NCBI GenBank assembly: GCA_963676395.1 | Contig: OY781066.1 | Location: 2,208,001 to 2,272,000 of the forward strand | From: a bacterium | GTDB taxonomy: Bacteria; Fidelibacterota; Fidelibacteria; Fidelibacterales; Fidelibacteraceae | DNA: 64,000 bases | Direction: 5' to 3' | Part shown: one piece after another, positions 1 through 64,000 of the stretch | Layout: each line of letters begins with the position of its first letter | Position numbering within the stretch: position 1 is the stretch's first letter | The notes under the pieces: generated by a model | Database searches by the model: none | What the model was told of the DNA's origin: nothing | What the model saw: the letters and a program-made list of their open reading frames with translations, nothing else | Position numbers and translations under genes: made by a program

Positions 1-2748
1 CCTTTACAAGTAGCTTTGGATCTGGCAAATGAGGCTGATTTGCAATTTTACGCTAAATTTGATGTTCTAAAAGCATATTCAAAGGTAAATAAACCTCAAT
101 CTGCTGATCACATTTTCAGTATGAATCCTGAATGGTTTTTAAAAGATGATAAAGGTGAGTATCTGGAATATGATGCCGCCTATTATTTAGATCCGATGAA
201 TCCGGAAGTACTGACGTATCTTAAATCTGAGATCTCATATCTTGTTAGAAACTATTCATTGGATGGTGTGTCCTTTTCATCTTTAACGTATCCCGGAGTT
301 AAAGTACTGGATAGATCAGAGTTTAAAGAACGCTTTAATACTGTAAAAGACTTTATTCAAATGGACGAAAGTCAATTTGCGCGTGAAGGATTGACTTCTT
401 GCCTTGAGGCGTTAAGCACTGAAATTAAAATGCTTAAGCCTTATCTGTTTTTATCTGCAGAAGTTCATCCACTAAAATCTTATGATAAAAGCAAGAAAAA
501 GGAATTCCCCGCGGATAGTTATTATTTGCAAGAGGGTAAAACCTGGTTAGATATGGCATTGGTTGATGCGATCATACCTCTTATTCATCAGCGAAGCAAG
601 AATGCTAATTTTTATTTTAATTATTACACACAGTTAGATGAAGAAGAAAATATTAATGATAATGTTGTATTACCTTCTTTGAGAGGGGATATAGAAGTTT
701 ATCGTGATGCCGATGTGAAAAAAACGGTCGAATATCTTAAAAAGAAAAATGCAAAAGGCATGGTTATTTATTCTGCTTCCGATGCATTAAAAGGTAGGCA
801 GATTTTCGAAACTCCTGCGGATCTTCCATATATGGCAAGAACTCATACCTTTGCCTCTGCAATTCAATTGGACATGAGTGGTCAAGATCTACCCGGAGGT
901 ATTGTAAAAAGCGAAGATGATAATCGATGTCATTTTGCTGATAAACAGGGACTTGTAGAAATTATAGTGAAAGAAAAACCTCGGACATTGAAATTGCAAA
1001 GTATGAAGCTTAAAATGCGCTTTAATACTCGCTCATGGGTAAAACCCTATCGATATGATCTGATGTCAAACAAAAGAGTTCAAAGACCGGAAAAGTTCAT
1101 TGAACTTCGTCGGGCTCCCGCTTTTATCAATACGGATTCGAGTTATGCTTTCTTGTTTAAGGCAAGTGAAGGAGTAACGTCCATCAATAATGAGGTGATT
1201 ATTCCATATTCCAATACCCGGATCTTTTGGAAAGATATAGCTATGAAACCTTTCGGTTACAGTACAAAAGTCCGTGGTACGCTTGTTAGCGATAATGAGA
1301 CCTTATTCTACGAAGATATATTTATGGGAAATTTTCCGGATACCACAACCAAACATCCCGTTGTATTAACTTCTGTCTCGCCCATGGACACAGTGCTTTT
1401 ACCTCCCGATGATCATTTAAGGATATCGTTTAATTCTATGATGCCGGATGAATTGGATACGGTTCTCCTGTATGCCAATGGAATCATCTATCCGTGTGAA
1501 TTTAACGGTAAAAAATATATAGCAGAAATTCCATGTGCACCGTTTGAAGTTAATTCTAAGGTTTTCTTACAAGTGGCAGCAAGGGATATATATGGAAACG
1601 ATTATGCTTATAATCTCCCTACGGCAATTAAGATCACCGCAAGAGAAGATTTCCCTGTCCTTGAAAGTATTGCGGATTTTTCTCAAGTTTCTTATTCATT
1701 GGGTGAGGTTAGATTGGGCGGTCCTTACATGAGTGAGTTCCCACCGGGTGTTCGTTTCCGTTGTGATGGTAAATTTGGTTCGACTTACAGACTAAAGCTT
1801 TCTAACAGTGAATACGGTTATATACCCGAAAATGAGGTGAAAGAATTACCGGTAGGTACACCTATACCACATTTTAATCTATATAACTTGCATGTAAAAC
1901 CGGATAGTATGAAGGATGTCCTGACGATTCCTTGGCTAGAACCTGTACCATACGCAATCCTTCCACAACCTGAACTTAACAGGTTGAGAATTAGATTGTT
2001 TGGTGTACAGTCTAATTCAACTTGGTTAACTCATGTAAAAGGTCTTGAGGTGATTGATCATGTAACTTGGGAACAGGTCAATTCAGAAACCTATGATATT
2101 TACGTTTACTTACAGGACAATGATATTTGGGGGTATGATCTTAAGCAAGGCGAACGTTATTTGAGTTTATCCGTTAAATATCCTCCGCTTAAAAAAACGC
2201 TATCTATCGCGGTTGAAGCCGGTCATGGTGGACCTTGGAATTGGGGCGCTGTTGGTTTGTCCGGATTAAAAGAGAAAGATATAAATCTTGATACGGCGGA
2301 AAAACTGGTTGAACTTTTGCGTAGTATGGGATATGAAGTTACTCAGATACGCGAAGGTGATGAAGACATCGGTCTAAGAGACAGATGGTTGCAGGTAGAA
2401 GAACTTGATCCGGATCTATTTGTGTCTATTCATGCCAATGCTGCGGGTGGACATTATTTAAGAGTTGCCGGTACCAGTACTTACTATCATAATCCTTTCT
2501 GGCGTTCTATCACTGAACAGGCCTATGATAAGCTACTTGAGATAGATCTTGAGGAATTTGGGGTAGTGGGATCATTTAATTATATGATGTGTCGTATGAG
2601 CAATAGACCGGCATTTTTGGTTGAGCAAGCGTTTATGAGCCATGCCGAAGATGAAAACAAATTGGCTGATCCCGAATTTAGATATCAGATAGCCGAACGT
2701 GTTGCGGTAGCTATTGATGAATATCTAAACGAGAAATTAGCAAGATAA
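1..2748 (+). CDS. 5'-partial GHL10-like domain plus C-terminal N-acetylmuramoyl-L-alanine amidase (Amidase_3)
   Basis: Frame is open from base 1. N-part YLDPMNPEV...NYSLDG resembles GHL10. C-terminus has Amidase_3 motifs VEAGHGG, EKDINL, SIHANA, VEQAFMSH. Confidence 0.75.
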   Translation, partial: PLQVALDLANEADLQFYAKFDVLKAYSKVNKPQSADHIFSMNPEWFLKDDKGEYLEYDAAYYLDPMNPEVLTYLKSEISYLVRNYSLDGVSFSSLTYPGVKVLDRSEFKERFNTVKDFIQMDESQFAREGLTSCLEALSTEIKMLKPYLFLSAEVHPLKSYDKSKKKEFPADSYYLQEGKTWLDMALVDAIIPLIHQRSKNANFYFNYYTQLDEEENINDNVVLPSLRGDIEVYRDADVKKTVEYLKKKNAKGMVIYSASDALKGRQIFETPADLPYMARTHTFASAIQLDMSGQDLPGGIVKSEDDNRCHFADKQGLVEIIVKEKPRTLKLQSMKLKMRFNTRSWVKPYRYDLMSNKRVQRPEKFIELRRAPAFINTDSSYAFLFKASEGVTSINNEVIIPYSNTRIFWKDIAMKPFGYSTKVRGTLVSDNETLFYEDIFMGNFPDTTTKHPVVLTSVSPMDTVLLPPDDHLRISFNSMMPDELDTVLLYANGIIYPCEFNGKKYIAEIPCAPFEVNSKVFLQVAARDIYGNDYAYNLPTAIKITAREDFPVLESIADFSQVSYSLGEVRLGGPYMSEFPPGVRFRCDGKFGSTYRLKLSNSEYGYIPENEVKELPVGTPIPHFNLYNLHVKPDSMKDVLTIPWLEPVPYAILPQPELNRLRIRLFGVQSNSTWLTHVKGLEVIDHVTWEQVNSETYDIYVYLQDNDIWGYDLKQGERYLSLSVKYPPLKKTLSIAVEAGHGGPWNWGAVGLSGLKEKDINLDTAEKLVELLRSMGYEVTQIREGDEDIGLRDRWLQVEELDPDLFVSIHANAAGGHYLRVAGTSTYYHNPFWRSITEQAYDKLLEIDLEEFGVVGSFNYMMCRMSNRPAFLVEQAFMSHAEDENKLADPEFRYQIAERVAVAIDEYLNEKLAR

Positions 2749-2754
2749 AATATA

Positions 2755-2781
2755 TAGGGGCACAGAATTTGATGCCTCTAC
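2755..2781. repeat. GTAG-type REP-like palindrome
   Basis: taggggca...tgcctctac imperfect inverted repeat between convergent genes; same family as 14942, 16464, 18883. Confidence 0.6.
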
Positions 2782-2853
2782 GTTGATATTATTTATTATA
2801 TAGCATTACGCTTAGATGTGATGCGAATGGTTATTGTCACTCTATGGCTTGTT

Positions 2854-5142
2854 CTATCTCAGTAACAAGCCTTTTTCTTTCTCACTCAATTGCTTATCTT
2901 TTTTAATTGCTTTCATTAATGTCTCTCTCTCTTTTTGCATGCCGGAATTTTTATAGAGAAGTGAAAGTAAATAATATGAGTTGAAGTCTTGGGTGTCTAT
3001 TTCCTCCAGAACTTTAATCGCCATATTACTTTGACCTTGTTCGCTCAGGTAGTAAGCGTAGGTGTAAGCGTACTTTAGTGATGGAGTAAATTCGTAAGCT
3101 GCTTTAGCGTATTTAAGTGTGCTATCCGTATTGATTGTATTATAGAGGATAGCCAGATTATATGCAGCTATGGGTGATGAACTTAACTTCATTGCTATGT
3201 GTAAATTTTCAATAGCTTCTTCGGTATAAGCTAATTCTGCATAGAGTAGGCCAAGATTTTGGTAGGGAGCCGCCTCAATGGGTTTTTGCTTGATCGCTTC
3301 TTGTAAAAAGTATAATGATGAGTCAATTTGACCTCGCTCATAATAGATCATACCTAGGTTATTTGAAGCCTGACTCAATTCGGGCCTTAATCGTAAAGCA
3401 TTTTTATATGCATGGATTGCCGCCTTGGGTTTGCTTTGCATTTCGTGAAATTGCCCAAGATTAAAATGAGAGCTTTCTTCGGCAGGGTATGCCGTTAAAC
3501 TCTTTTTATATTCATCAAGCGCTTTTATAAAGGATAAGCGATATTGCTCAGGAATATCTTCTGTTTTTAGATCTGATATTTCTGCTACTGCGCGAATTCT
3601 TACTAATCTTACGCTATCCTGTGTCGCTTTAATTAAGGCCTCGTCTATAGCATTGTCTCTATATTTTCCTAAGCCACTTGCTGCTGATGAGCGAATAAGG
3701 GGAGAGTTGTGTTGCAAGAAATGGTAAAGTAAAGTAGAGATGCTTTCACTGTATACATTATCCAAAGCCCGGATCATCGATGCCAAACTGAAATCATCCA
3801 TGGGTTTAAGCATGTAGGGCAGGATTTCGTCAAGTTTCGTATCGATCCCGCAACGCAGTTGATCCAGATAATTTGCATATTCAATACTTGCATCTTGCCA
3901 TTCGCTCGAAAAATGCTCTCTAATGAACGAATCCGCCCATTCGGGACTCTTAGACGTATGGCAGTCATTACAGGCGTTAGGAGAGTCGTATGAGGCTGTG
4001 AGCATCGGTACGGGTGGTCTCATGCTGTGATCTGAGCGATCCATGCGAGCAAAAGTGGTTTTTGGCATGTGGCAGGCAATACACTTGTTTCCGAGAGACC
4101 CTTCCGGGTGCTGTGTGTGTTCACTCGCGTTTGCAACGCGATCAGCATGGCAAGGCAGGCAGGAAGTATTTGGATTATTTTTTTGTCTGAATCTTCCACT
4201 GGAGGTATGGCAATGCAAACAATCCATGCGTTCGTCATCGCGACATGGTGACATAAGCCAGGTGCCAAATGTATAATTTTCACCAAGATCGCGTGCATCG
4301 GGATAGTAATCGCCATTCTCAGCACAAATAAGATCAAAATGTTGAAAATAATCTTCCCCCGGAATATATCGATCTGTAATCCGAATCGATTTTGCGTGAC
4401 AGTACAAGCAGGATGCATCCACAATATCGCGATCGTATCCGCGTGATCGCGTGAATGTTTGCAAGTAAGTGGAGTCGGGGATAGTCTTGGTCTTTGCGGC
4501 TTTTAAGAATTCAGTATTATGCCTTTCTGCCGGACCGTGGCAGGTTTCACAATTGATCCCGGGTTCTAACCACGTGGTATTGTAAGAATCGTTTGCCAGA
4601 TTATATTCATTGTTAATTTGACTTACGTGACAGTCGTAACATGCTGTATTAAAGGTATATCTGCGATCCTTCCAATGTAGTGATGTGTCAAAATGATGCT
4701 GATGGACCCTCATACTTGACCCGGTAATATCAAACCATTCCTTTGCTTTTATATCGTATCCCAGTGGCAGGGTTTGCCATTTTCCTTTGTCTAGAGGTGT
4801 TAAAAAATAGTAGACGTATTTGCCTCCAAGTACAAGTTCCAAAGGGTAATTATTTCCGGATGATCTTTCGTTCATAAATGCTTGCATACGATCTATCGTA
4901 ATGGAATAGTATTCACCGGCGATCTTAAATGTATCCGGACAGGTTTGAATATTTTTAGTCAGAAAATCTTTGTCGACCTCCATCATGGCTCGTCCATGAA
5001 ATGAACTTTCCCATAATTGATAGAAGTGTTCATGGCATTCACGGCAAGAACGAGATCCCATATAGGCATTTTCATCCTTTTTTGTGCAAGAAATCAAAAG
5101 CGCAAGGCAAATAAAACAGATTTTCAGGAAGTGTTTATTCAT
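2854..5142 (-). CDS. Multiheme (8 CxxCH) cytochrome c lipoprotein with HEAT-like and TPR repeats
   Basis: Lipobox-like LISC. CRECH, CYDCH, CETCH, CLYCH, CLHCH, CLPCH, CIACH, CNDCH. C-terminal TPR-type repeats (HFNLG, SNNLG, YQNLG). Confidence 0.85.
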   Translation of the reverse strand: MNKHFLKICFICLALLISCTKKDENAYMGSRSCRECHEHFYQLWESSFHGRAMMEVDKDFLTKNIQTCPDTFKIAGEYYSITIDRMQAFMNERSSGNNYPLELVLGGKYVYYFLTPLDKGKWQTLPLGYDIKAKEWFDITGSSMRVHQHHFDTSLHWKDRRYTFNTACYDCHVSQINNEYNLANDSYNTTWLEPGINCETCHGPAERHNTEFLKAAKTKTIPDSTYLQTFTRSRGYDRDIVDASCLYCHAKSIRITDRYIPGEDYFQHFDLICAENGDYYPDARDLGENYTFGTWLMSPCRDDERMDCLHCHTSSGRFRQKNNPNTSCLPCHADRVANASEHTQHPEGSLGNKCIACHMPKTTFARMDRSDHSMRPPVPMLTASYDSPNACNDCHTSKSPEWADSFIREHFSSEWQDASIEYANYLDQLRCGIDTKLDEILPYMLKPMDDFSLASMIRALDNVYSESISTLLYHFLQHNSPLIRSSAASGLGKYRDNAIDEALIKATQDSVRLVRIRAVAEISDLKTEDIPEQYRLSFIKALDEYKKSLTAYPAEESSHFNLGQFHEMQSKPKAAIHAYKNALRLRPELSQASNNLGMIYYERGQIDSSLYFLQEAIKQKPIEAAPYQNLGLLYAELAYTEEAIENLHIAMKLSSSPIAAYNLAILYNTINTDSTLKYAKAAYEFTPSLKYAYTYAYYLSEQGQSNMAIKVLEEIDTQDFNSYYLLSLLYKNSGMQKERETLMKAIKKDKQLSEKEKGLLLR

Positions 5143-5334
5143 TGTGAAGCAATATAAATGCTTTATGGCATAAAATCAACAAGCATAGGGTAACAATTGA
5201 GAATTGATAACTGACAATATTTTGAGAAAATCACAAATTATCATTCACATATATTGATTAATTTTAATTGTAGCTAAAATAATAGCGGGGCTCAAGAATA
5301 TTAGCATTATTAAAATAATGTTAATAGCATGACA

Positions 5335-5733
5335 TCATAAATTTCCCAATGAAAGATCTCCAACGATCTTTAGCATATTTCCATCTTTTTCAACCTTAAG
5401 GTCTTTTCCGGGAAATGCTTTTGGGAGCCTTAGGTTAAGCTCCTTAACTGCCACATTTTCAATTTCTTCTATGATATGAGTTGGGACATTATCAAGGGTC
5501 TTAAGATCAATATCGACAATATAACCACGTCCTTTTTTGGAACCAAGTCCCAGGGTGAAATCACCTCGAATATCAAAGAGTCCATCATGTGAGCGGTTGA
5601 GTGTTGAACCATGTTTTCTTCGTGCAGGATGAAGTTCGTATTTATCGCCATATTCCTTTTCAAGCAGGATATCAATTTCATCTAAAACGGATTTAAGTTT
5701 CTTTTCCCAGGCGATTAGATTCGGATGTCTCAT
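5335..5733 (-). CDS. Hypothetical protein, coupled to the DUF1015 gene
   Basis: 132-aa ORF starting immediately after the upstream stop codon. Confidence 0.7.
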   Translation of the reverse strand: MRHPNLIAWEKKLKSVLDEIDILLEKEYGDKYELHPARRKHGSTLNRSHDGLFDIRGDFTLGLGSKKGRGYIVDIDLKTLDNVPTHIIEEIENVAVKELNLRLPKAFPGKDLKVEKDGNMLKIVGDLSLGNL

Positions 5734-6981
5734 TTAGTCTTCCAGCGAGTGGACAAAAAGTCCTGACCTCAGTTTCGGTTCAAACCATGTTGTTTTAGGA
5801 GGCATTAGGGCATTGGAGTCTGCAACTTTCATCAATTGGTCAATACTGATGGGATGCATAGCAAAGGCCAGAGCCATTTCACCGGAGTCAACGCGTTTTT
5901 CAAGTTCTTCGAGACCGCGATTACCACCGACAAAATCAATGCGTTTGTCTTTACGAAGATTTTCAATACCAAGAATGGGAGAAAGTACCAGTCGAGTCAA
6001 TAATGCCGAATCCATGCTTTCTACCGGATCGTCTAAGTTGAAATTCTCCGTTTTCAACGCTAATTTATACCAATTTCCATCAAGATACATAGCGAAATTA
6101 TGTTCTTTTCTTGGTTTGGCTGAATCTTTGCAACAGGTTTTTAGAACATTAAAATCTTTATTTAACAATTCCAGCAGTTCTTCTTTTTTTAATCCGTTAA
6201 GATCTTTTACTATACGGTTATAATCAATGATCTTTAACTGTTTTGCGGGGAAGAATACGGCCATAAACCAATTGTATTCTTCATTACCCGTATGATTTGG
6301 GTTTGCATCTCGACGCATTTTACCTACCATGGCTGATGCTTTGGAGCGATGATGACCGTCGGCAACATAAACTTGTTCGATTTGTTCGAATTTGGTTTTT
6401 AACTCATTTATAATGTTTGGGTCATTTAGCAACCAAAGTTTGTGTTCAACGCCATCTTGGCTTGTAAAATTATATTCAGGTTCAACCTGTGTCTGATCTT
6501 CGATCAGGAGATCAATACTGCGATCATCCGGATAGGTGAAAAATACGGGCCCCGTATGAGCATTAACAATATCAATATGATTAATTCTGTCTTTTTCCTT
6601 ATCTTCACGCGTCAGTTCATGGATCTTAATTTTTCCTTCCAGGTAGTCATCGATGTGTTCAACAGCAATTAAGCCGGTCTGAGCACGACCATCCAAAATT
6701 TGTCTGTAGATATACATGACATTACTTTGATCTTGAACCATATGTTTTTTTCGGAATTTTTTTAGATTGTCTGCAGCTTTTACATATACTTTATGATCAT
6801 ATAGGTTTGTTTTTTGGGGAAGATCTACCTCAGATTTTACAACATGTAAAAAAGAATAGGGTTCTACCTTAACAAGAATACGGGCTTCGTCCGAATTGAT
6901 AACATCGTAGGGTGGTGAAGCAATATGTGACGCTAATTCTTTTTTTGGACGAATACCTTTAAAACCTTTTATCCTGACCAT
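5734..6981 (-). CDS. DUF1015 family protein
   Basis: PPYDVI, HELTR, YVADGHHR, MPPKTTWFEPKLRSGL. Start moved to ATG 6981 behind a GGAGG RBS. Confidence 0.9.
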   Translation of the reverse strand: MVRIKGFKGIRPKKELASHIASPPYDVINSDEARILVKVEPYSFLHVVKSEVDLPQKTNLYDHKVYVKAADNLKKFRKKHMVQDQSNVMYIYRQILDGRAQTGLIAVEHIDDYLEGKIKIHELTREDKEKDRINHIDIVNAHTGPVFFTYPDDRSIDLLIEDQTQVEPEYNFTSQDGVEHKLWLLNDPNIINELKTKFEQIEQVYVADGHHRSKASAMVGKMRRDANPNHTGNEEYNWFMAVFFPAKQLKIIDYNRIVKDLNGLKKEELLELLNKDFNVLKTCCKDSAKPRKEHNFAMYLDGNWYKLALKTENFNLDDPVESMDSALLTRLVLSPILGIENLRKDKRIDFVGGNRGLEELEKRVDSGEMALAFAMHPISIDQLMKVADSNALMPPKTTWFEPKLRSGLFVHSLED

Positions 6982-7359
6982 GCAGACCTCCATTATGAAT
7001 AATTAAAGCTAAAATTAATTCAAATAGCCGATATAATCAATAATAAACGAATGAAATACAGTGGATTATGAAGAATTACGAGTATTAGATAAAAATATAT
7101 ATTAAGGCAAGAAAAGTGTATTGTAGGGAGAAATTACCGGGTAAAAATTTGATAAAAATTGTGTTTAAACGATGAATTGTAAAATAGGATAACTCAATTA
7201 TCCTGCCGATCAAGTCTGGGAGTTGGCTTTAAAAAAAATAAGTGAGGGTAAACACAGGGCGAAATGTTTTTGCTTTTACCACGGTTTTGCTTAACAAAGC
7301 AAGCTTAAGAAGGCATGGTAATTCATGAAGTAATAATTTATCAACAATAGCAATATAAA

Positions 7360-7386
7360 AAGAAAACCCCAACCAAGGGTTGGGGT
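7360..7386 (-). terminator. Rho-independent terminator after serA
   Basis: accccaacc-aag-ggttggggt hairpin with a U-rich tail on the minus strand. Confidence 0.75.
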
Positions 7387-7431
7387 ATATAATATCAATT
7401 AAGCCATTTGTCTTCGTTGTTCTGGCTTCTA

Positions 7432-8322
7432 TTAACCTTTAAGAGCAGCTACGATCTTTTCAGCGATCTCTGTACCAACACGTTCCTGAGCTTCTGCAGT
7501 TGATGCGCCTACGTGAGGTGTTACAGATACATTGGGGTGTGAGGTCAGTTCAAAGTTTTTCGTAGGTTCTTCGGCATATACATCAATACCGGCACCGGCA
7601 ACTTTACCGCTGTTAAGCGCTTCAAGAAGAGCGGCTTCGTCAACCACACCACCACGTGCACAGTTAATAAGGTAAACACCGTCTTTCATTTTGGCTAATT
7701 CTGCAGCACCAATAACAGGTTCAGCCTGTTTCGGGACATGGAGAGAAATAAAATCAGCTTTTGCAAGAACATCGTCCAAAGAGACCATGTCTATACCAGC
7801 TGCTTCTTTTACAAAAGGATCGTAACCGATGACTTTCATGCCTATAGCATTGGCTATACCGGCTGTTAATTGACCGATCTTGCCACAACCGACAAGACCA
7901 AGGGTTTTACCATTTAGCTCAATACCTTTGTACTGTTTTTTATTCCATTCTTGATTACGCATGCTAACATTTGATTTATTGAGAAAACGAGCCAAAGTGA
8001 ACATATGTGCAATTGCAAGTTCGGCAACAGAATAGGAATTGGCAGCAGGAGTATTAAGAGTAGGGATACCCTTAGTTTTTGCATACTGATGATCAATATT
8101 GTCAATGCCTGCACCGCCACGAGCGATACATACCAGTTTTTCACCGGCATCAATGACTTCTTTGGGAACTTTAGTCGCAGATCGGACCAAAATGCATTCA
8201 AAATCTTTGATTTTTTCTACCAGTTCTTCCGGGGAATAATGCTCGTTCACACATTCAATACCGGCGCTTTCGAGGATCTCCTGGCCTTTTTTACTTAGAC
8301 CGTCAGAAATCAATACTTTCAT
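7432..8322 (-). CDS. serA: D-3-phosphoglycerate dehydrogenase, short form without ACT domain
   Basis: VRSATKV, RGGAGIDNID, GCGKIG, INCARGG, EEP, TPHVGAST; lies between serB and DUF1015. Confidence 0.85.
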   Translation of the reverse strand: MKVLISDGLSKKGQEILESAGIECVNEHYSPEELVEKIKDFECILVRSATKVPKEVIDAGEKLVCIARGGAGIDNIDHQYAKTKGIPTLNTPAANSYSVAELAIAHMFTLARFLNKSNVSMRNQEWNKKQYKGIELNGKTLGLVGCGKIGQLTAGIANAIGMKVIGYDPFVKEAAGIDMVSLDDVLAKADFISLHVPKQAEPVIGAAELAKMKDGVYLINCARGGVVDEAALLEALNSGKVAGAGIDVYAEEPTKNFELTSHPNVSVTPHVGASTAEAQERVGTEIAEKIVAALKG

Positions 8323-8505
8323 CCTATTCTCCTTTAAAAATTAAGAGTTGAGGGTTAAAACCCTAATTATTGTCATTTATTATTACAATTTAAATATAAA
8401 TAATCAAAAAACCACTTTTTAAATTTAATAAAAAATTATTAGATTAGGGTGCTTTTTTTACAGATGTGGGAAATAATTGATCTAAAGTGAGTCACAGGAG
8501 GAAAC

Positions 8506-9726
8506 GTGGTACAAAAAGAGATATTGTTATTAACGATTAATGGGGAAGACAAGCCGGGATTAACCAGCAGCATTACAGAGGTTTTGTCTGAATACAATGC
8601 GAATATCTTGGACATTGGTCAGGCAGTTATCCATAATTCCCTGAGTTTGGGCATTCTTGTTGAAGTGGATAGTCAAAATACGTCCAATATTCTCAAGGAT
8701 GTTCTGTATAAATCTTACGATCTGGATATTAAGGTGCGTTTTTCGCCTATTAGCGACGAGCAGTACTCCGAGTGGGTTAACAAACAAGCGAAGGGTCGTT
8801 ATATTATTACTATGTTCTCACGTAAGATCGCAGCAGAACATATTTCAAAGATCACTCATATTATTTATAAACAGGGCTTGAATATTGATCTCATTAACCG
8901 TCTTACCGGTCGTATGCCCATTAATGGTGATAAAAAACCAAGTAAAGCTTGCGTTGAATTTTCTGTACGCGGTAAACCGAAAAACGAAAAGAAGATGAAA
9001 GATGAGTTTTTCGAATTAGCTAACAACTCCGAAGTTGATATAGCTTTTCAGCGAGATGATGTGTACCGAAAAAACCGGAGGTTGGTTTGCTTCGATATGG
9101 ACTCAACCCTGATCCAGGCGGAATGTATTGTAGAACTTGCCAAGAAGCATGGTGTGGGTGACAAAGTGCATGAAATCACCGAAGCAGCTATGCGAGGTGA
9201 ATTGGATTTTAACCAGAGTTTTAAGAAACGTGTTGGTTTGTTAAAAGGTTTAGATGAATCCGTGATGCGAGAGATCGCTGAAAATCTTCCAATAACCGAA
9301 GGTGCTGAGCGATTGATCTCGACTTTAAAAGATCTTGGTTATAAGGTTGCGGTTCTTTCGGGTGGATTTATGTATTTTGGAAATTACCTGCAGAAAAAAC
9401 TGGGTATCGACTATGTATATGCCAATGATCTTGAAATTGGCGAAGACGGGAAATTGACCGGAAAACACCTGGGCGAGATCGTTAATGGTGAAAAGAAAGC
9501 CCAACTCATGAAACTTTTGGCTCAAGTGGAAGGCATTAAAATGGAACAGGTGATCGCCGTTGGTGACGGTGCCAATGATCTTCCTATGATCAATGCTGCC
9601 GGTTTGGGTGTGGCTTTTCATGCAAAACCTCTGGTAAAGGAAAGTGCTTCGCACTCTATTTCGACCATTGGTTTGGATGGGATATTGTATTTGCTGGGAT
9701 ATAGGGATAGACACCTGAAAAAGTGA
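8506..9726 (+). CDS. serB: Phosphoserine phosphatase with two ACT domains
   Basis: GEDKPG ACT start, HAD motif FDMDSTL, GDGANDLPM; GGAGG RBS before GTG. Confidence 0.95.
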   Translation: MVQKEILLLTINGEDKPGLTSSITEVLSEYNANILDIGQAVIHNSLSLGILVEVDSQNTSNILKDVLYKSYDLDIKVRFSPISDEQYSEWVNKQAKGRYIITMFSRKIAAEHISKITHIIYKQGLNIDLINRLTGRMPINGDKKPSKACVEFSVRGKPKNEKKMKDEFFELANNSEVDIAFQRDDVYRKNRRLVCFDMDSTLIQAECIVELAKKHGVGDKVHEITEAAMRGELDFNQSFKKRVGLLKGLDESVMREIAENLPITEGAERLISTLKDLGYKVAVLSGGFMYFGNYLQKKLGIDYVYANDLEIGEDGKLTGKHLGEIVNGEKKAQLMKLLAQVEGIKMEQVIAVGDGANDLPMINAAGLGVAFHAKPLVKESASHSISTIGLDGILYLLGYRDRHLKK

Positions 9727-9766
9727 ACTGTGAGTGGTAAACTGTAAGTAGACGTGAATAGTGAAA
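9722..9766 (+). repeat. Degenerate heptamer array (RGTRARY) overlapping the serB stop
   Basis: agtgaac tgtgagt ggtaaac tgtaagt; an inverted copy lies at about 9838-9865. Confidence 0.7.
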
Positions 9767-9853
9767 GGTTTAATTACCGTTTATTCTTTTCTTAAAGAAA
9801 TTGATCAAGCCTGATAATAATCTTTTAAATTGAATACAATCACTGTTTACTAC

Positions 9854-11776
9854 TTACTGTTCACCGGAAAGAATTTCCTGCAATTCCAACCAGCGTAATT
9901 CGGCCTCTTCCAATTCATTTGAAACCCGTTCGTGCTCGCGTGAAAGGCTACCCATTTCTTCAAGAGATTTATTCTTAAAATCAGGTGAAATGAACATTGT
10001 ATCCAACTCTTTTTTGCGGGCTGAGTTTTTTTCGATAATCGTGTCAAGTTTCGCGATTTCTTCTCGCAGTCCTTTTTGCGCTTTGTAGCGTTGTTGACGC
10101 TCTTGGGCCTCACGTCGCTTTTGGGCTTTGCGATCGAGTTGGTGAATGACCTTTTCTTCTGTTGTTTCGGGTAATTCATCAACTTTAAGGAATTTATCTT
10201 CGTATTCGGAATAGTTTCCCAGGAATTCTTTGGCATGTTTGTCTTTGAAATGGATGACTTTTGTGACCAGCATATCTAAAAAGAATCTATCGTGAGAAAC
10301 AATAAGTACCGAGCCTTCAAAATCATCCAGTGCTGAGGCCAGGATCTCCTTGCTTTGCATATCAAGGTGGTTGGTAGGTTCATCGAGAATGAGAAAATTT
10401 GCTTTGGATAACAATAGCTTGATAAGTGCCATTCGACTTTTTTCACCACCGCTTAGGACGCCGACGGGTTTATCGACATCATCACCTGAGAATAAAAATC
10501 GACCCAGGAGCGATCTGACCTCATTCTTGGGCATAAAAGGGGCAGAGTTCCAAATTTCATCAAGAACGGTATTGCTGGCATTTAGCTGCTCCAAATGGTG
10601 CTGAGCAAAGTAACCGATTTGCAGGTTATAACCGAGAGCCAGTTTACCTTCATTTCCCTTTAGATCGCCGGTGATAAGCTTCATTAAGGTCGATTTTCCC
10701 ACGCCGTTGGGACCGACCAAAGCGGCCTTCTCGCCACGGCGAAGTTCAAAATTGGAGTCTGTGAATATGGGATCCACTTCATATGCAAAACCCAGCTGAT
10801 GTGCCGCGACTACCGGGTCACCGGAGCGTTCCGGTTTATTGAAAGTAAGTTTCATGGTTGCACTTGAGCCGGTATTGACTTCTTTGACTTTGATTTTAGA
10901 TAATTGTTTAACACGACTTTGGACTTGTTTGGCTTTTGAAGCCTTGTATCGAAAGCGCTCAACAAATTGTTCCATATGGGCAACTTTGCGTTGCTGATTG
11001 CGCATTACGGCTATGTCATGCTCTATACGAGATTCCTTTTGAACCTCGTAGTCGGTGTAATTTCCCGAGTAGAGAATAACTTTTCCGTTATCGACTTCAA
11101 TGACGGAGTTAATGATCTTATCTAAAAAGTATCTATCATGCGAAACCATGATCAATGTACCCTTATATGTCGAAAGAAGGTTTTCCAACCAAACCAAAGT
11201 TTCCATATCTAAATGGTTTGTGGGTTCATCAAGCATGAGACAATCGGGTTCCTGTAACAATATTTTTGCTAAAGCAATACGCATATGCCAACCACCGGAA
11301 AATTCGGAGACAGGTCGTTGAAAATCATTTTCTTTGAAACCCAAACCTGTAAGGATCTCTTTAGCTCGTGACTCCGTGGCATATCCGTTCATTTGATGAA
11401 AGCGTTCTTGCAATTGATCATACGCTTGGAGTAACTCAGGTGTACTGTCTTCGGAGATACGGTTTTCGAGAGATCGCATTTCTTTTTCAAGCTTATAAAT
11501 ATGCTCAAAAACAGTCAGAACTTCTTCTAACAGTCTGGTACCTGTATCTTCATATTTAATTTCCTGCTGCAAGTAGGCCACTTTGGTGTCTTTCGGAACA
11601 ACAACTTGACCTTCGTTTGCTTCGCTTAATCCGGCAATAATCTTTAATAAGGTGGATTTTCCCGATCCGTTTTGTCCCACTAAGCCAAAATGCTTGCCCG
11701 GTGGCAGGGACAAGGAGCAACGATCCAAAACCGTTTGAGTCCCAAAATTTACAGAAATGTCGATTAATTGTATCAT
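9854..11776 (-). CDS. ABC-F family ATP-binding protein
   Basis: Two ABC cassettes (GQNGSGKS/FSGGW/DEPTNHLD and GPNGVGKS/LSGGE/DEPTNHLD), no TM segments, C-terminal coiled coil. Confidence 0.93.
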   Translation of the reverse strand: MIQLIDISVNFGTQTVLDRCSLSLPPGKHFGLVGQNGSGKSTLLKIIAGLSEANEGQVVVPKDTKVAYLQQEIKYEDTGTRLLEEVLTVFEHIYKLEKEMRSLENRISEDSTPELLQAYDQLQERFHQMNGYATESRAKEILTGLGFKENDFQRPVSEFSGGWHMRIALAKILLQEPDCLMLDEPTNHLDMETLVWLENLLSTYKGTLIMVSHDRYFLDKIINSVIEVDNGKVILYSGNYTDYEVQKESRIEHDIAVMRNQQRKVAHMEQFVERFRYKASKAKQVQSRVKQLSKIKVKEVNTGSSATMKLTFNKPERSGDPVVAAHQLGFAYEVDPIFTDSNFELRRGEKAALVGPNGVGKSTLMKLITGDLKGNEGKLALGYNLQIGYFAQHHLEQLNASNTVLDEIWNSAPFMPKNEVRSLLGRFLFSGDDVDKPVGVLSGGEKSRMALIKLLLSKANFLILDEPTNHLDMQSKEILASALDDFEGSVLIVSHDRFFLDMLVTKVIHFKDKHAKEFLGNYSEYEDKFLKVDELPETTEEKVIHQLDRKAQKRREAQERQQRYKAQKGLREEIAKLDTIIEKNSARKKELDTMFISPDFKNKSLEEMGSLSREHERVSNELEEAELRWLELQEILSGEQ

Positions 11777-11827
11777 GCGCGGAATTTAAAGTTAAAGGGA
11801 AAAAGGGAAAAGGAAAAAGTGTAATAA

Positions 11828-11946
11828 AGTGAATAGTAAGTAGTGAACAGTGAGTAGTAAATAGTGAGTAGTAAATAGTGAGTGGTAAATAGTGAGTGGT
11901 AAATAGTGAGTGGTAAACGGTGAGTGGTAAACGGTGAGTGGTGAAC
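11828..11946 (+). repeat. Tandem array of 17 heptamers with a 14-bp higher-order unit (AGTGAGT-RGTAAAY)
   Basis: Counted directly from the sequence; units drift from agtaaat to ggtaaat to ggtaaac. Confidence 0.95.
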
Positions 11947-11975
11947 GGTTGTGAATAGTTTGTGTTTTCTACTTT

Positions 11976-12000
11976 AATATTGTGATCTGCGTCACATATT
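11976..12000. promoter_or_regulatory. CRP/FNR-family-like palindromic site
   Basis: aatat-TGTGA-tctgcg-TCACA-tatt, about 80 bp upstream of the four-helix-bundle gene. Confidence 0.5.
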
Positions 12001-12075
12001 TAAGTGTATAAATAATAATACTTTACGGTTTTAGGATAGTCCACTAAATTTGAGTGTTAAAATAGGGGACGAAAT

Positions 12076-12438
12076 ATGAAAACTCACCACGATCTTGATG
12101 TTTGGAAAGATTCTTTGGATTTGTGTGAATCCATATATCTTGAGACAGAAAATTTTCCTAAAAAGGAGAATAATGGGCTTGTGTCCCAAATGAGAAGAGC
12201 AGCAGTATCAGTTTCATCAAATATTGCTGAAGGGGCTGCCAGGTCAAGCGATAAAGACTTTTTACGTTTTCTGCATTATTCAATGGGTTCAGTTTCAGAA
12301 TTGGAAACTCACATAATTTTAGCAACTCGCATGAAATTTGTACAAGATAATCAACTTCTTTTAACTGAATTGTATTCGGTAAAGAAATTATTATCCGGCT
12401 TAATCAATTATATCAAAAGACGGATAGAGAAGAAGTAA
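12076..12438 (+). CDS. Four helix bundle protein (23S rRNA IVP / TIGR02436-like)
   Basis: DLDVWK, FPKKE..GLVSQMRRAAVSVSSNIAEG, FL..SMGSVSELET. Confidence 0.92.
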   Translation: MKTHHDLDVWKDSLDLCESIYLETENFPKKENNGLVSQMRRAAVSVSSNIAEGAARSSDKDFLRFLHYSMGSVSELETHIILATRMKFVQDNQLLLTELYSVKKLLSGLINYIKRRIEKK

Positions 12439-12528
12439 ACAGTAAACAGTAAACAGTGAGCAGTAAACGGTGAACAGTAAACGGATGTGAGTAGTCTACT
12501 TACGACTGTTCACTATTTACTGTTCACT
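12434..12528. repeat. Seven heptamers (AGTAAAC-type) followed by an inverted copy
   Basis: agtaaac x3, agtgagc, agtaaac, ggtgaac, agtaaac at 12434-12482; actgttcactatttactgttcact at 12505-12528. Confidence 0.85.
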
Positions 12529-12537
12529 GAATTTGTT

Positions 12538-14910
12538 TTATTTTTCAAGTGCTAATTCAAGTACATCCATCATATCCGATACGAAATGAAATTCAAGATC
12601 TTCACGAATTTCTTCGGGAATGTCATCGAGGTCTTTTTCGTTTCGTTTAGGCAGGAGGATGGTTTTTAGTCCTGCACGATGTGCGGCAATGACTTTTTCT
12701 TTGATTCCGCCAACGGGAAGAACCGAACCACGCAGTGTGATCTCGCCGGTCATGGCAAGGTCATTTTTGATCTTACGATCGGTTAGTACCGAGACGACAG
12801 AAGAAAGCAATGTTACACCTGCAGAGGGACCGTCTTTGGGAATGGCACCGGCAGGAATATGGATATGTAGATCCCATTCTTTATCGTAGCGTTCTTTTAC
12901 ACCTAGTTGCGGAGCATTGGAACGAATGAATGAAAGGGCGGCTTGTGCTGATTCTTTCATGACGTCACCAAGCTGTCCGGTAAGTTGTAATTTCCCTTCG
13001 CCGGGCATTTTAGTGCTTTCGATAAAGAGAATGTCTCCACCGACTTGCGTCCATGCCAAACCAATGGCAATTCCGGGTTGTTTCATGCGTTCAGCCTGAT
13101 CGTTGTAGAATTTCTGTTTACCCAGGTATTTTTCAACGGCTTTTTCATGAATGGTCTTTTTACGGAAACGAGCGCTTTCGACTTTTTCTTTCGCGACTTT
13201 TCTTGCCACATGTCCAATCTCTCTATCGAGAGAACGCACACCGGCTTCACGTGTATAGTTTTGAATGATGGTGCGAACACCTTCTTCGTTGAACTCAATA
13301 TCCTTCTTGCTAAGACCATGTTCTTTAACTTGCTTGGGGATGAGGAATTTCTTGGCAATGTGAGTTTTTTCGGGCAGCGTGTAACCTGAGAAATTGATGA
13401 GTTCCATACGATCTCTCAAAGGACCGGGGATCGTTTCGGGCCAGTTGGCCGTGGCAATGAACATGACATTGCTGAGATCGAAAGATGTTTCCAAATAATG
13501 ATCGGAGAACGAATAGTTCTGTTCCGGATCAAGGACTTCCAGCAGAGCACTGGAGGGATCGCCTTTGTAATCTGCGCCCAATTTATCGATCTCATCTAAA
13601 ATAAAGATCGGATTGTTTGAGCCGGATTTCTTAATGCCTTGGATAATTCTACCGGGCATTGCACCGATATAGGTTCTACGGTGACCGCGGATCTCAGCTT
13701 CATCGCGTACACCACCTAAAGACATGCGATGTACATTTCGACCCATGGCTCGGGCAATGGATTTTGCCACCGAGGTTTTTCCTGTTCCCGGAGGGCCTAC
13801 AAAGCAAAGAATTGGACCTTTAACCACAGAATCCGGATCGGTCTCGAGCTTTAGCTTTCGCACGGCGAGATATTCAAGAATACGCAATTTGATCTTGTCA
13901 AGACCATAATGATCTTCGTTTAGTATCTTCTCGGCATTTTTAAGGTCGATCTCATCTTCGGTGGATGTTGACCAGGGAAGCTCGGAAATAAGCTCAAGGT
14001 AGGAGAGAGAGACGTTATATTCGGGTGATTGCTTGGATACGCGTTGCAGTCTTTCAATTTCCGCATCGGCCGCTTTCTTGGCATCTTCGGGCAGATCCAC
14101 TTCATCGAGTTTCTTTTTGATCTCTTTTACTCGGGCATCTTCGTCATCCCCCAATTCTTTACGAATGGCTTTCATTTGCTCACGAAGATAGTATTCACGC
14201 TGATTTTTGCTGATGTTTTCTTTAACATCCAACTGGATCTTTTCACCGATTTTAGCTTTCTCGAATTCATCATGCAAGATGGCCGCGGTTTCTGCCAGTC
14301 GTTTGTTAATATCGAATTGTTCCAGAATATGTTGTTTTTCATCGACTGAGATGTTCAGCATGGAACAGATCACATCGGCGAGATTACCATCTCCGACAGC
14401 GTTCATCATCATGGTAATGTTATCTTTTGAAAGATAATCACTGATGTCTACAAATTCACGGAATTGTTCTTTTAGTCGCTCGCGAATGGCTACACTCTCA
14501 ATACTATCGTCCTGAGATTCTTGCAAACGCTGAACGATACCGTGATAATAGGGTTCTGTTTTAGTCAGTGCATGGATCTCAACACGATCAAGTCCCTGCA
14601 CGATCACTGAGCGGCTTTTATCGGGCATGGTAAAGACTTTGACGATCTTAGCCAATGTACCATATCGATAAAGATCATCTTCTTTGGGGTGTTCAACTGC
14701 GACTTCCTTTTGCGCGACCACCACAAAGATCTGGTCTTCTTTCATAATATCGTTTAATAATCGTAGTGAATGCACACGTCCTACATAAAGTGGAATAATT
14801 TGCTGTGGAAAGAGAACGGTATTACGCAAAGGCATAATGGGAATCTCTTTTGGAGCATTGTATTCGTCGAGTAGTTTAAGGTCAAATTCTATGGGTTCGA
14901 ATTTATTCAT
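12538..14910 (-). CDS. lon: ATP-dependent protease La
   Basis: LON N-domain PLRNTVLFP, GPPGTGKT, DEIDK, PKDGPSAG catalytic Ser, GGIKEK. Confidence 0.97.
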   Translation of the reverse strand: MNKFEPIEFDLKLLDEYNAPKEIPIMPLRNTVLFPQQIIPLYVGRVHSLRLLNDIMKEDQIFVVVAQKEVAVEHPKEDDLYRYGTLAKIVKVFTMPDKSRSVIVQGLDRVEIHALTKTEPYYHGIVQRLQESQDDSIESVAIRERLKEQFREFVDISDYLSKDNITMMMNAVGDGNLADVICSMLNISVDEKQHILEQFDINKRLAETAAILHDEFEKAKIGEKIQLDVKENISKNQREYYLREQMKAIRKELGDDEDARVKEIKKKLDEVDLPEDAKKAADAEIERLQRVSKQSPEYNVSLSYLELISELPWSTSTEDEIDLKNAEKILNEDHYGLDKIKLRILEYLAVRKLKLETDPDSVVKGPILCFVGPPGTGKTSVAKSIARAMGRNVHRMSLGGVRDEAEIRGHRRTYIGAMPGRIIQGIKKSGSNNPIFILDEIDKLGADYKGDPSSALLEVLDPEQNYSFSDHYLETSFDLSNVMFIATANWPETIPGPLRDRMELINFSGYTLPEKTHIAKKFLIPKQVKEHGLSKKDIEFNEEGVRTIIQNYTREAGVRSLDREIGHVARKVAKEKVESARFRKKTIHEKAVEKYLGKQKFYNDQAERMKQPGIAIGLAWTQVGGDILFIESTKMPGEGKLQLTGQLGDVMKESAQAALSFIRSNAPQLGVKERYDKEWDLHIHIPAGAIPKDGPSAGVTLLSSVVSVLTDRKIKNDLAMTGEITLRGSVLPVGGIKEKVIAAHRAGLKTILLPKRNEKDLDDIPEEIREDLEFHFVSDMMDVLELALEK

Positions 14911-14941
14911 ATATTTTCCTTTTGTTTCATTTCAATTCGGA

Positions 14942-15014
14942 GTAGAGACGCAATGTTTGCGTCTCTAAACTGTTCAATCATATCTTGTCAAGGAGACGCA
15001 GGCAATGCGTCTCT
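14942..15014. repeat. Two GTAG-type REP-like palindromes
   Basis: gtagagacgcaa-tgt-ttgcgtctcta and ggagacgca-ggcaa-tgcgtctcta. Confidence 0.7.
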
Positions 15015-15097
15015 AGCATGCGTAATAAAAGACATTTATTCATGGAACCCCGAAGCGTCGGGGCGACCGTTCCTTACATGATGTAAAGTCTTATTCC

Positions 15098-15141
15098 GTC
15101 GTCCTGAAACGCTGGCTTTGGCCGGCGGGGTTCAGGATCTC
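15098..15141. repeat. GTC(A/G)TCCTGAA...TTCAGGATCT palindromic repeat
   Basis: Same ends as the element at 18802-18860. Confidence 0.6.
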
Positions 15142-15148
15142 TTTTTGT

Positions 15149-15305
15149 GTCATCCCGAGCGTAGTCGAGGGATCTCAAATGATAGTGCTTATTACTTGCA
15201 AAGAGTGTATATATTGCAAGAAAATCACTATCATTGCGACATTTAAAAAGAGTAACATGGATATATACTCTAAGTTTTGGATTTCTCCACTGCGGTCGAA
15301 ATGAC
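15149..15305. mobile_element. MITE-like element with GTCAT...ATGAC termini, copy 1
   Basis: gtcatcccgagcgtagtcgagggatctc...cggtcgaaatgac; ~55-bp core shared with copy 2. Confidence 0.65.
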
Positions 15306-15359
15306 AGCTTAATCTTTTTATATCAAATAACTTTCTTACTAACTACTAATTACTTATAG

Positions 15360-16430
15360 TCACTCGTCACTTTCTTCTTCTTCAGGCTCCGGTTTGGGAT
15401 ATGCCTCCGGATCTAAAATAAATCCCGGTTTCTTGGCATTTGTACGACCATCCTGTTTGATCTTGAAGCTTTTAATGGTCGCTGAACCTTGCTGAGGCAT
15501 AATATAAAACAATCTTAGGATACGCACAACCCTCATAGTCACGCGCTCATCAGATTTCTTGTTATAAATATCATATGTTTGTCCGGGCCAATGTCCACTT
15601 TGCATTTGTTTAGAACGTAACCAGGCTAACATTTCTGCAATCCGAGGATCTTCTGCAGAAATATTTAAGCGGGCGCAGACTTCCAAAACACTCAATACGC
15701 CGCCTGCGAAAGAACCTTCGAGCATGCAATCGTTGCTAAGGACTTCCCAAGCGATCTTACCTTCAATGATACCACCTGTATTTTCTACAAAAAGGTGAGA
15801 TAGAACAAACTCAACACCCTTTCGGACTTTGGTATTTTTCATGTATTTGATGCAATAGGAAAACGCGTGCAGGACCTTAACGGTGAGCCAGACATCTGAG
15901 TGCCCGTCTTTTGTAGTTCCCCAACCTTTGTCATCATTTTGTTGTTTAAGTAACCATTTAAGGTTTTTTTCTACAAAAGGATTGTTTATGACTCCAAATT
16001 CAAGCAAGGTTTCAATGATAAAAGCATTCCCCGCCAAGGAGACGGGAAAAGAACCATCTTCTTGCTGAAACTTAATAATGAGCACCAAGGCACGTTCGAC
16101 TGACGTCATTTTGCGATTACAGTTATAAAAACGCAATTCTTTCACGATGGAAGCGATCTTTAGCAGCATTTCTTCCTCGCGGCCTTCTTCGAATTTATCG
16201 ATATTGTTCAAAATTCGTTCTAAGGTAAGCAAGAGGTTGATGCGGCGTTGAGCGGTTTTGACCTCCTGTTCGGTTTTAAGCAATGCCTCGTCATCATGAT
16301 CGAATAATAAAAAATTCTTATACAGATCGTAGCGAATTGGAGCATGATAGCCGTGATACAGAACGGTAATTGGGTCGTATGGTAGCTCATTTCTAAACCA
16401 CTTGACAAGTTTTGGATTTTTGTGAAACAT
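15360..16430 (-). CDS. Prenyltransferase/squalene-oxidase (QW) repeat protein
   Basis: Repeated QW-type motifs QQEDGSF, QQNDDKGW, KQMQSGHW; acidic tail. Confidence 0.65.
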   Translation of the reverse strand: MFHKNPKLVKWFRNELPYDPITVLYHGYHAPIRYDLYKNFLLFDHDDEALLKTEQEVKTAQRRINLLLTLERILNNIDKFEEGREEEMLLKIASIVKELRFYNCNRKMTSVERALVLIIKFQQEDGSFPVSLAGNAFIIETLLEFGVINNPFVEKNLKWLLKQQNDDKGWGTTKDGHSDVWLTVKVLHAFSYCIKYMKNTKVRKGVEFVLSHLFVENTGGIIEGKIAWEVLSNDCMLEGSFAGGVLSVLEVCARLNISAEDPRIAEMLAWLRSKQMQSGHWPGQTYDIYNKKSDERVTMRVVRILRLFYIMPQQGSATIKSFKIKQDGRTNAKKPGFILDPEAYPKPEPEEEESDE

Positions 16431-16463
16431 TTATATTCCTGTTTTATTGTTGTTTTTCATGGA

Positions 16464-16490
16464 GTAGAGATGCAGGCACTGCGTTTCTAC
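16464..16490. repeat. GTAG-type REP-like palindrome
   Basis: gtagagatgcag-gca-ctgcgtttctac. Confidence 0.65.
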
Positions 16491-16503
16491 TATTTCCTGC
16501 TTT

Positions 16504-16676
16504 GTCATCCCGAGTGTGGTCGAGGGAGCTCAAACGATATTGTATGTTAGATGCAAAGTGCGCTTATGTTGCAAGAAAATCACTATCGTTGCGACATTTA
16601 AGATGAGTAACATGGATGTTTACTCTTTGTTTGAGATTTCTCCGCTTCGTTCGTACCTCACTTCGGTCGAAATGAC
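16504..16676. mobile_element. MITE-like element, copy 2 (direct repeat of copy 1)
   Basis: gtcatcccgagtgtggtcgagggagctc...cggtcgaaatgac; shared core ttgcaagaaaatcactatc.ttgcgacattta. Confidence 0.65.
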
Positions 16677-16680
16677 AGCT

Positions 16681-17910
16681 TTATTTTCGTTTTCGTAAAA
16701 CCTTACCTTCCGCCATAACCATTTTCGGGAAAGCGCCCAAATGTAAAGGATCTTTATCCCAGACTACCAATGAGGCCCATTTGCCTTTCTCGATGGTACC
16801 GAGATATTCATCAATGCCAAGAATGCCGGCAGGTTTCCGTGTAATTAAAGAAATCGCATCGACGTCACTCATTCCGTGGATCATAAAATATTTCAATGTA
16901 TCGCGTAAGGAGGTCGATAAAATCACAGGGTGATCTGAGATCAATGCATAATCGGCATTGGAGTCCATAAGTAGCTTAACATTTTGGTAATAACTGTGTT
17001 TTAGCTCGACTTTATAGCCCAATGATGCCAAGGGGCCGTACATAATGGGGATGCCCGCTTTTGCCAGTTCATTGAAAATGCTTTTATGCCAAACATCCGC
17101 AGTGTGCTCAGCCGTAACCTTTAGTCCGTATTTTTCTTTTAATTTGATCAAATACAGCACATCATCTTCTTTATGCACATGCACTTTAGCGGTTTTTTCA
17201 CCGCTGAGCAGTTTGATGTAATCGTTATCTTCGGTAGAAAATTTAAAATTATAATCAACCGTGATATCTGTGATCATCTGGTTGAATTCGTCTTTAGATA
17301 TCTCAGCTTTAGCCAGTTTATTTTCTGCTGCGCGAATGGCTTTATCTTTCTCATGATCGGCTTTATGTTTTTTTAATAAAACTTCGTCAAATTTTCTTTC
17401 AAGAATGCCGTAAACGCCCATGCGAGTATCGGGACGGTGACCTTTCCAATCTGCCGTTGAGCGAGGGTTATATCCCAAGGCCATTTTATAACCGTAGTCC
17501 AGGACTTCCACATCCTTGCGATTTTCGGCAAAGTTACGGATCACTTTAGCCTTACCGCCAACTAAGTTGCCGGATCCCGGCACGATACAAGAATAAAGAT
17601 GACCAAAATCCACTGCATCCTGAAAAGCACGATCATCCAGATAGATACTGTCAATAGGATCGTTTGAAATTAAAAATTGAGAGATCTTATCGTTGGTTTC
17701 CCCTTCTTGATAGGGTTCACCTTCGCGATCCATGCCGATATGGCTGTGCCCGTCGATAAACGCCGGTGTTACGATGCCCTCGTAGTGGGCTTTATCTTGC
17801 TTGTCGGTGATATCGATGATTTGATTACCTTCAATGACGATGGCTTTGTTTTTAAGCTTTTTTTTACCGTCGTATAATTCGCTTGCGTTAATTATAATTT
17901 TTTTTGGCAT
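16681..17910 (-). CDS. Metal-dependent amidohydrolase (imidazolonepropionase-like)
   Basis: IDGHSHIG, VPGSGN, HVH, SDHP, LGTIEKGK. Confidence 0.85.
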   Translation of the reverse strand: MPKKIIINASELYDGKKKLKNKAIVIEGNQIIDITDKQDKAHYEGIVTPAFIDGHSHIGMDREGEPYQEGETNDKISQFLISNDPIDSIYLDDRAFQDAVDFGHLYSCIVPGSGNLVGGKAKVIRNFAENRKDVEVLDYGYKMALGYNPRSTADWKGHRPDTRMGVYGILERKFDEVLLKKHKADHEKDKAIRAAENKLAKAEISKDEFNQMITDITVDYNFKFSTEDNDYIKLLSGEKTAKVHVHKEDDVLYLIKLKEKYGLKVTAEHTADVWHKSIFNELAKAGIPIMYGPLASLGYKVELKHSYYQNVKLLMDSNADYALISDHPVILSTSLRDTLKYFMIHGMSDVDAISLITRKPAGILGIDEYLGTIEKGKWASLVVWDKDPLHLGAFPKMVMAEGKVLRKRK

Positions 17911-17932
17911 ATTGGTCCTTTATTATTATGAT

Positions 17933-18053
17933 GTCATCTTGACCGAAGCTTAGCGGAGTGGAGCGACCTCAAATTACTTAACTTAAGTTTCGCGTTTGGG
18001 ATTTATCCACTTCATTCCTTTGCCTGCGGCAGACTCATTACGGTCGAAATGAC
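17933..18053. mobile_element. MITE-like element, diverged copy 3
   Basis: gtcatcttgaccgaagc...cggtcgaaatgac termini with a different interior. Confidence 0.55.
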
Positions 18054-18133
18054 AATTATCTCTTATCAAACGAGATGCGATAAATCGCATCTTTACAATC
18101 GCGCAGATTATATTTATCTGTGCAATCTGTGGT

Positions 18134-18790
18134 TTATTTTATTCTTTTCTTCATCTCTTTTATCGTTTTTACAGGATCATCGCTTTTAAACACTACGCTC
18201 CCTGCGACAAACACTTCCACCCCCAGCTTGGATACTTCCTCAATATTCCCAAGATGGATACCGCCATCGATTTGGATAAGGTAGGGGAGTTTGAGTTCTT
18301 GTTTTAGCGTTGCCAGTTCAATAGCTTTGTCGTTGGCGCTGTCGATATATGATTGCCCGCCAAAACCCGGTTCTACAGACATGATCAGCACATAATCGCA
18401 GAGCGGCAGGAATTTCTTGATCGCATCGACGGAAGTGTTGGGCTTGATAACCAATCCTGCTTTTACCCCGTGTTTGCGAATATGCTTGAGTGTTTTCTCG
18501 GGTGTCTCCGAGGCTTCAATGTGGAAGCTCAGCCAGTCCGCACCGGCCTCGATATACCAGTCGATGGTTTCATCCGGATTCGTGATCATTAAATGCACAT
18601 CTAAGGGTAAATTCGTGATCTTGCGTATTTTTGCGATCACAGGAGGTCCAAATGTCAAGTTTGGTACAAAATGGCCATCCATTATATCGCAGTGCACCCA
18701 ATCGGCACCTGCTTTTTCAAGCATGTGGATCTCGGACTCGATGTTCATGAAGTCAGAGGATAGGATAGAGGGAGCGATGAGTTTTTTCAT
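18134..18790 (-). CDS. rpe: Ribulose-phosphate 3-epimerase
   Basis: IAPSILS, HCDIMDGHFVPNLTFG, DVHLM, MSVEPGFGGQ, DGGI. Confidence 0.97.
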   Translation of the reverse strand: MKKLIAPSILSSDFMNIESEIHMLEKAGADWVHCDIMDGHFVPNLTFGPPVIAKIRKITNLPLDVHLMITNPDETIDWYIEAGADWLSFHIEASETPEKTLKHIRKHGVKAGLVIKPNTSVDAIKKFLPLCDYVLIMSVEPGFGGQSYIDSANDKAIELATLKQELKLPYLIQIDGGIHLGNIEEVSKLGVEVFVAGSVVFKSDDPVKTIKEMKKRIK

Positions 18791-18801
18791 GAGGGTTCTC
18801 C

Positions 18802-18860
18802 GTCATCCTGAAATCCGCCGAATCCGTCGGCTGACGGAGAGGGAGGAGAGTTCAGGATCT
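18802..18860. repeat. GTCATCCTGAA...TTCAGGATCT palindromic repeat abutting the rpe RBS
   Basis: Termini visible directly. Confidence 0.6.
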
Positions 18861-18882
18861 TAAAAGCATTATTTACGGTAAT

Positions 18883-18910
18883 GTAGGGGCGACTCGCGAG
18901 TCGGCTGTAC
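18883..18910. repeat. GTAG-type REP-like palindrome
   Basis: gtaggggcgactcgcgagtcggctgtac. Confidence 0.55.
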
Positions 18911-19278
18911 GCTGTCAATATTATACCTAAAAGTGTAGAAAATGAGGACGTGGCACAATGATGTGTTTTAGTCCCAAATATTGGTTTGATGAATGTAAAG
19001 AGGAATAGCAGATGGAAATACACAATAGCTCTATCCTTTACCGTGTTAACGGTCGTGGAGTGGTTGATCCAAGACTGATCGTATGTGCGTGTTTCCATCA
19101 TAGTTTTCAATGCATTTGTTTCAAATACTGTAGAACTTAATTCTAAAATGCCTCATTTCAAACATAAATAGGAGGAAAGTCGATGAGGTCGATGAAGGTT
19201 GATAAATGCGTTGAATTGCAGAATTATTCAACAGTGGAATCGTTGGGTCGTTCGGACTATGAATACGTTTATTCATAC

Positions 19279-19311
19279 AAAAAAGCCTCAGATATTACAC
19301 TGAGGCCTTTT
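19279..19311. terminator. Rho-independent terminator, possibly bidirectional
   Basis: aaaa-gcctcag...ctgaggc-ctttt. Confidence 0.7.
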
Positions 19312-19332
19312 ATTATTTGAGTTGCAATTATA

Positions 19333-19812
19333 TTAATAATTATCAGGATTATCTTTATTTAAATATGTGCTTAATTGATAAGAAAAATTCATCATGTGTT
19401 CATTAATTTCATCAATATAAACTTTTTGTTTTGGCACATGTTTATTGTAACCATCTAAAAACATTACATAGTTGTCAAATCTTAGATCAACATCATGATC
19501 TTTGATTGTAACTTTTAAATTAAATCTGGTAGGTGCTTCGGCCCCTAGGTTTACCATTGGGTAACAACTGACTTTGCCATGTACGGAAATTTTACCATTT
19601 TCCTTGTCGGTATAGGCGATTTCAGTACCATAAGAATTTACTAAATTATCACTGATCCATTCAAGAGTTTCTTGATAGATCACCTCTTGATCTTTATGAC
19701 TGACTTTAAATGAGCTGTTGTAGCAGCGATTTTCAGAGTCAACAACCTGGATTATTCCACAACTGAACATAAAAACGGCAACAAGCAGTAGTACAAATAC
19801 ATTTTTCTTCAT
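19333..19812 (-). CDS. Lipoprotein, DUF4468-like
   Basis: Lipobox MFSC; IYQETLEWI...YTDKENGKI...KVTIKD pattern; AGGAG RBS. Confidence 0.6.
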   Translation of the reverse strand: MKKNVFVLLLVAVFMFSCGIIQVVDSENRCYNSSFKVSHKDQEVIYQETLEWISDNLVNSYGTEIAYTDKENGKISVHGKVSCYPMVNLGAEAPTRFNLKVTIKDHDVDLRFDNYVMFLDGYNKHVPKQKVYIDEINEHMMNFSYQLSTYLNKDNPDNY

Positions 19813-20039
19813 AGTTATCTCCTTGATTAGTAAAGTAATAAGAACGGCACTAAAATAAAAATATTACGAATATTGTGCAAGATAAAAATTATGAAATAGG
19901 TATATAGGTAGATATAAAAAGGTACTCAATTATATTTAATTTCAATTGTCCGCGGTGTTTTTTGAGTTACTTGCTAAATGTTAGCGGTAATAATTTAGGT
20001 AGATTTTCCGTTTCACTGAGGAAAAGCGGAGAGGAGGGG

Positions 20040-20282
20040 AGACCTAGGATCGGCGATGTGAACATTACAGAAGTGACAATTCTAGGCGCAAACATCCCCT
20101 AATACCATAAAGGTGGCAGTCTGATTCAACCAACATTCTTCTTTATTGGGACAGTGGGCTTCGTCGCAAACGGTATGTAAACGATGGTGGCTTAGGACCG
20201 ATTGAACGCTTCGGCATTCGGTGCCGCCGGACAGCTTGATCTTCAGCCAATCAGGTTTGCGTACTTCCATCATTCTTTTCAA
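20040..20282 (-). pseudogene. lipA: Lipoyl synthase 5' remnant
   Basis: RKPDWLK, HTVCDEAHCPNKEECW (CX4CX5C), TATFMVLGDVC, then A-TAG-NCHFCNV completes CxxxCxxC across a stop; similarity ends soon after. Confidence 0.85.
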
Positions 20283-20660
20283 TTGTGTCGTTTCAATTAC
20301 AATGTGAAAAGTAATGATTTATTGAGGGGTTTCAAATACAAATCGGCGTAAAAGTAAGGAGTAAGGAGACTTAATTGTTAATTACAGTACATTAATTGAA
20401 TAAAAAATACTTTTGATATTCATATTTAGATTGTAAAATAGGCTATCGAATAAATTATTATGTATATACAGGCGAAAATCTGTAGCTGAAAGAATGTTTT
20501 TGGGATTATGTGTTGAATGCTGACAATCAGAAACTTACATCGCTCATTTGGTGGCAGAAAAGTAATTTCAGGGCTTGATATAGACTTGGAACCAGAAAAA
20601 TCAAATTCAATGGTGAGCGTTGATAGTGAATATTAAAACGATTAAAATACGTGGTTATAT

Positions 20661-21515
20661 ATGGAAACAATAACTATTACAGATTGGAATGAGTTTAAAA
20701 AATTGGTCTCTGATACCGAAATGACAAGTTGGATTTTCAGGGGACAAGCTATTTCGGATTGGCCAATATTAAGCTCTTTATCAAGATATTTTAATAAATT
20801 TGAAGTGCATACAGATTGTTGGCCTCATCAAGAGGAAAGATTATTAAGAATCTTTAAAAGAAAAGCTCACCATTATTTAGACAATGTTCCTACAGAAAAA
20901 GATACATTCGAGTGGCTTTCTTTGATGCAGCATTTTGGTACTCCTACTCGACTTGTTGATTTCACATTTTCACCATATGTTGCAGCTTTTTTTGCCTTAC
21001 ATAAAACGCAAGAAGATTGTGCGGTTTGGGCACTTTTCCCACCAAAATTTGATGGAGAATCAGAAATATTACTTCAAAATGGTGATAAATTTATTCCTAA
21101 AGATCGGTGGTTAAGAAAAAATGAAAATTATATTGATTATTATCTTAAAGGTGATAAATCATTTTTAATTATGGGCGAACCGGAAAGAATGAATCAAAGA
21201 CTAATTGCCCAAGCAGGCACATTTATTGTCCCAAGTAAAATTGACATACCCCTCGAAAAAATAATTATTGATAATTATCAAAATTCGGATGATGCAATTA
21301 AAAAAATAATTATAAAAAAATCTGTTAGAGATAAAGCTATGAAAGATTTATACAGATCAAATATTACAGAAGCTACCCTGTTTCCTGGAATAGATGGAAT
21401 GGCAAGAGCTTTATCATATGAATTAGAACATCATTGGGCTTATAATCCAAAAACAATGGAAAAGGTTGTAGGCTTTGATAGCCCTCCTTTTGGGTTGCCT
21501 GATTCAATCATATAG
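20661..21515 (+). CDS. FRG domain protein
   Basis: WIFRGQ, MQHFGTPTRLVDFT.SPYVAAFFA, RLIAQAGTF, TLFPGIDG. Confidence 0.9.
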   Translation: METITITDWNEFKKLVSDTEMTSWIFRGQAISDWPILSSLSRYFNKFEVHTDCWPHQEERLLRIFKRKAHHYLDNVPTEKDTFEWLSLMQHFGTPTRLVDFTFSPYVAAFFALHKTQEDCAVWALFPPKFDGESEILLQNGDKFIPKDRWLRKNENYIDYYLKGDKSFLIMGEPERMNQRLIAQAGTFIVPSKIDIPLEKIIIDNYQNSDDAIKKIIIKKSVRDKAMKDLYRSNITEATLFPGIDGMARALSYELEHHWAYNPKTMEKVVGFDSPPFGLPDSII

Positions 21516-21615
21516 CTAAGTAATTTGCTATCAATTATGGGTGTTTTTATAATTAGAACTAAATTTGGAATAAATATATTTTAGGAAAATATAATAAATA
21601 GGTATATAATTAATC

Positions 21616-22563
21616 ATGTCTATTATACTCGAGATAAATAATCTGGAAGTATCTTTTAAAAATAAAGATACAACAGTCTATGCCGTAAATAATGTATCAT
21701 TTTCTGTTGTTAGAAAAGAAGTACTCGGCATAGTAGGAGAATCAGGTTGTGGGAAATCTGTCACTTGTAAAACAATTTTAGGACTAAACAATCACCCGGA
21801 ACAAAGTGGAGAGGTTTTATTCCATGGGAAAAATATTTTGGAAGTTTCTGAAAAGGAGTTAAATAATATTCGTGGAAAAGAAATTTCCATGATTTTTCAA
21901 AATTCCGGGAATGCTCTGAATCCGATGGTAAGCATTGGGAAACAAATGGTTGAAGTGATACGCTTACATCAGGGACTAGACAAAATCGATGCTCAAAAAG
22001 AAGCGATACGGTTTTTAAAAGAAATGGATGTGCCTGATGCTGAAGAAAAAATGAACGAGTATCCGCATCAACAAAGCGGAGGAATAAACCAACGGATCGT
22101 TATTGCGATTGCATTAAGTTGTCATCCTGGATTATTGATTGCAGATGAACCAACAGCATCCTTGGATGTCACTATTCGAAACCAAATACTCCAGATTTTT
22201 AAAGATCTCAAAAAGAAACTAAGTATTATCATTGTTTCTCATGATTTGGCAGTTATTAAAGAAATCGCGGATAGAATCATTGTTATGTACAAGGGAATGA
22301 TCATGGAAGAAGGGAAAACGGAAGATATGTTCAAGAATCCATTACATCCCTACACAAAGGCTCTTTTAGCTTCCATTCCTTTTTTGAACAGAGATAAGAT
22401 CATTCTAAAGGGGGAGCCCCCTTCATCTCAAATTAAACCACAAGGTTGTCCTTTTGCAACAAGATGTCCTGATGTGATAGGTGAAATTTGTCATACAAAA
22501 AGGCCCAGTGAAACCATACTTGCAAATAAAGTTTATTGTCATCTTTTTAACAATAAACAATAA
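21616..22563 (+). CDS. Oligopeptide/dipeptide-type ABC transporter ATPase (OppD/DppD-like)
   Basis: GESGCGKS, YPHQQSGG, LIADEPT, HPYT, C-terminal GCPFATRC...C...CH. Confidence 0.9.
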   Translation: MSIILEINNLEVSFKNKDTTVYAVNNVSFSVVRKEVLGIVGESGCGKSVTCKTILGLNNHPEQSGEVLFHGKNILEVSEKELNNIRGKEISMIFQNSGNALNPMVSIGKQMVEVIRLHQGLDKIDAQKEAIRFLKEMDVPDAEEKMNEYPHQQSGGINQRIVIAIALSCHPGLLIADEPTASLDVTIRNQILQIFKDLKKKLSIIIVSHDLAVIKEIADRIIVMYKGMIMEEGKTEDMFKNPLHPYTKALLASIPFLNRDKIILKGEPPSSQIKPQGCPFATRCPDVIGEICHTKRPSETILANKVYCHLFNNKQ

Positions 22564-22579
22564 AGAAGCGAGGAGAATT

Positions 22580-24169
22580 ATGAAAACTGTAAATATTAAA
22601 CATTGGATTATACTTATTCTGGGATTAGCTCTATTATTTTCTTGCAGTAAAAACAACGAGCAGGAAGATGAATTGATTCTAAAAGATGTCTGGAAACTAG
22701 AACAGGCACAGATAAATTCCTTCGATCCCCTGGATGCTTATCATGCTTATCATATCCAATTGGTAAAACAATTATTTAATACGCTAACGAATCTAGATAA
22801 TACTGGAAAGATCATTTCATCTTTGGCAACTTCATGGGAAACCGATAATGGGAAAGACTGGATTTTTCATTTAAGAGATGATGTATGGTTTATAAATGAT
22901 TCCTGCTTTTCAAAAAAAGAAGATCGAAAATTCAATGCAAAAGATGTCAAATATACTTTTGAAAGACTTTTAGATCCTTCTTCAAGTTCCCTCGGTATAT
23001 CCTATTTTACTAATATTGCGGGTGTGAAAGAATACAGGGATGGTTCTTCCGCATCAATTAAGGGAATTAATCCCGTTGATAAGAATACAATTTCCTTTAA
23101 CTTAGTTCAAACGGATTATAATTTTCCAAATTTACTATCATTGCCATATTGCAGTATTGTAAAAAAAACGGCGATAGAACGAACGGACAGTAAACAGCAC
23201 CCTGTTGGAACAGGTCCTTTTATATTGGAGAAATATATTTCCAATCAATCTGTATCATTAATAAAAAATCCTGATTACTGGGAAAAATCCGGTAAAACCT
23301 CTTTGCCAATTGTTGATAAAGTAGAAATTACTTTAACGACAGATGACAACTACTCGTTTTTATTGTTTAAAAATAAAAAAACCGATTTTCTTGAATTGAA
23401 TCTTCCTTTGATCAAGCAACTTGAAAACAGCACCTTTTCATTTGATTATCAGAAAAATGTGCTGGAATCGGCTCAATTGAATTTTTACCTATTTAATTTG
23501 GATAAAATCCAGGATCCGACAATCAGAAAAGGAATTAGTTATACTATTGATCGGGGAAAAATGCAGGCATTGCTGGGAGATAATGGTACAATTACTTCAT
23601 CATTATACCCGAAAATATTTAGCAATATTTCTCAGCCACAACAAATACTCGCATATGACTTAATAAAAGCAAAGGAAATGCTTACTCAACCTATGCATAT
23701 AAAGCTTGTGTCATTTGATGATATGCTGTCCCGAAGTCTTGCCAATCAAATCAGGGAAGATTTGAAACCTTTTTCCATTGATGTGGAAATTGAAGCCGTT
23801 CCATTTGCTGTTTTGGTTGATCGTCTGACTTCAGGCAATTATGATATGATACAACTATTTTGGGGAATGTTGTATGCGGATGTCAATCATTTTCTTACAC
23901 CGTTCAAAACGTCTTCATTCCCGCCGGTAGGAAATAATTTCAATAAGTATTCCAACGATCAGTTTGATAATACTATCAATAAAGCGCCTCAGATGCCCAA
24001 AGAACAACAAGCAGAACTTTATAAAAAAGCCGAAGCAATAATTTTGGACGATATGCCATTTATATTAACTTATTATAAAAATATGATCAGTTTATCGGAT
24101 AAAAAATATGTTCTTCCTATAAATCCTTTGCTTTATAAGTATTATAAAGATGCTGTCCCTTTTGAATAA
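22580..24169 (+). CDS. Family 5 (OppA/DppA-like) substrate-binding lipoprotein
   Basis: AGGAG RBS then ATG 22580; lipobox LFSC; LATSW...WIFHLRDDV, PVGTGPF, NPDYW. Confidence 0.88.
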   Translation: MKTVNIKHWIILILGLALLFSCSKNNEQEDELILKDVWKLEQAQINSFDPLDAYHAYHIQLVKQLFNTLTNLDNTGKIISSLATSWETDNGKDWIFHLRDDVWFINDSCFSKKEDRKFNAKDVKYTFERLLDPSSSSLGISYFTNIAGVKEYRDGSSASIKGINPVDKNTISFNLVQTDYNFPNLLSLPYCSIVKKTAIERTDSKQHPVGTGPFILEKYISNQSVSLIKNPDYWEKSGKTSLPIVDKVEITLTTDDNYSFLLFKNKKTDFLELNLPLIKQLENSTFSFDYQKNVLESAQLNFYLFNLDKIQDPTIRKGISYTIDRGKMQALLGDNGTITSSLYPKIFSNISQPQQILAYDLIKAKEMLTQPMHIKLVSFDDMLSRSLANQIREDLKPFSIDVEIEAVPFAVLVDRLTSGNYDMIQLFWGMLYADVNHFLTPFKTSSFPPVGNNFNKYSNDQFDNTINKAPQMPKEQQAELYKKAEAIILDDMPFILTYYKNMISLSDKKYVLPINPLLYKYYKDAVPFE

Positions 24170-25029
24170 TGAAACGTTATAATCTAATATACCGCATTCT
24201 TTTCCTTTTATTGACGGTCTTGGTGATTCCTTTGTTACCAATCATTATTATCTTTTTAGGAACAAATTCTCCCGAATATGTGATCAAGGGAACCTTGAAT
24301 ATGAGTGTTTCGCCGGGAGTATCTCCTTGGAATCTGTATTTGGAAGCATTGAAAAACCTTCTTACATTCAATTTGGGGACATCCATTTCTTCCGGCCAAT
24401 CAGTTATAAATGAAATAGGTGCGGGATTGGGTCAATCTTTTAAGATTATTATACCGGCGCTGGTATTGAGCTACCTTCTGGGAACATTGATTGGTATTTT
24501 GAGAAAAGGTAAAAGCCCAATTACAGGAAAGCGGTATGATTTTATCTTTTACATTCCGATGATCGTTTTCTCCTATTTCTTTCTGTTCTTATCCGACAAA
24601 TTGGGAATTGATTTTACGTCCGGTATAAGATATGTGTATGCGGTTATTATCTTATCGATTTATCCGGTTTTTATCGTTTATAAATCATTTATTTCCCGAT
24701 ACCATACGATCATTGAAAGTGATTTTTACCAATTTCATTTGTCCACGGGTGTAGGTAAATCTAATATTTTTAAAAATTTTCTTGTAAAATATTTCGGAAT
24801 CGAATACCTTTCATTCTTAGAAAATCTTGTTATATATATGTTCGGGTTTATTTATTTTGTTGAATCCCCCTTTGCTATTAATGGTATGGGCTATAAATTT
24901 GTTTTGGGCATTCAACGATTTGATTACCCGCTGATCATTGGCTTCTGTATTGTGAGTATTATTTTTTTTTCTGTGATCAATATTATTATTGGATATATTC
25001 AATCAAAAATCGATCCTAGAAGGACATGA
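24169..25029 (+). CDS. ABC permease, divergent OppB-like
   Basis: Hydrophobic; NLGTS, VESPFAINGMG, DYPLIIG. Confidence 0.8.
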   Translation: MKRYNLIYRILFLLLTVLVIPLLPIIIIFLGTNSPEYVIKGTLNMSVSPGVSPWNLYLEALKNLLTFNLGTSISSGQSVINEIGAGLGQSFKIIIPALVLSYLLGTLIGILRKGKSPITGKRYDFIFYIPMIVFSYFFLFLSDKLGIDFTSGIRYVYAVIILSIYPVFIVYKSFISRYHTIIESDFYQFHLSTGVGKSNIFKNFLVKYFGIEYLSFLENLVIYMFGFIYFVESPFAINGMGYKFVLGIQRFDYPLIIGFCIVSIIFFSVINIIIGYIQSKIDPRRT

Positions 25030-25802
25030 AAATTAAAAAACAGACATGGCTTTTATCCTTTCTATTGATAATCATCATTATTATTACTTGCCATAATATT
25101 TTTCTTTCACCTTCTAAACAAACAACGTTATTAATATCTCCCAACTGGAATCATTGGTTTGGGACGGATATTAACGGAAATGATGTTTTTATAAGGACGT
25201 TGGGAGCATTTGGGTATGAACTGCTTAATTTGGTAAGTGTTCTTTTCCTTGTATGGATTTTGGGACTATTATTGGGAAGTTTGGTATCCCAGATCGGAGG
25301 TCAGGCTTTTAAAGCTTTTTTCTTGAATCTTGTTCATTACATGGCCACATTACCCGTATTACTGATTGCATTATTTTTGCTGATACTTTTTGGAGGTGGC
25401 TTTTTTAATGCTGTTATTATTCTTTCAATTACGATTATTCCGACACAAATACTTTTTGTGTACAATCAACTGGAAACAGCTCAAAATGAAAGCTTTGTTG
25501 TTGCTAAAAAGAGCTATGGATTATCTAATACCGCAATTTATAAATCTCATTTAATTCCTTTTATTTTAAAAAAATATAATAGTTATACTTTATCCCGCAT
25601 CCCAGAAATCATTATGATGAATCTCGCTTTAAATTTTTTAGGATTAGGGATTCAAGAACCTCATCCAAGTTTAGGACGGATGCTATTTGATGGTTTGTCT
25701 TTTATGTTTTCTGCGTGGTGGTTGTGGATATCTCCCGTTATATTAATATTTTTATTATTCCTGATTGTAATTAGTATTAATCATGGTAAAGCTTATGATT
25801 GA
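25026..25802 (+). CDS. ABC permease, OppC-like
   Basis: HWFGTDINGNDV, EAA-like FVVAKKSYGLS, LNFLGLG..PSLG. Confidence 0.85.
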   Translation: MKIKKQTWLLSFLLIIIIIITCHNIFLSPSKQTTLLISPNWNHWFGTDINGNDVFIRTLGAFGYELLNLVSVLFLVWILGLLLGSLVSQIGGQAFKAFFLNLVHYMATLPVLLIALFLLILFGGGFFNAVIILSITIIPTQILFVYNQLETAQNESFVVAKKSYGLSNTAIYKSHLIPFILKKYNSYTLSRIPEIIMMNLALNFLGLGIQEPHPSLGRMLFDGLSFMFSAWWLWISPVILIFLLFLIVISINHGKAYD

Positions 25803-26781
25803 CATTACATCTATTCAAAATAAATTGTTAAATGATATTAAATCCTCCTATGGAAAAAATAAATTAATACCATTTACAGGTGCAGGTTTTTCTAAAAATA
25901 TTATAGGTTATCCAAGCTGGAAAGAATTTATCGAAATAATATCTGATGATATCTCAGGAAACATAGAACATATTAAAGAGATGTTTGATAATAATTATCT
26001 TCAATCTATAGAATATTATATGATGAGTTTTCTTATAAATGAAAATCTTGCGGACGACCCAAAAAGTAAAGATCTTGGAAAAGAACAACTTTCAAAAAAA
26101 TTGAAAGAGATTTTTTGTAAAGAATTTGACCAGTCAACATGGGAAGCACAAATAGCTTTAATCAGTTTAAAGAATTTTGATTTAATATATACTACAAATT
26201 GGGATAATACCTTGGAAATTACTTGCAGGGAAATACTTGGTGAAGATAGATATAGGGTGTACTATAGAGCTTCACAATTAGAAAATATTAAAGAGGACTA
26301 TTGCAACATATTAGAACATAAAAAAGAAAATAGAAAAAAACTGATAATAAAATTACATGGTGATATTAAAGATTATGATTCAATAGTAGCATCAGAAGAT
26401 GCTTATTATAGTAGAATGAATTCATTTAATGCTTTCGATATTGTATTTCAAAATGATATACTTTTGAATGATTTTTTATTTATGGGGTTTAGTTTTGACG
26501 ATGCCAATATTAATTATTTACTTCAACAAATTCGATCTATGAAGAAAGAAATTAAACCTTCCAATAACAAAGTATATCTTATATCAATTAAAAAACCAGA
26601 TATCGCATATTATAAACTATATGAGAAATATAAAAACGTAGATGTATATTATTTGTTTAATAATATGCTAGAATATGAAATGTATGATAAATCTTGTGAT
26701 GAAGAAAAGAATAGAATAATAAAAAATAAAACAATAGAATTCTTCGATTATATTTCAGATGGAGAATTAAAAGAAAAGTAA
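25795..26781 (+). CDS. Stand-alone SIR2-like (SIR2_2) protein
   Basis: PFTGAGFS..YPSW, YTTNWD, IKLHGD, FMGFSFDD. Start may be 25783 or 25795. Confidence 0.85.
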   Translation: MIDITSIQNKLLNDIKSSYGKNKLIPFTGAGFSKNIIGYPSWKEFIEIISDDISGNIEHIKEMFDNNYLQSIEYYMMSFLINENLADDPKSKDLGKEQLSKKLKEIFCKEFDQSTWEAQIALISLKNFDLIYTTNWDNTLEITCREILGEDRYRVYYRASQLENIKEDYCNILEHKKENRKKLIIKLHGDIKDYDSIVASEDAYYSRMNSFNAFDIVFQNDILLNDFLFMGFSFDDANINYLLQQIRSMKKEIKPSNNKVYLISIKKPDIAYYKLYEKYKNVDVYYLFNNMLEYEMYDKSCDEEKNRIIKNKTIEFFDYISDGELKEK

Positions 26782-26805
26782 ACTAATGTATTAAGAGGTA
26801 TTCAG

Positions 26806-27861
26806 ATGGCTATAGGATTTTCAGGTAGTAATGGAGGTATTACAAATATATACAATCAATATCTTAATAAAATATGCACATCAAAACAATCGCTCGAAGT
26901 CTCATATTTTATTAACAATCGTTGTAACTTAAATTGTAAACACTGTTATGTCGGATATTATGATTCCTCAAAAAATCTTCAGATAGATGAATGGAGTAAA
27001 ACATTTGACAGCCTCATAAAAATGGGTGCTAAAACATTTGGAAATGTTGGGAAAGAGCCTTTACTGGATTGGGATAGTACAAAAATGTTGCTTCAATATT
27101 TTAAAGCCAAGAGAGATGAAGACAAAACTATACGTTTTGGGTTTGTCAGTAATGGATTGCTTCTAAATGAAGAAATTATTCAAGAATTGACCCAAATAGA
27201 GCCTGATTATATAGATATCAGTCTTGATGGCGACCAACATAGTCATGATTCTATCCGGGGAGAGGGTACTTATCAAAAACTTCTAACCAATCTTACTCTA
27301 TTGGCAGAAACGAACTTGGCAAAAAAGGTATTTATCAGTTTTACATTGAATAATATCAATAAACATTCATTGCCGGAAGTTATTAAAACCATTTATCAAA
27401 TCGGCTTGAAAAATTTGTTGATTTCACCTTATGTCACATTGAATAAAAAAGATCTGCTGTATCTATCAGATGTCGAAATTGCCGATATTATTTCCGATAT
27501 TCTGCATGAGAATACAATATCATTTAAAAATTATGAACATTTGAATATCTACGTAAAAAGTGATTATTCTTCTTCAAAGGGAGTCATGGAGAAATTTAAA
27601 GACAGAGGTATTATAAATAAAAATGATTTATTAGTAGATAATTATGGTGTTGTTTTTAATAAATATCAATTTGGTACAAATCATATTTATTTCAATTATT
27701 TACCTTATGACAATACCTTCACACAAGCCATTAGGATCAGTCATGACGGTTATGTAAGCGGTTGTCTTGAAATGTTCCATGAAGATTATCCTGAACGGGC
27801 TATTGGGAATATCAGGGAAATGGATATTTCAAAAATATTGGCAAATTATAATAAAAATTAA
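26806..27861 (+). CDS. Radical SAM enzyme of unknown function
   Basis: CNLNCKHC, GKEPLL, ISLDG..HDSIRG.G, C-terminal DGYVSGC..IGNI. Confidence 0.88.
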   Translation: MAIGFSGSNGGITNIYNQYLNKICTSKQSLEVSYFINNRCNLNCKHCYVGYYDSSKNLQIDEWSKTFDSLIKMGAKTFGNVGKEPLLDWDSTKMLLQYFKAKRDEDKTIRFGFVSNGLLLNEEIIQELTQIEPDYIDISLDGDQHSHDSIRGEGTYQKLLTNLTLLAETNLAKKVFISFTLNNINKHSLPEVIKTIYQIGLKNLLISPYVTLNKKDLLYLSDVEIADIISDILHENTISFKNYEHLNIYVKSDYSSSKGVMEKFKDRGIINKNDLLVDNYGVVFNKYQFGTNHIYFNYLPYDNTFTQAIRISHDGYVSGCLEMFHEDYPERAIGNIREMDISKILANYNKN

Positions 27862-27920
27862 TATTTGTCTTGCATTGTTATCTTATACAGATCATTAGTA
27901 AAACTCTTCAATAAATTTTA

Positions 27921-27945
27921 ATGTACTCAACTTTATGGAGTACAT
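27921..27945. terminator. Hairpin downstream of the radical SAM gene
   Basis: atgtactc...gagtacat inverted repeat; weak U-tail. Confidence 0.35.
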
Positions 27946-28041
27946 AAGATTAACATTTCTCAATGGAACAATTATATTTCTGCTCGTTTAAATTGACTAA
28001 ACAATGAGTTGTATATGAATCCCAAAGTATCAGCCTTCTCC

Positions 28042-28145
28042 TAACGATAAACGATAAACGATAAATGATGAACACCTGCCAGCCGAAGTCCGTTAACTAA
28101 CGGATGAAGGCATAAATAGTGACGCGTTACGCGTGACGAGTAACA
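28042..28145. repeat. Two short heptamer arrays plus a REP-like hairpin
   Basis: aacgata x3; cctgccagccgaagtccgtt...aacggatgaaggc; gtgacgc gttacgc gtgacga. Confidence 0.6.
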
Positions 28146-28256
28146 GGCTCCCAACCTTTCTACTATTTCCTTGCAAATCAGGCAATTAAGCCGCAAATTA
28201 GTTCAAGCAAATAAATAAGTTTAATCATTGGATCAAGGCATATTGTCTATGTGTAA

Positions 28257-29588
28257 TTAATCCATATTCAACGCTTCAACCTCTTCCACTGTCTTGATCT
28301 TGTGATGCTTCATGCGACGGTTCTTGAACTTACGGAAGATGTATTCGATGATCAGGGCAGCGGAGAAGGTAAGCAGACTGGCGATAAAGGCGCTTTTCTG
28401 CGTATTCCACTGGTAAAGCATCAATGCGACGAACACGGCGATTAGGATGATTAGATTGATGATGATCAGCCATTTTTTTCCACCCACTTCCTTTTGAAGT
28501 TTCAAATGCGAGATCAGAACGAAAATATAGATGACCGTATACACGGTACTGGTGATCGAGGCAATTGCTTCCAGATTGAAAAAGAGCGCGAAGATCAGGC
28601 CGAGTCCTGCGGTAATATACAATCCTTCAGTGGATTTGAACCAGACCTTGCGTTCAAAGATCTCCGGCAATTCACCGTCTTTGGCTAGTGAATAGGCGAT
28701 ATTCGCGCCGCCGAAAAGGGTCGCGTTAAGAGCCGATGATATGGAGAACAAAGCACCGATCGTGATCAGGATGAACCCGAAGTGCCCCAGAAAAGGCTTG
28801 GCCGCCATTGCCAGGGCATTTTCCTGGTCTTTCATGATCTCGGATATCGGGAGATTCCCGATCGTGACGACCGAAATGAGGATGTAGAAAACCATCACAA
28901 GAAAAATGCTGATATAGGTCGCACGGGGTACGTTCTTTTGAGGATCTTTCAAATTCTCCGAGACATTAGTGATCAGTCCGAATCCCATATAGGACAGGAA
29001 AAAAATGATCGAAGCGTTCAATAATCCATGTACGTTCGATGAATGAAAATCCGGCTTTGCCATCGTCATGTCAATGGTCAGGAAGCCGCCCAGAATAAAG
29101 ACCAGTAGAATGGTCAATTTAACCAGCACAATATAGAATTCCGCTTTCCCCACGGCTTTACTGCCGAAAAAGTTCAAGCCCGTAAAAATCAGGATCACGG
29201 CCACTTCGACCAATCCCAGGGATAAAGGTGTGGACTCGATATGAGCGAAGGGGAGGAAATAACCGGCAAATCCTTTGACGAAGAGAGAAATGGAGACCAC
29301 GTAGCTCAACCACATCAGAAAACTCAACGCACCGGTGACCAGTGAATCGCCCATGCCTTTCAGGATAAAGGCGACAGGTCCGGCGTTTGAAATGATCCGT
29401 TTGCCTAAGATGGCATAGGAATACGCGACAGCCAAAGCGTACAAACCGGATAAAATGAACGCAAAGGGGAGATCTTTTCCTGCAATGCCTGCACCAAGGC
29501 CGAAAATAGAGAAAATACTGGCACCGATCATGGTTCCGACAGCAATGGAGATGACCTCCGGCAGGCTTAATTTCTTGTTGTTTTCCAT
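28257..29588 (-). CDS. APC-family amino acid permease
   Basis: GTMIGASIF, many TM helices; AGGAG RBS before ATG 29588; visibly higher GC than neighbours. Confidence 0.88.
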   Translation of the reverse strand: MENNKKLSLPEVISIAVGTMIGASIFSIFGLGAGIAGKDLPFAFILSGLYALAVAYSYAILGKRIISNAGPVAFILKGMGDSLVTGALSFLMWLSYVVSISLFVKGFAGYFLPFAHIESTPLSLGLVEVAVILIFTGLNFFGSKAVGKAEFYIVLVKLTILLVFILGGFLTIDMTMAKPDFHSSNVHGLLNASIIFFLSYMGFGLITNVSENLKDPQKNVPRATYISIFLVMVFYILISVVTIGNLPISEIMKDQENALAMAAKPFLGHFGFILITIGALFSISSALNATLFGGANIAYSLAKDGELPEIFERKVWFKSTEGLYITAGLGLIFALFFNLEAIASITSTVYTVIYIFVLISHLKLQKEVGGKKWLIIINLIILIAVFVALMLYQWNTQKSAFIASLLTFSAALIIEYIFRKFKNRRMKHHKIKTVEEVEALNMD

Positions 29589-30214
29589 TGAATGGCTCCT
29601 GTTCTTTGGACAGTTAACGTGTGAAATCAAAATTGTTTCATTAATTTTACTTGATTATAATAAAACATGCAAGCTGTGATATAACATAAAATAGATCATA
29701 ATATAAATCCGCGATCGCGTGGCTTATTCCGTTACATTGTGCAAAAGTTCTCCAATCTATGATCGGCAAGCGACAAGCACAGGGTTGTTGTTTTTGAAAA
29801 TTTAAATGTAGCCGAGAGATTATTCAAGAATGATTTAATTACTAGAGACCACATAGCTAATTAAATGACACGATACCTATAGAATATAAAGAACTGTTTA
29901 ACCTTATACATACAACTGTCCGGAAAATGAGGGAATGTCAGGTCTAACATATTTATCTGTGTAAGTTATGGGTCTATTCAATATCATTATGTGAATTAAG
30001 CTCGGATTATGATGATTTTGTTACTGCAAATTAATCTATGGCTATGATTTACGTATAACAGGTCACGACTTTTGATGAATTTGATCTTCCGATATACTTT
30101 TTTTAAAAAGTTCTTTCAATAAAGGAATATCCTTTATAAAATATGATATAAAATAATAAAATGAATATCAGGCGATTAGCCGACTCTTGAATTTCACGCG
30201 CAGATGGGAAGTAG

Positions 30215-30670
30215 ATGCTACGTATCAGAAACCTATATCATTCGTTTGGAGACAGGAAAATAATCAACGGACTTGACCTTGATCTGGAACCTCAAAAGAT
30301 ATATTGTCTAATGGGAGCAAATGGATCTGGTAAAACGACATTATTCAATATTATTACCGGATTTCTTAAAGCAAAAAGTGGCGATATAACATATAAAGAT
30401 CAATCCATATTTAATAAATCTCCCGTTAAAATTAATCATTTAGGTATAAGTCGAACTTTTCAAGATCTCCGTATGATCCGGGAATTAACGGTAAGAGAAA
30501 ATGTTATGCTTGCCTTTAAGGGTAATAAAGGAGAGAATATATTTCAAGCTATGTTACCCCCTCCATTATTAAAACACCAGAATGATGAGTTTAATTCAAG
30601 AGCAGAAGAAATTATTGAACGTGTATTTCTTAGCGATGTTATTGATCAAAACCCTGATGTATTCCGATAA
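30215..30670 (+). pseudogene. Truncated branched-chain amino acid-type ABC ATPase (LivG-like)
   Basis: GANGSGKTT, GISRTFQDLR; ends before the signature and Walker B motifs; no partner genes. Confidence 0.75.
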
Positions 30671-31576
30671 TAAATACGGGGGAGAGACCTATAAGCTCGT
30701 ATTTGAGCCTCAGGATACGCTGTATCGCAGGCATACACATGGTATTTTTACTTATGACAAGAATGCCGAACTGCGCGAAGAGCAAGGTTATTTGAACGAA
30801 AAGACCATTGCGAAAACATCAATTCTTTGGTTTCGCAATTACTTTGATGAAAAGGGTGATACGCTAAAGGCGATCAAGAAGACCGATCCGGACTCCGATT
30901 TTGGCTCTCGTGTAGAATACCAGAAACATTATTACAAAGATGGCGAGGTTGTAGAGGTCGAAGAGATCTATACCGAGGCCCATAACAAAGAAGTGGGACT
31001 CGTCAAACATAGCGTTATTGCGAATCCCGAGAAAGACGGAACCATTGTCACTTATCAATACAATAACGAAAAGATCGAAAAAGATGCCATTCTTAGTCAT
31101 GAGATCCATTATAATCATTACATCGAACCCGTTAAAGAGGTCATGTATCCGACATCACGGGTCAAGAATTACCTAAATCTCCAAATATTGATCATCGACC
31201 ATCACCCGGACGGCGCTCAGAGCATCATTGCTCATTACAAAGAGAACGACGCCCCCCACTCCGGAAGTCAAACTCCACGAGATCAAAGATGCTCCCAATG
31301 GCGACCAGCTGGTCGAATCCACATCTATTTCGATGGCGAACTCTACTACCGCATCAACTTAAGCGGTTACATCGCCCAGTATGCCACCCCCGACTACCGC
31401 TTTAAAACCTACCTCACCGCCTTCAAACGCGACAGCAGCATCGACCACGTCGAAAGACAGACGACAAAAACAAACACGATTATACCCTCAAGGTCACGGA
31501 ATTTTACCAAGGCCAGCAGTACCGTGATCTGTACTACAGAGACGGTAAGGTAGAGAAGACGGAATATTATGAGTAG
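30647..31576 (+). pseudogene. 5'-truncated, frameshifted Tyr-rich beta-repeat (MORN-variant-like) protein fragment
   Basis: Higher-GC segment joined to the LivG fragment. An alternative frame gives DDKNKHDYTLKVTEFYQGQQYRDLYYRDGKVEKTEYYE-stop at 31576. Confidence 0.55.
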
Positions 31577-31907
31577 GGGAGGGCATGTTTACCCCTAAAA
31601 ACTGTGATTCCATTTATTAAGAAATATTTGAATGAGCTTAACTTTATGAAGCCCTTAGAATGAATATTTCAATTATATATAATAAACTTTAAGCAATGAG
31701 TTTCTTGATTAAAATATAAGTAAATTGACGAAATAGTTAAAATATAATGATAGCTATTAATACTTGTTTTGAAATTAAAGATTATTTATATTTTATTATG
31801 AATTTAGCATAAATTATTGAGAATTAGTTTATTCGACTTATTGACTGAATTGTTATCTATGGTTCTTGCACAGCAAGAATTATAAGATTTATCATGAAGG
31901 AAGTTAG

Positions 31908-33182
31908 ATGGATGCATTAATTGATATTACAACTATTCATCGAATTGGTAAGATTATTTATTCTAAAGAAAATGAACGTGTTAGAGCAATTGATATTGTT
32001 GCATTATTGCATTTTGTTGAGCTAATATTATTTTGTGATAACATATATTTTACACAAATTGAAGGTGAAAAAACAGTTCCTCTTACTAGTAAAATAATTG
32101 AATCGTTAATGAAATATGGATGTATTCCAAAAGATAATTTTAATTCTTGTATGTTAAAACCAATAAAATCGAAATATGACGATCATTATGATTTTCATGT
32201 AGTCGCGGCAAATAAATGTGCAAATATATTGTATACATTAAAGAATGACAATTTGTTTAAGCAACTACCTAAGTATTTTGATTGTGCTTCTCAACCAGAT
32301 GGAGTTAGAATAGACAATATATATAAATTATTAGAATCAAAAGACATTCACGAACCCATTTCTAATGAGTTTTTGTTAGAATTAATTAAGGATGATTTTG
32401 TATTGGGTTCCACAAAATCAATTCTTTTTAGTAGTCGAGAATTGCAATTACAGCTAAAACAATTATATAAAAAACCAAATTTTCAATATGATTATTTATT
32501 TAGAACAATGTTTAGGATTAAAGCTAATGAGGCTATAGCAAATAAGTTTAATTGCATTTATTCACCGGCACCGCAAAGAGCTATATTTGATCAAATAATC
32601 TACAGATCTATATTATCAGATATGAATAAATCAATTTTATCGATCAGAAATGAATTGGGCTTGCGTAAGTATTTTGATGGAGTTTTTAAAAAATATGTTA
32701 TAAGCGAGGAATATCCATTTCCTGCTCTTGTGATTGGTATTTTATTAGAGAATAAATTAAATGAACCTATAGAAATGTTGCAATGGGCTTGTAAATATCG
32801 TGAGGAAAGCAATGAATTAAACAATATACGAATGTATATAAATGAACTAGAGCGTTTAAATATGACTGGAAATTATTCTGATCAAAAAAACGTTAAAGAT
32901 AATATTAAAAATGTGATATATGAAGTAAGACAAAATTTAGATAATAATTTTGTTAAATCAATATTTAGATCATCTCTAAAAAATTTCTTAAGTTTGATTA
33001 ATGTTAACAATGATGGCAATATGACAGATGAAGAAATTGATAATTATTTAAGGTTATTTCGCTCAAAAAAATATGAAAAGATATTACCAACAAATTTTTT
33101 ATCAATTATTACTAATAACTTATTATCTGAGTCAGAATTAGGAGCATGGCTTTCAAGCTCCTTAAAAAGAGAAATATATTAG
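31908..33182 (+). CDS. Hypothetical 424-aa protein, first gene of the caspase operon
   Basis: Long ORF in very AT-rich DNA; AGGAAG RBS; no family recognised. Confidence 0.75.
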   Translation: MDALIDITTIHRIGKIIYSKENERVRAIDIVALLHFVELILFCDNIYFTQIEGEKTVPLTSKIIESLMKYGCIPKDNFNSCMLKPIKSKYDDHYDFHVVAANKCANILYTLKNDNLFKQLPKYFDCASQPDGVRIDNIYKLLESKDIHEPISNEFLLELIKDDFVLGSTKSILFSSRELQLQLKQLYKKPNFQYDYLFRTMFRIKANEAIANKFNCIYSPAPQRAIFDQIIYRSILSDMNKSILSIRNELGLRKYFDGVFKKYVISEEYPFPALVIGILLENKLNEPIEMLQWACKYREESNELNNIRMYINELERLNMTGNYSDQKNVKDNIKNVIYEVRQNLDNNFVKSIFRSSLKNFLSLINVNNDGNMTDEEIDNYLRLFRSKKYEKILPTNFLSIITNNLLSESELGAWLSSSLKREIY

Positions 33183-33229
33183 TAAAATATTATTAATATT
33201 ATTTGGAAAAATTAGATAAAGAGGTCAAA

Positions 33230-33595
33230 ATGAGAAAATTAAAATTTATAATTGATTTGGGTGATTTAGGTAACGATATCGATCCATATGAATTTCAACA
33301 GTTTTTAAAACAATCTAATTATTTGACAACTTGTAAATATTGTCATATTGACAATAAAGATGAAAACGATTTGAGAAGTAAAGATCTTTCGTTGGCAATA
33401 GAAATAACCCTATATGTGATGCCTGTAGTAGAAGGTTCTATTGATTTGATTCAGGAACTTGATGTTAATACATTTATAGATCTACTATTAAAATTAAAAG
33501 GGATTAAAGAGGGACTTGATTTTGTTAAAAATTGTATAGTTGAAGTTAAAGACAAAAATAATGGTAAAATTAGATATGTTGATAAAAAAAAATAA
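33230..33595 (+). CDS. Small protein overlapping the caspase gene, possibly EACC1-like
   Basis: GAGG RBS then ATG 33230; central hydrophobic stretch; C-terminal IVEVKDKNNGKIRYV hairpin-like pattern. Confidence 0.55.
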   Translation: MRKLKFIIDLGDLGNDIDPYEFQQFLKQSNYLTTCKYCHIDNKDENDLRSKDLSLAIEITLYVMPVVEGSIDLIQELDVNTFIDLLLKLKGIKEGLDFVKNCIVEVKDKNNGKIRYVDKKK

Positions 33596-35378
33596 GGTAA
33601 AAGATTATGCATTTGTGTATGGAGTGAATGGTCATGAATTAAAATTTTCTGAAATAGATGCATATGATTTTGGAAAATTTTTGATGACTAAAAAATACCT
33701 TAATTATCAGGTGAAGTTTGGTGATAATTGCTATAAAAATGATTATGGTTTTCTATCACAATTCGAAGAAAGGATAAAAGATCTAGAACCTAATTCAAGG
33801 CTTTTATTTTATTTTTCTGGTCATGGTGTTTTTGAAGGAGATCCAAAACAATTTAGTTTTGAAATTGGGAGAGATGAATTTTGTTCATTTAATAGTTTGA
33901 TAAAATCAATTAAAAAATCTGAGGGTGCTTTACAAGAAATATTATTTATTTTTGATTGTTGTCATGCACATGTTATTAAACATGAAATTGAACATTTAAA
34001 TATTATAGATAGTAATAAAGCAAGAATAACTGGTGTGGATTATCAAAAGAGATATCATATACTACTTCCTACAAATTACATTAAAACAGAAACATATGAA
34101 GCATTAATAGATTCCGATAGTTCTTTTACTAAAAATATATCAAAAACAATTGATAAAATAGCTGTTGATTTTTTAAATAAAACTGGGAAAATTACAATCA
34201 AGGATATTAAAGATGCTTACCCTAATCAAAATGATCTTACTAATAGCCCTACCATTCTTGATAGCTTGAATGATGATTTTGTAATCGGTAAAATCGGAGA
34301 ACGGAAATTTGATAAAACATATATTGGTGATAGGGCTTCTCAAATAAACGAATATCTTAATGCATTCAGTGTTGCAGATAATGTTTCTAAAAAATGGACA
34401 GTTAAAGTTCCTTATGGTCCTCATAGTATAATTAAACTTCAAGGACGTTTGTCTAAAATTATAAAAGAACAAGATGAAGAATTTGAAGAATTTGATAAAA
34501 AAGCGGAAAGGAAATATTTTGATGCTATTCAAAATCCTGAATTAGCGCTAGTCAGTAACGCAATATATACATTTCCGTTTTTTATGACTCCATCAAGATT
34601 ACCGTTTTGGGGGGTAATTCCTTATGGGTATCATTTGGCACTAGGAATTTTATATAAAAAAGGCAAAAATAACATTAAATCATTTTCAGAAGAATATTTT
34701 AATAGAGAAATTGTGTTGAGATACAAATATGAACCTAGTAGTAGAGAACAAAAAGAATACAGTGCAATTAAAGATTATCATTGGATCAATGAACTTATTA
34801 ATGGAATTATAGTAAGTGATGTTAAAGGAAAGATTTATTCTAATTCTGGTTATATGTATAGTGAATTAATTCCTCTATTAATTAATTCTTCCCAGGTTGA
34901 TTTTACGCTTGAAAAATTAAATGAATATTTATATGTCATACCAGTTTCTTCAGAGCGAGTAAATAATTATATTTACCCTAAAGAATGTTTGTTAAAAAAA
35001 CATGCAATTGAAAATATTATTGTAGATTATATGGAGGGTAGAGAAAGAAATATTACCCCAACTATTAATGATATCACAATTTTTGATCTTGCACATAAAA
35101 AAAACTTAATTGAAGTACTTAAGCGCAGAGGACTAGAAGAAAGTTATGGATTAATTAGCATGTATCATAATCTCAATATACCGGTTGGTATTGGATTTAG
35201 TTTGAAATCATACAAACTGTTTCAAGATAATAGAAATTTGTGGTCAATGTTGGAAAATGAAGTTAGGGAGTTTTTTATAGAGGCACCTAATAATTGCAAA
35301 TATAATAAGCAAAGAAAAAGAAGAATATTATCGGAATTAAATGATATTGGTATTAAAATAAATTTAAATAACCATTAG
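33576..35378 (+). CDS. Caspase-like (peptidase C14) protease with a C-terminal putative solute-binding domain
   Basis: YAFVYGVN..L....DA, FYFSGHG (33816), IFDCCHA (33954). C-terminal half resembles the adjacent SBP. Confidence 0.82.
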   Translation: MLIKKNKVKDYAFVYGVNGHELKFSEIDAYDFGKFLMTKKYLNYQVKFGDNCYKNDYGFLSQFEERIKDLEPNSRLLFYFSGHGVFEGDPKQFSFEIGRDEFCSFNSLIKSIKKSEGALQEILFIFDCCHAHVIKHEIEHLNIIDSNKARITGVDYQKRYHILLPTNYIKTETYEALIDSDSSFTKNISKTIDKIAVDFLNKTGKITIKDIKDAYPNQNDLTNSPTILDSLNDDFVIGKIGERKFDKTYIGDRASQINEYLNAFSVADNVSKKWTVKVPYGPHSIIKLQGRLSKIIKEQDEEFEEFDKKAERKYFDAIQNPELALVSNAIYTFPFFMTPSRLPFWGVIPYGYHLALGILYKKGKNNIKSFSEEYFNREIVLRYKYEPSSREQKEYSAIKDYHWINELINGIIVSDVKGKIYSNSGYMYSELIPLLINSSQVDFTLEKLNEYLYVIPVSSERVNNYIYPKECLLKKHAIENIIVDYMEGRERNITPTINDITIFDLAHKKNLIEVLKRRGLEESYGLISMYHNLNIPVGIGFSLKSYKLFQDNRNLWSMLENEVREFFIEAPNNCKYNKQRKRRILSELNDIGIKINLNNH

Positions 35379-35395
35379 CTGTAGGAGAATTAAAT

Positions 35396-36328
35396 ATGGT
35401 TGAGTTAAAAGAAAATCTTAAAAATAATCGTATGATGAGAAATGGTCGTTTTGCTATAGTATTCTCAATAATAGCCTTTTTTATAAGTTTATTATCAATA
35501 TTAGCTTTTACTCCTAATAATAAAATATCAGATAAAAATAATTATATCGGTGTATTTCAAGAAATTAAGAAACACAAAGTATTAAAAATTGGATACGGAG
35601 GTTTCCCTCCATATACAATAGTAAATCCAAATGTTAAAAATTCTGAGGATGAAGTAACCGGGTATTCTATAGATTTAATTAAGGAGATTGCTTCACTAGC
35701 ACAACCGGAGTTGGAAATCGAATGGGTAAGATTTAGTTGGGAAACTATTCAAACTGAGTTGAATTCCGGGAAATTTGATATAATAGCAGATCCAGTATAC
35801 CAAACTATTCCTAGAGCATTTGAATTCGATTTTACAATGCCTTATGCGTATTTTGGTATTGCTGTAGGTGTGGTAAACAAAGATGATGATAGATTTAATA
35901 CATTTTCAGACTTAGATAGAGATGATATAATAATTTCACTTGCAAAAGGTTGGACAACATCTGAGTATGCTGAAAAATATCTTGATAAACCAAAATTTCA
36001 TTTTATTTCTGCAACGGGTGATGCTTTTAATCAGCTTGATGATGTGATTCTAGGGAGAGCTGATGTTGCATTAAATGATGTACCTACAGTTGTACAATAT
36101 GTAAATGCCCATTCTGATGTAGTCAAAAGCGTTTTTATAGAGAATCCACCTTCTAGCGTACCCGGCGGTTTTGTAGTAAGAAAAGGAGAAGTTGATTTAT
36201 TAAACTTTTTGAACACTTCACTATATATACTTATGGCTAATGGTACACTTGAGAGACTAGATGAAAAATGGGAAACATACCACCATATACCAATCAATAC
36301 TAAAGTACCTGGCAGTGGTATAAAATGA
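35396..36328 (+). CDS. Polar amino acid ABC substrate-binding protein (family 3)
   Basis: N-terminal TM anchor; LKIGY..FPPY, GYSIDL, W......LNSGKFDI, GRADV, GTLERL.EKW. Confidence 0.9.
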   Translation: MVELKENLKNNRMMRNGRFAIVFSIIAFFISLLSILAFTPNNKISDKNNYIGVFQEIKKHKVLKIGYGGFPPYTIVNPNVKNSEDEVTGYSIDLIKEIASLAQPELEIEWVRFSWETIQTELNSGKFDIIADPVYQTIPRAFEFDFTMPYAYFGIAVGVVNKDDDRFNTFSDLDRDDIIISLAKGWTTSEYAEKYLDKPKFHFISATGDAFNQLDDVILGRADVALNDVPTVVQYVNAHSDVVKSVFIENPPSSVPGGFVVRKGEVDLLNFLNTSLYILMANGTLERLDEKWETYHHIPINTKVPGSGIK

Positions 36329-36340
36329 TCGGTTATATAT

Positions 36341-37015
36341 ATGCTAAATTATAATTGGGACTTTTCTTTTCTTCTCAGCTATAGAGATGCTTTCTTAAAT
36401 GGTATAGTGGTAACACTTTATGTCTCGCTTATGTCGTTTATAATTGGTACTATTGTTGGCATATTATTTGGTATGTTGATTAAATATATCAAACGGAATT
36501 ATATATTATTATTAATTAATGATGCAATTCGTGCTATACCAATGTTAGTTATGATATTTTTTGTATATTATTTTCCTTTCAAAGCATTATTGGGAATTAA
36601 TCCTCCTAATGCCTTGTATTCCTCAATTATAGCAATTAGTATAAGTCAGGCAGCTTATACCGCTGATATTGTTAGATCGGCAATAAATTCAGTATCATCC
36701 AAAACCATTCAAGGAGCCAAAGCATTAGGTCTGAAAGAAGTTGTTGTTCTTAGATATATAATTCTTCCCGATATAATTAGGCAAACGTTACCTGCGCAAA
36801 TAGCCTTTCTAATTGGCATTTTTAGATTGTCAAGTTTGGCATCAGTTATTGGTGCAAATGAAATCGTATTTGTAGCTCGTACAGCAATATCACAAAATTA
36901 TCGTTCTTTGGAGGCATGGATTGTTGTTGCAATAATTTATATTATATTAATATTGCCTTTAACATTCCTAAGTAGACGCTTAGAAAATTCAAAATGGTTA
37001 AAACGAAGATGGTAA
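36341..37015 (+). CDS. Polar amino acid ABC permease (HisM/GlnP-like)
   Basis: GIVVTL, RAIPMLV, AAYTADIVRSAI, GAKALGL, SSLASVIG. Confidence 0.92.
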   Translation: MLNYNWDFSFLLSYRDAFLNGIVVTLYVSLMSFIIGTIVGILFGMLIKYIKRNYILLLINDAIRAIPMLVMIFFVYYFPFKALLGINPPNALYSSIIAISISQAAYTADIVRSAINSVSSKTIQGAKALGLKEVVVLRYIILPDIIRQTLPAQIAFLIGIFRLSSLASVIGANEIVFVARTAISQNYRSLEAWIVVAIIYIILILPLTFLSRRLENSKWLKRRW

Positions 37016-37773
37016 ATAAAGAATTAATTTTAAAATGTAAGGATATTCAACATTCTTTTGGCTCGAATAAAGTTTTAAACTCATTAAACTTGGAATTGGT
37101 TAAAGGAGAAATAAAAGCAATTATTGGTGCTAGCGGTTGTGGAAAAACAACTCTATTAAAAAATATTAACTTGCTAATACCACCACAAAAGGGTGAATTG
37201 CAGTTATCAAAACAAGTTTATTTTAATAATGGTGAAATAATTTATGAACCATATGAATTATGTAGAAGTATTGGATTGGTTTTTCAGGATTTTAATTTAT
37301 TCCCGAATTTAACATGTCTAAATAACATTACTTTAGCTTTGATAAAGAATTTAGGATTTACAAAAGAAAATGCAACAGAAACATCCCTAAGAATTGCTGA
37401 AAAATTACATATACAAGATGTGCTTAAAAAGTATCCTGGGGATTTAAGTGGAGGTCAGGCTCAAAGGTTAAGCATTGCAAGAGCAATAGTACTGAAACCT
37501 AAAATATTATTGTTAGATGAGATTACTTCTGCTTTAGATCCTAATACTACACAAAATGTTATTGATGCAATAAAAGATGTTAAACTATTACTTCCAGAAT
37601 TATCAATAATTATTGTAACTCATCATATACAATTTGCTGAAAGATTTGCTGATAATATTGCATTTATGTTCGATGGTAGAATTATTGAAGAACTACCTGC
37701 GAGAGAATTTAGTACGAATTGTAAGAATTCTAAAACGCAAGAATTCGTTAAAGTGGTCGCAGGAATTCATTAA
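36994..37773 (+). CDS. Polar amino acid ABC ATPase (GlnQ-like)
   Basis: GASGCGKTT, VFQDFNLFP, LSGGQAQR, LLDEITSALDP, VTH. Start may be 37009. Confidence 0.92.
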   Translation: MVKTKMVNKELILKCKDIQHSFGSNKVLNSLNLELVKGEIKAIIGASGCGKTTLLKNINLLIPPQKGELQLSKQVYFNNGEIIYEPYELCRSIGLVFQDFNLFPNLTCLNNITLALIKNLGFTKENATETSLRIAEKLHIQDVLKKYPGDLSGGQAQRLSIARAIVLKPKILLLDEITSALDPNTTQNVIDAIKDVKLLLPELSIIIVTHHIQFAERFADNIAFMFDGRIIEELPAREFSTNCKNSKTQEFVKVVAGIH

Positions 37774-37777
37774 AAAT

Positions 37778-38800
37778 ATGTTTATTAAAATTAATAATTG
37801 TGAATTGCCTATAATTGAGAGTTTTATTGCTGATAATTCCAATAATATTTATTGTCATAATGTTTCAAGTGATGTTAGGCAAAGTAAATATTTTGATTTT
37901 ATGTGTTTTTATCTGTTTTTTATAGAATATGAGAAGAACAATATTGAAAGATATAAGGCAATACTGAAATTACTTGATACTTGCACTATTGGAAAATTTA
38001 TAGCGGGATTTCTTCAGAACATTCCAAACAATAAATTAAAAAACTATTTATCAGTTTGGCCCCAGACCAATATAGCCATTGCAGAATCTCAATTGATTAA
38101 AAATGTTTTCAAAGGAATTTTAGATGAATTTGGGAATGTCAGATATAGTCTGACAGATATTGGTACAGGAGATGGAGTGCTTTTAAAGGAAATTATTGAT
38201 ATGTTTTATGAAAAAGGCTATCCATATCTTAAAGTTACCGCAATAGATCAAAATAAAGATTTATTATCTCTTGCTATGAATGAAATCCTTAATTATAAGT
38301 CTAGTTTAAATGATTTGAATATAGTGCATGGAAACATGTTTGAAATAAAGTACGAAAAATATTTTAATAATGATGATATTAAAATAATCAATGCTTCATC
38401 GGTTCTCCATGAATTACCGAGAAGGGATAAGATTACTATGCTCGAAAAACTTAAAAAATATTCTGATATTATTGTTATATGTGAGCTTGAAAGTAATCAT
38501 GATATTGAATGTGTTGCTTGTATTCCTTTATTGTTGTCAACATATAATTTTTATAGTGCTTTAATTCATGATACTTTGGAATCTGACATAGATAGAGGTA
38601 TGTCAAAAAATTATATACTAAATTATCTCATTAAAGAACTTTTCGATATAAATACTAAGCCTTATCAAGATAGAGTTAACTATCATATGACAAAAAATCA
38701 ATGGTTAGATATATTTAGAATATGTGAATTTGATGTTAAAATACATGAAAAATCAATTTCGAATGATAAACCAAAAATTAATGTTTTCGTACTGAGGTGA
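37778..38800 (+). CDS. Class I SAM-dependent methyltransferase, GRAS-domain-like
   Basis: DIGTGDG, LKVTAID, INASSVLHEL, ICELESNHD, FYSALIHDTL, DRVNYH...QW...F in GRAS order. ATG 37778 lies 4 bp after the ATPase stop. Confidence 0.72.
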   Translation: MFIKINNCELPIIESFIADNSNNIYCHNVSSDVRQSKYFDFMCFYLFFIEYEKNNIERYKAILKLLDTCTIGKFIAGFLQNIPNNKLKNYLSVWPQTNIAIAESQLIKNVFKGILDEFGNVRYSLTDIGTGDGVLLKEIIDMFYEKGYPYLKVTAIDQNKDLLSLAMNEILNYKSSLNDLNIVHGNMFEIKYEKYFNNDDIKIINASSVLHELPRRDKITMLEKLKKYSDIIVICELESNHDIECVACIPLLLSTYNFYSALIHDTLESDIDRGMSKNYILNYLIKELFDINTKPYQDRVNYHMTKNQWLDIFRICEFDVKIHEKSISNDKPKINVFVLR

Positions 38801-38802
38801 AA

Positions 38803-39555
38803 ATGGTAAGAAAGATTATTTGTTTAATTATTATGCAAATATTCGTTATAAATATTTTGTTTGCTCAAGTTAATGAGTCTTCTACAGAAATAAGTAATAA
38901 TAGCTTTCAATTTGGTGTTTCAAATTATACGGTTTCAAAATATATTCCACGATCTGGCACTCAAGTCGGGCTTGGATCGGCAAATCAAACTTTAGGTTAT
39001 TTATCATATAAAAACCTAACCATATATTTTTGGATGAATTATGGATTCCCGGATGAAACGATAACTGAATTTGATTATGGAATTGAGTACAAACATAATC
39101 TTTATTCAGATACTCATTTAGGTGAAATCAGTATAGTGGGTGGTGCACACAAGTATATTTTTCCTGTAGCCCAATTGAACAACTTTATATTAGAAGGAAA
39201 AATACTTTATAATGGTATTTTAAAAACAGATATTCTCTATACGCATTGTTTTAGAAGTAATAACGTTGATTCAGGAAGTAGAATTTATATTGAATTGCGA
39301 AAACCAGTAATATTATTTGATAAATCATTTCAAATTCAATTAATTCCATTAATGTCAAGTGCATATCATTGGGGTTTTTATGGTTGGGAAAAGTGGGGGC
39401 AATTAACTGCTGGAATCAAGTCAAAGTTTGTTTTCGATAATATCTCTATAATTGCATACGCAAATTATCAATATAGTTCAGATGATATTAGTATAGGGCA
39501 TGTAACTGAAAAGTTATTCCCATATTTTGGAATTGGAATAGAATATAATAAATAA
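38803..39555 (+). CDS. Outer-membrane beta-barrel, TorF/Gcw_chp-like putative porin
   Basis: Signal peptide; SKYIPRSG and TEFDYGIEY patterns; C-terminal YFGIGIEY beta-signal-like strand. Confidence 0.6.
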   Translation: MVRKIICLIIMQIFVINILFAQVNESSTEISNNSFQFGVSNYTVSKYIPRSGTQVGLGSANQTLGYLSYKNLTIYFWMNYGFPDETITEFDYGIEYKHNLYSDTHLGEISIVGGAHKYIFPVAQLNNFILEGKILYNGILKTDILYTHCFRSNNVDSGSRIYIELRKPVILFDKSFQIQLIPLMSSAYHWGFYGWEKWGQLTAGIKSKFVFDNISIIAYANYQYSSDDISIGHVTEKLFPYFGIGIEYNK

Positions 39556-39583
39556 CTTGGGAACAAAACGATAAGGATAAAAA

Positions 39584-40363
39584 ATGGAAACAAAATATAA
39601 AATACATATTGGATATATATTTGCTATTCTCTTAGCAGTAATAGTTTATTTATCTGTTAAAGATTTTTCAAGTAATCCTGAATTAGTTGATTATATTTCA
39701 TTTGCGTCAACTGTCGCATCTTTAATTCTTGCTCTATTAGCAATTATTTATTCTTTTGTTTCGAATAATGCACTTTCGAAAAATATCGGAATTATTAATG
39801 AAGCAACAACAAATTTAAAAGAGAATTCTGATAGTCTAGATAGAGTATCAAAAGTTATTATTCATGAAATTCCTAATGCGATAAAAGAAATGGATCAAAA
39901 ACTAGATAGTACGCAAAACCTTGTCAATAATTTAGGATTAAATGATGAAAATGATAAGATTTCTCCCCATAAAAATTCAACATCAAAACTTACTATGGTG
40001 CAAAAGTTTATAGATGTGTCATCATTAACAGGATTATTTTTGATTTATGCGGTGTTTTTAGCGAATTATAAAAGTTTACCATTAAATATTGAAGAAATAG
40101 CTGTTGAGATTGGTCAGAGTAACGACGAATATGTATGGGGGTATTTTGTTGCATCTTCTTCCGCGGGGTTATTTGATTTTAATGCTAAGGATAAAGTATG
40201 TAACATTAAAACTATCCATTCTGAAATTAAAAAAGATGACCTAATTGAAAAAATTTCACTTAGAGGAAAAGAAATAGAAAGAAAAATTAAAGCGGATAAT
40301 CCCGATTCATCATATAGTTGGAAAAATAAATTTGAAGCAATTGAAAAGTATTTTGAAGATTGA
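39584..40363 (+). CDS. Membrane protein: 2 N-terminal TM helices, coiled coil, C-terminal domain
   Basis: Hydropathy pattern by eye; AAGGA RBS. Confidence 0.7.
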   Translation: METKYKIHIGYIFAILLAVIVYLSVKDFSSNPELVDYISFASTVASLILALLAIIYSFVSNNALSKNIGIINEATTNLKENSDSLDRVSKVIIHEIPNAIKEMDQKLDSTQNLVNNLGLNDENDKISPHKNSTSKLTMVQKFIDVSSLTGLFLIYAVFLANYKSLPLNIEEIAVEIGQSNDEYVWGYFVASSSAGLFDFNAKDKVCNIKTIHSEIKKDDLIEKISLRGKEIERKIKADNPDSSYSWKNKFEAIEKYFED

Positions 40364-40388
40364 TCTTAATTTCTTTGCTGATTAAATT

Positions 40389-40420
40389 AAAAAGGCTCCA
40401 AACTCTGGAGCCTCTTCGTT
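40389..40420. terminator. Rho-independent terminator between convergent genes
   Basis: aaaa-aggctcca-aactc-tggagcct-cttc. Confidence 0.7.
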
Positions 40421-40500
40421 TTAAATATGATTTTTTATTTTACTTCATTCTGTAAGCATTATCCTCTACTTCACTCCTTCGGAGCTTCGAAGTGCAAGCC

Positions 40501-43056
40501 CTATCTTCTATAGTTATTATTAAGCAGCTCGTCAATTTTTACAAACTGATAATTTTTATCTGTCAGCTCAACCACCAATTCATCCAACTCATCATAAAAA
40601 TTCTCCGTCCTTTTTGGATCAGCACCAATATGCATGAGTAATATAAAGCCATTTAATCCATTGTTTTCTTCGTAGATCTTAATCGATTGGTAGATCTCGT
40701 CGTTGGCGTGGTAGCGTTTTCCTTGGTCGGGAGTGGTATAGTCGGTGTGGGAAAGGGTGCCGGGCGTATAGTTGATAAGGGTAAGTTCTTCCTGATAGGT
40801 CCAGAGGGCGATATCCTGGTTATACCATTCGTAGGGTGGTAAAAAGTAGTGGGCATCTTGCTTGTTGATGCCAAACTTTGCCATTTCGGCGTAGTTGGCG
40901 GCAAGGTCGCTTTTGATTTTTTTTTCACTTACATTCAGGGTGCGGGCATTGTCCCATTTGTTGTAAAGCAAATGTTTGTTGCTGTGGGCGCCCATGTAAT
41001 GGCCATCGGCAACAAGTTGTTCGATCACATCCTTGAATTCCGGATTGCGGTAAAAATCGCCGGTAAAGAAGAAAGAAGCCTTGACATTATGGGCTTTGAG
41101 GGTGTCGGCAATGATCTTGCCGCCGTCGGCAAATTCGTGACCTGTAAACACGAGCGCGATCTTCTTTTCGTCGGTGGCGCCTCGGACGATCGCTCCGTGG
41201 GCATCGGTTTTGTTTTTACTGATCTTTGATCCATTATCCAATGAAGATAGGTAGTAGATCAAACAAGCGGTTCCATCCATGGTGGGTTCGTTAGTACTGT
41301 AGTCACCGGCATCATCGTGATACACGGCCACATCGCTTTGGAATTCGGCATATTCGTCTTCATCGAAGAGTTTAAGCCATTTGAGATTATTGTAAATGCT
41401 ACCATAAACCGGACCGTCAATGAGTCCGCCCGGAATGGTCATGTCGTATAAATGTGTTAACGACGAGTGTGGATCAACCGGTGTATCGGCGTTTACAGGC
41501 AAGCCGACGATCATACTCGTTCCCCAAATATTGCATCCAAAAAGCCAATCACGCAGCGCCGCTTCCATTTCATCGTATTTATGATCGTTCGATAATTTTT
41601 TATAAAGATCGATCTGGGATAGCGTTGCGGTAACAAAGTTATTCGAACACCAAACAAAGGGGATACCGATCAAGAATGGATTGTCTTTACCACGTTCATA
41701 AATGTTGTTCAATCCGAAATCGTAATAATATTCCAGCTTTTCTTTTTCATGAAAACCCGGAGCTGAGGCGGCAGTATAGTGCCCCGCATTAAAGAAAGGA
41801 TACCATTGATAATGACGAGCCGTATCGGCACCCATCCAGGGTGTAACCGGTTCCAGGTCGGCATATTTAACCACTTCATTCTTGAAATATTTACGACCGG
41901 TCATGCGGTAAATTTCCGCAGCGGCCAGTTCCATATCATCTACCCAGTTGTCTTCTTCATAAAAATAGGGTGCGGTGCACGGAGCGGTCTGACAGGCACC
42001 GGGATACTGCTTACCAAAGGCATAGGCCAGTTGTGCGCGGAGTTTTAAGCTTTCGGCATAGCGGGGATAGAATGCTTTTAAAACGCCTGAGCCGGCGGCA
42101 AAAGCAGAGGAGAATTTACCTGCCGTACTGGCTGTTCCTGTGGTACGATTCTTGTTTTCGAATAGTCCTTGTACCTCGCCGGAGCAGAAATAAACAGGAC
42201 GACCTTCATATTCATCGGAATATTTGGTGGTATCTTCGGTGGGAAGCCTGAAACCCGCATGATCACGATCATCGGCGATCTGATTGAAAAAACGATCGGG
42301 AGCAGGATTCATGCGGCAGAGCCAATCCATGCCCCATTTGGCTTCGTCGATCACATCCGGAATACCGTTGGCACCGGGCAAGCCTTTTGCATTGTAGGCA
42401 TCACCAAAAGCGTCAGGGTGTTCACGGTAGGCAAGTAGCATTTGATAGACCGCATTGGCGGATGTTGCCGTATATTGCAGGTAATCGGAGGCATCGTGCC
42501 AACCGCCATGTACATTGATATATTCGCCTTCGTGACCTTTTTCGTAGACGATAAAACCATCGTTGGTGTGGCAACTGTCATTTAAATAAGGATTAAAACC
42601 ACAACGTTGCTGACGCATGTATCTAAGCAAGAAATCAGCCGTGCCGTCGTAAACATTCTCGGCAATACGAAAGGTGGGGGATTCTACGCCGCCGGCACGA
42701 ATAAAATAGTCGCCTTCACCGGTGAAATTCGTCAATTTAAAGCGCAGAGTATTCTTGAAAGGGCCGTATTCACCTACGGAATCAATGTCAGAACTCTCTA
42801 GAACGATTTCCTGAGTTTTGGCATTGATAAGCTGGAAACTTTTAGGGGAATTAACGCTATCTTTTGAACAATAAACCGGTACTTTGATATCATTGGGACG
42901 GTAACCGAGTTGGTTTACACGGATCCATGCGTTGACCGCTTGGGGAACTGTTTCGCTTTTTTTAAAGAGATTGCAGGAGCTGAGGACTAAGATTAAGATT
43001 AAGCCCAGTGCCAAGTAATAAGCTGCTTGCAAATTTCGAGAATGTTTTGTCTTCAT
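40501..43056 (-). CDS. GH9 glycoside hydrolase (N-terminal Ig-like) fused to a CE4/NodB polysaccharide deacetylase; lipoprotein
   Basis: LSSC lipobox, RVNQLGY, GGWHDASDY, DYSTNEPT; C-terminal GAHSNKH, FLPPYE, LLMH. Confidence 0.88.
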   Translation of the reverse strand: MKTKHSRNLQAAYYLALGLILILVLSSCNLFKKSETVPQAVNAWIRVNQLGYRPNDIKVPVYCSKDSVNSPKSFQLINAKTQEIVLESSDIDSVGEYGPFKNTLRFKLTNFTGEGDYFIRAGGVESPTFRIAENVYDGTADFLLRYMRQQRCGFNPYLNDSCHTNDGFIVYEKGHEGEYINVHGGWHDASDYLQYTATSANAVYQMLLAYREHPDAFGDAYNAKGLPGANGIPDVIDEAKWGMDWLCRMNPAPDRFFNQIADDRDHAGFRLPTEDTTKYSDEYEGRPVYFCSGEVQGLFENKNRTTGTASTAGKFSSAFAAGSGVLKAFYPRYAESLKLRAQLAYAFGKQYPGACQTAPCTAPYFYEEDNWVDDMELAAAEIYRMTGRKYFKNEVVKYADLEPVTPWMGADTARHYQWYPFFNAGHYTAASAPGFHEKEKLEYYYDFGLNNIYERGKDNPFLIGIPFVWCSNNFVTATLSQIDLYKKLSNDHKYDEMEAALRDWLFGCNIWGTSMIVGLPVNADTPVDPHSSLTHLYDMTIPGGLIDGPVYGSIYNNLKWLKLFDEDEYAEFQSDVAVYHDDAGDYSTNEPTMDGTACLIYYLSSLDNGSKISKNKTDAHGAIVRGATDEKKIALVFTGHEFADGGKIIADTLKAHNVKASFFFTGDFYRNPEFKDVIEQLVADGHYMGAHSNKHLLYNKWDNARTLNVSEKKIKSDLAANYAEMAKFGINKQDAHYFLPPYEWYNQDIALWTYQEELTLINYTPGTLSHTDYTTPDQGKRYHANDEIYQSIKIYEENNGLNGFILLMHIGADPKRTENFYDELDELVVELTDKNYQFVKIDELLNNNYRR

Positions 43057-43217
43057 TATTATCCTTATGCCTTCGTTCTATATAATTTAAATATCCAACA
43101 AGGAACATCGATATGTCATTTGTGAAGTCTTCGAATATCAAAGATGGATGTTTCTTGTTCGTATGTCATTTTTCGCATTTTTCAATTATCTCTGTCGAGA
43201 ATTAAGTTTAATTAACC

Positions 43218-43706
43218 TTAATCCTTAAGCTGCTTCTCAAGATCAAGTAATACGCGTTTAATATCCAATCCCCCCGCAAAACCTGTTAATTTACCATTCT
43301 TGCCGATAACACGATGACAAGGAATGATAATGGGAATAGGGTTTTGACCAAGCGCTAAGCCGACGGCACGCACTGCGTTTGGGTTTCCGATAGCTTTGGC
43401 CACTTCACTATAACTTCGTGTTTCACCATAGGGTATGTTAGCACATTCTTGCCACACGGCTTTTTGAAAATCACTGCCGTGAAGTTCCATTTGCACTGAG
43501 AATTTAACATTCTTGCCGGAAAAATATTGATCTAGCTGATCTTCGAGCGCTTTAGCATTCTTGCCGGAAATAGATAGGGAAGGTTTTTGAACAAGCTTAC
43601 TTAAATAATTTTTTTGAAAAGGGGAAAATGAAATGGCAAGAATCGAATTATTTTGTCTTGCGATTGAAAGTTTAATGCCCTGTTTTTCGTAGCTTGTTAC
43701 TTGCAT
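43218..43706 (-). CDS. ogt: Methylated-DNA--protein-cysteine methyltransferase
   Basis: IPYGETRSY, RAVG, IPCHRV. Confidence 0.95.
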   Translation of the reverse strand: MQVTSYEKQGIKLSIARQNNSILAISFSPFQKNYLSKLVQKPSLSISGKNAKALEDQLDQYFSGKNVKFSVQMELHGSDFQKAVWQECANIPYGETRSYSEVAKAIGNPNAVRAVGLALGQNPIPIIIPCHRVIGKNGKLTGFAGGLDIKRVLLDLEKQLKD

Positions 43707-44607
43707 GCATGTCTCGATGTTTATATTCCGTAATGAAAATACCCGTGAAGATCAAGAGCATGCCAATATAATGATTAAGGCTTAAAAGTTCACCATAAAA
43801 AATGTATCCCAGAAAGACGGCTACAAGGGGCGTGAGATAGGCTGAAAGTGCCAATTTGACCACCGAAATATGCTGTAATAGCCAAAAGTACAAGAAAAAA
43901 GCCATGGCGGAGCAGATGATACCAAGATATAACTCAGAAAAAATTAATTTTGGCGTTAACGTAATGCTTGGAATTCCTTCAAGCACAAAGCTTGAAGCAA
44001 GAAGCAAGATAGCTGCGAGTCCCATACCAAAGGTATTTAAGATGAGTGGATCCAGATCCTTTCCATCACGCTTGATAAGCACATTGGGCAGGGAGTTGAC
44101 CAGCACGGAACCGAGAATAAAGACAATGCCAATCATTTGAGTGCTTTCGTTATCAAGCATACCTTGTGAGTAGAAAAGAAGGATGATACCTACTAGTCCG
44201 ATAAGCAATCCCAATAGCTTTTTAAGCGTAAAGGGTTCTTTTTTAGGCATAAGTATGGATGAAAAAAGCGCTACCGCAAGCGGGAAGAACGAAAAAATAA
44301 TGCTGGCCAAGCCCGCATTGATATGCTGCTGACCCAGAAGTGAAAAAATATGTCCTAACCCCATCATAAATACAGCATACATAACAATAAGGTAAATATG
44401 TCGTTTTTCGAGCTTGAATTTGGGTCTGCGGATGAGCATCACGATCACAAACACCAGCGCCCCGATGCTTTGCCTGATCGCACCTATCCACAGCGGAGCT
44501 AAGCCTTCCTGCAGGGCCATTTTGTTGAATATCCAGGATGAGCCAAACATAAAAACGTTTGCGAAAAAGGCCAGATATAATATGATGCGAGCAGGCTTAG
44601 TGGGCAT
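43672..44607 (-). CDS. EamA/DMT family transporter
   Basis: About 10 TM helices in two EamA halves. Start 44607 overlaps the upstream stop. Confidence 0.85.
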   Translation of the reverse strand: MPTKPARIILYLAFFANVFMFGSSWIFNKMALQEGLAPLWIGAIRQSIGALVFVIVMLIRRPKFKLEKRHIYLIVMYAVFMMGLGHIFSLLGQQHINAGLASIIFSFFPLAVALFSSILMPKKEPFTLKKLLGLLIGLVGIILLFYSQGMLDNESTQMIGIVFILGSVLVNSLPNVLIKRDGKDLDPLILNTFGMGLAAILLLASSFVLEGIPSITLTPKLIFSELYLGIICSAMAFFLYFWLLQHISVVKLALSAYLTPLVAVFLGYIFYGELLSLNHYIGMLLIFTGIFITEYKHRDMHASNKLRKTGH

Positions 44608-45445
44608 GCAGAGCTTTCTTGAGGGCTTTGCCGGTATTGCGCATATTTTCCAACCAATTTTCATTCAAGGGATCAAGAGCAATCACATGGGCATCGATCT
44701 CCTTGGCGATCACATCAAGCTGTTCGGAGGAAAATTCCTTTTGTACAAAGATTACATGAATATCGTGTTCTTTTGCATGCTCGATAAGATGTGCAAGCTG
44801 CTGAGTGGATGGACCTTTATGCTCGTGACGGATAGAGGCTTGCTTAACACCGTAATCACGACAAAAATAACCCCAGGATGGGTGGAGTGTCATAAATTCA
44901 CCACCTTGCACCTCTTTTAGATCATTTTTTAATTCTTCATCCAGTTTGGTGATATCCTTCAATAAAGCTTGAAGATTTGTTTCGAATTCATCTTTACGTT
45001 CAGGCCAGATAGCTGACAATTGCTCACTGATCCTTATGGCAGCAACTTTCATATAGCGCGGTGAAAGCCAGAGATGCGCATCTCCCGGGATAATATCCAT
45101 GTTTTCAGCCATGGAAACCGTTAGAACTTCGGGATGTTCTTTGAGGTAGGCGTTAATATGCTTCAGCTCAAAATGGAAATTGGGGTGACCGTTTTTTACA
45201 TAAAGTTTACACTCATGCAATGATCTCACTTGAGCCGCTGTTGGCGCATAGGTGGGAGGAGCAGAGCCGGGGGGGATCATGATGGTCACCGGTGTTGCTT
45301 CACCGGCAATGCGTTTTACCAAGTAAGCCTGCGGAGGGATACTTACGCAGATATCGGTTGTGGGGGCCGTTTCGCAAGAAACGGTAATAAGGCTCATCAT
45401 TATAATGAGCGCAAGAATGATGATTTTGTATGTGTTGTTTTTCAT
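44597..45445 (-). CDS. Zn/Mn ABC substrate-binding lipoprotein (ZnuA-like)
   Basis: VSC lipobox, SIPPQ, DAHLWLSP, HPSWGYF, LDPL. Confidence 0.88.
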   Translation of the reverse strand: MKNNTYKIIILALIIMMSLITVSCETAPTTDICVSIPPQAYLVKRIAGEATPVTIMIPPGSAPPTYAPTAAQVRSLHECKLYVKNGHPNFHFELKHINAYLKEHPEVLTVSMAENMDIIPGDAHLWLSPRYMKVAAIRISEQLSAIWPERKDEFETNLQALLKDITKLDEELKNDLKEVQGGEFMTLHPSWGYFCRDYGVKQASIRHEHKGPSTQQLAHLIEHAKEHDIHVIFVQKEFSSEQLDVIAKEIDAHVIALDPLNENWLENMRNTGKALKKALHAH

Positions 45446-45673
45446 GATGTATTATATGAAAAAAATACAAATTGGAGAAGAAAAATTCTTTAACGGAATC
45501 AAGACGCAGCGTTGCTATATCTCGGACAATAAATCGATTTTTACATTTGTTCTATATAATGCGTGACAACCAAATGAGTCGCAACCCTGCTACAACTTAA
45601 TATTATGTTGTTTCAATTACATTGTAATGATAAAAGCATATCATTTTTCAATTTTCCATTATAAATTATTCGC

Positions 45674-46933
45674 ATGAAATTACGATATAAATTAATCATC
45701 ATATTTTCTTTATTCATTGCCACTCTCAATGCCGGTATTCTTATCCCCATGGATAAAAATCAAAGCAATCATCTTAAAGCTTACGGAATTGCTTTTTATG
45801 CTTTGCAACAGGGAATTGATGTAGAATGGCTTTTAAATTATCAGGGCGGATCCTTCTATTTGGATTATCGGCAAGCCATTGAAAAAGAATGTCTGTTACG
45901 CGGTGTTTCTTTCAAGAAAATCTCATCGAGCGATTATTCGGCCATCAGTGCGGAGATAGAGGTCAATAATATGAGTGTGGTACTTCTTGAAAAAGCACCC
46001 GAGATCGCCGTTTATACGCCGCCAAATAAGCTTCCTTGGGATGATGCCGTGACGATGGCACTGACCTATGCCGAGATCCCTTATGAAAAGATCTACGACA
46101 GAGAAATATTAAAAGGTGATCTAAGTAAGTACGATTGGTTACACTTGCACCATGAGGATTTTACGGGACAATACGGAAAATTTTACGGTAATTATCGTAA
46201 TGCCGCATGGTACATTCAGGAGCAGCAAACTCAGGAAGCCCTTGCGGCAGAATTGGGGTTTGCCAAGGTTTCTAAATTAAAACTGGCGGTAGCAAAGAAG
46301 ATCGACGCCTATGTAAAGGGCGGTGGGTTTTTATTTGCCATGTGTGCGGCGACGGATTCCTATGAAATCGCTTTAGCGGCCGAAAACACCGATATCTGCC
46401 ATCCTGTTTTTGATCATGATCCCATTGATCCTGATTATGCCTCACATATGGATTTTACATCCGATTATGCTTTTAAAGATTATAAATTAAAGACCGATCC
46501 GAATATCTATGAATATTCCGATATCGATATTCCTCCTTCATATCAAGGACTGAGTCTGGATCCCTCGCGGGATTATTTTTCGCTTTTTGAATTTTCTGCA
46601 AAATTCGATCCCGTACCGACCATGCTGACCCAAAATCACGAATCCCTGATCAAAGGTTTTATGGGACAAACGACTTCTTTTAACCGTAAACGGCTTAAAA
46701 AACATGTCCTGATCATGGGAGAAAGCAAAAATACAGATCGCGTGAAATATATTCATGGAAATGCAGGTAAGGGTACCTGGACTTATTATGGTGGGCATGA
46801 TCCGGAAGACTATCGACACTATGTCGGAGATCCGCCAACCAATTTAGACCTCCATAAGAATAGTCCCGGCTATCGCTTGATATTGAATAATGTGCTTTTC
46901 CCGGCAGCTAAGAAACAGGAAAGAAAAACGTAG
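45674..46933 (+). CDS. Conserved FCB-group protein with class I glutamine amidotransferase-like fold (often labelled asparagine synthetase B)
   Basis: ILIPMD..Q.NHLKAYG, PWDDAVT, LHLHHEDFTGQYGKF, FAMC, GHDPED, LFPAA. Confidence 0.7.
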   Translation: MKLRYKLIIIFSLFIATLNAGILIPMDKNQSNHLKAYGIAFYALQQGIDVEWLLNYQGGSFYLDYRQAIEKECLLRGVSFKKISSSDYSAISAEIEVNNMSVVLLEKAPEIAVYTPPNKLPWDDAVTMALTYAEIPYEKIYDREILKGDLSKYDWLHLHHEDFTGQYGKFYGNYRNAAWYIQEQQTQEALAAELGFAKVSKLKLAVAKKIDAYVKGGGFLFAMCAATDSYEIALAAENTDICHPVFDHDPIDPDYASHMDFTSDYAFKDYKLKTDPNIYEYSDIDIPPSYQGLSLDPSRDYFSLFEFSAKFDPVPTMLTQNHESLIKGFMGQTTSFNRKRLKKHVLIMGESKNTDRVKYIHGNAGKGTWTYYGGHDPEDYRHYVGDPPTNLDLHKNSPGYRLILNNVLFPAAKKQERKT

Positions 46934-47141
46934 TAATTGAGAATTTAATTATTAGATGTGTTATTGATCATGCATATTTATTTTATAAACCTCAATAAAT
47001 TTGCTTCATTTTAGCTTTCACGGAGGGGGAACTCACGACAAATCGAATGTATTTTGGTAATATAGAAATGAAAAATATTGTGTCTTTACAGGAACATTAA
47101 AACACATAAAAGCTAAATACTACAGCAAAGGATATTTTGAA

Positions 47142-47852
47142 ATGATTACAAGCAACAATCGTCCTATCATCGGTGTGAATTCAAGCTATATGGAAGATGC
47201 CCATAAATGGTATAAAGTCCCGGTCAATTATATTAATGCCATTTATAATGCAGGCGCTTTACCTTTGATCATTCCATGTAATCCCTCAGCGGAAGAGTTG
47301 GATGCATACATTGAGATCATTGATGGTATGCTGTTTACCGGCGGGGCCGATTATCCGGCAAGTCTTTATGGCGAAGAAGCGGATGATAAACTTGAACCAA
47401 TGGATAATAAGCGTGCCGAAACGGATATGATTCTGGCAAAAAAAATCCTCGAAGAAACCGAAATTCCTGTTTTGGGGATCTGCGCGGGCCATCAACTTCT
47501 TGCTATTGCTAAAGGCGGAAAACTCATTCAGCACATACCGACAGCGAAAGATCATGAAAAAACCGGAGATACGGAGCATCGTATTACAATAAAAGGTGGA
47601 AAATGGCTAAAAAGCATTTTCAATGAGGACAGTATTATTGTAAATTCCAACCACCATCAGGCAGTTATGCTCCATCCTTTTCCTAAGGACTTCGAGTTGG
47701 TTGCCACAGCGGATGACGGTGTTGTTGAGGCTATGGAACTAAATGAAAATCGTATGGTTTTAGGGCTGCAATGGCATCCGGAACGTACAAAAAATAAAGA
47801 ACATACGAAGATGATCTTCGATTTCTTTGTTACTCAAATAAAAGAAAGGTAA
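47142..47852 (+). CDS. Gamma-glutamyl-gamma-aminobutyrate hydrolase family (peptidase C26)
   Basis: TGGAD, LGICAG.Q, VNSNHHQ, QWHPE. Confidence 0.88.
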   Translation: MITSNNRPIIGVNSSYMEDAHKWYKVPVNYINAIYNAGALPLIIPCNPSAEELDAYIEIIDGMLFTGGADYPASLYGEEADDKLEPMDNKRAETDMILAKKILEETEIPVLGICAGHQLLAIAKGGKLIQHIPTAKDHEKTGDTEHRITIKGGKWLKSIFNEDSIIVNSNHHQAVMLHPFPKDFELVATADDGVVEAMELNENRMVLGLQWHPERTKNKEHTKMIFDFFVTQIKER

Positions 47853-47860
47853 AATCGCGT

Positions 47861-50800
47861 ATGAAACGCATTGCTATTTATGCACTTACATTGTTGACAC
47901 TTGTTACACTTATTTCCTGTGCAGGAGGTGCGCAAAGCGTTATAAAAGATGTTCCAAAAGAGTATGAAGGCAAAGGCAGGCGAGTTCAACAAGCTTATGC
48001 TGCCGCGCAAACCTTTCTTGATAACTGTAAAAAAGGAAAACTGAACGACGTCCAGATGGTTTCTTATGCCGGTCTGGATACCTTGGTTTTCGACAAAAAA
48101 GCCAAAACTCTCGATCTATACTTTGATAAATATTTTGCTCGTCGTCCCTTTCGAGAATTGGGCGTTGCAAATATGTACGAAGATCTGAGCATCGAGCTGG
48201 GTAAGTCTTTTCGAGGGTATACATTGACCATGTATTCGACCGGTGTTCCCATTGAGCAACTGGTTCCAAATTATTTTATTCAGGATCCCGCAAATTACGA
48301 TACCAGCAAAATGATCATTCCGGCGCCGGGTGTTGAGCCTATCGTACGCAACAATTCCAAACCTTTTGTACCCTCTAAAGGTCTTTATGGTCGACACATT
48401 GCACTTTGGAATTCTCATGGCTGGTATTACGAAAATTCTCTGCATCGTTGGGAATGGCAACGTGCCAGAAACTTCCAGACGGTTGAAGATATTTATCCTA
48501 CAATATATGTTTTACAGTATTTGGTACCCATGCTGGAAAATGCCGGCGCCAATACCTTTATTCCTCGTGAACGTGATTATAATAAGAATGAAGTGATCGT
48601 CGACAATGATGATCCTGCCAGCGGTTACACCGAAAACGGTCGCTGGTCAGAGGGCGGTATAGGTTTTGGCCCCGGAAATGCTCCCTATAAGAGCGGCGAT
48701 AACCCATTTGAAATGGGGACCTATCGTCGTCGTCCCGCCAATGATCAGTTTGCCTCGGTAGAATATGCTCCCGAGATCCCCGAAAGCGGTGAATATGCCG
48801 TTTATATTTCATATCACCATGATCCCACAAACGTTGATGATGCCAAGTATACGGTTTATCATGCCGGTGGTCGAACAGAGTTCCTTGTTAACCAGCAAAT
48901 GGGGGGTGAAACGTGGATTTTTCTGGGTAAATTTAAATTTAACAAAGGCGGAGAAAATAAAGTCATTGTTAAAGCCAACCGCTTAAGTCAAAATAAATAC
49001 ATTTCTACCGATGCGATTAAATTCGGTGGTGGTATCGGTGATGTAGAGCGAGGTGGAATGACCTCCGATCGCCCTCGTTGGCTCGAAGGTGCCCGTTATT
49101 ATTTACAGTATGCCGGTATGCCTGAGATGGTTTATAATATTCATCAGGATACGGTTGACTACAACGATGATTATAAATGTCGTGGCGAATGGGTGGATTA
49201 TCTTAGAGGTGCTCCTTTTGGTCCAACAGCCGATAGAGAAGCGGCCGGTTTGGGCATTCCCATTGATATGAGCTTTGCTTTTCATACAGATGCCGGTACA
49301 ACCCGAAATGATACCGTTGTTGGAACCTTGTTGATCTATTCCAGTCGAGGCGGTAAAACCAATTGGGACGCTCCCGGCGATTCTGCCGAAGTAACTTTCC
49401 CGGATGGACAGTCTCGCTATACCAACCGTGATTTAGCTGATTTGATACAAACACAGATCGTTGATGATATTCGTGCCAAATACGATGAAGCCTGGAACCG
49501 CCGCGATATGTGGGATGCGGCTTACAGTGAAGCTTGGCGACCCAATGTGCCTACAACACTGCTTGAATTGCTTTCTCATCACAATTTTCTTGATATGAAA
49601 TTCGGGAATGACCCTCAATTCCGTTTTGATGCTTCCCGTGCCATATATAAAGGTATTCTCAGGTATATGTCGTTGCAATATGGTTTTGATTATGTTGTAC
49701 AGCCATTGCCGCCAACTCATGTTGCCGCCGAGGTTTTGCATGGTAAGGTCATTCGTATTAAATGGCAGGCAAAGCGTGATCCGCTTGAACCGACCGCTAT
49801 GCCGACTAAATATATGGTTTATACCCGTAGAGATAATGGCGGTTGGGATGATGGGATTCTCATTAACGGTAATCAGTGTATGATACCATCAGTTAATGAT
49901 AATGTGGTATATAGTTTTAAAGTCACCGCTTTAAACGATGGAGGCGAAAGCTTCCCCTCAGAGATCGTATCAGTCTGCAATGTACCTGATGGCGAAAAAG
50001 TTCTTATCGTAAATGGTTTTGATCGTGTCTCGGGACCGGCAACATTGGAAAGCGATCAATATTTAGGCTTTATGGATTCTTGGGAAAAAAGTGTTCCCGA
50101 TGGATATGATCTTGGTTATATCGGAGCTCAGTATGATTTCGATGCCAGTTCAAAATGGCTGGATGATGATTCTCCCGGGAACGGCGCTTCTTATGCGAAT
50201 ATGGAAACGGAGGTTATTGTCGGTAATACCAAAGATTATTGTATTTTACACGGCAAAGCCATTAAAGCTGCAGGATTTTCATTCGATTCGGCTTCCGATG
50301 AGGCTATTTCTTCGGGATTGATCGATCTTGAAAATTACAAATACATGGATATTATTTACGGAGAACAAAAAGCAACACCTTGGCCCAAAGATAATGGTAA
50401 AAAACCTCGATTTAGAGTTTTTCCTAAAGCTTTTATGAGTGCGGTTGAAGACTTTACAAGCATGGGCGGGAATGTATTTCTCAGTGGCGCTTATGTAGGC
50501 ACGGATCTTTTGGGAGATACCACAAAAATGAACTTTGCCAATAATGTTTTAAAGTATCGTTGGCGAACAGATCATGCCTCAAAATCGGGTAATGTGTATT
50601 CTGTAAATAGTGCACTGTTGGGCGACAATAGTAAATATCGATTCATTACAGAATTTGATCCTCAAATTTATGGTGCCGAAAATCCCGATGCTCTTGAAGC
50701 CGCTAAAGGTAGTGGTGGCTTAACCGTAATGCGTTACAGTGAAAATAATGTTTCGGCAGCTGTGGCTTACAATGGTGAAAATTACAATACTTTTGTTATG

Positions 50801-50941
50801 GGCTTTCCTTTTGAATGTATCAAATTAGAAAATGAAAGAAACTCATTGATGAAACGAATACTTGAATTTTTTAAAAAGGATTTAGATATTAAGAACGACT
50901 ATTCTAAGGATGGTAGAAAGAAATCATCGGTGAATAAATAG
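47861..50941 (+). CDS. Multidomain lipoprotein: Amidase_3-like, golvesin-like and FN3 (often labelled xanthan lyase)
   Basis: ISC lipobox; HIALWNSHG, WEWQR, FHTDA, LELLSH; FN3-type FKVTALNDGGES. Confidence 0.7.
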   Translation: MKRIAIYALTLLTLVTLISCAGGAQSVIKDVPKEYEGKGRRVQQAYAAAQTFLDNCKKGKLNDVQMVSYAGLDTLVFDKKAKTLDLYFDKYFARRPFRELGVANMYEDLSIELGKSFRGYTLTMYSTGVPIEQLVPNYFIQDPANYDTSKMIIPAPGVEPIVRNNSKPFVPSKGLYGRHIALWNSHGWYYENSLHRWEWQRARNFQTVEDIYPTIYVLQYLVPMLENAGANTFIPRERDYNKNEVIVDNDDPASGYTENGRWSEGGIGFGPGNAPYKSGDNPFEMGTYRRRPANDQFASVEYAPEIPESGEYAVYISYHHDPTNVDDAKYTVYHAGGRTEFLVNQQMGGETWIFLGKFKFNKGGENKVIVKANRLSQNKYISTDAIKFGGGIGDVERGGMTSDRPRWLEGARYYLQYAGMPEMVYNIHQDTVDYNDDYKCRGEWVDYLRGAPFGPTADREAAGLGIPIDMSFAFHTDAGTTRNDTVVGTLLIYSSRGGKTNWDAPGDSAEVTFPDGQSRYTNRDLADLIQTQIVDDIRAKYDEAWNRRDMWDAAYSEAWRPNVPTTLLELLSHHNFLDMKFGNDPQFRFDASRAIYKGILRYMSLQYGFDYVVQPLPPTHVAAEVLHGKVIRIKWQAKRDPLEPTAMPTKYMVYTRRDNGGWDDGILINGNQCMIPSVNDNVVYSFKVTALNDGGESFPSEIVSVCNVPDGEKVLIVNGFDRVSGPATLESDQYLGFMDSWEKSVPDGYDLGYIGAQYDFDASSKWLDDDSPGNGASYANMETEVIVGNTKDYCILHGKAIKAAGFSFDSASDEAISSGLIDLENYKYMDIIYGEQKATPWPKDNGKKPRFRVFPKAFMSAVEDFTSMGGNVFLSGAYVGTDLLGDTTKMNFANNVLKYRWRTDHASKSGNVYSVNSALLGDNSKYRFITEFDPQIYGAENPDALEAAKGSGGLTVMRYSENNVSAAVAYNGENYNTFVMGFPFECIKLENERNSLMKRILEFFKKDLDIKNDYSKDGRKKSSVNK

Positions 50942-50970
50942 GATATATTACACGTCTCGGACATAAAGAA

Positions 50971-51714
50971 ATGAAGATAAATCAATCCACATATTTAAAG
51001 TTAATAGTAGCACTTATGCTATGTACATCGCTTTTTGCAAAGGATCCCGGCTTGAATGCTTTTTATCAGGGAGATTACAAAAGTTCGTCGGAATATTACG
51101 AAGCCAGATTAAAAAAGGATCATAATAACGAAAAGATCATGTACAATCGCGGAACAAGTGCTTTAGCCGAAAAAGATTACGAAACGGCTCAGTCCATGCT
51201 AAGACAAAGTTTGTCTGCTTCCGATGAATCGCAGTTGGCAAAGAGTTATTATAATCTTGGTCAGATAGCCTTGCAACAGCAAGATACGGAAGAAGCGCTT
51301 GAAAATTTTAAAAAATCAATGCTTTATGATCCCGATGATGTTGATGCCAAGATCATGTATGAACATTTGCAACAACAAATGAAGCAACAGCAGCAGCAAC
51401 AGCAAGATCAAGATCAACAGAACGATCAGGATGAGCAGAATGATCAGGAAAAGCAAGATCAGGAACAAGAAAAACAGGACCAAGAGCAAGAAGAGCAACA
51501 ACAAGATCAGCAGCAGGATCAACAACAAGAACAAAAACAGGATCAACAGCAGGAATCTCAGCTGAGTGAAGATGACCTGAAGGGGGAAGACCTGAGCAAA
51601 GAGCAGGCAAAGAATATTTTAAATGCCATGAAGGAAGATGAAAAAGAATCAATGAAAAAACTGATCTTAAGTCAGGCAAAATCTAAAAAGATCAAAAGAA
51701 GTAAAGAATGGTAA
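50971..51714 (+). CDS. batC: BatC-like TPR protein with Q/D/E-rich linker
   Basis: TPRs (YNRG, YYNLG), low-complexity Q-rich stretch, C-terminal KEW; directly upstream of batD. Confidence 0.75.
   Translation: MKINQSTYLKLIVALMLCTSLFAKDPGLNAFYQGDYKSSSEYYEARLKKDHNNEKIMYNRGTSALAEKDYETAQSMLRQSLSASDESQLAKSYYNLGQIALQQQDTEEALENFKKSMLYDPDDVDAKIMYEHLQQQMKQQQQQQQDQDQQNDQDEQNDQEKQDQEQEKQDQEQEEQQQDQQQDQQQEQKQDQQQESQLSEDDLKGEDLSKEQAKNILNAMKEDEKESMKKLILSQAKSKKIKRSKEW
51370..51555 (+). repeat. Coding low-complexity CAR/GAT repeat (QQDQ/EKQDQ units)
   Basis: Visible in both DNA and translation. Confidence 0.8.
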
Positions 51715-53399
51715 AAAGACTAAATATCATCATTTTATTTGTGTTGGCTGCCACCACACTTCTATGGGGACAAAAGGTCACCTGCAGTATGTCTAAAACA
51801 AATTTCTCTATGCAGGAAGAAGTGAAGATCATTTTCACTTTTGAAGATATCAGAAATGCTCCCCGAGCCGTTGACCTGAAATTACATGATACCTTTTCAA
51901 TAGTCGGCGGTCCTTATTCCTCATCAAATTACTCATGGGTAAATGGCAAATCAACTTCTACAAATACAGTCAGTTATGATCTTATTCCCCTAAAAAGCGG
52001 TAAGATCAAGATACCCTCATATGAATTTAAGATTAAGAATAAAGTTTATAATACTGATGCTTTTTCCGTAAAAATAAGCAAAGATATTGTGAGCGAGAAT
52101 ACAGGTGAAGAAGATATGCCAAATATTTTTCTCCGAACCGTCTTGAAGAAAAAGGAATATTATCAGGGCGAATGTTTTACCCTGGAGTATCTCTTGTTTA
52201 CCGCTGAGAATGTTGTTAATTATACCACAAATCCCGTTTCAACGCTTGAAGGGTTTATTGTTGATGAGTTTGAATTGAATTCATCTCCCGTTACGAGTAA
52301 GCGTATTATCAATGGCAAAGAGTATCTTGTCGCAAGTATTGCTTCCTTAACATTAACACCCACAGAGATCGGGCAGGTGATCTTACCGGTTAAAGCCTTT
52401 AGGATATCACTTAAAAAGCGTGGACAAAGCAGAACAGTGTTCGATGATCCTTTTTTTGGTGTCAGTACTAAGGATGTCAATATTGTCGCACCTATTGATA
52501 CCATACAGATATTACAGCTTCCTGATTACGCCGGACCTTCTTTTAGTGGGGCTATCGGCGAGTTTACAATGAATGTCAGCATCGATTCATTGCTTATACT
52601 TGAAAATCAAGCAACGGCATTGAATGTGGAATTAAGTGGTCATGGGAATATGGGACACTTCACTTTTCCGGGACAGGAATTCGGAAACAATTTTGAAGTC
52701 TTTGAACCCAAAGTGAAAGATAATTATAAATTTAAAGGCTATGATTATGTCGGAAAACGAGCATGGGAATATGTTCTGATCCCTTCGCGTCCCGGTATTT
52801 ATAAATTTGATGACATCTTGTTTACATTCTTTTCACCCAAGAAGAAACAATATGTTACCCTGCGAGGTGAAGTCCCTGCGTTAAAAGTTGTTTCTCATAA
52901 TGAGATCGAAGGAGATTACGATTCAAAGCTTACTCCCGAAGAAGTTCGCTTGCTTTCCAAAGATATCCGATTTTTACAAATGCAGGAAAAATACACCCGA
53001 TCGATTGACGATCACCCTCTGGAAAATAAAAAGATCTGGATGTTTTTCTATTTTTCCGCTTTATTGTTAGTGGCAATGTTTGTTCTTGAATTGAATACTA
53101 TCTATAGAAAAAAACATATGGGTTCAATCAGGTATCGCAACGCCTTTAAAACTGTCATCGCACAGCTGCAAAGCATTGATGATGAGACAGAAAGCAGTAT
53201 AATGCTGGATGTTATTCAAACGGCCTTTATGCAATATTTGCAGGATAAAAAGATCCGGCAATTTGATTATCCTGAATTAGAGGACATTATTAAGACTATG
53301 GAAACCTATAAATATGCTCCCGGTTCACTTTCGCATGCTCAATTGAATGATTTAAAGGACCAATGTTTAACAATGATTGAAAAAATGGAGGAAGTATGA
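51708..53399 (+). CDS. batD: BatD family protein
   Basis: GP..SS..SWVNGK, FDDPFFG, FSGAIGEF, G.GN, C-terminal TM helix. Confidence 0.85.
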   Translation: MVKRLNIIILFVLAATTLLWGQKVTCSMSKTNFSMQEEVKIIFTFEDIRNAPRAVDLKLHDTFSIVGGPYSSSNYSWVNGKSTSTNTVSYDLIPLKSGKIKIPSYEFKIKNKVYNTDAFSVKISKDIVSENTGEEDMPNIFLRTVLKKKEYYQGECFTLEYLLFTAENVVNYTTNPVSTLEGFIVDEFELNSSPVTSKRIINGKEYLVASIASLTLTPTEIGQVILPVKAFRISLKKRGQSRTVFDDPFFGVSTKDVNIVAPIDTIQILQLPDYAGPSFSGAIGEFTMNVSIDSLLILENQATALNVELSGHGNMGHFTFPGQEFGNNFEVFEPKVKDNYKFKGYDYVGKRAWEYVLIPSRPGIYKFDDILFTFFSPKKKQYVTLRGEVPALKVVSHNEIEGDYDSKLTPEEVRLLSKDIRFLQMQEKYTRSIDDHPLENKKIWMFFYFSALLLVAMFVLELNTIYRKKHMGSIRYRNAFKTVIAQLQSIDDETESSIMLDVIQTAFMQYLQDKKIRQFDYPELEDIIKTMETYKYAPGSLSHAQLNDLKDQCLTMIEKMEEV

Positions 53400-54175
53400 G
53401 TAAAAAATATCTGTTAATACTTCTTCTGCTCTTTTCGCTGTGTTCGCTTTATGCTGTAAACCTGCAAAGAGAAACGACCTTTAAAGAAGGTGTATCCGCT
53501 TTTGCGGCTGAAGATTACGAAAGATCGATCAATATTTTTCTGGGACTAATGAACGAAGGCGAAATTTCCTGGGAATTATACTATAATTTAGGAAATGCCT
53601 ATTATCGCAAAGGTGAGCTCGGAAATGCCATTCGTTATTGGGAAAAGGCTAAAGTTATTTCACCCTCGCAGGAAGATATTATTTATAATTTGAACATTGC
53701 CGAGCAACGACTTATCGATAAAGTGGTTCTACCGAAAATATTTCCATTGTTTAAGTGGTATCGCGATCTACGTGCCCGTGTAGATGTGGCAAAATTTATC
53801 TTTATTATTGGAGTACTGCTTTTTGTTGCTTTACTGGCTTTGGCATTTCTTAAGTATTATGGCAAGAATGCTAAAGCGCCACGAAAACTGCTTATTACAA
53901 TCGTGATAGTATCTTTGAGCTTTGGTGTTATACTAACAGCCGTTGCCTTGGATGCCGGTTCCAATAGAAAAGACCAACATCATGCCATAGTGCTTGAAAA
54001 TACTGTAAATATTTATTCGGAACCCGATGAAAGCTCGACTATTCTTTTTATTCTGCATGAAGGCTCCAAAGTAAAAGTAAATAAGAAAATTGAAGACATC
54101 TGGATGAATATTTCTTATTTTGATGATAAGATAGGTTGGATAAAAAGCGAAACACTTGGAGAGATCGAAGAATGA
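53396..54175 (+). CDS. batE: BatE-like TPR plus SH3-like protein
   Basis: YYNLGNAYYR.G..G.AI, two TM helices, LHEGSKV...W..I...GWI. Confidence 0.85.
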   Translation: MSKKYLLILLLLFSLCSLYAVNLQRETTFKEGVSAFAAEDYERSINIFLGLMNEGEISWELYYNLGNAYYRKGELGNAIRYWEKAKVISPSQEDIIYNLNIAEQRLIDKVVLPKIFPLFKWYRDLRARVDVAKFIFIIGVLLFVALLALAFLKYYGKNAKAPRKLLITIVIVSLSFGVILTAVALDAGSNRKDQHHAIVLENTVNIYSEPDESSTILFILHEGSKVKVNKKIEDIWMNISYFDDKIGWIKSETLGEIEE

Positions 54176-54615
54176 AAAAAGCAGCATTGGTGGTTACTAT
54201 ATTTTTGATCTCGACATTCCTATATGCACAAGTGATCCAACAGGAATTTTTAAATCCTCAAAAAGTTCGAAAAACTTATAAACATAGAGAATTTCAGCAG
54301 ATCCTTTTTGCTGATGATGAAGTCTTTAATAATGATCCGGCATCCCTGGAAAAAGAATTTATTGAGACATCAGGATATAGGATCCAATTAATCTCGACTC
54401 AAAATCTTTCCGAAGCGATCTCTGTGAAAGTTGAAGCCGATTCTTTGTTTACTACACCGGTATATGTGGATTTTGAGCCTCCTAACTACAAAGTTCGAAT
54501 CGGGAACTATCTCTCGGCCGATGAAGCCGCTGTGATGCAGGAACGGATGCAAAAACGAGGTTTTAAGTTTGCCTGGGTGGTCCCCTCTAAAATTGTAATT
54601 GCAAGAAACAAATGA
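54172..54615 (+). CDS. SPOR domain protein
   Basis: GYRIQL, PNYKVRIGNY, GF..AWVV; ATGA overlap start at 54172. Confidence 0.85.
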   Translation: MKKAALVVTIFLISTFLYAQVIQQEFLNPQKVRKTYKHREFQQILFADDEVFNNDPASLEKEFIETSGYRIQLISTQNLSEAISVKVEADSLFTTPVYVDFEPPNYKVRIGNYLSADEAAVMQERMQKRGFKFAWVVPSKIVIARNK

Positions 54616-55712
54616 CAAAAAGATACATGATCATATTTCTAGTCCTGATTACTGTATCGGGACTCTTTGCTATAGATGAGGCCTTTCATAAAGGCTATGA
54701 TCTCTTTTATAATTATCATTTTGAAGAAGCTGAAAATTACTTTAAAGAGAAAATGAAGGATGCAGAAGATCCTTTTCCGTATTATGCTTTTTATTCTTAC
54801 AGTAAGATCCGGTCATCATTGGCCAATGCGGAATATTCTACGGCCATGGACGAAGCGGATAAGGTGATTCACACCTATCGTCCTGTTTTTGAGAGTTATT
54901 TGCAACAACATCCCGACGATGTGAACGCTCAGTTCTTTTATACCGCACTTCTTGCAGGAAAGATGCGCATTTATTTGAATAAAATGGCTTATATGGATAT
55001 TCTTAAAGAAGCGCCACGGATTTTGGCAAATAAGGTGAGTATTGATAAGTACAGTAAGGGAGAATTCCCCGAAATGGCTTTTGGGACCGGCGCATTTGAT
55101 TATTATTTATCAGTGGTCGGTGCAAATCTTGGTTTAGCCGGTATATTTACCAATACCCGCAGTGATGGACTTGCCGATTTATCCTTCGCTTATAAAAATG
55201 CCGAATATACCAACTGGGAAGCTGCTATTGTACTCATGTATGTTGATCTATATGATAAGATGGATTACGAAGCCTGCGAAGTGCTTTATAAAGACTTTTT
55301 AGAAAAATATCCCAATAATTTAGAGGTATTGTCTATTGCTGCCGAGGCTTCATTTTATCAAGCTCGTTGGCGTGAAGGTGATATTTATCTAAAACATATT
55401 AAGAAATTGTTAAATCATGGTATTTTAAGGAATGATAAAGGCTGGGTAGCTAAAATAAAATTTCTTGAAGGAGTGCGAGCCATGCTAAAAGAAGAGCATG
55501 TCCAGGCTCTTGAATACTTCAATGAAGCCTATGAAATGAATGCCATTGAATATTCATGGTATCAAGCTATTATTCTTAAATATACCGGAGATATTTATCT
55601 TAAAATGGGATTTGTAAGAACCGCTAAGCTATATTACGAAGAAGTCGCTAACGGTATTGAGATATCCCCGCATGTGAGAGAAGCGAAAGATTTGCTAAAA
55701 ACCCTCAAGTAA
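54612..55712 (+). CDS. Exported TPR-like helical protein
   Basis: Signal peptide; helical repeats (KYPNN). Confidence 0.65.
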   Translation: MTKRYMIIFLVLITVSGLFAIDEAFHKGYDLFYNYHFEEAENYFKEKMKDAEDPFPYYAFYSYSKIRSSLANAEYSTAMDEADKVIHTYRPVFESYLQQHPDDVNAQFFYTALLAGKMRIYLNKMAYMDILKEAPRILANKVSIDKYSKGEFPEMAFGTGAFDYYLSVVGANLGLAGIFTNTRSDGLADLSFAYKNAEYTNWEAAIVLMYVDLYDKMDYEACEVLYKDFLEKYPNNLEVLSIAAEASFYQARWREGDIYLKHIKKLLNHGILRNDKGWVAKIKFLEGVRAMLKEEHVQALEYFNEAYEMNAIEYSWYQAIILKYTGDIYLKMGFVRTAKLYYEEVANGIEISPHVREAKDLLKTLK

Positions 55713-55845
55713 ATTCTGAATTTTAATTAACGAGTATAGATTTAATATATAGAATATAATTCTCTGAATTTTTCTTTTTGTCAATATTTCTGCCAAAATG
55801 ACAAAATCCCCTTGATTATCACAAATATCCTCTCTAATTTCTTGC

Positions 55846-57003
55846 ATGAGAAATATTGAACAAAAATACGGAATTATCGGTGGATCACAGGCGATCAAAG
55901 AGGTGATAGGAGTTGTCGAGCAGGTAGCGCCATCGGATATCTCTATCTTGATCTACGGTGAAAGTGGCGTCGGGAAAGAATTGGTAGCCAAAGCATTACA
56001 TGATCTTTCCCTGAGGAAACACGCAGAATATGTTATTGTAAACTGCGGAGCTATCCCTGCCGGTACGATCGAATCGGAATTATTCGGTCACAAAAAAGGC
56101 TCTTTTACCGGAGCTGTTGAGAATAGAAAAGGTTTTTTTGAAACAGCTGATAATGGTACCATCCTATTGGATGAGATCGGTGAATTGCCTTTGGAAACAC
56201 AGGTTAAACTTTTACGAACCCTTGAACAAGGCGAGATCACCCGTGTGGGGGAAAGTCAGGCGAAAAAAGTCAATGTACGCGTGATTGGAGCAACCAATCG
56301 TGATTTGCAGTCCGAAGTAAGTCAAGGTAAATTTAGACAGGATCTTTACTTTAGGCTAAAAACCATCATGATCCGAATACCGCCGTTAAGAGAACGAAAA
56401 GAAGATATCCCTATGTTGGCTGAACATTTTATGATGCGTTATGCCGATGAACATAATCTTGCATATAAACCGATTACACCGCAAGCAATGGCACTGATCG
56501 AGGAAGCCAAGTGGGAAGGTAATGTACGTGAATTAAAGAATTTTATACAGAGTGTATTCGTATTAGAGCACAATAATATGATCCAGGCTTCTACTGTTTC
56601 ACAGCATTTAAGTCCAATGCATGAACCGTTGATGTACGATACCCGTTTCCCGGTTCCGGTAAACAAAGAAGCCGATGTGGTTGATAGAGAATTGATTTTA
56701 AGGCAATTGTTTTTTATTCGTCAAGATATTGAAGAGATTAAAAATAAGTTGAGTGATCTGGAGCCTGATGGTGACTTTGTTGCTGATAGGGTAAGGGATA
56801 TTAGTAATATTCTTAATGCAAATGTGCACAATGAAGTTCAGGTGGAGCTTCCTCAACGCTCAAAAACAATGCAAGAGATAGAAAGAGATACCATTAAGAA
56901 AACCCTGGATAGATTTTACGGCTCAAAACGAAAAACCGCTCAAGCGCTTGGTATGAGCGAAAGGACATTGTATCGTAAGATCAATGAGTATGATCTTAAT
57001 TGA
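55846..57003 (+). CDS. Sigma-54-interaction AAA+ regulator with Fis HTH and no N-terminal sensor
   Basis: GESGVGKE, ESELFGH.KGSFTGA, DEIGE, FRQDLYFRL, GNVREL, HTH LGMSERTLYRK. Confidence 0.92.
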   Translation: MRNIEQKYGIIGGSQAIKEVIGVVEQVAPSDISILIYGESGVGKELVAKALHDLSLRKHAEYVIVNCGAIPAGTIESELFGHKKGSFTGAVENRKGFFETADNGTILLDEIGELPLETQVKLLRTLEQGEITRVGESQAKKVNVRVIGATNRDLQSEVSQGKFRQDLYFRLKTIMIRIPPLRERKEDIPMLAEHFMMRYADEHNLAYKPITPQAMALIEEAKWEGNVRELKNFIQSVFVLEHNNMIQASTVSQHLSPMHEPLMYDTRFPVPVNKEADVVDRELILRQLFFIRQDIEEIKNKLSDLEPDGDFVADRVRDISNILNANVHNEVQVELPQRSKTMQEIERDTIKKTLDRFYGSKRKTAQALGMSERTLYRKINEYDLN

Positions 57004-57025
57004 CAATTAGGAATGAAAAGTTAAG

Positions 57026-57220
57026 ATGGAATGTAAAAAGGAAAATAATTTAAAGAATTGTTCATGCACATATCCCTGTACTCGAAAAGGGATGTGTTGT
57101 GAATGCGTAGAATATCATAGATCCAATCGGCAGATCCCGGGATGTTTTTTTCCTGCTGAAGCTGAAAGAACATATGATAGATCTTATGAGTATTTTGCGG
57201 AACTTGTTATTAAGGAATAA
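57026..57220 (+). CDS. Small Cys-rich protein (DUF6485-like)
   Basis: CSCTYPCTRKGMCCEC..YH.....PGCFF...ERTYDRS. Confidence 0.75.
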   Translation: MECKKENNLKNCSCTYPCTRKGMCCECVEYHRSNRQIPGCFFPAEAERTYDRSYEYFAELVIKE

Positions 57221-57226
57221 GATTTA

Positions 57227-57275
57227 AGCCAACAGCCCACAGCTGATAGCCGAGGGCTGATAGCTAATAGCTAAA
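57227..57275 (+). repeat. Degenerate heptamer array (AGCTRAT-type)
   Basis: agccaac agcccac agctgat agccgag ggctgat agctaat agctaa. Confidence 0.7.
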
Positions 57276-57288
57276 TAAGGAAAACAAC

Positions 57289-57810
57289 ATGATCATAGTA
57301 TACACCGGTGACGGTAAAGGGAAAACATCTGCGGCTTTGGGTACGGTTCTCAGGGCTAGCGGTTATCATAAAAAGACGTGTATCATCCAGTTTATTAAAG
57401 ATGGTACGCAATATGGTGAACATCATGCTTTAGAGCAAGGCTTGGGTGACTTTGTGGATGTCTATCAAGCCGGCATAGGTTTTTATAATCTCCCCGGTGA
57501 TGAACATTCCGAAATAGATCACATTAAAGCAGCGGCTGAAGCGATGGTTTTTGCTAAAAAGAAAATGAAAGATAAGAGTTATGATATTCTTGTTTTGGAT
57601 GAAATCGTTACCGCTATGAGTGTTAATCTTGTCAGTGAAGAAGACATTCTTGCCTTAATAAAGAAGTTACCTAAAAAACTGCACCTTATCCTGACCGGTA
57701 GGGGAGCCAGCGACGCATTGATCAAAGCGGCTGATCTTGTAACGGAAATGCGTGAGATCAAGCATCCTTTCCAAAAACAGGAACCAGCAGTGGAAGGAAT
57801 AGATTTTTAA
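57289..57810 (+). CDS. cobO: Cob(I)alamin adenosyltransferase (CobO/BtuR type)
   Basis: YTGDGKGKTSAALG, IQFIK, LVLDE, LTGR, ADLVTEM..IKHPF, GIDF. Confidence 0.92.
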   Translation: MIIVYTGDGKGKTSAALGTVLRASGYHKKTCIIQFIKDGTQYGEHHALEQGLGDFVDVYQAGIGFYNLPGDEHSEIDHIKAAAEAMVFAKKKMKDKSYDILVLDEIVTAMSVNLVSEEDILALIKKLPKKLHLILTGRGASDALIKAADLVTEMREIKHPFQKQEPAVEGIDF

Positions 57811-58880
57811 TGGAAAAATTTGAAAAGGGAGTATCCCTGTTTGAATATAAAAGTGCTGATCCATCGGTGATCGAAGAGATTAAAGCTCTAAAAGAAGAGC
57901 TAAAAGATGATCTTGTCATTTTAGGACATCACTACCAACGTGATGATGTTATCCAATTTGCCGATGTGCGCGGCGATTCGCTTGTACTGAGTCAAAAAGC
58001 TGCTGAAATGGATAAAAAACATATTGTATTTTGCGGTGTGTATTTTATGGCGGAGTGTGCAGATATTCTTACTTCCGATGAGCAAAAGGTATATTTACCC
58101 GATCTTCATGCCGGATGTGCTATGGCCGATATGGCAAAATTGGCTGAGGTTGAAATGATTTGGGAGCATCTGACTCGCAATAGCGATGTGAAGATCATTC
58201 CAATTACCTATATAAATTGTTCTGCAGATATCAAATACTTTGTCGGAAAGCACGATGGCATTATTTGTACATCTTCCAATGCCTCTAAAATATTTGACTG
58301 GGCCATGGAGAGAGGGGAAAAGCTTTTATTCCTGCCTGATCAATATTTAGGCAAGAATACCGCTATTGCGAAAGGTATAGCGCAGGAAGAAATGTTTCTG
58401 CTGGATAGATTTCCGGATAAAAATGCTATTGAAAGAACGAAAGTCTTTTTGTGGAACGGTTATTGTAGCGTTCATAAGCGCTTTAAATTGAGCGATGTTG
58501 AAAAACGCAGGGCAGAATACCCGGGCATTAATATCGTCGTACATGGTGAATGTACGGATGATGTGGTCGCGGCTTCAGATGCATTCGGTTCTACCGCAGC
58601 TATTATCAAGATGATCTCCGAAGCGGAAAGTGGATCGGTTTGGGCGGTTGGCACCGAACAGCATCTTGTTAGAAGGATCATGAACCAACATCCCGATAAA
58701 ACCATCGTTCCTTTATCGGAACATGGTTTTCAGTGTGTTACAATGAACATGATCTCAGCGGAAAAATTATTGGAAACATTAAAAGAAATTAAGAATAAAA
58801 AAGAAGATCATCTGATCGAAGTCGATAAAGAGATTAAACACTTTGCCAAAACCGCTCTAGTGCGTATGTTAAACCTATGA
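57810..58880 (+). CDS. nadA: Quinolinate synthase
   Basis: LGHHYQ, GDS, FCGVYFMAE, AGCAMA, YINCSA, CTSSNA, PDQYLG, CSVH, GTE, C.TM. Confidence 0.95.
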   Translation: MEKFEKGVSLFEYKSADPSVIEEIKALKEELKDDLVILGHHYQRDDVIQFADVRGDSLVLSQKAAEMDKKHIVFCGVYFMAECADILTSDEQKVYLPDLHAGCAMADMAKLAEVEMIWEHLTRNSDVKIIPITYINCSADIKYFVGKHDGIICTSSNASKIFDWAMERGEKLLFLPDQYLGKNTAIAKGIAQEEMFLLDRFPDKNAIERTKVFLWNGYCSVHKRFKLSDVEKRRAEYPGINIVVHGECTDDVVAASDAFGSTAAIIKMISEAESGSVWAVGTEQHLVRRIMNQHPDKTIVPLSEHGFQCVTMNMISAEKLLETLKEIKNKKEDHLIEVDKEIKHFAKTALVRMLNL

Positions 58881-59617
58881 TTAAAAAAGCCATTGCCATT
58901 TTAACTCTACTGACGATCATTCTGACAAGTTGTGCTACCAAATCCTATGTCAGGCTCGAAAACGAACGCATCCAAAACGAAAGCGTGGCTTCCGATTCTA
59001 CTTTAATGGTGGAGATATTGAATCGCAGTGATCGACAAGATTATGTCAGAGATTCACTTTTTTATGATTTAAGTAATCAAACACAGAGCATTATCATTGA
59101 TTTGATGGGTGAATTATATTACAAATCATACCAAATTGATTCTTTGGAAAGCAAATTGGCAAATCAGGCAGTGTTTTTAGATAGCATTACTACCGATGTA
59201 ACGAATTTGCAAAAGCTTGAGAGTCGTTTTGGAGATGCCGATTATAGTATGTACGATTTATCTCAAATATCCGCTAATCTAGATTCTCTCAATTCCAATC
59301 AAAAGTATCTTTCTCGTGAATTACAGTACATGATTCGTGATCTTGGCTTGATTGAACGAAATTTGATGGATATTATGAATTATTCAATAAATTCCATGAA
59401 AAACCGTTTGAACACTTCTACAGCTATGATGAATCATGCTTTGTATCACCATAATGCGACGGCTTATAAACTGATCATGGTATATTTAATGACTAACAAT
59501 TCATCGGATCCCAATGAATTGCTGACCTATATTGATTCCGTATATTCTCTGGGCCCAGCTCTTGATACAATTAATGTATCATTTGACCTGCCGAGCGATT
59601 CGAGTTCTATAAAGTAA
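58877..59617 (+). CDS. Hypothetical coiled-coil lipoprotein
   Basis: LTSC lipobox; ATGA overlap with nadA. Confidence 0.7.
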   Translation: MIKKAIAILTLLTIILTSCATKSYVRLENERIQNESVASDSTLMVEILNRSDRQDYVRDSLFYDLSNQTQSIIIDLMGELYYKSYQIDSLESKLANQAVFLDSITTDVTNLQKLESRFGDADYSMYDLSQISANLDSLNSNQKYLSRELQYMIRDLGLIERNLMDIMNYSINSMKNRLNTSTAMMNHALYHHNATAYKLIMVYLMTNNSSDPNELLTYIDSVYSLGPALDTINVSFDLPSDSSSIK

Positions 59618-59818
59618 AAGTGGTGACCTGCCAACCGGCAACGGAGGAAAGCGAAGGGTCATATAATTATGGATGATTATATCAAAGTATTATCCCGTAC
59701 TATGTGCGGGTTTTTCGATTTTGTTGTATTTTCAATTCAATGCATATTTAAAATATGAGTGGATTTTGTTTCATATGCATTAACGGTATTCCAAGAAAAG
59801 GTCCATGTTGATAGATAT

Positions 59819-59844
59819 AAAAAGCCCCGGTATTTTACCGGGGC
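59819..59844 (-). terminator. Rho-independent terminator after the S46 peptidase
   Basis: gccccggta-ttt-taccggggc with a U-tail on the minus strand. Confidence 0.8.
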
Positions 59845-59864
59845 AATTCGTAACCTTTAGGTCA

Positions 59865-61970
59865 TTATATGCCCATTTCCTCCAATATCCAATTTCCACC
59901 TGCAAATTCTGAGGTAATAAAAAGGATATAGCGGATGTCGACAGCAATGGTGCGTTGAATAATCGGTTGAAATAACCAATCCGATGTCATGGCTTCGTAG
60001 TTTCCGTCAAAAGCCAATCCGATCAATTCTCCTTTGGCATTCATGATAGATGAACCACTATTTCCGTTGGTAATATCTGTAGTGAGCAAAAAGTTAACAG
60101 GTACATCGCCTAATTCGGGGTCTATCCATTTATTTTTAGATTTAATTTGACTAAGTTTTGCCGGCATGTCAAAGGGTTCTTGTCCGGTATTCTTGGCAAT
60201 GACCCCCGCTAATGTTGTAAATGCCTGATAATAAACGGCATCTTTGGGCGAATAGCCTTCTACTTTTCCATAGGTAAAGCGCATGGTTCCGGTTGCATCC
60301 GGATATTGGGGAGTATCTCTATAGATCGCCAATAATTCCATATACTGTTCGCGTACATCGTTTAAACGAGCTTCCCAATTGCGTGTTCGTTGTTTTTGCT
60401 CAAGTTTTGGGGCGTATAGTGAAATAGCGAACTGGATAATAGGATCATCCAAAGCTTCGATTCTGGATGCCGACATAGATAAGAGCTTATTAACAAATTC
60501 AGGATCTTTGAGTTTTGTTTTCTTGTAAGCATTGTTTACAAAGGTGTGAGCATTTTCCGGAAGTTCAATATAATACTCTTTGTTCAGTTTTTTTGCCTTG
60601 TTGATGGCATATTGTAGGACAGCCTTATCGTTACCTTCGTGAAAAGAGTAGAAACGATAGGGGAGCTGTTGTATATACTCATGAATGCGTTTTTCGGAGA
60701 AGTCAGGGTCACGATCAGCCTCGGGTTTATCCCGCTCTCTTGCCATTTTATAGGCATATTCGGCAAAGTCGTAAAGCAGACCGCTGTTATAGCCGAAAGT
60801 ATTCAGCATTTTATCATATTCGTTGAATGATTCCTTTTCTTTGATCAGCTCATTCATACTGTCAAAAACATGTGAATAGCGATTTCTAAGCTTATTATTG
60901 CCGTTTACATATTTCCTGATTTCATCTTCTTCGGCTTTATGCATCCCGATAAAATCAACGGCTTCAAAGCCATCAATATTACCCTGATATTTTTTCATGC
61001 TGTTATTGATGCCTGCATGTCGGCTAGAAAGCAATAATTTTGCTTTGGGATCTTTGTCGTAGATATTCTCAATAATCTCGATATAGTCTTTGTATTCTTC
61101 AATTTTAGGCTGGTATTTATACTTAATGGTATGCTCGATATCCGTTGAGGTGCGATAGCGCGTTGTAACGCCGGGGAAGCCGATAATAAAGGCGGGATCG
61201 CCGATCGATAGATCATCTTTGGCAACTTTCAGGTAAGAATTGACCATCAACGGGACATTATCTTGGGAATATTCTGCCGGATTACCGTCAATATCCTGAT
61301 AAACACGGTAGAAAGTAAAATCCCCCGTATGCCTTGGCCACATCCAATTGTCGATATCACCACCGTATTTGCCGATAGAAGCGGGTGGTGCATAAACGAT
61401 ACGGACATCAAGGTATTTTGTGTAGGTATATTTTCGGTATTCTCGACCTTCGAACAGCTTTACCACTTTGCAGTAAACGTAGGGACTGTTTCCTTCGGTC
61501 TCTTTTATGATCTCTCTGATCTTTTTCTTGATCATTATTTCGCGTTGTGTCAGATCGGAGGCTTTTCGTACGGCCTTGAAGATATCTTTACTTACATCCT
61601 GTATATCCTGGAGTACATAGGCGTATTGACCCGGAGCAGGGAGCTCCTGGGAGTAATTATTGGCAAGAAAGCCTTCTTTGATATAGTCTTTTTGATCTCT
61701 GGCGGAAGCTCTTTGCAATGAACTGTAGGCGCAGTGATGATTGGTTAATATCAAACCTTTAGGTGAAACAAAAGCTGCCGAACAACCGCCAAGCCAAACG
61801 ATGGATCGGTGTAACGACGGACCGTTTTCTTTGTATATTTCTTCGGCTGAGATATTAAAGCCTTTGGATTGAAGATCGAGGTCTTTAATCTGAGACATCA
61901 GCCACATACCTTCATCGGCTGAAAGTAAAGAAAAAACAATAATTAAAGTGATGGCAATACGCTTCTTCAT
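59865..61970 (-). CDS. S46 family dipeptidyl-peptidase, DPP7-like
   Basis: ADEGMW, TNHHC, DNWMWPRHTGDF, GNSGS; GLAFDGN has Gly where DPP11 has Arg. Confidence 0.92.
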   Translation of the reverse strand: MKKRIAITLIIVFSLLSADEGMWLMSQIKDLDLQSKGFNISAEEIYKENGPSLHRSIVWLGGCSAAFVSPKGLILTNHHCAYSSLQRASARDQKDYIKEGFLANNYSQELPAPGQYAYVLQDIQDVSKDIFKAVRKASDLTQREIMIKKKIREIIKETEGNSPYVYCKVVKLFEGREYRKYTYTKYLDVRIVYAPPASIGKYGGDIDNWMWPRHTGDFTFYRVYQDIDGNPAEYSQDNVPLMVNSYLKVAKDDLSIGDPAFIIGFPGVTTRYRTSTDIEHTIKYKYQPKIEEYKDYIEIIENIYDKDPKAKLLLSSRHAGINNSMKKYQGNIDGFEAVDFIGMHKAEEDEIRKYVNGNNKLRNRYSHVFDSMNELIKEKESFNEYDKMLNTFGYNSGLLYDFAEYAYKMARERDKPEADRDPDFSEKRIHEYIQQLPYRFYSFHEGNDKAVLQYAINKAKKLNKEYYIELPENAHTFVNNAYKKTKLKDPEFVNKLLSMSASRIEALDDPIIQFAISLYAPKLEQKQRTRNWEARLNDVREQYMELLAIYRDTPQYPDATGTMRFTYGKVEGYSPKDAVYYQAFTTLAGVIAKNTGQEPFDMPAKLSQIKSKNKWIDPELGDVPVNFLLTTDITNGNSGSSIMNAKGELIGLAFDGNYEAMTSDWLFQPIIQRTIAVDIRYILFITSEFAGGNWILEEMGI

Positions 61971-62203
61971 ATAAAAATACTCCTTATCTCTTACGGTGCT
62001 AAATGTAAGGGTTTAATGCCTAAATGTGAAATGGAAATTAATAAGTAATGATAGATTTTATATTAAATATTTGTAGGGTCAGAATATGAGTAATACGAAT
62101 GGTTTAAACCATCTGCGGTACTTTGTGGTTAAGCCTTGCATTAAGATTCATGATTCGATACTTATAAGTCGAAAAGCCAGAATTTAGAATCTGGGATCAT
62201 TAT

Positions 62204-63142
62204 TTATTTTTGAACCCTAATATTTAACATCATTCTCGCTTTTTTTGCGTATAATTTACTCAATTCATTTTTCCAAGAGGTCTTATCCAAAGCTGTAATG
62301 CTGATTTTTATGTTTTTCGATTCAAATTCGATGAAGGCTTTGATGTGGGCGATGACGGCATTTTGTGATCTAAGCTTAGATAGAAGGGTTTCTAGATCTC
62401 GGATGATGGTTGGAAAAACATTATTCTCGTCAGTATAGTCCCTGACTTTTTCTTCCCAGACCAGTTTGTCCAATGCTAATGAATGTGCTTTGGCATCGAA
62501 ATGATTATCGGGCAATAAAGGAACAGTCTCGGACGAAATTGCTTGATACCAATTTATAATATCATCATTGTTTTGAGCGCTTTGAAGCAAGATACGTTTA
62601 TGAGGATACATGGATACGAGTTCATCTTTTAATGTATTGATATCCACTTTAGATAATAAATCAAATTTATTGATAATAAGAAAGTTAGACTCTCTTATCT
62701 GAGCTTTGAATGTACTGCTTACCGAATCGGAAAAGGGAAGGAAATACCCCTTGATCAAGCGTAGCATGAGTCTGGCATCCACGATGGCGGATAGTGAATC
62801 GGGATGGTGATCGGATCCTTCGATAAGTGGTTGCATTACGCTGCCCACCAGATTGGCGGCCGAGCCAATGGCTTCGGCAAAGACGATATCCGGATCGACA
62901 TTATCTTTGAGGTCATCAAGTTGTTTGACCATATCTTGATAGTGTGAGCAAAAACATCCGGATTGCACTTCGGTTGAAGGAATATCAGCGGCACGTATAA
63001 AGGCGGTATCAACCAGATATTTTCCTTGATCATTGGTAATTACGGCAACTGTTTTGCCTTGAAGCATGAGATGCTTACAACAATTGATGATACTGGTGGT
63101 CTTACCGGCGCCCAGAAAACCTGTAACAAGGTGTAATTGCAT
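62204..63142 (-). CDS. G3E-family GTPase (CobW/HypB-like metallochaperone)
   Basis: GFLGAGKTT, ITNDQG, GCFC, EAIG, INKFD. Confidence 0.85.
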   Translation of the reverse strand: MQLHLVTGFLGAGKTTSIINCCKHLMLQGKTVAVITNDQGKYLVDTAFIRAADIPSTEVQSGCFCSHYQDMVKQLDDLKDNVDPDIVFAEAIGSAANLVGSVMQPLIEGSDHHPDSLSAIVDARLMLRLIKGYFLPFSDSVSSTFKAQIRESNFLIINKFDLLSKVDINTLKDELVSMYPHKRILLQSAQNNDDIINWYQAISSETVPLLPDNHFDAKAHSLALDKLVWEEKVRDYTDENNVFPTIIRDLETLLSKLRSQNAVIAHIKAFIEFESKNIKISITALDKTSWKNELSKLYAKKARMMLNIRVQK

Positions 63143-63143
63143 G

Positions 63144-64000
63144 TCAGATCAATGTTTTGATATACGTAACAAATTTATCGTGTTGAGGTATGATCGAGGA
63201 GGCGTATAGTTTACCGTTTACATAGATAGCCGGCAAATTCTTGATCCCCATTTTTTTTACTCTGGCCACATTTTCGGGCTCGGTGATCTTGTATTCGATA
63301 AGCTCAATTTTATCCTCAAAGATAGGTATGAGTCTTGTTGCGGCGGCTTTACAGTAGGTACAGGCGGCGCAGGCGGCAGAATCGATGGTGAAAACTTCAA
63401 TCAAGGGTTTAGTCAGATTATTGTAATCGGGCAACTCAATTTCTATTTCGACATCTTTTTTGGAATAATTTTCAAGCATTTTACGATAGATATCAGGGTT
63501 TCGCAAGGTTTCAATGACGGCAATGGTATTTTCGACAGGTGTATCGTAAGGCATATCGCAACCGGGGGATATGATCAGATGTTCATGCTCAACCGTATCT
63601 AAAAAATCCAGCATGAATTTCGAATTATCCTGTTGGTTTCCCAGTAGCATTACGGTTGTAAGCGGAATGTTACCACCGATAACGATGTTGTGAGCATCGG
63701 TAACTTTTTTGGCTTCAATCATATTGATGTTTTCATCAATGGAGATCATATCCGGTTTAGTTTTACACATTACATCCATGTTCTTGCTGGCATCACCACA
63801 AACAAACAGACAAGAATGAATGTTTTTATTTTTGATATGAGAAAATAGATCCGAAAGTGGTTCATGTAGGAATTGCTCAAACATTTCCGGTGAGATCTGC
63901 GAAACTACCGGATCAACCACTGCGATCACATCCATGCCGGCTTCAATATAGAGGTCGCTCATGGTTTTCGCCACCTCTGTACAGTAGTTGATCAATGCCT
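63144..64000 (-). CDS. 5'-partial uroporphyrinogen-decarboxylase-fold (MtaA/CmuA-like) methyltransferase with C-terminal thioredoxin-like domain
   Basis: VVDP, FVCG, GGNIP, SPGCD; CAACTYC and NLPAIYVNG; frame open to the window end. Confidence 0.8.
   Translation of the reverse strand, partial: ALINYCTEVAKTMSDLYIEAGMDVIAVVDPVVSQISPEMFEQFLHEPLSDLFSHIKNKNIHSCLFVCGDASKNMDVMCKTKPDMISIDENINMIEAKKVTDAHNIVIGGNIPLTTVMLLGNQQDNSKFMLDFLDTVEHEHLIISPGCDMPYDTPVENTIAVIETLRNPDIYRKMLENYSKKDVEIEIELPDYNNLTKPLIEVFTIDSAACAACTYCKAAATRLIPIFEDKIELIEYKITEPENVARVKKMGIKNLPAIYVNGKLYASSIIPQHDKFVTYIKTLI

Follow-up and report, generated by a model that had tools for sequence, protein, structure and literature searches.

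A conserved six-gene operon

What would a binding-protein-dependent ABC importer do in one operon with an immune-like SIR2 protein and a radical SAM enzyme? The question is raised by positions 20661-27861 of the window (the 64,000-nucleotide stretch of bacterial DNA analyzed here), where the ORF listing places seven ORFs on the plus strand (Table 1). A sequence-only reading of this DNA had described seven co-oriented genes at these positions, with overlaps among oppA/B/C and the SIR2 gene and gaps of 24 bp and 100 bp; the ORF listing and Pfam agree on the genes, and the spacing is that of the ORF coordinates. The solute-binding protein (SBP) and permease B genes overlap by 1 nt, the two permease genes by 4 nt, and the permease C and SIR2 genes by 20 nt; 24 nt separate the end of the SIR2 gene from the start of the radical SAM gene, and the FRG gene ends 100 nt before the ATPase gene starts. 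With the SBP likely starting at M34 (22580), its gene begins 16 nt after the ATPase gene, so these two do not overlap. The importer genes are translationally coupled to the SIR2 and radical SAM genes, and the region has a GC content of 0.25-0.36 vs 0.41-0.45 in the flanks. The functional unit comprises six genes, at 21616-27861, without FRG.

Table 1. Features of the locus; domain calls are from Pfam, with NCBIfam and PADLOC models run alongside
Feature	Position in window	Strand	Basis
FRG-domain protein, 284 aa	20661..21515	+	Pfam FRG 5.2e-25; PADLOC PDC-S15 8.1e-53; outside the conserved cassette
OppD-like ABC ATPase, 315 aa	21616..22563	+	ABC_tran 2.1e-28 and oligo_HPY 3.2e-18 (Pfam)
Family-5 solute-binding lipoprotein	22580..24169 (ORF open from GTG 22481, 562 aa)	+	SBP_bac_5 6.8e-58
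Permease B, 286 aa	24169..25029	+	BPD_transp_1 9.6e-12
Permease C, 258 aa	25026..25802	+	BPD_transp_1 1.1e-9
Stand-alone SIR2_2 protein, 332 aa, KomC/ThsA/DSR2 type, predicted NAD+ hydrolase	25783..26781	+	SIR2_2 6.8e-20
Radical SAM enzyme, 351 aa	26806..27861	+	Radical_SAM 3.9e-20 and SPASM 7.8e-7
Near-invariant N-terminal tail of the radical SAM enzyme, MAIGFSGSNGGI	26806..26841	+	Motif conservation; disordered in the model

In a comparison set of 79 fetched SIR2-related loci, importer genes adjoin SIR2 in 11 (L002-L008, L028, L048, L064 and L075). The record titles of these loci name at least seven lineages of bacteria (Desulfobacteraceae/Deltaproteobacteria, Brocadia, Firestonebacteria, Rhodothermaceae, Phycisphaerales, Myxococcota and Magnetococcales). 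Seven of the 11 (L003, L004, L005, L007, L048, L064 and L075) have the complete set of six, and the other four end at contig edges. Every locus with importer and radical SAM genes whose contig covers the position of SIR2 contains it, with a broken frame in L064. Wherever the junction is covered (9/9 loci), the permease C and SIR2 genes overlap or lie no more than 10 nt apart, and L075 keeps the six genes together with its SBP and ATPase genes inverted yet adjacent. The arrangement in the window is not a product of chance, because the same six genes, with this tight junction, recur in other phyla. The DNA alignment of L003 and L004 extends from 13 nt before the ATPase start to the radical SAM stop, which delimits the shared unit to exactly six genes.

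The cassette is rare. SIR2 was found in one of 41 related genomes, the radical SAM family in one of 401 genomes of the host's phylum, and the SBP subfamily in two of 401 genomes of the phylum of L004, both of them cassette carriers. Pairwise identities of the importer proteins track those of the radical SAM enzymes (Spearman 0.79-0.93 over 21 locus pairs, which, given shared kinship, are not independent). Overall, the six genes form a rare, self-contained, horizontally mobile operon. Our literature search yielded no description of an importer-SIR2-radical SAM cassette and, to the extent of that search, this combination has not been described before.

Within this unit, the SIR2 gene behaves differently from its neighbors. 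L002, L003 and L004 share 75-77% identity in the radical SAM enzyme and 74-81% in permease C vs 33-41% in SIR2, and blastn finds no similarity along that gene. In the Brocadia pair L005/L064, the ATPase, SBP and permease B are 92-94% identical and the downstream gene 96%, whereas SIR2 is about 31% and the radical SAM enzyme 52% identical, with breakpoints in permease C and inside the radical SAM gene. These comparisons indicate that SIR2 has been exchanged between otherwise near-identical cassettes; such mosaicism is typical of conflict genes.

The SIR2 protein

The sequence-only reading had assigned the SIR2_2 protein to the NAD+-cleaving defense effectors, and both profile and structure comparisons point the same way, with KomC as the best match. 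The Pfam SIR2_2 (PF13289) score is 72 bits vs a cut-off of 24.5 bits, and PADLOC ThsA SIR2 models match at 2e-22. In a search of the PDB with the family profile, KomC came first (7.1e-39), followed by ThsA and DSR2; Foldseek with the AF2 model (pLDDT 89.9) gave the same three proteins as top matches, with a TM score of 0.80-0.81 on the KomC target, and among the matches listed (ranks 1-47), all are KomC, ThsA or DSR2. The invariant residues are G33/G35, T137-N139-W140-D141 and H192-G193, of which T137, N139, D141, H192 and G193 are invariant across 19 family members and 9 cassette loci. H192 aligns to His146 of KomC, which, in the accessible part of the Kongming preprint, is reported to be essential, as is a partner without which KomC is inactive. 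In sequence and predicted fold, the cassette protein is closest to the immune NAD+ hydrolases KomC, ThsA and DSR2, with the catalytic residues kept, and is predicted to be an NAD+ hydrolase itself.

Like KomC, it is a small stand-alone SIR2 protein, horizontally mobile, with the TTN-x-D and H-G motifs common to both, although it is longer (332 aa, with a variable C-terminal extension, vs 264 aa) and has an ABC importer and a radical SAM enzyme as partners. By analogy with the requirement described in that part of the preprint, the cassette SIR2 may also need a partner or a signal. The locus is not a Kongming (KomABC) system: neither a HAM1-like KomB (PF01725) nor the adenosine deaminase KomA is found among the seven genes (Pfam, NCBIfam). 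Nor is it Thoeris, given that the PADLOC ThsA models match over their SIR2 part only (model positions 6-222 of 478) and the cassette has no ThsB/TIR gene. The SIR2_2 fold and catalytic residues are shared with ThsA and DSR2, but the cassette protein consists of the SIR2 domain and short helices, with no SLOG domain and no large sensor region of the DSR2 type. The closest non-cassette SIR2 proteins are encoded in SIR2-Ham1 (KomB-like, PF01725) operons (L009, L010, L013, L014, L016 and L029), 3 of these 6 adjoined by an unrelated radical SAM gene.

The importer

The Opp/Dpp/Nik-class set is complete: a family-5 SBP, two BPD_transp_1 permeases and an ABC ATPase with the oligo_HPY domain, as in the Opp, Dpp, Nik and Sap importers. 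The ATPase has the Walker A motif GESGCGKS and C-terminal cysteines at 278, 284, 292 and 308, and is 47-60% identical to those of the other cassette loci. The SBP carries a lipoprotein-type signal ending in ...LLFSC, and an N-terminal signal, lipobox or anchor was found on 9/9 cassette SBPs; mean column identity of the SBP is 65% across phyla. Ligands of the closest SBPs with solved structures are peptides, heme/AI-2, antimicrobial peptides or murein peptide. In the host genome, the cassette SBP is the only match to PF00496. The operon encodes a complete importer of the Opp/Nik class, with an exported lipoprotein SBP, two permeases and one ATPase.

No named equivalog (OppA-F, DppA-F, NikA-E, SapA-F, Cnt, Gsi or Yej) fits, all NCBIfam scores falling far under the curated cut-offs. 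The best match of the ATPase, OppD, reaches 312 of the required 575 bits, and SapA 118 of 560; the nearest models for permease B are Opp2B/NikB-like, all well under cut-off, as is Opp2C (1.2e-32) for permease C. The ORF listing shows only one ATPase gene in the operon, unlike the OppD/OppF pair, and its product would act as a homodimer. A further difference from the characterized importers is that this one is always in one operon with the SIR2 and radical SAM genes.

The radical SAM enzyme and its N-terminal tail

All 20 sequences compared have the three cysteines of the CX3CX2C motif (C40, C44 and C47), and of the other two, C24 and C320, only C320 is conserved. The SPASM domain is defined by a 7-Cys motif; here, the Pfam SPASM match is partial (residues 307-347, 7.8e-7) and, with one conserved cysteine outside the SAM cluster, the enzyme can have no auxiliary clusters. 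It reaches the cut-off of no NCBIfam model. The best PDB profile matches are CteB (6.7e-25) and SkfB (4.4e-20), and with the AF2 model (pLDDT 87.7, with residues 2-26 below 50) the top Foldseek matches are SkfB, CteB and SuiB (TM 0.58-0.64). By profile and model, the enzyme has a peptide-maturase-like fold and, at its C-terminus, a SPASM-like region without the cysteines for auxiliary clusters. A prokaryotic viperin (pVip) was rejected, the PADLOC match being only 3.3e-14 on the generic radical SAM core and viperins ranking under peptide maturases in both the PDB profile and Foldseek comparisons.

The RiPP maturases CteB, SkfB, SuiB and PapB share the CX3CX2C core and are the enzyme's best matches in sequence and fold. 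A conserved short peptide, a candidate for a cognate precursor, goes with the enzyme. The 12-residue tail MAIGFSGSNGGI is at the exact N-terminus in 10/10 cassette enzymes covering that end and in 10 of the 20 family representatives, with a duplication in P0023. Unlike in these maturases, the candidate substrate motif lies at the extreme N-terminus of the enzyme itself rather than in a separate C-terminal core peptide; the auxiliary-cluster cysteines and an N-terminal domain of RRE size are missing, and the TM scores are about 0.6. The motif also heads stand-alone proteins of 71 and 74 aa beside, or related to, an archaeal radical SAM homolog, the 71-aa peptide adjoining that homolog. On an archaeal-looking contig (L081), a homolog with 45% identity and the same N-terminal motif occurs with neither importer nor SIR2, which implies that the radical SAM enzyme has a SIR2-independent function.

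Flanking genes

Several cassettes have defense-related or mobile neighbors: a type III restriction-modification system beside P2-like baseplate genes (L048), PDC-S01 and PDC-S04/SoFic (L007), an IS-split GmrSD-like gene (L005), a TIR effector-like gene with a pPIWI-type nuclease and IS110 (L004), an integrase (L064), and FRG/PDC-S15 in the window. Nine regions picked arbitrarily in the same five genomes served as a control (93 ORFs); against these, PADLOC matches at 1e-5 were not significantly enriched in the flanks (13/71 vs 14/93 ORFs; Fisher p = 0.67), nor were strong matches with E < 1e-25 (7/71 vs 4/93, p = 0.21; p = 0.04 only when two generic sigma-54-activator matches are discounted). 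The flanks of 5 of the 9 scanned loci contain no PADLOC match. The defense-island signal around the cassette is weak. No further gene of catabolism or biosynthesis recurs next to the cassette in the scanned flanks.

Possible functions

The reading we favor, with a probability of roughly 0.45, is a conflict module, of an anti-phage or abortive-infection type, whose SIR2 NADase is controlled by ligand import together with the radical SAM enzyme. On the input side, the importer would take in a specific extracytoplasmic ligand, probably a peptide, and the radical SAM enzyme, with its invariant N-terminal tail, would convert or sense it, producing a signal that would turn on SIR2, with NAD+ depletion as the output. 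An import-triggered NAD+ defense module had already been proposed in the sequence-only reading, and it stands as the best reading because the SIR2 protein, kin to KomC, belongs with NAD+-cleaving defense effectors; the NADase activity, the ligand, the direction of signaling and the role in defense are what we infer. In favor of such a module are the conserved unit, its rarity and patchiness, the low GC content, the immune-type SIR2, the mosaicism, the defense or mobile genes in some flanks, and the SIR2-Ham1 operons that hold the closest non-cassette SIR2 proteins. We know of no defense system that uses a binding-protein-dependent ABC importer, and a literature search found none; these importers are normally metabolic. 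Further points against a conflict role are the weak defense-island signal, the radical SAM homolog living without SIR2 (L081), the status of the cassette SBP as the host's sole family-5 binding protein, which also fits a nutritional role, and the lack of KomB, which KomC requires according to the accessible part of the Kongming preprint.

The import-and-remodel alternative of the sequence-only reading, taken here as a non-immune pathway for a specific peptide, peptidyl-nucleoside or metal chelate, we consider unlikely but worth serious attention. The radical SAM enzyme and SIR2 would then tailor, detoxify or salvage the imported compound, with SIR2 working not as a lethal NADase but as a transferase or deacylase that depends on NAD+. 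Such a pathway agrees with four importer parts that look functional, the strong conservation of the SBP (65% mean column identity), which would imply one defined ligand, a radical SAM fold nearest to peptide-modifying enzymes, the only family-5 importer of the host genome, and flanks without significant PADLOC enrichment. However, the sequence and fold of SIR2 place it only among immune NADases and apart from the deacylase sirtuins, and it is replaced by 31-41%-identical versions in cassettes that are otherwise 75-94% identical, which is unexpected for a pathway enzyme matched to one substrate. The rarity and scattered phylogenetic distribution of the cassette, and the absence of any further conserved pathway gene beside it, also argue against this role.

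We regard as improbable that two units travel together, the SIR2-radical SAM pair being the real functional unit and the upstream importer operon unrelated to it. The Brocadia pair, in which SIR2 and most of the radical SAM gene were exchanged as a block next to a 92-94%-identical importer, would fit, as would the family member without importer in L081. Against it, the importer adjoins SIR2 in all 11 cassette loci, the junction is tight in all nine loci covering it, L075 holds the six genes together despite its inversion, close SBP relatives were found only in cassette carriers (2/401 genomes), and importer and radical SAM identities track each other, with the kinship caveat above.

A still longer shot is that the cassette works as a closed circuit for a peptide alarm. 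Its radical SAM enzyme would act in cis on the near-invariant dodecapeptide at its own N-terminus, a RiPP-like core; lysed carriers would release the modified peptide, and neighboring carriers would import it as a danger signal via the highly conserved cassette SBP and importer and switch on the SIR2 NADase, resulting in community-level abortive infection. What such a circuit explains best is the combination of an invariant peptide, an unusually conserved peptide-type SBP and a freely exchangeable SIR2.

That FRG works with the importer, SIR2 and radical SAM proteins as part of a seven-gene operon is hardly credible: it is co-oriented, 100 nt upstream and in the same low-GC stretch, but is missing from 79/79 related loci (tblastn) and from all scanned flanking ORFs of cassette loci (Pfam, PADLOC), the L003/L004 similarity begins just 13 nt before the ATPase gene, and the single-gene PADLOC candidate PDC-S15 matches it over nearly its full length (residues 2-257, 8.1e-53; Pfam FRG 88.6 bits vs a 25-bit cut-off). 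Given this absence, FRG is an independent PDC-S15-like neighbor outside the operon, and the resemblance to PDC-S15 belongs to that gene alone, not to the cassette. The neighborhood comparison suggested in the sequence-only reading therefore separates the two: SIR2 stays with the importer and radical SAM genes wherever the contig covers its place, and FRG does so in none of the 79 loci.

Implications

A conflict module of the kind we favor would be the first conflict or immune system with a binding-protein-dependent importer as its input, placing a bacterial NADase effector under the control of extracellular uptake instead of a phage cue inside the cell. A radical SAM family with an invariant N-terminal peptide and no auxiliary clusters would gain a function as well. 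Should the role be metabolic instead, an immune-type SIR2 would have been recruited to a small-molecule pathway. Either way, at 6.2 kb the unit is compact, and it is self-contained and testable.

A recurring six-gene cassette

Seven co-oriented ORFs lie within 20661-27861, and their spacing is as the sequence-only reading had described it, with a gap of 100 nt between the FRG and ATPase genes, a 20-nt overlap of the PermC and SIR2 genes, and a gap of 24 nt between the SIR2 gene and the gene for the radical SAM enzyme (rSAM). The gene for the solute-binding lipoprotein (SBP) overlaps that of PermB by 1 nt, and the two permease genes overlap by 4 nt. The SBP most likely starts at M34 of the longer frame, where a lipoprotein-type signal peptide begins, rather than at the GTG. 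The cassette includes only one ATPase gene. The GC content of the stretch is low, 0.25-0.36, compared with 0.41-0.45 on either side.

Positions of the cassette genes, their surroundings and the features of other loci discussed in the text
Feature	Sequence	Position	Strand	Assignment
FRG-domain protein	window	20661-21515	+	Pfam FRG
ABC ATPase with oligo_HPY region	window	within 20661-27861	+	Pfam
Family-5 solute-binding protein (SBP)	window	start likely 22580	+	Pfam
PermB and PermC, both BPD_transp_1 permeases	window	within 20661-27861	+	Pfam
SIR2_2 protein	window	within 20661-27861	+	Pfam
rSAM, partial SPASM match, ends the operon	window	within 20661-27861	+	Pfam
Decayed ATPase fragment	window	20517-20620
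ABC ATPase ORF, 151 aa	window	30215 (region 30215-31553)
Second low-GC operon	window	31908-40363
Extra ORF between permease genes	L003	5576-6202
Extra ORF between permease genes	L004	8536-9183
Extra ORF between permease genes	L005	3653-4240
SIR2-Ham1-like operon	L009	9959-14461
SIR2-Ham1-like operon	L013	2981-6592
SIR2-Ham1-like operon	L014	9947-12455
SIR2-Ham1-like operon	L016	1211-4653
SIR2-Ham1-like operon	L029	7282-10884
SIR2-Ham1-like operon	L010	9992-12073
SIR2_2-receiver fusion, 671 aa	L022	2234-4249
SIR2_2-receiver fusion, 698 aa	L024	9899-11995
71-aa ORF and rSAM	L081	7333-8590
Second SIR2_2 match of the host	host genome	G000:C1:715875-716273

Prokaryote genomes, one per species, were scanned with an alignment of 19 SIR2 relatives as the query; the best 80 of the 112 confirmed relatives, representing 79 distinct loci, were kept, and all seven window proteins were compared with all these loci by tblastn. 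Among these loci, importer genes are located directly upstream of SIR2 in 11 (L002-L008, L028, L048, L064 and L075), and rSAM directly follows SIR2 wherever the contig extends far enough. By their record titles, the carriers belong to Desulfobacteraceae/Deltaproteobacteria, Ca. Brocadia, Firestonebacteria, Rhodothermaceae, Phycisphaerales, Myxococcota and Magnetococcales. The complete set of six genes occurs in L003, L004, L005, L007, L048, L075 and L064, the last with an interrupted SIR2 frame; the cassettes of L002, L006, L008 and L028 end at contig ends. L075 has its SBP and ATPase genes in an inverted, convergent arrangement, yet still adjacent; in all 9 loci that cover the junction, the PermC and SIR2 genes overlap or are separated by no more than 10 nt.

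The FRG protein, which matches the single-gene PADLOC candidate PDC-S15 (8.1e-53), behaves differently. By tblastn, it was found in none of the 79 loci (again, the best 80 of 112 relatives), and no FRG was detected by Pfam among 48 cassette-flanking ORFs or by PADLOC among 71. Given this absence, and given that the DNA alignment of L003 and L004 extends from 13 nt before the ATPase start codon to the rSAM stop, FRG is a neighbour rather than a member of the cassette. Thus, the operon of seven genes proposed from the sequence shrinks to six: conservation of the neighbourhood, the check named in that proposal, upholds the association of SIR2, importer and rSAM but not that of FRG.

Because promoter-like sites are no more common than in shuffled sequence (44 against 47.1), the TTGCTA-17-TATAAT sequence between FRG and the ATPase gene does not count as evidence for a separate promoter. 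A search for tRNA, tmRNA and Rfam matches that could mark island borders found none, and the direct repeats detected are short and chance-like. Synteny is uninformative: none of the 5 relatives searched yielded the downstream amino-acid permease, and the closest rpe locus lies at a contig end. Just upstream of FRG, the first ~28 codons of the ABC ATPase ORF at 30215 recur in decayed form; that ORF is itself truncated within ABC_tran and overlaps a 323-aa ORF without a family. The decayed fragment and the 30215-31553 region may be the borders of an inserted or rearranged segment of ~9.6 kb. The adjoining second operon, also co-oriented and of low GC (0.25-0.32), joins another importer (family-3 SBP, permease and ABC ATPase) to a defence-type domain, a 612-aa caspase-like protein (Peptidase_C14, 1.1e-4; PADLOC caspase, 3.2e-7), and further encodes a methyltransferase-like 388-aa protein, 424-aa and 130-aa proteins without a family, and two more unknowns.

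The importer

The Walker A motif of the ATPase is normal, and the protein has four C-terminal cysteines. Each of the nine cassette SBPs carries a signal peptide, lipobox or membrane anchor, and these proteins are unusually conserved (mean column identity of 65%, with long invariant stretches); this conservation implies a single defined extracytoplasmic ligand. The ligands of the nearest solved relatives are peptides, heme/AI-2, antimicrobial peptides or murein peptide, and none of the importer proteins reached an NCBIfam equivalog cut-off. In OppA and DppA, a conserved aspartate holds the amino terminus of the peptide. The cassette SBPs share an invariant aspartate, D434 (mature-start numbering), in a similar Trp-Gly context, which makes it a candidate counterpart of this residue. 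An extra soluble ORF of ~200 aa without a clear family lies between the permease genes of L003, L004 and L005 only. Its copies share 32-41% identity, and neither the window nor L064, the close relative of L005, has it.

The SIR2 protein and its relatives

The cassette SIR2 matches the PADLOC SIR2 models of ThsA, the Thoeris effector (2e-22), and the family profile retrieved from the PDB, in order, KomC of the Kongming anti-phage system (7.1e-39), a second KomBC entry, ThsA and DSR2. With the AF2 model (pLDDT 89.9) as the query, all Foldseek matches listed (ranks 1-47) were KomC, ThsA or DSR2, with TM scores of 0.80-0.81 on KomC. The glycine-rich NAD loop, T137-N139-W140-D141 and H192-G193 are invariant in the alignments, and H192 aligns with KomC His146. 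In the Kongming preprint, His146 is reported to be essential for KomC, KomC to be inactive on its own, without KomB, and KomBC modules to occur with varied genes. The closest match of the cassette SIR2, including the aligned histidine, is thus in Kongming; in domain and NCBIfam searches of the seven genes, neither KomB nor KomA was found. Complex prediction for SIR2 and rSAM returned no answer (score 0.00), which speaks neither for nor against binding.

The next SIR2 relatives, outside the cassette, are 24-29% identical and belong to operons that encode SIR2 (~295 aa), a Ham1/RdgB-like, KomB-like protein (~190 aa), PPDK_N and a PEP-utilizer mobile domain. Judging by their sequences, these operons resemble a KomBC module of the Kongming type in which the part that makes the signal differs. 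In L009, L014 and L029, they adjoin a gene for a ~325-aa radical SAM protein only 20% identical to the cassette rSAM, so that KomC-type SIR2s have radical SAM neighbours in a second architecture as well, distinct from that of the cassette. Two other relatives are fusions of SIR2_2 to a C-terminal response-regulator receiver domain, and, outside the window, the host genome has a 948-aa open frame with a second SIR2_2 match, which may encode a DSR-like protein.

Exchange of SIR2 within cassettes

Across the seven complete loci (the partial L002, L006, L008 and L028 and the frame-broken L064 being left out), SIR2 has a mean pairwise identity of 32%, compared with 54% (ATPase), 51% (SBP), 44% (PermB), 49% (PermC) and 49% (rSAM). 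Among L002, L003 and L004, rSAM and PermC are 75-77% and 74-81% identical, respectively, whereas the SIR2 proteins share 33-41%, and the SIR2 of L002 is closest to that of the window (53%). For L003 and L004, DNA identity is 78-87% across the importer, PermC and rSAM genes, with no detectable similarity across the SIR2 gene. In the two Brocadia loci (L005 and L064), the ATPase, SBP and PermB are 92-94% identical and the downstream gene 96%; SIR2 is ~31% and rSAM 52% identical, and the breakpoints lie within PermC and the 3' third of rSAM. Swapping of SIR2, in one case along with most of rSAM, within otherwise near-identical cassettes is, by analogy, the pattern of conflict-system effector genes. 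Such replacement suggests that SIR2 would be coupled to the rest through something generic, such as a small molecule or the invariant tail of rSAM, and not through a co-adapted protein surface.

The radical SAM enzyme and its N-terminal tail

In rSAM, C40, C44 and C47 are invariant. SPASM enzymes are expected to carry auxiliary clusters; the only other cysteines of the window protein are C24 and C320, of which C320 alone is conserved, and therefore rSAM cannot hold such clusters. No NCBIfam model was reached (the best, PapB, scored 80.5 bits against a cut-off of 340 bits), the best PDB sequence matches were CteB, SkfB and anSME, and the AF2 model (pLDDT 87.7) best matched SkfB, CteB and SuiB in Foldseek, with TM scores of 0.58-0.64. 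In the ESM Atlas, only generic rSAM clusters were found.

The family is characterized by a near-invariant, Gly/Ser-rich tail at the N-terminus, M-A-x-G-x-S-G-S-x-G-G-I/V, found in all 10 cassette rSAMs whose sequence reaches that far (L064 has a G-to-N variant) and in 10 of 20 family representatives, duplicated in tandem in one of these (P0023); residues 2-26 are disordered in the AF2 model. A metagenome scan with the rSAM alignment, which used generic rSAM patterns, yielded one true family member among 80 kept loci. This locus, L081 (45% identity), lies on an archaeal-looking contig with PCNA and archaeal primase genes, with neither importer nor SIR2 nearby, and encodes directly upstream of rSAM a separate 71-aa protein, annotated by one source as a hypothetical protein of a Nanoarchaeota MAG. 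The tail motif begins both L081 proteins as well as a 74-aa relative of the smaller one, indicating a transferable element. Judged by its sequence, the motif may act as a docking tail or, as an N-terminal core peptide, be a substrate in cis.

Genomic context and rarity

Several cassettes are flanked by genes of a defence or mobile character: a type III restriction-modification system, further methylases and P2-like baseplate genes in L048; PDC-S01, PDC-S04/SoFic and Fic in L007; an IS-split GmrSD-like gene in L005; a TIR effector-like gene, a pPIWI-type nuclease, PIN and IS110 in L004; an integrase and PIN in L064; and FRG/PDC-S15 in the window. PADLOC found no match in the flanks of L002, L003, L028, L064 and L075. 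As a control, the same ORF rule was applied to 117 kb of sequence, made up of nine arbitrary regions of the same five genomes. PADLOC matches occurred at similar rates in flanking and control ORFs (13/71 vs 14/93, p = 0.67). For strong matches, the counts were 7/71 vs 4/93 (p = 0.21), and p = 0.04 was reached only after discounting two generic sigma-54-activator matches. This control weakens the case for clear defence islands, and the argument from the flanks is therefore suggestive only.

The cassette is rare. Of 41 related genomes, only that of the host yielded SIR2, and of 401 sampled from its phylum, one yielded the rSAM family (E <= 1e-25). An SBP-anchored search of 401 genomes of the phylum of L004 yielded two (E <= 1e-60), that of L004 and G587, which carries SIR2 and rSAM on another contig; because the N-termini of its proteins match those of L002 exactly, G587 is probably the same organism, not an independent case. 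Each of five carrier genomes contains one copy, and the cassette SBP is the sole PF00496 match in the host genome. Among 1.84 billion representative proteins, there are 41 rSAM family representatives (E <= 1e-30), and the SIR2 clade comprises 20 clusters in a collection of 5.8 billion clusters. By tblastn, rSAM had no plasmid match and three generic phage matches (26-31% identity), and a scan of viral contigs with the SIR2 alignment yielded 12 loci, all distant (21-29%).

Predicted function

Full-text searches of the literature found no description of an importer-SIR2-radical SAM system, and the main text of one domain-centric discovery paper mentions neither radical SAM enzymes nor transporters. 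NCBIfam and PADLOC include no model for rSAM or for the cassette as a unit.

The reading that we tentatively favour, with a probability of roughly 0.45, is that of a mobile conflict module in which SIR2 would be the output that depletes NAD+, and the importer and rSAM would form the input, delivering or making the activating signal. A non-immune pathway that imports and processes its ligand, which the conserved SBP and the flank control would both fit, is less likely but deserves consideration. That two hitch-hiking units were brought together, a reading for which the joint exchange of SIR2 and rSAM speaks and against which the close PermC-SIR2 junction stands, seems improbable. An operon of seven genes can be set aside as most improbable, FRG being missing from 79 of 79 related loci and from the scanned flanks. 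Part of the probability is given to none of these four readings. Under the conflict-module reading, the cassette is predicted to be a variant of the SIR2-based NAD+-depletion systems with an unprecedented input module.

Follow-up and report, generated by a model that had tools for sequence, protein, structure and literature searches.

A gene cassette identified in a Fidelibacteraceae genome (contig OY781066.1; the 64,000 nucleotides analysed are called the window) has a conserved unit that, judged from sequence, consists of five genes, encoding an effector-sensor protein, an SBP_bac_3 binding protein, a permease, an ATPase and a SAM methyltransferase. The C-terminal part of the effector-sensor, designated Cdom, is predicted by structural modelling to have a type II binding-protein fold, the fold class of the exported binding protein g4, but to lie in the cytoplasm. 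In related proteins the partners of Cdom, as assigned from their sequences, are caspase, patatin, a single TM helix, RHH/HTH DNA-binding or unassigned domains. We consider it about an even proposition that an imported amino-acid-like ligand, or a methylated form of it, gates these interchangeable death or regulatory outputs.

Layout and composition of the gene block

The cassette belongs to a block of nine genes, g1 to g9 (Table 1). An earlier sequence-only reading of this DNA had described these genes as running in one direction, tightly packed and very AT-rich, and the ORF coordinates (31908-40363) and GC figures agree: all nine are plus-strand ORFs that either overlap or lie no more than 47 bp apart, the GC content is 27.7% where the genome as a whole has 38.1%, a value undercut by just 0.13% of 8-kb genome windows, and GC3 is 15-22% in each gene. 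The same reading had a single terminator closing the block. There is a hairpin just past g9, but such hairpins are no commoner than expected (3 sites in 10 kb in the hairpin scan, against 3.3 expected), so that its position is suggestive and its existence is not. A search of Rfam over 19000-41000 gave no match.

Table 1. Positions of the genes, domains and terminator-like element of the block
Feature	Position	Strand	Basis or remark
g1, 424 aa	31908..33182	+	Lineage-specific accessory gene, outside conserved core
g2, 130 aa (121 aa from ATG at 33230)	33203..33595	+	Orphan, overlaps g3 start
g3, effector-sensor protein: predicted N-terminal caspase-like domain and C-terminal Cdom	33576..35378	+	ORF open from 33540
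Peptidase_C14 core with His (SGHG) and Cys (DCCH)	33633..34028	+	Pfam, aa 32-163 of ORF from 33540
Cdom, predicted cytoplasmic type II binding-protein (Venus-flytrap) domain	34380..35375	+	AF2 model, Foldseek, VIA
g4, membrane-anchored SBP_bac_3 binding protein	35396..36328	+	SBP_bac_3 1.8e-24
g5, ABC importer permease, GlnP/EhuD-like	36341..37015	+	BPD_transp_1 2.2e-16
g6, ABC ATPase	36994..37773	+	ABC_tran 5e-31
g7, probable class I SAM methyltransferase of the long form	37778..38800	+	ORF open from 37634; 37778 is first ATG past g6 stop
g8, secreted protein, possibly outer-membrane beta-barrel	38797..39555	+	Accessory gene
g9, membrane protein, 2-3 hydrophobic helices	39584..40363	+	Not conserved with cassette
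Terminator-like hairpin and T-rich tail	40393..40413	+	30 bp 3' of g9

The effector-sensor protein

The g3 ORF (33540-35378) is 612 aa long, with a likely start at 33561 or 33576, and its N-terminus is predicted to be a caspase-like protease. Peptidase_C14 of Pfam scores 22.5 bits, above the gathering cut-off of 21.4, over profile positions 17-144 of 233, and the PADLOC 'caspase' model matches at 3e-7. Both halves of the His/Cys dyad that had been read as intact, SGHG and DCCH, are present, and the dyad is kept as (S/A)GH(G/A) and DCC(H/N/D)A in the three full-length homologues P0006-8, which score 29-49 bits against Peptidase_C14 (Pfam). A further homologue, that of L015, is 38% identical over 559 aa. 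The protein is the sole C14 match of its genome. A sequence scan found no hydrophobic segment or signal peptide in g3, and the predicted location of Cdom is cytoplasmic. In a model of full-length g3 the N-terminus was predicted less confidently, and matches to the C-terminal domain dominated the fold search.

Cdom comprises the C-terminal ~300 aa of g3, which carry no annotation and have no Pfam model. Its AF2 model (pLDDT 85.7, pTM 0.87) has amino-acid binding proteins as its top Foldseek matches, namely GlnH, GlnPQ-SBD1, ArgBP, ArtJ and NocT, at a probability of 0.99-1.0, with E values of 2e-4 and above and moderate TM-scores (0.24-0.56). The 50 matches listed by VIA (Z 10.6-8.2, rmsd 3.7-5.6, ~200-235 residues aligned to targets of roughly 210-290 residues) are mostly LysR effector domains, ligand-binding domains of iGluRs and proteins that bind amino acids or opines, with a few others; the best are iGluR ligand-binding domains (Z 10.6-10.1), and the effector domains of CatM and BenM reach Z 8.4-8.6. 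Near-invariant polar residues of the family are Y27 (74/76), R88 (75/79), E177 (70/79), D251 (77/79) and H278 (74/77). At the level of sequence, Pfam gave no SBP_bac_3 match on the g3 C-terminus, hhalign against the binding-protein alignment reached a probability of 0.3 only, a Cdom profile search of the PDB returned nothing and the Atlas yielded no usable match. In its own phylum Cdom is found in this genome only (1 of 401). Viral contigs contained no relative of Cdom or of the binding protein, and plasmids searched with Cdom by tblastn gave no match.

Importer and methyltransferase

A binding protein, a BPD_transp_1 permease and an ATPase occur together in g4-g6, as in PAAT-type importers, and their order is kept in related loci, where identities are 42-70% for g4, 45-70% for g5 and 39-56% for g6. 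The three genes match GlnP, GlnQ and EhuA-D models, all below the equivalog cut-offs. The binding protein g4 has one N-terminal hydrophobic anchor, and its closest solved relatives are amino-acid binders, the nearest being AncCDT-1 (E 2.5e-33). TIPR and ND of the g4 family align with TPER and TD of AncCDT-1 (alpha-carboxylate Arg, alpha-amino Asp), whose Arg and Asp we take to be ligand contacts from HisJ/LAO-type structures. The Arg and Asp so kept in the g4 alignment, along with the modelled fold of Cdom, lend independent support to the earlier suggestion that the caspase protein may sense a small amino-acid-like molecule. Cyclohexadienyl dehydratase entries, in which the binding-protein fold has turned catalytic, are found among both the structural matches of Cdom and the solved-structure matches of g4. 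The permease g5 is one of three BPD_transp_1 permeases in the genome, all of which lie in a 20-kb hotspot. The genome's only two binding-protein-dependent importers, g4-g6 and a neighbouring Opp-like system, are both in this one island.

The product of g7 had been called a GRAS-like methyltransferase. By its sequence it is probably a class I methyltransferase, its translation showing the GxGxG-type motif DIGTGDG, but the GRAS likeness is weak and below threshold, with 19.3 bits against a cut-off of 27 for g7 and 22.1 against the same cut-off for the L021 homologue. Methyltransf_31 of Pfam gives 26.9 bits, the cut-off being 27, and the homologues behave likewise. Among solved structures a sequence search found no more than a weak similarity to a plant O-methyltransferase (E 0.05), which carries no information on the substrate. 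Homologues of g7 lie 3' of the ATPase in L010, L013, L016, L018, L021 and L034, with a fragment in L017, and the methyltransferases of related loci form at least two subfamilies.

Accessory genes

The idea that all nine genes make up one system was narrowed to the five-gene unit, g1, g2 and g9 having no counterpart in the cassettes of the 28 related loci and g8 having one in two. For g1, g2 and g8 there is no family in Pfam, NCBIfam or PADLOC, and neither g1 nor g2 has a homologue anywhere in the 28 loci. Two homologues of g1 (50% and 46% identity) are on short metagenome contigs; a scan of metagenome and genome contigs with the g1 alignment confirmed no relative, its profile search against the PDB gave nothing real, and the Atlas offered nothing beyond unnamed clusters and a DUF6236 lead at 16%. 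Among 5.8 billion proteins g2 matched only itself. The g8 protein, whose N-terminus resembles a signal peptide and which has alternating segments and an aromatic content of 16%, is possibly an outer-membrane beta-barrel; it has homologues (36-41% identity) in just two loci, L013 and L016, in both of them directly 3' of the methyltransferase. In g9 two strong hydrophobic helices at the N-terminus are accompanied by a weaker third, and the protein falls below SLATT membership (SLATT_4 of NCBIfam, 16.5 bits against a cut-off of 55); its single homologue is in L017, on the opposite strand and ~2.7 kb past the ATPase.

Conservation of the cassette and exchange of outputs

Related loci were gathered by searches seeded with Cdom (a 10-row alignment) and with the binding protein. 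This binding-protein subfamily is present in 28 loci (L010, L011 and L013-L038), while L012, a distant third Cdom-seeded match, lacks such a binding protein and has no adjacent importer. Removal of six near-duplicates (identical BLAST statistics or identical rows) left 22 loci, 19 of them with room upstream of the binding protein. The gene directly upstream encodes Cdom in 17 of these 19. Of the 12 loci long enough to show what lies 3' of the ATPase, 11 have a methyltransferase there, 10 of these being intact and that of L017 a fragment; since members of the cassette served as seeds, these frequencies describe this subfamily only. The transporter of L035, 47% identical, is without Cdom or methyltransferase and sits among housekeeping genes, which also flank L010 and L011. 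Caspase protein, importer and methyltransferase thus keep company in other genomes, a link whose absence had been named beforehand as refuting the sequence-only reading. That reading had paired the importer with the caspase, and here it required revision: the constant partner is Cdom, and the caspase is swapped for patatin, TM, RHH/HTH or other domains.

The range of these outputs was assessed from the N-termini of the Cdom family. Pfam, run on 44 of 69 HMMER matches, assigned 3 to caspase, 13 to patatin with 1 further weak patatin, 1 to HTH_31 and 1 weakly to an RHH-type domain, and left 25 without a family. The outputs in the related loci include 5 patatins, 1 caspase and single TM helices with C-side basic residues, and in L017, L018 and L021 an RHH-like N-terminus is encoded directly upstream of importer and methyltransferase. 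In the binding-protein tree caspase and patatin loci are intermixed inside one 100/100 clade.

Mobility and known defence systems

The cassette lies inside the 20-kb hotspot, which is strain-specific and also carries the second, Opp-like importer, with SIR2, viperin-like and PDC-S15 genes on its flanks. A search of 40 relatives did not find the island DNA, and the insertion occupies a site at which one relative has ~1.4 kb with a HigB/HigA-like pair. Genes beside related cassettes include IS elements and AbiEii in L016, a serine recombinase and AbiE in L017, IS66 in L034 and, in L019, a type ISP restriction-modification enzyme together with terminase and portal. From this distribution and these surroundings the cassette appears to be both rare and mobile.

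PADLOC v2 matched no system model to the block, only its generic caspase model to g3 and generic ATPase models to g6, and homologues matched only caspase or phospholipase effector models. No CBASS, Thoeris or Pycsar cyclase or TIR enzyme was found in g1-g9 or in the related loci scanned. PMC13069673 describes a CBASS patatin effector and a pair made of a TIR and a caspase-like protein. In the openly accessible papers searched, that one included, no description was met of a binding-protein importer working with a caspase or a patatin protein. In keeping with the earlier statement that no described system combining these parts was known, none was met there, in PADLOC or in Pfam.

Proposed function and alternatives

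We propose that the importer g4-g6 would carry a small amino-acid-like compound into the cell, with g8 as a possible outer-membrane passage for it, and that g7 would convert the compound, either making or removing its active form. Cdom of g3 would bind one form and thereby switch the fused N-terminal output, which would be the caspase-like protease here and a patatin phospholipase, membrane helix or RHH/HTH domain in relatives; g1, g2 and g9 would be local additions. The result could be a switch for cell death or defence that is gated by a ligand, the signal arriving through an importer and not from an internal cyclase. We infer the binding of the imported compound by Cdom, and likewise the direction of gating, the part of the methyltransferase and the biological role. 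The caspase might cleave a partner, and the cassette might act in cell-to-cell signalling or defence. A role in conflict is suggested by the caspase, patatin and TM outputs together with the mobile or defence neighbourhoods. The stronger proposal, that the cassette represents a new class of conflict system in which an imported activator is read by a cytoplasmic Venus-flytrap receptor that drives caspase, phospholipase or membrane effectors, is possible but on balance doubtful. If this stronger proposal is true, the cassette would be a bacterial counterpart of danger- or kin-signal reception, apart from all cyclase/TIR signalling, and the same principle would have a second, peptide-based instance in the Opp-like importer with SIR2 and the viperin-like radical SAM enzyme. 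Against the ligand-gated switch as such stand the missing PADLOC system match, the lack of sequence-level similarity between Cdom and binding proteins and the moderate Foldseek TM-scores, as well as the transporter found alone in L035, the housekeeping flanks of L010 and L011, L012 without an importer and the mixed methyltransferase subfamilies.

In L017, L018 and L021 the RHH-Cdom proteins have the look of ordinary regulators that respond to the substrate of an uptake and modification operon. They fit a metabolic reading, in which the cassette would be a metabolic or detoxifying uptake operon: the importer would bring in an amino-acid-like compound or a conjugate of it, the methyltransferase would modify it, and Cdom proteins would be substrate-responsive regulators (RHH/HTH forms) or hydrolases of an acyl or peptidyl conjugate (patatin or caspase forms) with no part in conflict. 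The plain L035 transporter among housekeeping genes, the amino acids bound by the closest solved relatives of g4, the catalytic use of the fold in cyclohexadienyl dehydratase entries and the missing PADLOC match point the same way. However, caspase and patatin are swapped within one tight transporter clade, which is hard to square with one substrate chemistry, and the single-TM and many unassigned N-termini, the sporadic occurrence in AT-rich, strain-specific DNA and the frequent mobile or defence neighbours also speak against it, so that we find this reading rather unlikely. Chance adjacency of a caspase conflict gene and a nutritional transporter, both gene kinds being common in islands, is contradicted by the clade tree and was rejected on the Cdom-importer adjacency, which is maintained across distant lineages. 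Peptide natural-product clusters, too, can combine a protease, an ABC system and a methyltransferase; a cluster of this kind was rejected as well, the transporter being an importer and not an exporter, with no core biosynthetic enzyme or precursor seen in the block, and we regard the two together as extremely improbable.

Two other arrangements would retain a sensing role for Cdom. The cassette could respond to a self-made quorum or alarm signal, a methylated amino-acid-like product that leaves the cell, is re-imported (via g8 in diderms) and is sensed by Cdom. This would suit the retention of a methyltransferase even where its subfamily is replaced, the secreted g8 protein 3' of it in 3 loci, the window included, and the absence of an obvious nutritional context for the importer, and it has a possible analogy in RRNPP and arbitrium systems. 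We nevertheless judge it distinctly unlikely, as neither an exporter nor a signal-specific synthase beyond the one methyltransferase was seen, the producer's own sensor would meet the product before export, and nothing separates a signal-making from a sink role for the methyltransferase. Alternatively, with the importer supplying ligand continuously and the methyltransferase removing it, ligand-bound Cdom might hold the output off, in the manner of a guard or 'dead-man' switch, and a drop in import through energy loss or infection shut-off would free the effector. A source (the importer) and a sink (the methyltransferase) travelling with the sensor could be accounted for in this way, but simple induction would explain the RHH forms no less well, and the idea seems very unlikely to us.

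Relationship to known systems

The proposed ligand-gated cassette resembles the effectors of CBASS, Pycsar, type III CRISPR and type IV Thoeris (patatin CapV; a TIR-activated caspase-like protease) in that a small-molecule sensor would be fused to swappable outputs in sporadic mobile cassettes. CARF and SAVED architectures have a parallel output range of caspase, patatin, TM and DNA-binding domains. Unlike CBASS, Pycsar, type III CRISPR and Thoeris, the cassette lacks any synthase of a nucleotide signal, whether cyclase, TIR or other, and has its importer and methyltransferase where CBASS-type systems have a signal generator, and Cdom would differ from CARF, SAVED and SLOG sensors in its type II binding-protein fold. 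By analogy with RRNPP and arbitrium systems, an importer would pass a signal from outside the cell to a receptor in the cytoplasm, and this receptor would control the output; those receptors, however, are TPR proteins served by a housekeeping Opp, whereas the cassette would have a dedicated amino-acid-type importer, a Venus-flytrap receptor and outputs that include death-type enzymes.

The PAAT importers GlnHPQ, HisJQMP and ArtPIQMJ match in all three families and in the binding-site Arg and Asp, but the cassette importer reaches no equivalog cut-off and is tied to the Cdom gene (17/19) and the methyltransferase (11/12). LysR-type one-component regulators likewise join a cytoplasmic sensor of binding-protein fold to an output, and RHH/HTH-Cdom forms exist, whereas in Cdom proteins the output is N-terminal on a sensor family without a Pfam model and includes enzymes and TM helices. 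Ionotropic glutamate receptors, in which a clamshell ligand-binding domain gates another domain, are alike in fold and logic only, Cdom being predicted to be cytoplasmic and soluble and having neither a channel nor sequence similarity to them.

If the proposal is correct, Cdom would be a new sensor family of binding-protein fold, without a Pfam model and with an output range like that of CARF and SAVED. The signal of its death effectors would come from environmental uptake and not from synthesis inside the infected cell, and binding-protein-dependent importers could belong to mobile conflict cassettes as dedicated components. Both g4, the exported binding protein, and Cdom, the predicted cytoplasmic sensor, lend themselves to ligand screening.

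The gene block

The nine plus-strand ORFs (g1 to g9) are joined throughout by overlaps or by gaps of at most 47 bp, and their GC content is 27.7% versus 38.1% for the 2.34-Mb single-contig genome, in which 0.13% of 8-kb windows are lower in GC. The caspase-like head of g3 retains both SGHG and DCCH and gives a weak match to Peptidase_C14 that is nonetheless above threshold (22.5 bits versus a cut-off of 21.4), and family scans identified g4 as SBP_bac_3, g5 as BPD_transp_1 and g6 as ABC_tran. The match of g7 to class I methyltransferases falls slightly below threshold, the sole family match of g9 is to SLATT_4, far below threshold, and these scans matched no family to g1, g2 or g8. The ORF layout, GC content and family scans bear out the sequence-only reading in its description of nine co-oriented, tightly packed, AT-rich genes with this family content; its labels "GRAS-like" for g7, for which the GRAS match is below threshold, and "beta-barrel" for g8, a putative barrel, are unproven. 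The region is not enriched in terminator-like hairpins such as the one following the block (3 observed versus 3.3 in shuffled sequence).

Coordinates of the features discussed (positions in the window unless a locus or the genome's contig, C1, is named)
Feature	Location	Remarks
Block of nine ORFs, plus strand	31908-40363	
Terminator-like hairpin	40393-40413	3' of g9, last gene of the block; hairpin scan
Variable hotspot	~20340-40500	
GH9 gene	40501-43056	
Second AT-rich block	20661-27861	
Island permeases	24523-25778 and 36446-36985 (genome C1:2232523-2244985)	BPD_transp_1
ATPase gene 5' end, two copies	20517-20600 and 30215-30670	
323-aa ORF	30582-31553	
Stretch of ~36 nt	40464-40500	between hairpin and GH9 gene
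L019 cassette flanks	L019:13460-16156 and L019:3-7277	primase-like/restriction-modification and terminase/portal sides
Upstream genes overlapping Cdom starts	L019:7303-8124, L023:415-1224, L022:3782-4651, L024:1738-2751; L029:2156-2920, L038:2-457	two families
Other AT-rich regions	C1 84001-101000 and 713001-725000	genome coordinates; GC <30% in 8-kb windows

The Cdom module and its predicted fold

A k-mer search with g3 gave next to no matches, and an exhaustive HMMER search returned 69 proteins, three of which are full-length caspase homologues; most cover only residues ~290-580 of g3, the C-terminal domain that we call Cdom and for which Pfam has no model. Among the 44 of these proteins that were scanned, the N-terminal heads were caspase (3), patatin (13, plus 1 weak), HTH_31 (1) and a weak RepB-type RHH (1), and in 25 no Pfam family was found at the N-terminus. 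Some Cdom proteins begin with a single TM helix followed by basic residues, which by the positive-inside rule would place Cdom in the cytoplasm; others show strand-helix-helix motifs that by eye are RHH-like. Of 86 proteins examined, a Cdom HMM detects 81 and misses five, all of them caspase-only matches.

Modelled alone with AlphaFold2 from a 79-row alignment (pLDDT 85.7, pTM 0.87), Cdom is predicted to belong to the type II binding-protein fold class. Foldseek matched the model to glutamine-, arginine-, histidine-, cysteine-, glutathione- and opine-binding proteins in the PDB, as well as to the sensor domain of a histidine kinase and the ligand-binding cores of iGluRs (probabilities 0.99-1.0, E 2e-4 and above, TM-scores 0.24-0.56). 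In the independent VIA structure search (Z 10.6-8.2, ~200-235 residues aligned, 3.7-5.6 Å), the majority of the 50 rows listed were domains of the type II binding-protein or Venus-flytrap kind, among them the effector domains of the LysR-type CatM and BenM, and a few were other proteins. In sequence-level comparisons Cdom matched neither g4 nor any protein of solved structure.

The near-invariant positions of Cdom are Y27, P81, R88, Y97, H100, Y173, E177, D251, H278 and a GIG motif. In the model Y27 follows the first strand and R88 the second, Y173 and E177 open a helix of the second lobe, and D251 closes a strand. Proteins of the HisJ/LAO type contact their ligands through Tyr, Arg, Thr/Gln and Asp, and Y27, R88, Y173 and E177, and D251 may occupy the topological places of these contacts, as judged by the order of strands and helices and not by superposition. 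AncCDT-1, a binder of cationic amino acids, gives the best alignment with g4 (E 2.5e-33), and its aligned Arg and Asp are kept in g4.

Conservation of the cassette

A scan with the Cdom alignment, using one genome per species, found three loci. L010, from a Balneola MAG, encodes patatin-Cdom followed in turn by binding protein, permease, ATPase and methyltransferase, the last four being 57%, 58%, 51% and 29% identical to g4-g7. The contig of L011, from a Bacteroidetes MAG, stops after a binding protein 63% identical to g4, and the distant Phycisphaerales match, L012, has no importer adjacent. Scanning metagenomes with an alignment of the binding proteins added 26 loci, giving 28 with the g4-type subfamily (L010, L011 and L013-L038; L012 left out). 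Removal of six near-duplicates, L014, L020, L025, L030, L036 (identical statistics) and L038 (rows identical to L028), left 22. These counts come from BLAST and iterated HMM searches across every ORF of the loci.

Among these loci, all found with cassette members as bait and mostly metagenome fragments, a Cdom gene lies directly upstream of the binding-protein gene in 17 of the 19 non-redundant loci with upstream room (3 of the 22 have none). The other two have a DNA methylase, a HATPase/Shedu-like protein and Vsr in that position (L032) or housekeeping genes (L035). Of the 12 loci long enough to show the next gene, 11 have a methyltransferase gene after the ATPase gene, fragmentary in L017, the exception again being L035. 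The methyltransferases divide into a family resembling g7 and shorter forms of the Methyltransf_25/11 type, which the g7 HMM misses. Homologues of g8 follow the methyltransferase in L013 and L016 only, the single g9 homologue is on the opposite strand in L017, and g1 and g2 have no homologue among the ORFs of the related loci.

Other Cdom classes have tightly coupled upstream genes of their own. Where Cdom proteins have long N-termini of no family, the upstream genes overlap the Cdom-gene starts and form two conserved families without a Pfam match; these may be class-specific partners of their Cdom forms. Similarly, g1 and g2 might be partners specific to the caspase-Cdom form.

A proposed ligand-gated output system

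The best-supported interpretation is that the cassette is a ligand-gated output system served by its own importer. In such a system g4-g6 would take up an amino-acid-like compound, g7 would produce or eliminate its active form, and Cdom would bind that form in the cytoplasm and switch the fused head; which way the gate works, what the ligand and the substrate of the methyltransferase are, and what biological role the system has are all inferred. The main rival is an ordinary inducible pathway of uptake and modification. The ligand-gated interpretation has three supports. Cdom is of the same fold class as the receptor of the importer and travels with it; the RHH- and HTH-Cdom forms would be hard to understand unless Cdom senses a small molecule; and the repertoire of caspase, patatin, TM and DNA-binding heads parallels that of the CARF and SAVED sensors.

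In working principle the cassette is like import-dependent cytoplasmic signal receptors. It also shares the logic of a signal-activated effector with CBASS, which has a patatin effector, and with type IV Thoeris, which has a caspase-like protease (PMC13069673). The cassette belongs to none of these families: it encodes no cyclase or TIR enzyme and fits no PADLOC system model, and Pfam has no Cdom model. A literature search, largely without full text, found such a system nowhere described.

Evolution and distribution

In a maximum-likelihood tree of 22 binding proteins, that of the window falls in a clade of six (100/100) where two caspase loci are interspersed with four patatin loci, and L015 (caspase) pairs with L011 (patatin) at 97/89; effector heads have thus been swapped on a conserved cassette. 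The RHH loci form a separate clade (91/91). Accounting for the output classes takes 10 changes on this tree versus a shuffled mean of 15.3, a clustering that is inflated by related sequences.

Among 401 genomes of its own phylum, Cdom was detected in 1, that of the window, and it was not found in the viral contigs and plasmids searched. Elsewhere, the cassette adjoins a serine recombinase and AbiEi/AbiEii (L017), IS elements and AbiEii (L016), IS66 (L034) or a 1745-aa SNF2/ResIII protein (L021), and in L010 and L011 it is flanked by housekeeping genes. The L019 cassette may be carried on a prophage or satellite: one flank holds primase-like genes (PriCT_1, DUF3987) and a type ISP restriction-modification enzyme, the opposite flank genes for phage terminase and portal.

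The hotspot in this genome

The block lies in a variable hotspot, ~20 kb of strain-specific DNA whose conserved flanks are retained by same-genus relatives, the left flank being conserved to ~20340. In the relative G003 (locus L006), ~1.4 kb with a HigB/HigA-like toxin-antitoxin pair replaces the 20 kb, and in 40 relatives the island DNA was not found, the matching part being the GH9 gene only. All three BPD_transp_1 permease matches of the 2.34-Mb genome fall within the two island importers.

The second AT-rich block of the hotspot encodes an FRG protein that matches PDC-S15, a PADLOC candidate (8e-53), and an Opp-like importer made up of one ATPase with oligo_HPY, SBP_bac_5 and two permeases. 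Next come a ThsA-like SIR2 protein (2e-22) and a radical SAM/SPASM enzyme whose viperin-like match is weak (3e-14). This block seems to be a peptide-type counterpart of the combination of importer, death effector and modifying enzyme.

An ATPase gene of the ABC/AAA_15/AAA_23 type is represented by two copies of its 5' end, which agree in many alignment columns across the first ~85 coding nt. The second copy is a truncated ORF of 151 aa with GajA/PtuA/LmuB-like PADLOC matches, overlapped by a 323-aa ORF of no family; this copy may be what is left of a disrupted defence ATPase, and a mark of several insertions in succession. The ~36-nt stretch has copies of 84-93% identity on several contigs of the same-genus genomes G019, G011 and G006, and is probably a small dispersed repeat. 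Two other AT-rich regions of the contig may be further islands.

Follow-up and report, generated by a model that had tools for sequence, protein, structure and literature searches.

What kind of protein is encoded at positions 37778-38800 of the window (the whole 64,000-nucleotide stretch of DNA analysed), and what does it do among the genes that surround it? From the order of its motifs, an earlier note had proposed a bacterial protein of the GRAS type. PMC4279901 cites Zhang, Iyer & Aravind (2012, Bioinformatics 28:2407) for bacterial GRAS-domain proteins, and PMC12448838 traces the plant regulators DELLA, SCR and SHR back to proteins of this kind. Our literature search turned up no bacterial GRAS protein whose substrate or role is established.

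Fold and SAM site of the methyltransferase

37778..38800, + strand: GRAS-fold class I SAM-dependent methyltransferase, P0001 (translation, Pfam, AF2, Foldseek, VIA-align and motif conservation)

The reading frame of P0001 opens with an ATG at 37778, 4 nt after the stop of an ABC ATPase gene, and ends exactly at 38800, giving a protein of 340 aa. All eight motif strings quoted in the earlier note are found in its + strand translation: WPQTNIAIAESQLI (residues 94-107), LTDIGTGDG (125-133), LKVTAID (151-157), INASSVLHEL (204-213), ICELESNHD (234-242), FYSALIHDTL (258-267), KELFDI (286-291), and DRVNYHMTKNQW (298-309) with IF at 312-313. The earlier note set plant GRAS consensus strings beside these motifs. 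The family consensus, D-x-G-x-G-x-G...LHH/LHE...E-x-x-NHD...FY...R-x-(D/N)YH-x5-W, keeps the order given there, and its elements would be the equivalents of the plant motifs VHIID, PFYRE and SAW. Alignment to the Pfam GRAS profile is collinear, pairing residues 147-326 of P0001 with profile positions 138-332 of 374.

Pfam by itself leaves the family of P0001 ambiguous. Its best match is Methyltransf_31, at 27.2 bits against a cut-off of 27, while the HMMER comparison with Pfam GRAS (PF03514) gave 19.8 bits (E 4.1e-4), under the gathering score of 27. Among 86 full-length relatives, 25 match Pfam GRAS at E ≤ 1e-3 (best 5.4e-13); of 22 relatives scanned singly, seven match at this threshold and P0025 alone is over the cut-off (29.9 bits). 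Methyltransf_33 gave a weak match in only 4/86 relatives. A PDB search with the 86-relative profile returned MM_2633, a CysG(N-16)-type protein and CmoA, with no GRAS chain among the best 60 matches, and the language-model look-alikes of P0001 in the ESM Atlas are generic class I methyltransferase clusters. A word-indexed homologue search with P0001 found the protein itself alone.

It is the confident structural model that settles the assignment to GRAS. AlphaFold2 run on the 86 relatives predicted P0001 with a pLDDT of 93.6 and a pTM of 0.92, whereas the single-sequence prediction (pLDDT 36.5) was too poor for use. In the model, an N-terminal helical bundle (residues ~10-118) precedes a Rossmann-type core that starts with strand 1 (123-128), and a helical cap spans residues 249-293; these are the elements of the GRAS fold, and most of the chain is alignable to it. 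All 11 Foldseek matches listed up to rank 12 are plant GRAS structures (E 2e-12 to 4e-10, query TM 0.65-0.72), the best non-GRAS structure having a TM ≤ 0.47. VIA-align superposes 297-308 of the 340 residues on plant GRAS chains, with Z scores of 22.8-24.9 and an rmsd of 3.5-3.9, compared to a Z of 20.0 over 218 residues for EgtD, the best ordinary methyltransferase. The whole-chain architecture is thus that of the plant proteins SCL3 (6kpb), SCL7 (5hyz), SHR-SCR (5b3g/5b3h) and the DELLA protein RGA (9lum, 9o4j, 9o4k), although sequence identity to these is only 9-16%.

The top structures from both programs therefore bear out the proposal of a bacterial GRAS-type protein. The earlier note had been prepared to abandon it if GRAS matches were missing and ordinary methyltransferase families came first; on the Pfam side Methyltransf_31 did come first, but the structural match is clearly to GRAS. 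The view that P0001 is an ordinary class I methyltransferase, unrelated to GRAS and resembling it in motifs by chance, can point to Methyltransf_31 as best Pfam match, to a GRAS score under the cut-off and to the generic enzymes that came up in the Atlas and in the PDB profile search, but it is extremely improbable. It is contradicted by the Foldseek ranking, by the VIA-align scores, in which the GRAS structures are 3-5 Z units ahead and align over 80-90 more residues, N-terminal bundle and cap included, and by the GRAS profile matches among the relatives. The likeness to GRAS exceeds chance.

The SAM-binding loop is intact, as had been claimed. Class I methyltransferase motif I reads D127-I-G129-T-G131-D-G133, forming the glycine-rich loop after strand 1, and among the 86 relatives D127 is kept in 85, G129 in 85, G131 in 86 and G133 in 84. 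In class I methyltransferases the acidic residue that ends strand 2 contacts the ribose; at the end of this strand (151-157 in the model) P0001 has D157, which is acidic in 86/86 relatives (D in 68, E in 18). Plant GRAS proteins, which are transcriptional co-regulators and not known to be enzymes, have lost the glycine loop, whereas the D-x-G-x-G-x-G loop is kept in the bacterial P0001. With other bacterial GRAS-domain proteins P0001 has in common the GRAS-related Rossmann methyltransferase fold and the intact SAM-binding loop, but it falls in a distinct clade (98% SH-aLRT in a quick tree) and below the Pfam GRAS cut-off.

Conservation extends beyond the SAM site. H211 (86 of 86 relatives), K218 (84), Y259 (83), E287 (83), R299 (85), H303 (84) and W309 (85), together with H241/D242 and Y302, make up a pocket-type set of residues that is nearly invariant in the family. 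H241, D242 and H303 might form a metal site resembling that of the keto-acid C-methyltransferases MppJ and SgvM, which we put forward only as a lead.

Behind the GRAS proteins, the nearest solved neighbours in VIA-align are the small-molecule enzymes EgtD, histamine N-methyltransferase, SgvM/MppJ and CmoA. EgtD (4pio and others), the histidine N-alpha-methyltransferase of ergothioneine synthesis, is structurally the closest characterised enzyme, and histamine N-methyltransferase stands just behind it (Z 19.4, 206 residues). Both are small-molecule N-methyltransferases that act on an amino acid or amine; they differ from P0001 in lacking the GRAS N-terminal bundle, are 9-10% identical to it and have no genetic context in common with it.

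The cassette and its genes

P0001 is encoded within a co-oriented cluster, which itself lies in a larger insertion.

18791..40500, no strand: strain-specific insertion of ~21.7 kb that holds the cassette (GC, comparison with same-genus genomes)
33540..35378, + strand: effector, caspase-like Peptidase_C14 plus shared C-terminal domain (Pfam, PADLOC, alignment)
35396..36328, + strand: membrane-anchored solute-binding protein, SBP_bac_3, polar amino acid type (Pfam 1.8e-24)
36341..37015, + strand: ABC importer permease, BPD_transp_1, 224 aa (Pfam 2.2e-16)
36994..37773, + strand: ABC importer ATPase, 259 aa (Pfam ABC_tran 5e-31)
38797..39555, + strand: 252-aa protein, possible outer-membrane barrel (homologues behind the methyltransferase in loci L025 and L026)
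40393..40413, + strand: terminator-like hairpin after the cluster's last co-oriented gene

The effector is a protein of 612 aa if translated from the TTG at 33540, or of 605 aa in an alternative gene call that starts 7 codons later. Residues 32-163 match Peptidase_C14 with 22.5 bits, above the cut-off of 21.4, and the protein also matches the PADLOC caspase model (E 3.2e-7). Its sequence includes the segments SGHG (His95) and DCCH (Cys140/141); by analogy with metacaspase motifs, His95 and Cys140/141 would be the catalytic dyad. The C-terminal domain, with no family assigned, comprises residues ~296-612 (window positions 34425-35375) and is 30-35% identical to the corresponding part of patatin-fused proteins in loci L025 and L026 (E 4e-29 and 2e-24). 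Seven proteins make up the family of this shared domain, and six of them carry patatin at the N-terminus. No export signal was found in the cassette hydrolases, which are regarded as cytoplasmic. With the C-terminal part as query, a word-indexed search returned only itself and the ESM Atlas gave no usable match; the sole match in a PDB profile search, to a glycosyltransferase (E 0.025), was judged to be noise. Complex prediction for this domain with the methyltransferase scored 0.00, which gives no verdict.

The binding protein, permease and ATPase together form an importer of the PAAT type, with SBP_bac_3, BPD_transp_1 and ABC_tran side by side, and the same trio is found in L025, L026 and a further locus, G525. 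The nearest solved chains to the binding protein are AncCDT-1 (E 6.8e-31) and other amino-acid binding proteins. Its identity is 62-63% to the counterparts in L025/L026 and 57% to that of G525; the corresponding values are 68-70% and 58% for the permease, and 56% and 51% for the ATPase, whose gene overlaps that of the permease by 22 nt. His/Gln/Arg importers of the PAAT type likewise keep SBP_bac_3, BPD_transp_1 and the ABC ATPase in one operon, but here just one gene encodes a permease, the binding protein is anchored in the membrane, and the importer is joined with a methyltransferase and a hydrolase in a mobile cassette.

The gene for the 252-aa protein overlaps the stop of the methyltransferase gene by 4 nt. 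The product has a signal-peptide-like N-terminal segment and is rich in beta structure and aromatic residues; homologues directly follow the methyltransferase in L025 (41%, E 3e-45) and L026 (36%, E 4e-41). A sub-threshold match of the L025 homologue to the YaiO barrel (E 0.0022) is the only family hint, and a PDB profile search with the barrel-like protein returned nothing. The hairpin at 40393..40413 is the only + strand site in 31.9-40.4 kb, a region in which three sites were found against 3.9 expected by chance. A promoter scan was uninformative, with 64 sites found and 66 expected.

Recurrence and mobile setting

Four full cassettes were seen, in the window, L025, L026 and G525, the last having been found by a profile of the C-terminal domain, independently of the methyltransferase. 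Gene order is identical in all four (4/4 loci with flanks): a hydrolase with the shared C-terminal domain, then the SBP_bac_3/permease/ATPase importer, then the methyltransferase. A fifth, partial locus (L024) has the end of an ATPase gene directly upstream of its methyltransferase gene. The barrel-like gene stands behind the methyltransferase in three of the four and is absent from G525, where the methyltransferase is also without ~70 N-terminal residues. Neighbouring core genes of the window, L025 and L026 are spaced by -55 to +23 nt, and those of G525, by their ORF coordinates, overlap or leave short gaps.

What changes between these loci is the catalytic part of the effector, which is Peptidase_C14 in the window and patatin in L025, L026 and G525. 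Going beyond the earlier note, we thus see that the pair of importer and methyltransferase is accompanied, in the loci seen, by a hydrolase with a swapped N-terminal domain. Divergence is uneven: between loci, transporter proteins are 56-70% identical, as against 28-30% for the methyltransferase, 36-41% for the barrel-like protein and 30-35% for the shared effector domain.

In the quick tree, all seven methyltransferase rows of known context in the P0001 clade (98% SH-aLRT) belong to the importer/swappable-hydrolase cassette; the clade holds six further rows. At 11 loci of more distant family members, none of the neighbouring genes encodes an importer, a patatin or a caspase, and 0/5 of their genomes hold the shared effector domain, so the context is silent on the family at large. 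The data support the view that the link between importer and methyltransferase is no accident of one genome, as it recurs in 4/4 flanked loci of the subfamily and in the partial one. With no more than four complete cassettes and a partial one seen, the word 'conserved' rests on few, possibly related loci. Neither 40 relatives nor 400 genomes sampled from the phylum contain the cassette. A tblastn search of a plasmid collection gave no match for the methyltransferase, the shared effector domain or the barrel-like protein, and alignment queries found no relative of the methyltransferase or the effector domain in viral contigs.

The insertion stands out in composition, its low-GC blocks (20-28 and 32-40 kb) having a GC content of 0.25-0.34 compared to ~0.37-0.44 outside the island. 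It is bordered by 18134-18790 (rpe) on one side and 40501-43056 (GH9) on the other, whose orthologues are separated by 1.0-2.5 kb in 5/5 same-genus genomes examined. The G525 cassette is low in GC too, and L025 is flanked by an integrase fragment and an IS200 transposase. No tRNA gene that could mark an integration site was found in the window. Also within the insertion are a candidate defence gene, PDC-S15 (8e-53), and a SIR2 gene resembling ThsA (2e-22). An Opp-type importer adjoins SIR2 and radical SAM genes at 20.6-27.9 kb, a cluster that could be a second case of import-gated logic.

Searched against PADLOC-DB 2.0, the cassette proteins fitted no one described system. The sole matches were to generic models for caspases, phospholipase effectors and ABC ATPases, and there was none for the methyltransferase, the binding protein, the permease, the shared effector domain or the barrel-like protein. 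CBASS with the patatin CapV is a defence system in which the type of effector is interchangeable. Such patatin- or caspase-effector systems resemble the cassette in joining one non-catalytic module to alternative degradative domains, and the cassette has in common with defence and conflict systems its sporadic occurrence, low GC and position next to defence-type genes. Unlike systems such as CBASS, it encodes neither a cyclase nor a sensor ATPase, nor any further hallmark of a described system, and its importer is unusual, importers not being known as a regular part of defence systems.

Function and significance

Our best explanation, to which we give an even chance, is that P0001, encoded in a mobile cassette of five to six genes, is a bacterial class I methyltransferase of GRAS fold that uses SAM to methylate a small molecule. 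Zhang, Iyer and Aravind are said to have proposed in 2012 that bacterial GRAS proteins are small-molecule methylases. The importer, with the outer-membrane-like protein where its gene is present, would bring in a polar, amino-acid-like compound, and the methyltransferase would methylate this compound or a direct derivative. This pairing of uptake and methylation is somewhat more likely than not. The earlier note had also drawn an amino-acid-like substrate from the gene context: the importer link recurs in 4/4 loci, whereas the amino-acid identity comes only from the importer family and the nearest solved binding proteins. An imported substrate of this type is plausible.

Further steps are more conjectural. 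The shared C-terminal domain might read the methylated product, or the substrate itself, and so switch the hydrolase. That the hydrolase is switched by sensing through this domain, making the cassette an import-gated response or conflict module and no metabolic pathway, is speculative and less likely than not. Unlikely, though the most far-reaching, is a mobile conflict or alarm system of a new kind in which a dedicated importer spanning the envelope takes up an extracellular amino-acid-like signal, the GRAS-fold enzyme converts it and the new ~300-residue domain, on reading the product, releases the activity of a patatin lipase or caspase-like protease.

The strongest alternative, although somewhat unlikely, is an accessory island for uptake and modification, serving salvage or detoxification and playing no part in signalling or in killing cells. 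The importer would take up a conjugate or analogue of an amino acid, a hydrolase (in some cassettes a patatin of the esterase type, in the window a cysteine protease of the amidase type) would free a moiety, and the GRAS-fold enzyme would methylate it for use or neutralisation. The polar-amino-acid type of the importer, the co-orientation and tight packing of all cassette genes, and structural neighbours next after GRAS that act on amino or keto acids (EgtD, SgvM, MppJ) are all consistent with this. Yet a single defined chemical step hardly accounts for the exchange of protease and lipase on the shared domain; both types of hydrolase are without an export signal, and what is conserved in them is the large ~300-residue domain of no assigned family. 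The cassette is also rare, low in GC and beside defence-type genes, and conserves no further pathway enzymes. Because the hydrolase is swappable and the setting is mobile and of the defence type, ordinary amino-acid metabolism is not the sole, and perhaps not the best, reading.

Two further proposals leave the small-molecule substrate aside. It is very unlikely that the methyltransferase acts on a macromolecule (the shared domain of the effector, the transporter or a nucleic acid) and thereby sets or marks the state of the system. In favour of this, the SAM site is intact, plant GRAS proteins work via protein contacts, going by the titles of solved complexes, and the methyltransferase and effector domain are both fast-evolving; but the nearest non-GRAS structural neighbours are small-molecule enzymes, and the conserved importer would be left without a reason. 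Equally, we think it distinctly improbable that P0001 is no longer catalytic and serves, as plant GRAS proteins do, as a scaffold or a sensor that binds SAM or a ligand. Its whole-chain fold is indeed nearest to those non-enzymatic regulators, but 86 diverged relatives show hardly any variation in motif I, in the acidic residue after strand 2 or in the pocket, which is what one expects of an enzyme.

We return, then, to a GRAS-fold methyltransferase, proposed to act on a small molecule, that is linked to an importer. Its cassette context is the new part, and our literature search found no description of the cassette. That a protease or lipase, interchangeable on its shared domain, accompanies the enzyme within an insertion of the defence type hints at a new response module coupled to import. 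The ligand of the binding protein, which is easily screened, is the obvious candidate for the methyltransferase substrate. If the alarm reading is true, a bacterial GRAS protein would take part in a circuit leading from a small molecule to a response, so that the bacterial ancestors of plant hormone-pathway regulators would gain a functional context for the first time, and the cassette would be the first example of a defence-type system under the control of an ABC importer. Were the cassette a plain island for uptake and methylation, it would still provide the first substrate for the family.

The methyltransferase and its fold

The methyltransferase ORF occupies 37778–38800 on the + strand (340 codons, ATG start). 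The upstream ABC ATPase gene ends 4 nt ahead of this ATG, the last 4 nt of the ORF are shared with the gene that follows, and its genome has a single copy of it. A longer frame, from a TTG at 37634, was set aside because it would share 140 nt with the ATPase gene; relatives can be aligned with the N-terminus that begins at 37778. An earlier note had described the product as a bacterial GRAS-like protein on the basis of eight motif strings, all of which were found in the translation.

Pfam analysis of this product, P0001, gave Methyltransf_31 at 27.2 bits against a cut-off of 27, with Methyltransf_12 and Methyltransf_25 both below cut-off. The expected Pfam GRAS match was obtained in part: the profile was hit at E 4.1e-4 (residues 147–326, profile positions 138–332 of 374), but at 19.8 bits against a cut-off of 27, and Methyltransf_31 scored higher. 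NCBIfam gave far-sub-threshold matches only, phmmer against PDB sequences returned plant O-methyltransferases at E 0.05, and a word-indexed search of 5.8 billion proteins matched P0001 only to itself. An exhaustive HMMER search, covering 1.84 billion cluster representatives, yielded 115 hits at E <= 1e-3 (38 at <= 1e-10; best identity 34%). Alignment A1 consists of 86 of these; the other 29 were omitted because they were fragments or had unusual lengths. When each of the 86 was scanned individually, GRAS was matched by 25 at E <= 1e-3 (best 5.4e-13) and Methyltransf_25 by 66; GRAS matches were seen for 7 of the 22 closest relatives, where P0025 alone exceeded the cut-off (29.9 bits). PDB matches of the A1 profile to MM_2633 (5.6e-13), CysG(N-16)-type chains and CmoA were confined to the Rossmann core, with no GRAS chain among the best 60 matches listed, and the ESM Atlas look-alikes of P0001 were generic class I methyltransferase clusters. 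These last two results count against the GRAS reading, and sequence profiles by themselves would leave membership ambiguous.

An AlphaFold2 model from the single sequence was not usable (pLDDT 36.5). The model built with A1 reached pLDDT 93.6 and pTM 0.92, with pLDDT 83–84 for the first 20 residues. Foldseek comparison to the PDB listed only plant GRAS proteins up to rank 12 (SCL3, RGA, SHR, SCR and SCL7; E 2e-12 to 4e-10, query TM 0.65–0.72), and the first non-GRAS rows were MppJ, SgvM and O-methyltransferases, with TM <= 0.47. VIA-align, run on Foldseek's best 1000 chains, placed eight GRAS entries at Z 22.8–24.9 (297–308 residues aligned, rmsd 3.5–3.9), followed by EgtD (Z 20.0, 218 aligned), histamine N-methyltransferase (19.4), MM_2633 (18.3), SgvM (18.2), CysG(N-16) (18.1) and CmoA (17.9). 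This lead is due to the N-terminal helical bundle and cap shared by GRAS proteins and P0001, which EgtD and other ordinary methyltransferases lack. With plant GRAS proteins first in both comparisons, the GRAS-like assignment was upheld: P0001 has a GRAS fold with a canonical SAM site. Going by the model, we read it as a true GRAS-fold relative, probably too diverged for the plant-trained Pfam profile. That bacteria have GRAS domains, and that these are of the Rossmann methyltransferase kind, was reportedly described in 2012.

Conservation of SAM-site and pocket residues in A1 (86 relatives), numbered as in P0001
D127: 85/86
G129: 85/86
G131: 86/86
G133: 84/86
Acidic residue ending strand 2 (D157): 86/86 (D 68, E 18)
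H211: 86/86
Position 212 (E in P0001): H 63, E 23
K218: 84/86
H241: 66/86
D242: D 75, E 10
Y259: 83/86
E287: 83/86
R299: 85/86
Y302: 71/86
H303: 84/86
W309: 85/86

P0001 carries all of the tabulated residues. The SAM-binding loop, claimed in the earlier note to be intact, is indeed so, with D127, G129, G131 and G133 each present and conserved in 84–86 of the 86 relatives. Conserved polar and aromatic pocket residues follow strands 4 and 5 or lie in the cap, at what we take to be the conserved plant LHxL, EQEANHN, FY and RVERHE...W positions. An intact cofactor loop together with this pocket set is what would be expected of an active small-molecule methyltransferase.

A tightly packed cassette with an importer

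The gene is one of nine co-oriented ORFs (31908–40363) separated by gaps of −56 to +28 nt, with a GC content of 0.25–0.30 versus about 0.40 around them. The sole + strand terminator-like hairpin of the stretch, at 40393–40413, lies just past the last gene; hairpins of this kind are no more numerous than chance would give.

The nine ORFs, in order
31908–33595: 424-aa and 130-aa ORFs, no family
First cassette protein, 612 aa: N-terminal caspase-like domain (Peptidase_C14, 22.5 bits against a cut-off of 21.4)
SBP_bac_3 binding protein: N-terminal membrane anchor, upstream of the permease
Importer permease: a single gene between binding protein and ABC ATPase
ABC ATPase: directly upstream of the methyltransferase
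Methyltransferase: P0001
252-aa protein (barrel-like): directly downstream of the methyltransferase, signal-peptide-like start
39584–40363: 259-aa membrane protein, last of the nine

The PADLOC caspase model also matched the 612-aa protein (3.2e-7), in which SGHG and DCCH motifs are visible; no PADLOC model matched the methyltransferase, binding protein, permease, barrel-like protein or shared C-terminal effector domain. For the 424-, 130- and 259-aa ORFs, the Pfam/family scan gave nothing beyond a sub-threshold DUF4199 match and no counterpart was found in the related loci L025, L026 or G525; they are island-specific orphans.

Metagenome contigs were scanned with alignment A3 (the 7 closest relatives), giving four loci, L024–L027; of their 24 ORFs, 22 were compared with Pfam and two 66-aa minus-strand ORFs were left out. 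L027 was rejected as an unrelated ordinary methyltransferase. The other three share the arrangement of the window: L025 and L026 encode a patatin protein (643 and 666 aa), SBP_bac_3, a 224-aa permease, ATPase, methyltransferase and a 238-aa protein, and in the 1.6-kb L024 the methyltransferase follows the end of an ATPase gene. L025 has an integrase fragment and an IS200-type transposase on its flanks.

Identity of window proteins to their counterparts in L025 / L026
Binding protein: 63% / 62%
Permease: 70% / 68%
ATPase: 56% / 56%
Methyltransferase: 30% / 28%
Downstream barrel-like protein: 41% / 36%
First protein, C-terminal ~270 residues only: 30% / 35% (E 4e-29 / 2e-24)

Divergence within the one cassette (window 33540–39555 versus L025 and L026) is very uneven, at 56–70% identity for the transporter proteins and 28–41% for the methyltransferase, barrel-like protein and shared effector domain. 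The N-terminal domains of the first protein are unrelated, being caspase-like in the window and patatin in L025 and L026; the cassette hydrolase thus has an exchangeable catalytic domain on a shared C-terminal domain.

When a profile of the three C-terminal domains (A5) was run against longer proteins, it matched 7, with patatin in 6 and not in the window's own. One match lies on a 9317-bp contig, which is L025; others lie on contigs of 7618 bp and 30,753 bp, sizes equal to those of the contigs of the relatives P0121 and P0007, the P0007 equality being a coincidence of size and no proof that the two contigs are one. A5 found no match in 5 genomes with distant methyltransferase-family members, and one among 401 sampled genomes from the phylum of the distant-relative locus L017. 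This genome, G525, carries five genes (L045:7833–12931, in a 3.35-Mb contig) in the order patatin with shared domain (635 aa), SBP_bac_3, permease, ATPase and a 278-aa methyltransferase that keeps the invariant residues and is missing about 70 N-terminal residues. The block has a GC of 0.27–0.33 and sits between housekeeping genes (NfeD/Band 7 and LolA-like) at 0.37–0.44. No barrel-like gene was found after the G525 methyltransferase, so five genes form the core, and 3 of the 4 full cassettes have the sixth as well. The cassette, with its binding-protein-dependent importer, is conserved and tightly packed.

More distant family members were sought in a one-genome-per-species scan with A4 (12 typical members). 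Of 13 loci, L023 was set aside (69 residues matched) and L022 treated as weak, leaving 11 clear loci that include Chamaesiphon, Thiomargarita, Parabeggiatoa, a Pseudomonadota MAG and four Bacteroidota MAGs; 66 of the 79 listed ORFs were scanned against Pfam, the 13 farthest from the match being left out. These 11 loci, several of them short, have no common neighbourhood, and no SBP_bac_3 importer, patatin or caspase was found beside the gene. In Chamaesiphon polymorphus (L012:1392–2105), a 2OG-Fe dioxygenase (PF10014, 1.9e-62) lies directly downstream of the methyltransferase, and in a Parabeggiatoa MAG (L020:1410–2785) its upstream neighbours are a GFO_IDH_MocA oxidoreductase and a cupin.

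A quick maximum-likelihood tree was built from 97 rows, of which 86 came from A1, 3 from cassette loci and 8 from genome loci. All 7 rows known from cassettes grouped in a single clade of 13 (SH-aLRT 98%), on a midpoint root and with long branches flagged. All 8 rows from cassette-free genome loci fell in the other half of the midpoint-rooted tree.

The insertion and its neighbourhood

Orthologues of the genes bounding this region, rpe (18134–18790) and the glycoside hydrolase family 9 gene (40501–43056), are 1.0–2.5 kb apart in all five same-genus genomes examined, with synteny continuing beyond, so about 21.7 kb of the window (18791–40500) is an insertion. This region is a strain-specific insertion hotspot. 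Flanking DNA in the relatives has a GC of 0.48–0.54, versus about 0.40 in the window. The methyltransferase was not found in 40 relatives, nor at full length in 400 sampled phylum genomes, 8 of which had Rossmann-core-only matches. The cassette is low in GC, sporadic and inserted. In the 851-aa product of the glycoside hydrolase family 9 gene (40501–43056, − strand), that domain is fused to CelD_N and a polysaccharide deacetylase domain; the protein is conserved at 68–77% identity within the genus.

The same insertion holds a second low-GC cluster:
20661–27861, +: FRG-domain protein; Opp-type ABC ATPase, SBP_bac_5 and two permeases; a SIR2_2 protein (ThsA-like 2e-22, LmuA 2.7e-18); a radical SAM/SPASM enzyme

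This cluster resembles the GRAS cassette in combining an importer, a defence-type effector and a modifying enzyme. Its SIR2 protein was not found in the 400 sampled phylum genomes. Its FRG-domain protein matches the candidate defence family PDC-S15 (PADLOC, 8.1e-53). Between the two clusters (30215–31553), a truncated 151-aa ABC ATPase ORF (profile positions 2–101 of 137) overlaps a 323-aa ORF of no family; these look like remnants.

Possible function

The nearest solved chains to the binding protein are AncCDT-1 (6.8e-31) and then other amino-acid binders, which, with the importer family, point to a polar amino-acid-like solute as the probable cargo. The structurally closest characterised enzymes to P0001 act on histidine, histamine and keto acids. 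The methyltransferase probably methylates the imported compound or a direct derivative of it. More speculatively, the shared C-terminal domain might sense such chemistry and control the protease or lipase, a step that we hold to be rather unlikely. The exchange of two unrelated degradative domains on one module would fit a conflict system, as would the defence-type neighbourhood and the fact that the methyltransferase, barrel-like protein and effector have diverged faster than the transporter. An importer would be unusual in such a system, and the main rival explanation is a plain island for uptake, release and methylation.

A full-text literature search, in sources without most subscription journals, found bacterial GRAS proteins only mentioned in passing in plant gene-family papers, and found no substrate for a bacterial member and no description of the cassette. 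Bacterial GRAS domains were described in 2012, as cited in passages of PMC4279901, and according to parts of a 2025 review the plant genes probably came from soil bacteria, with one bacterial subgroup grouping with plants (PMC12448838). As a GRAS-like methyltransferase, P0001 was correctly identified and is of a kind already known; the cassette that surrounds it is the part worth following up.
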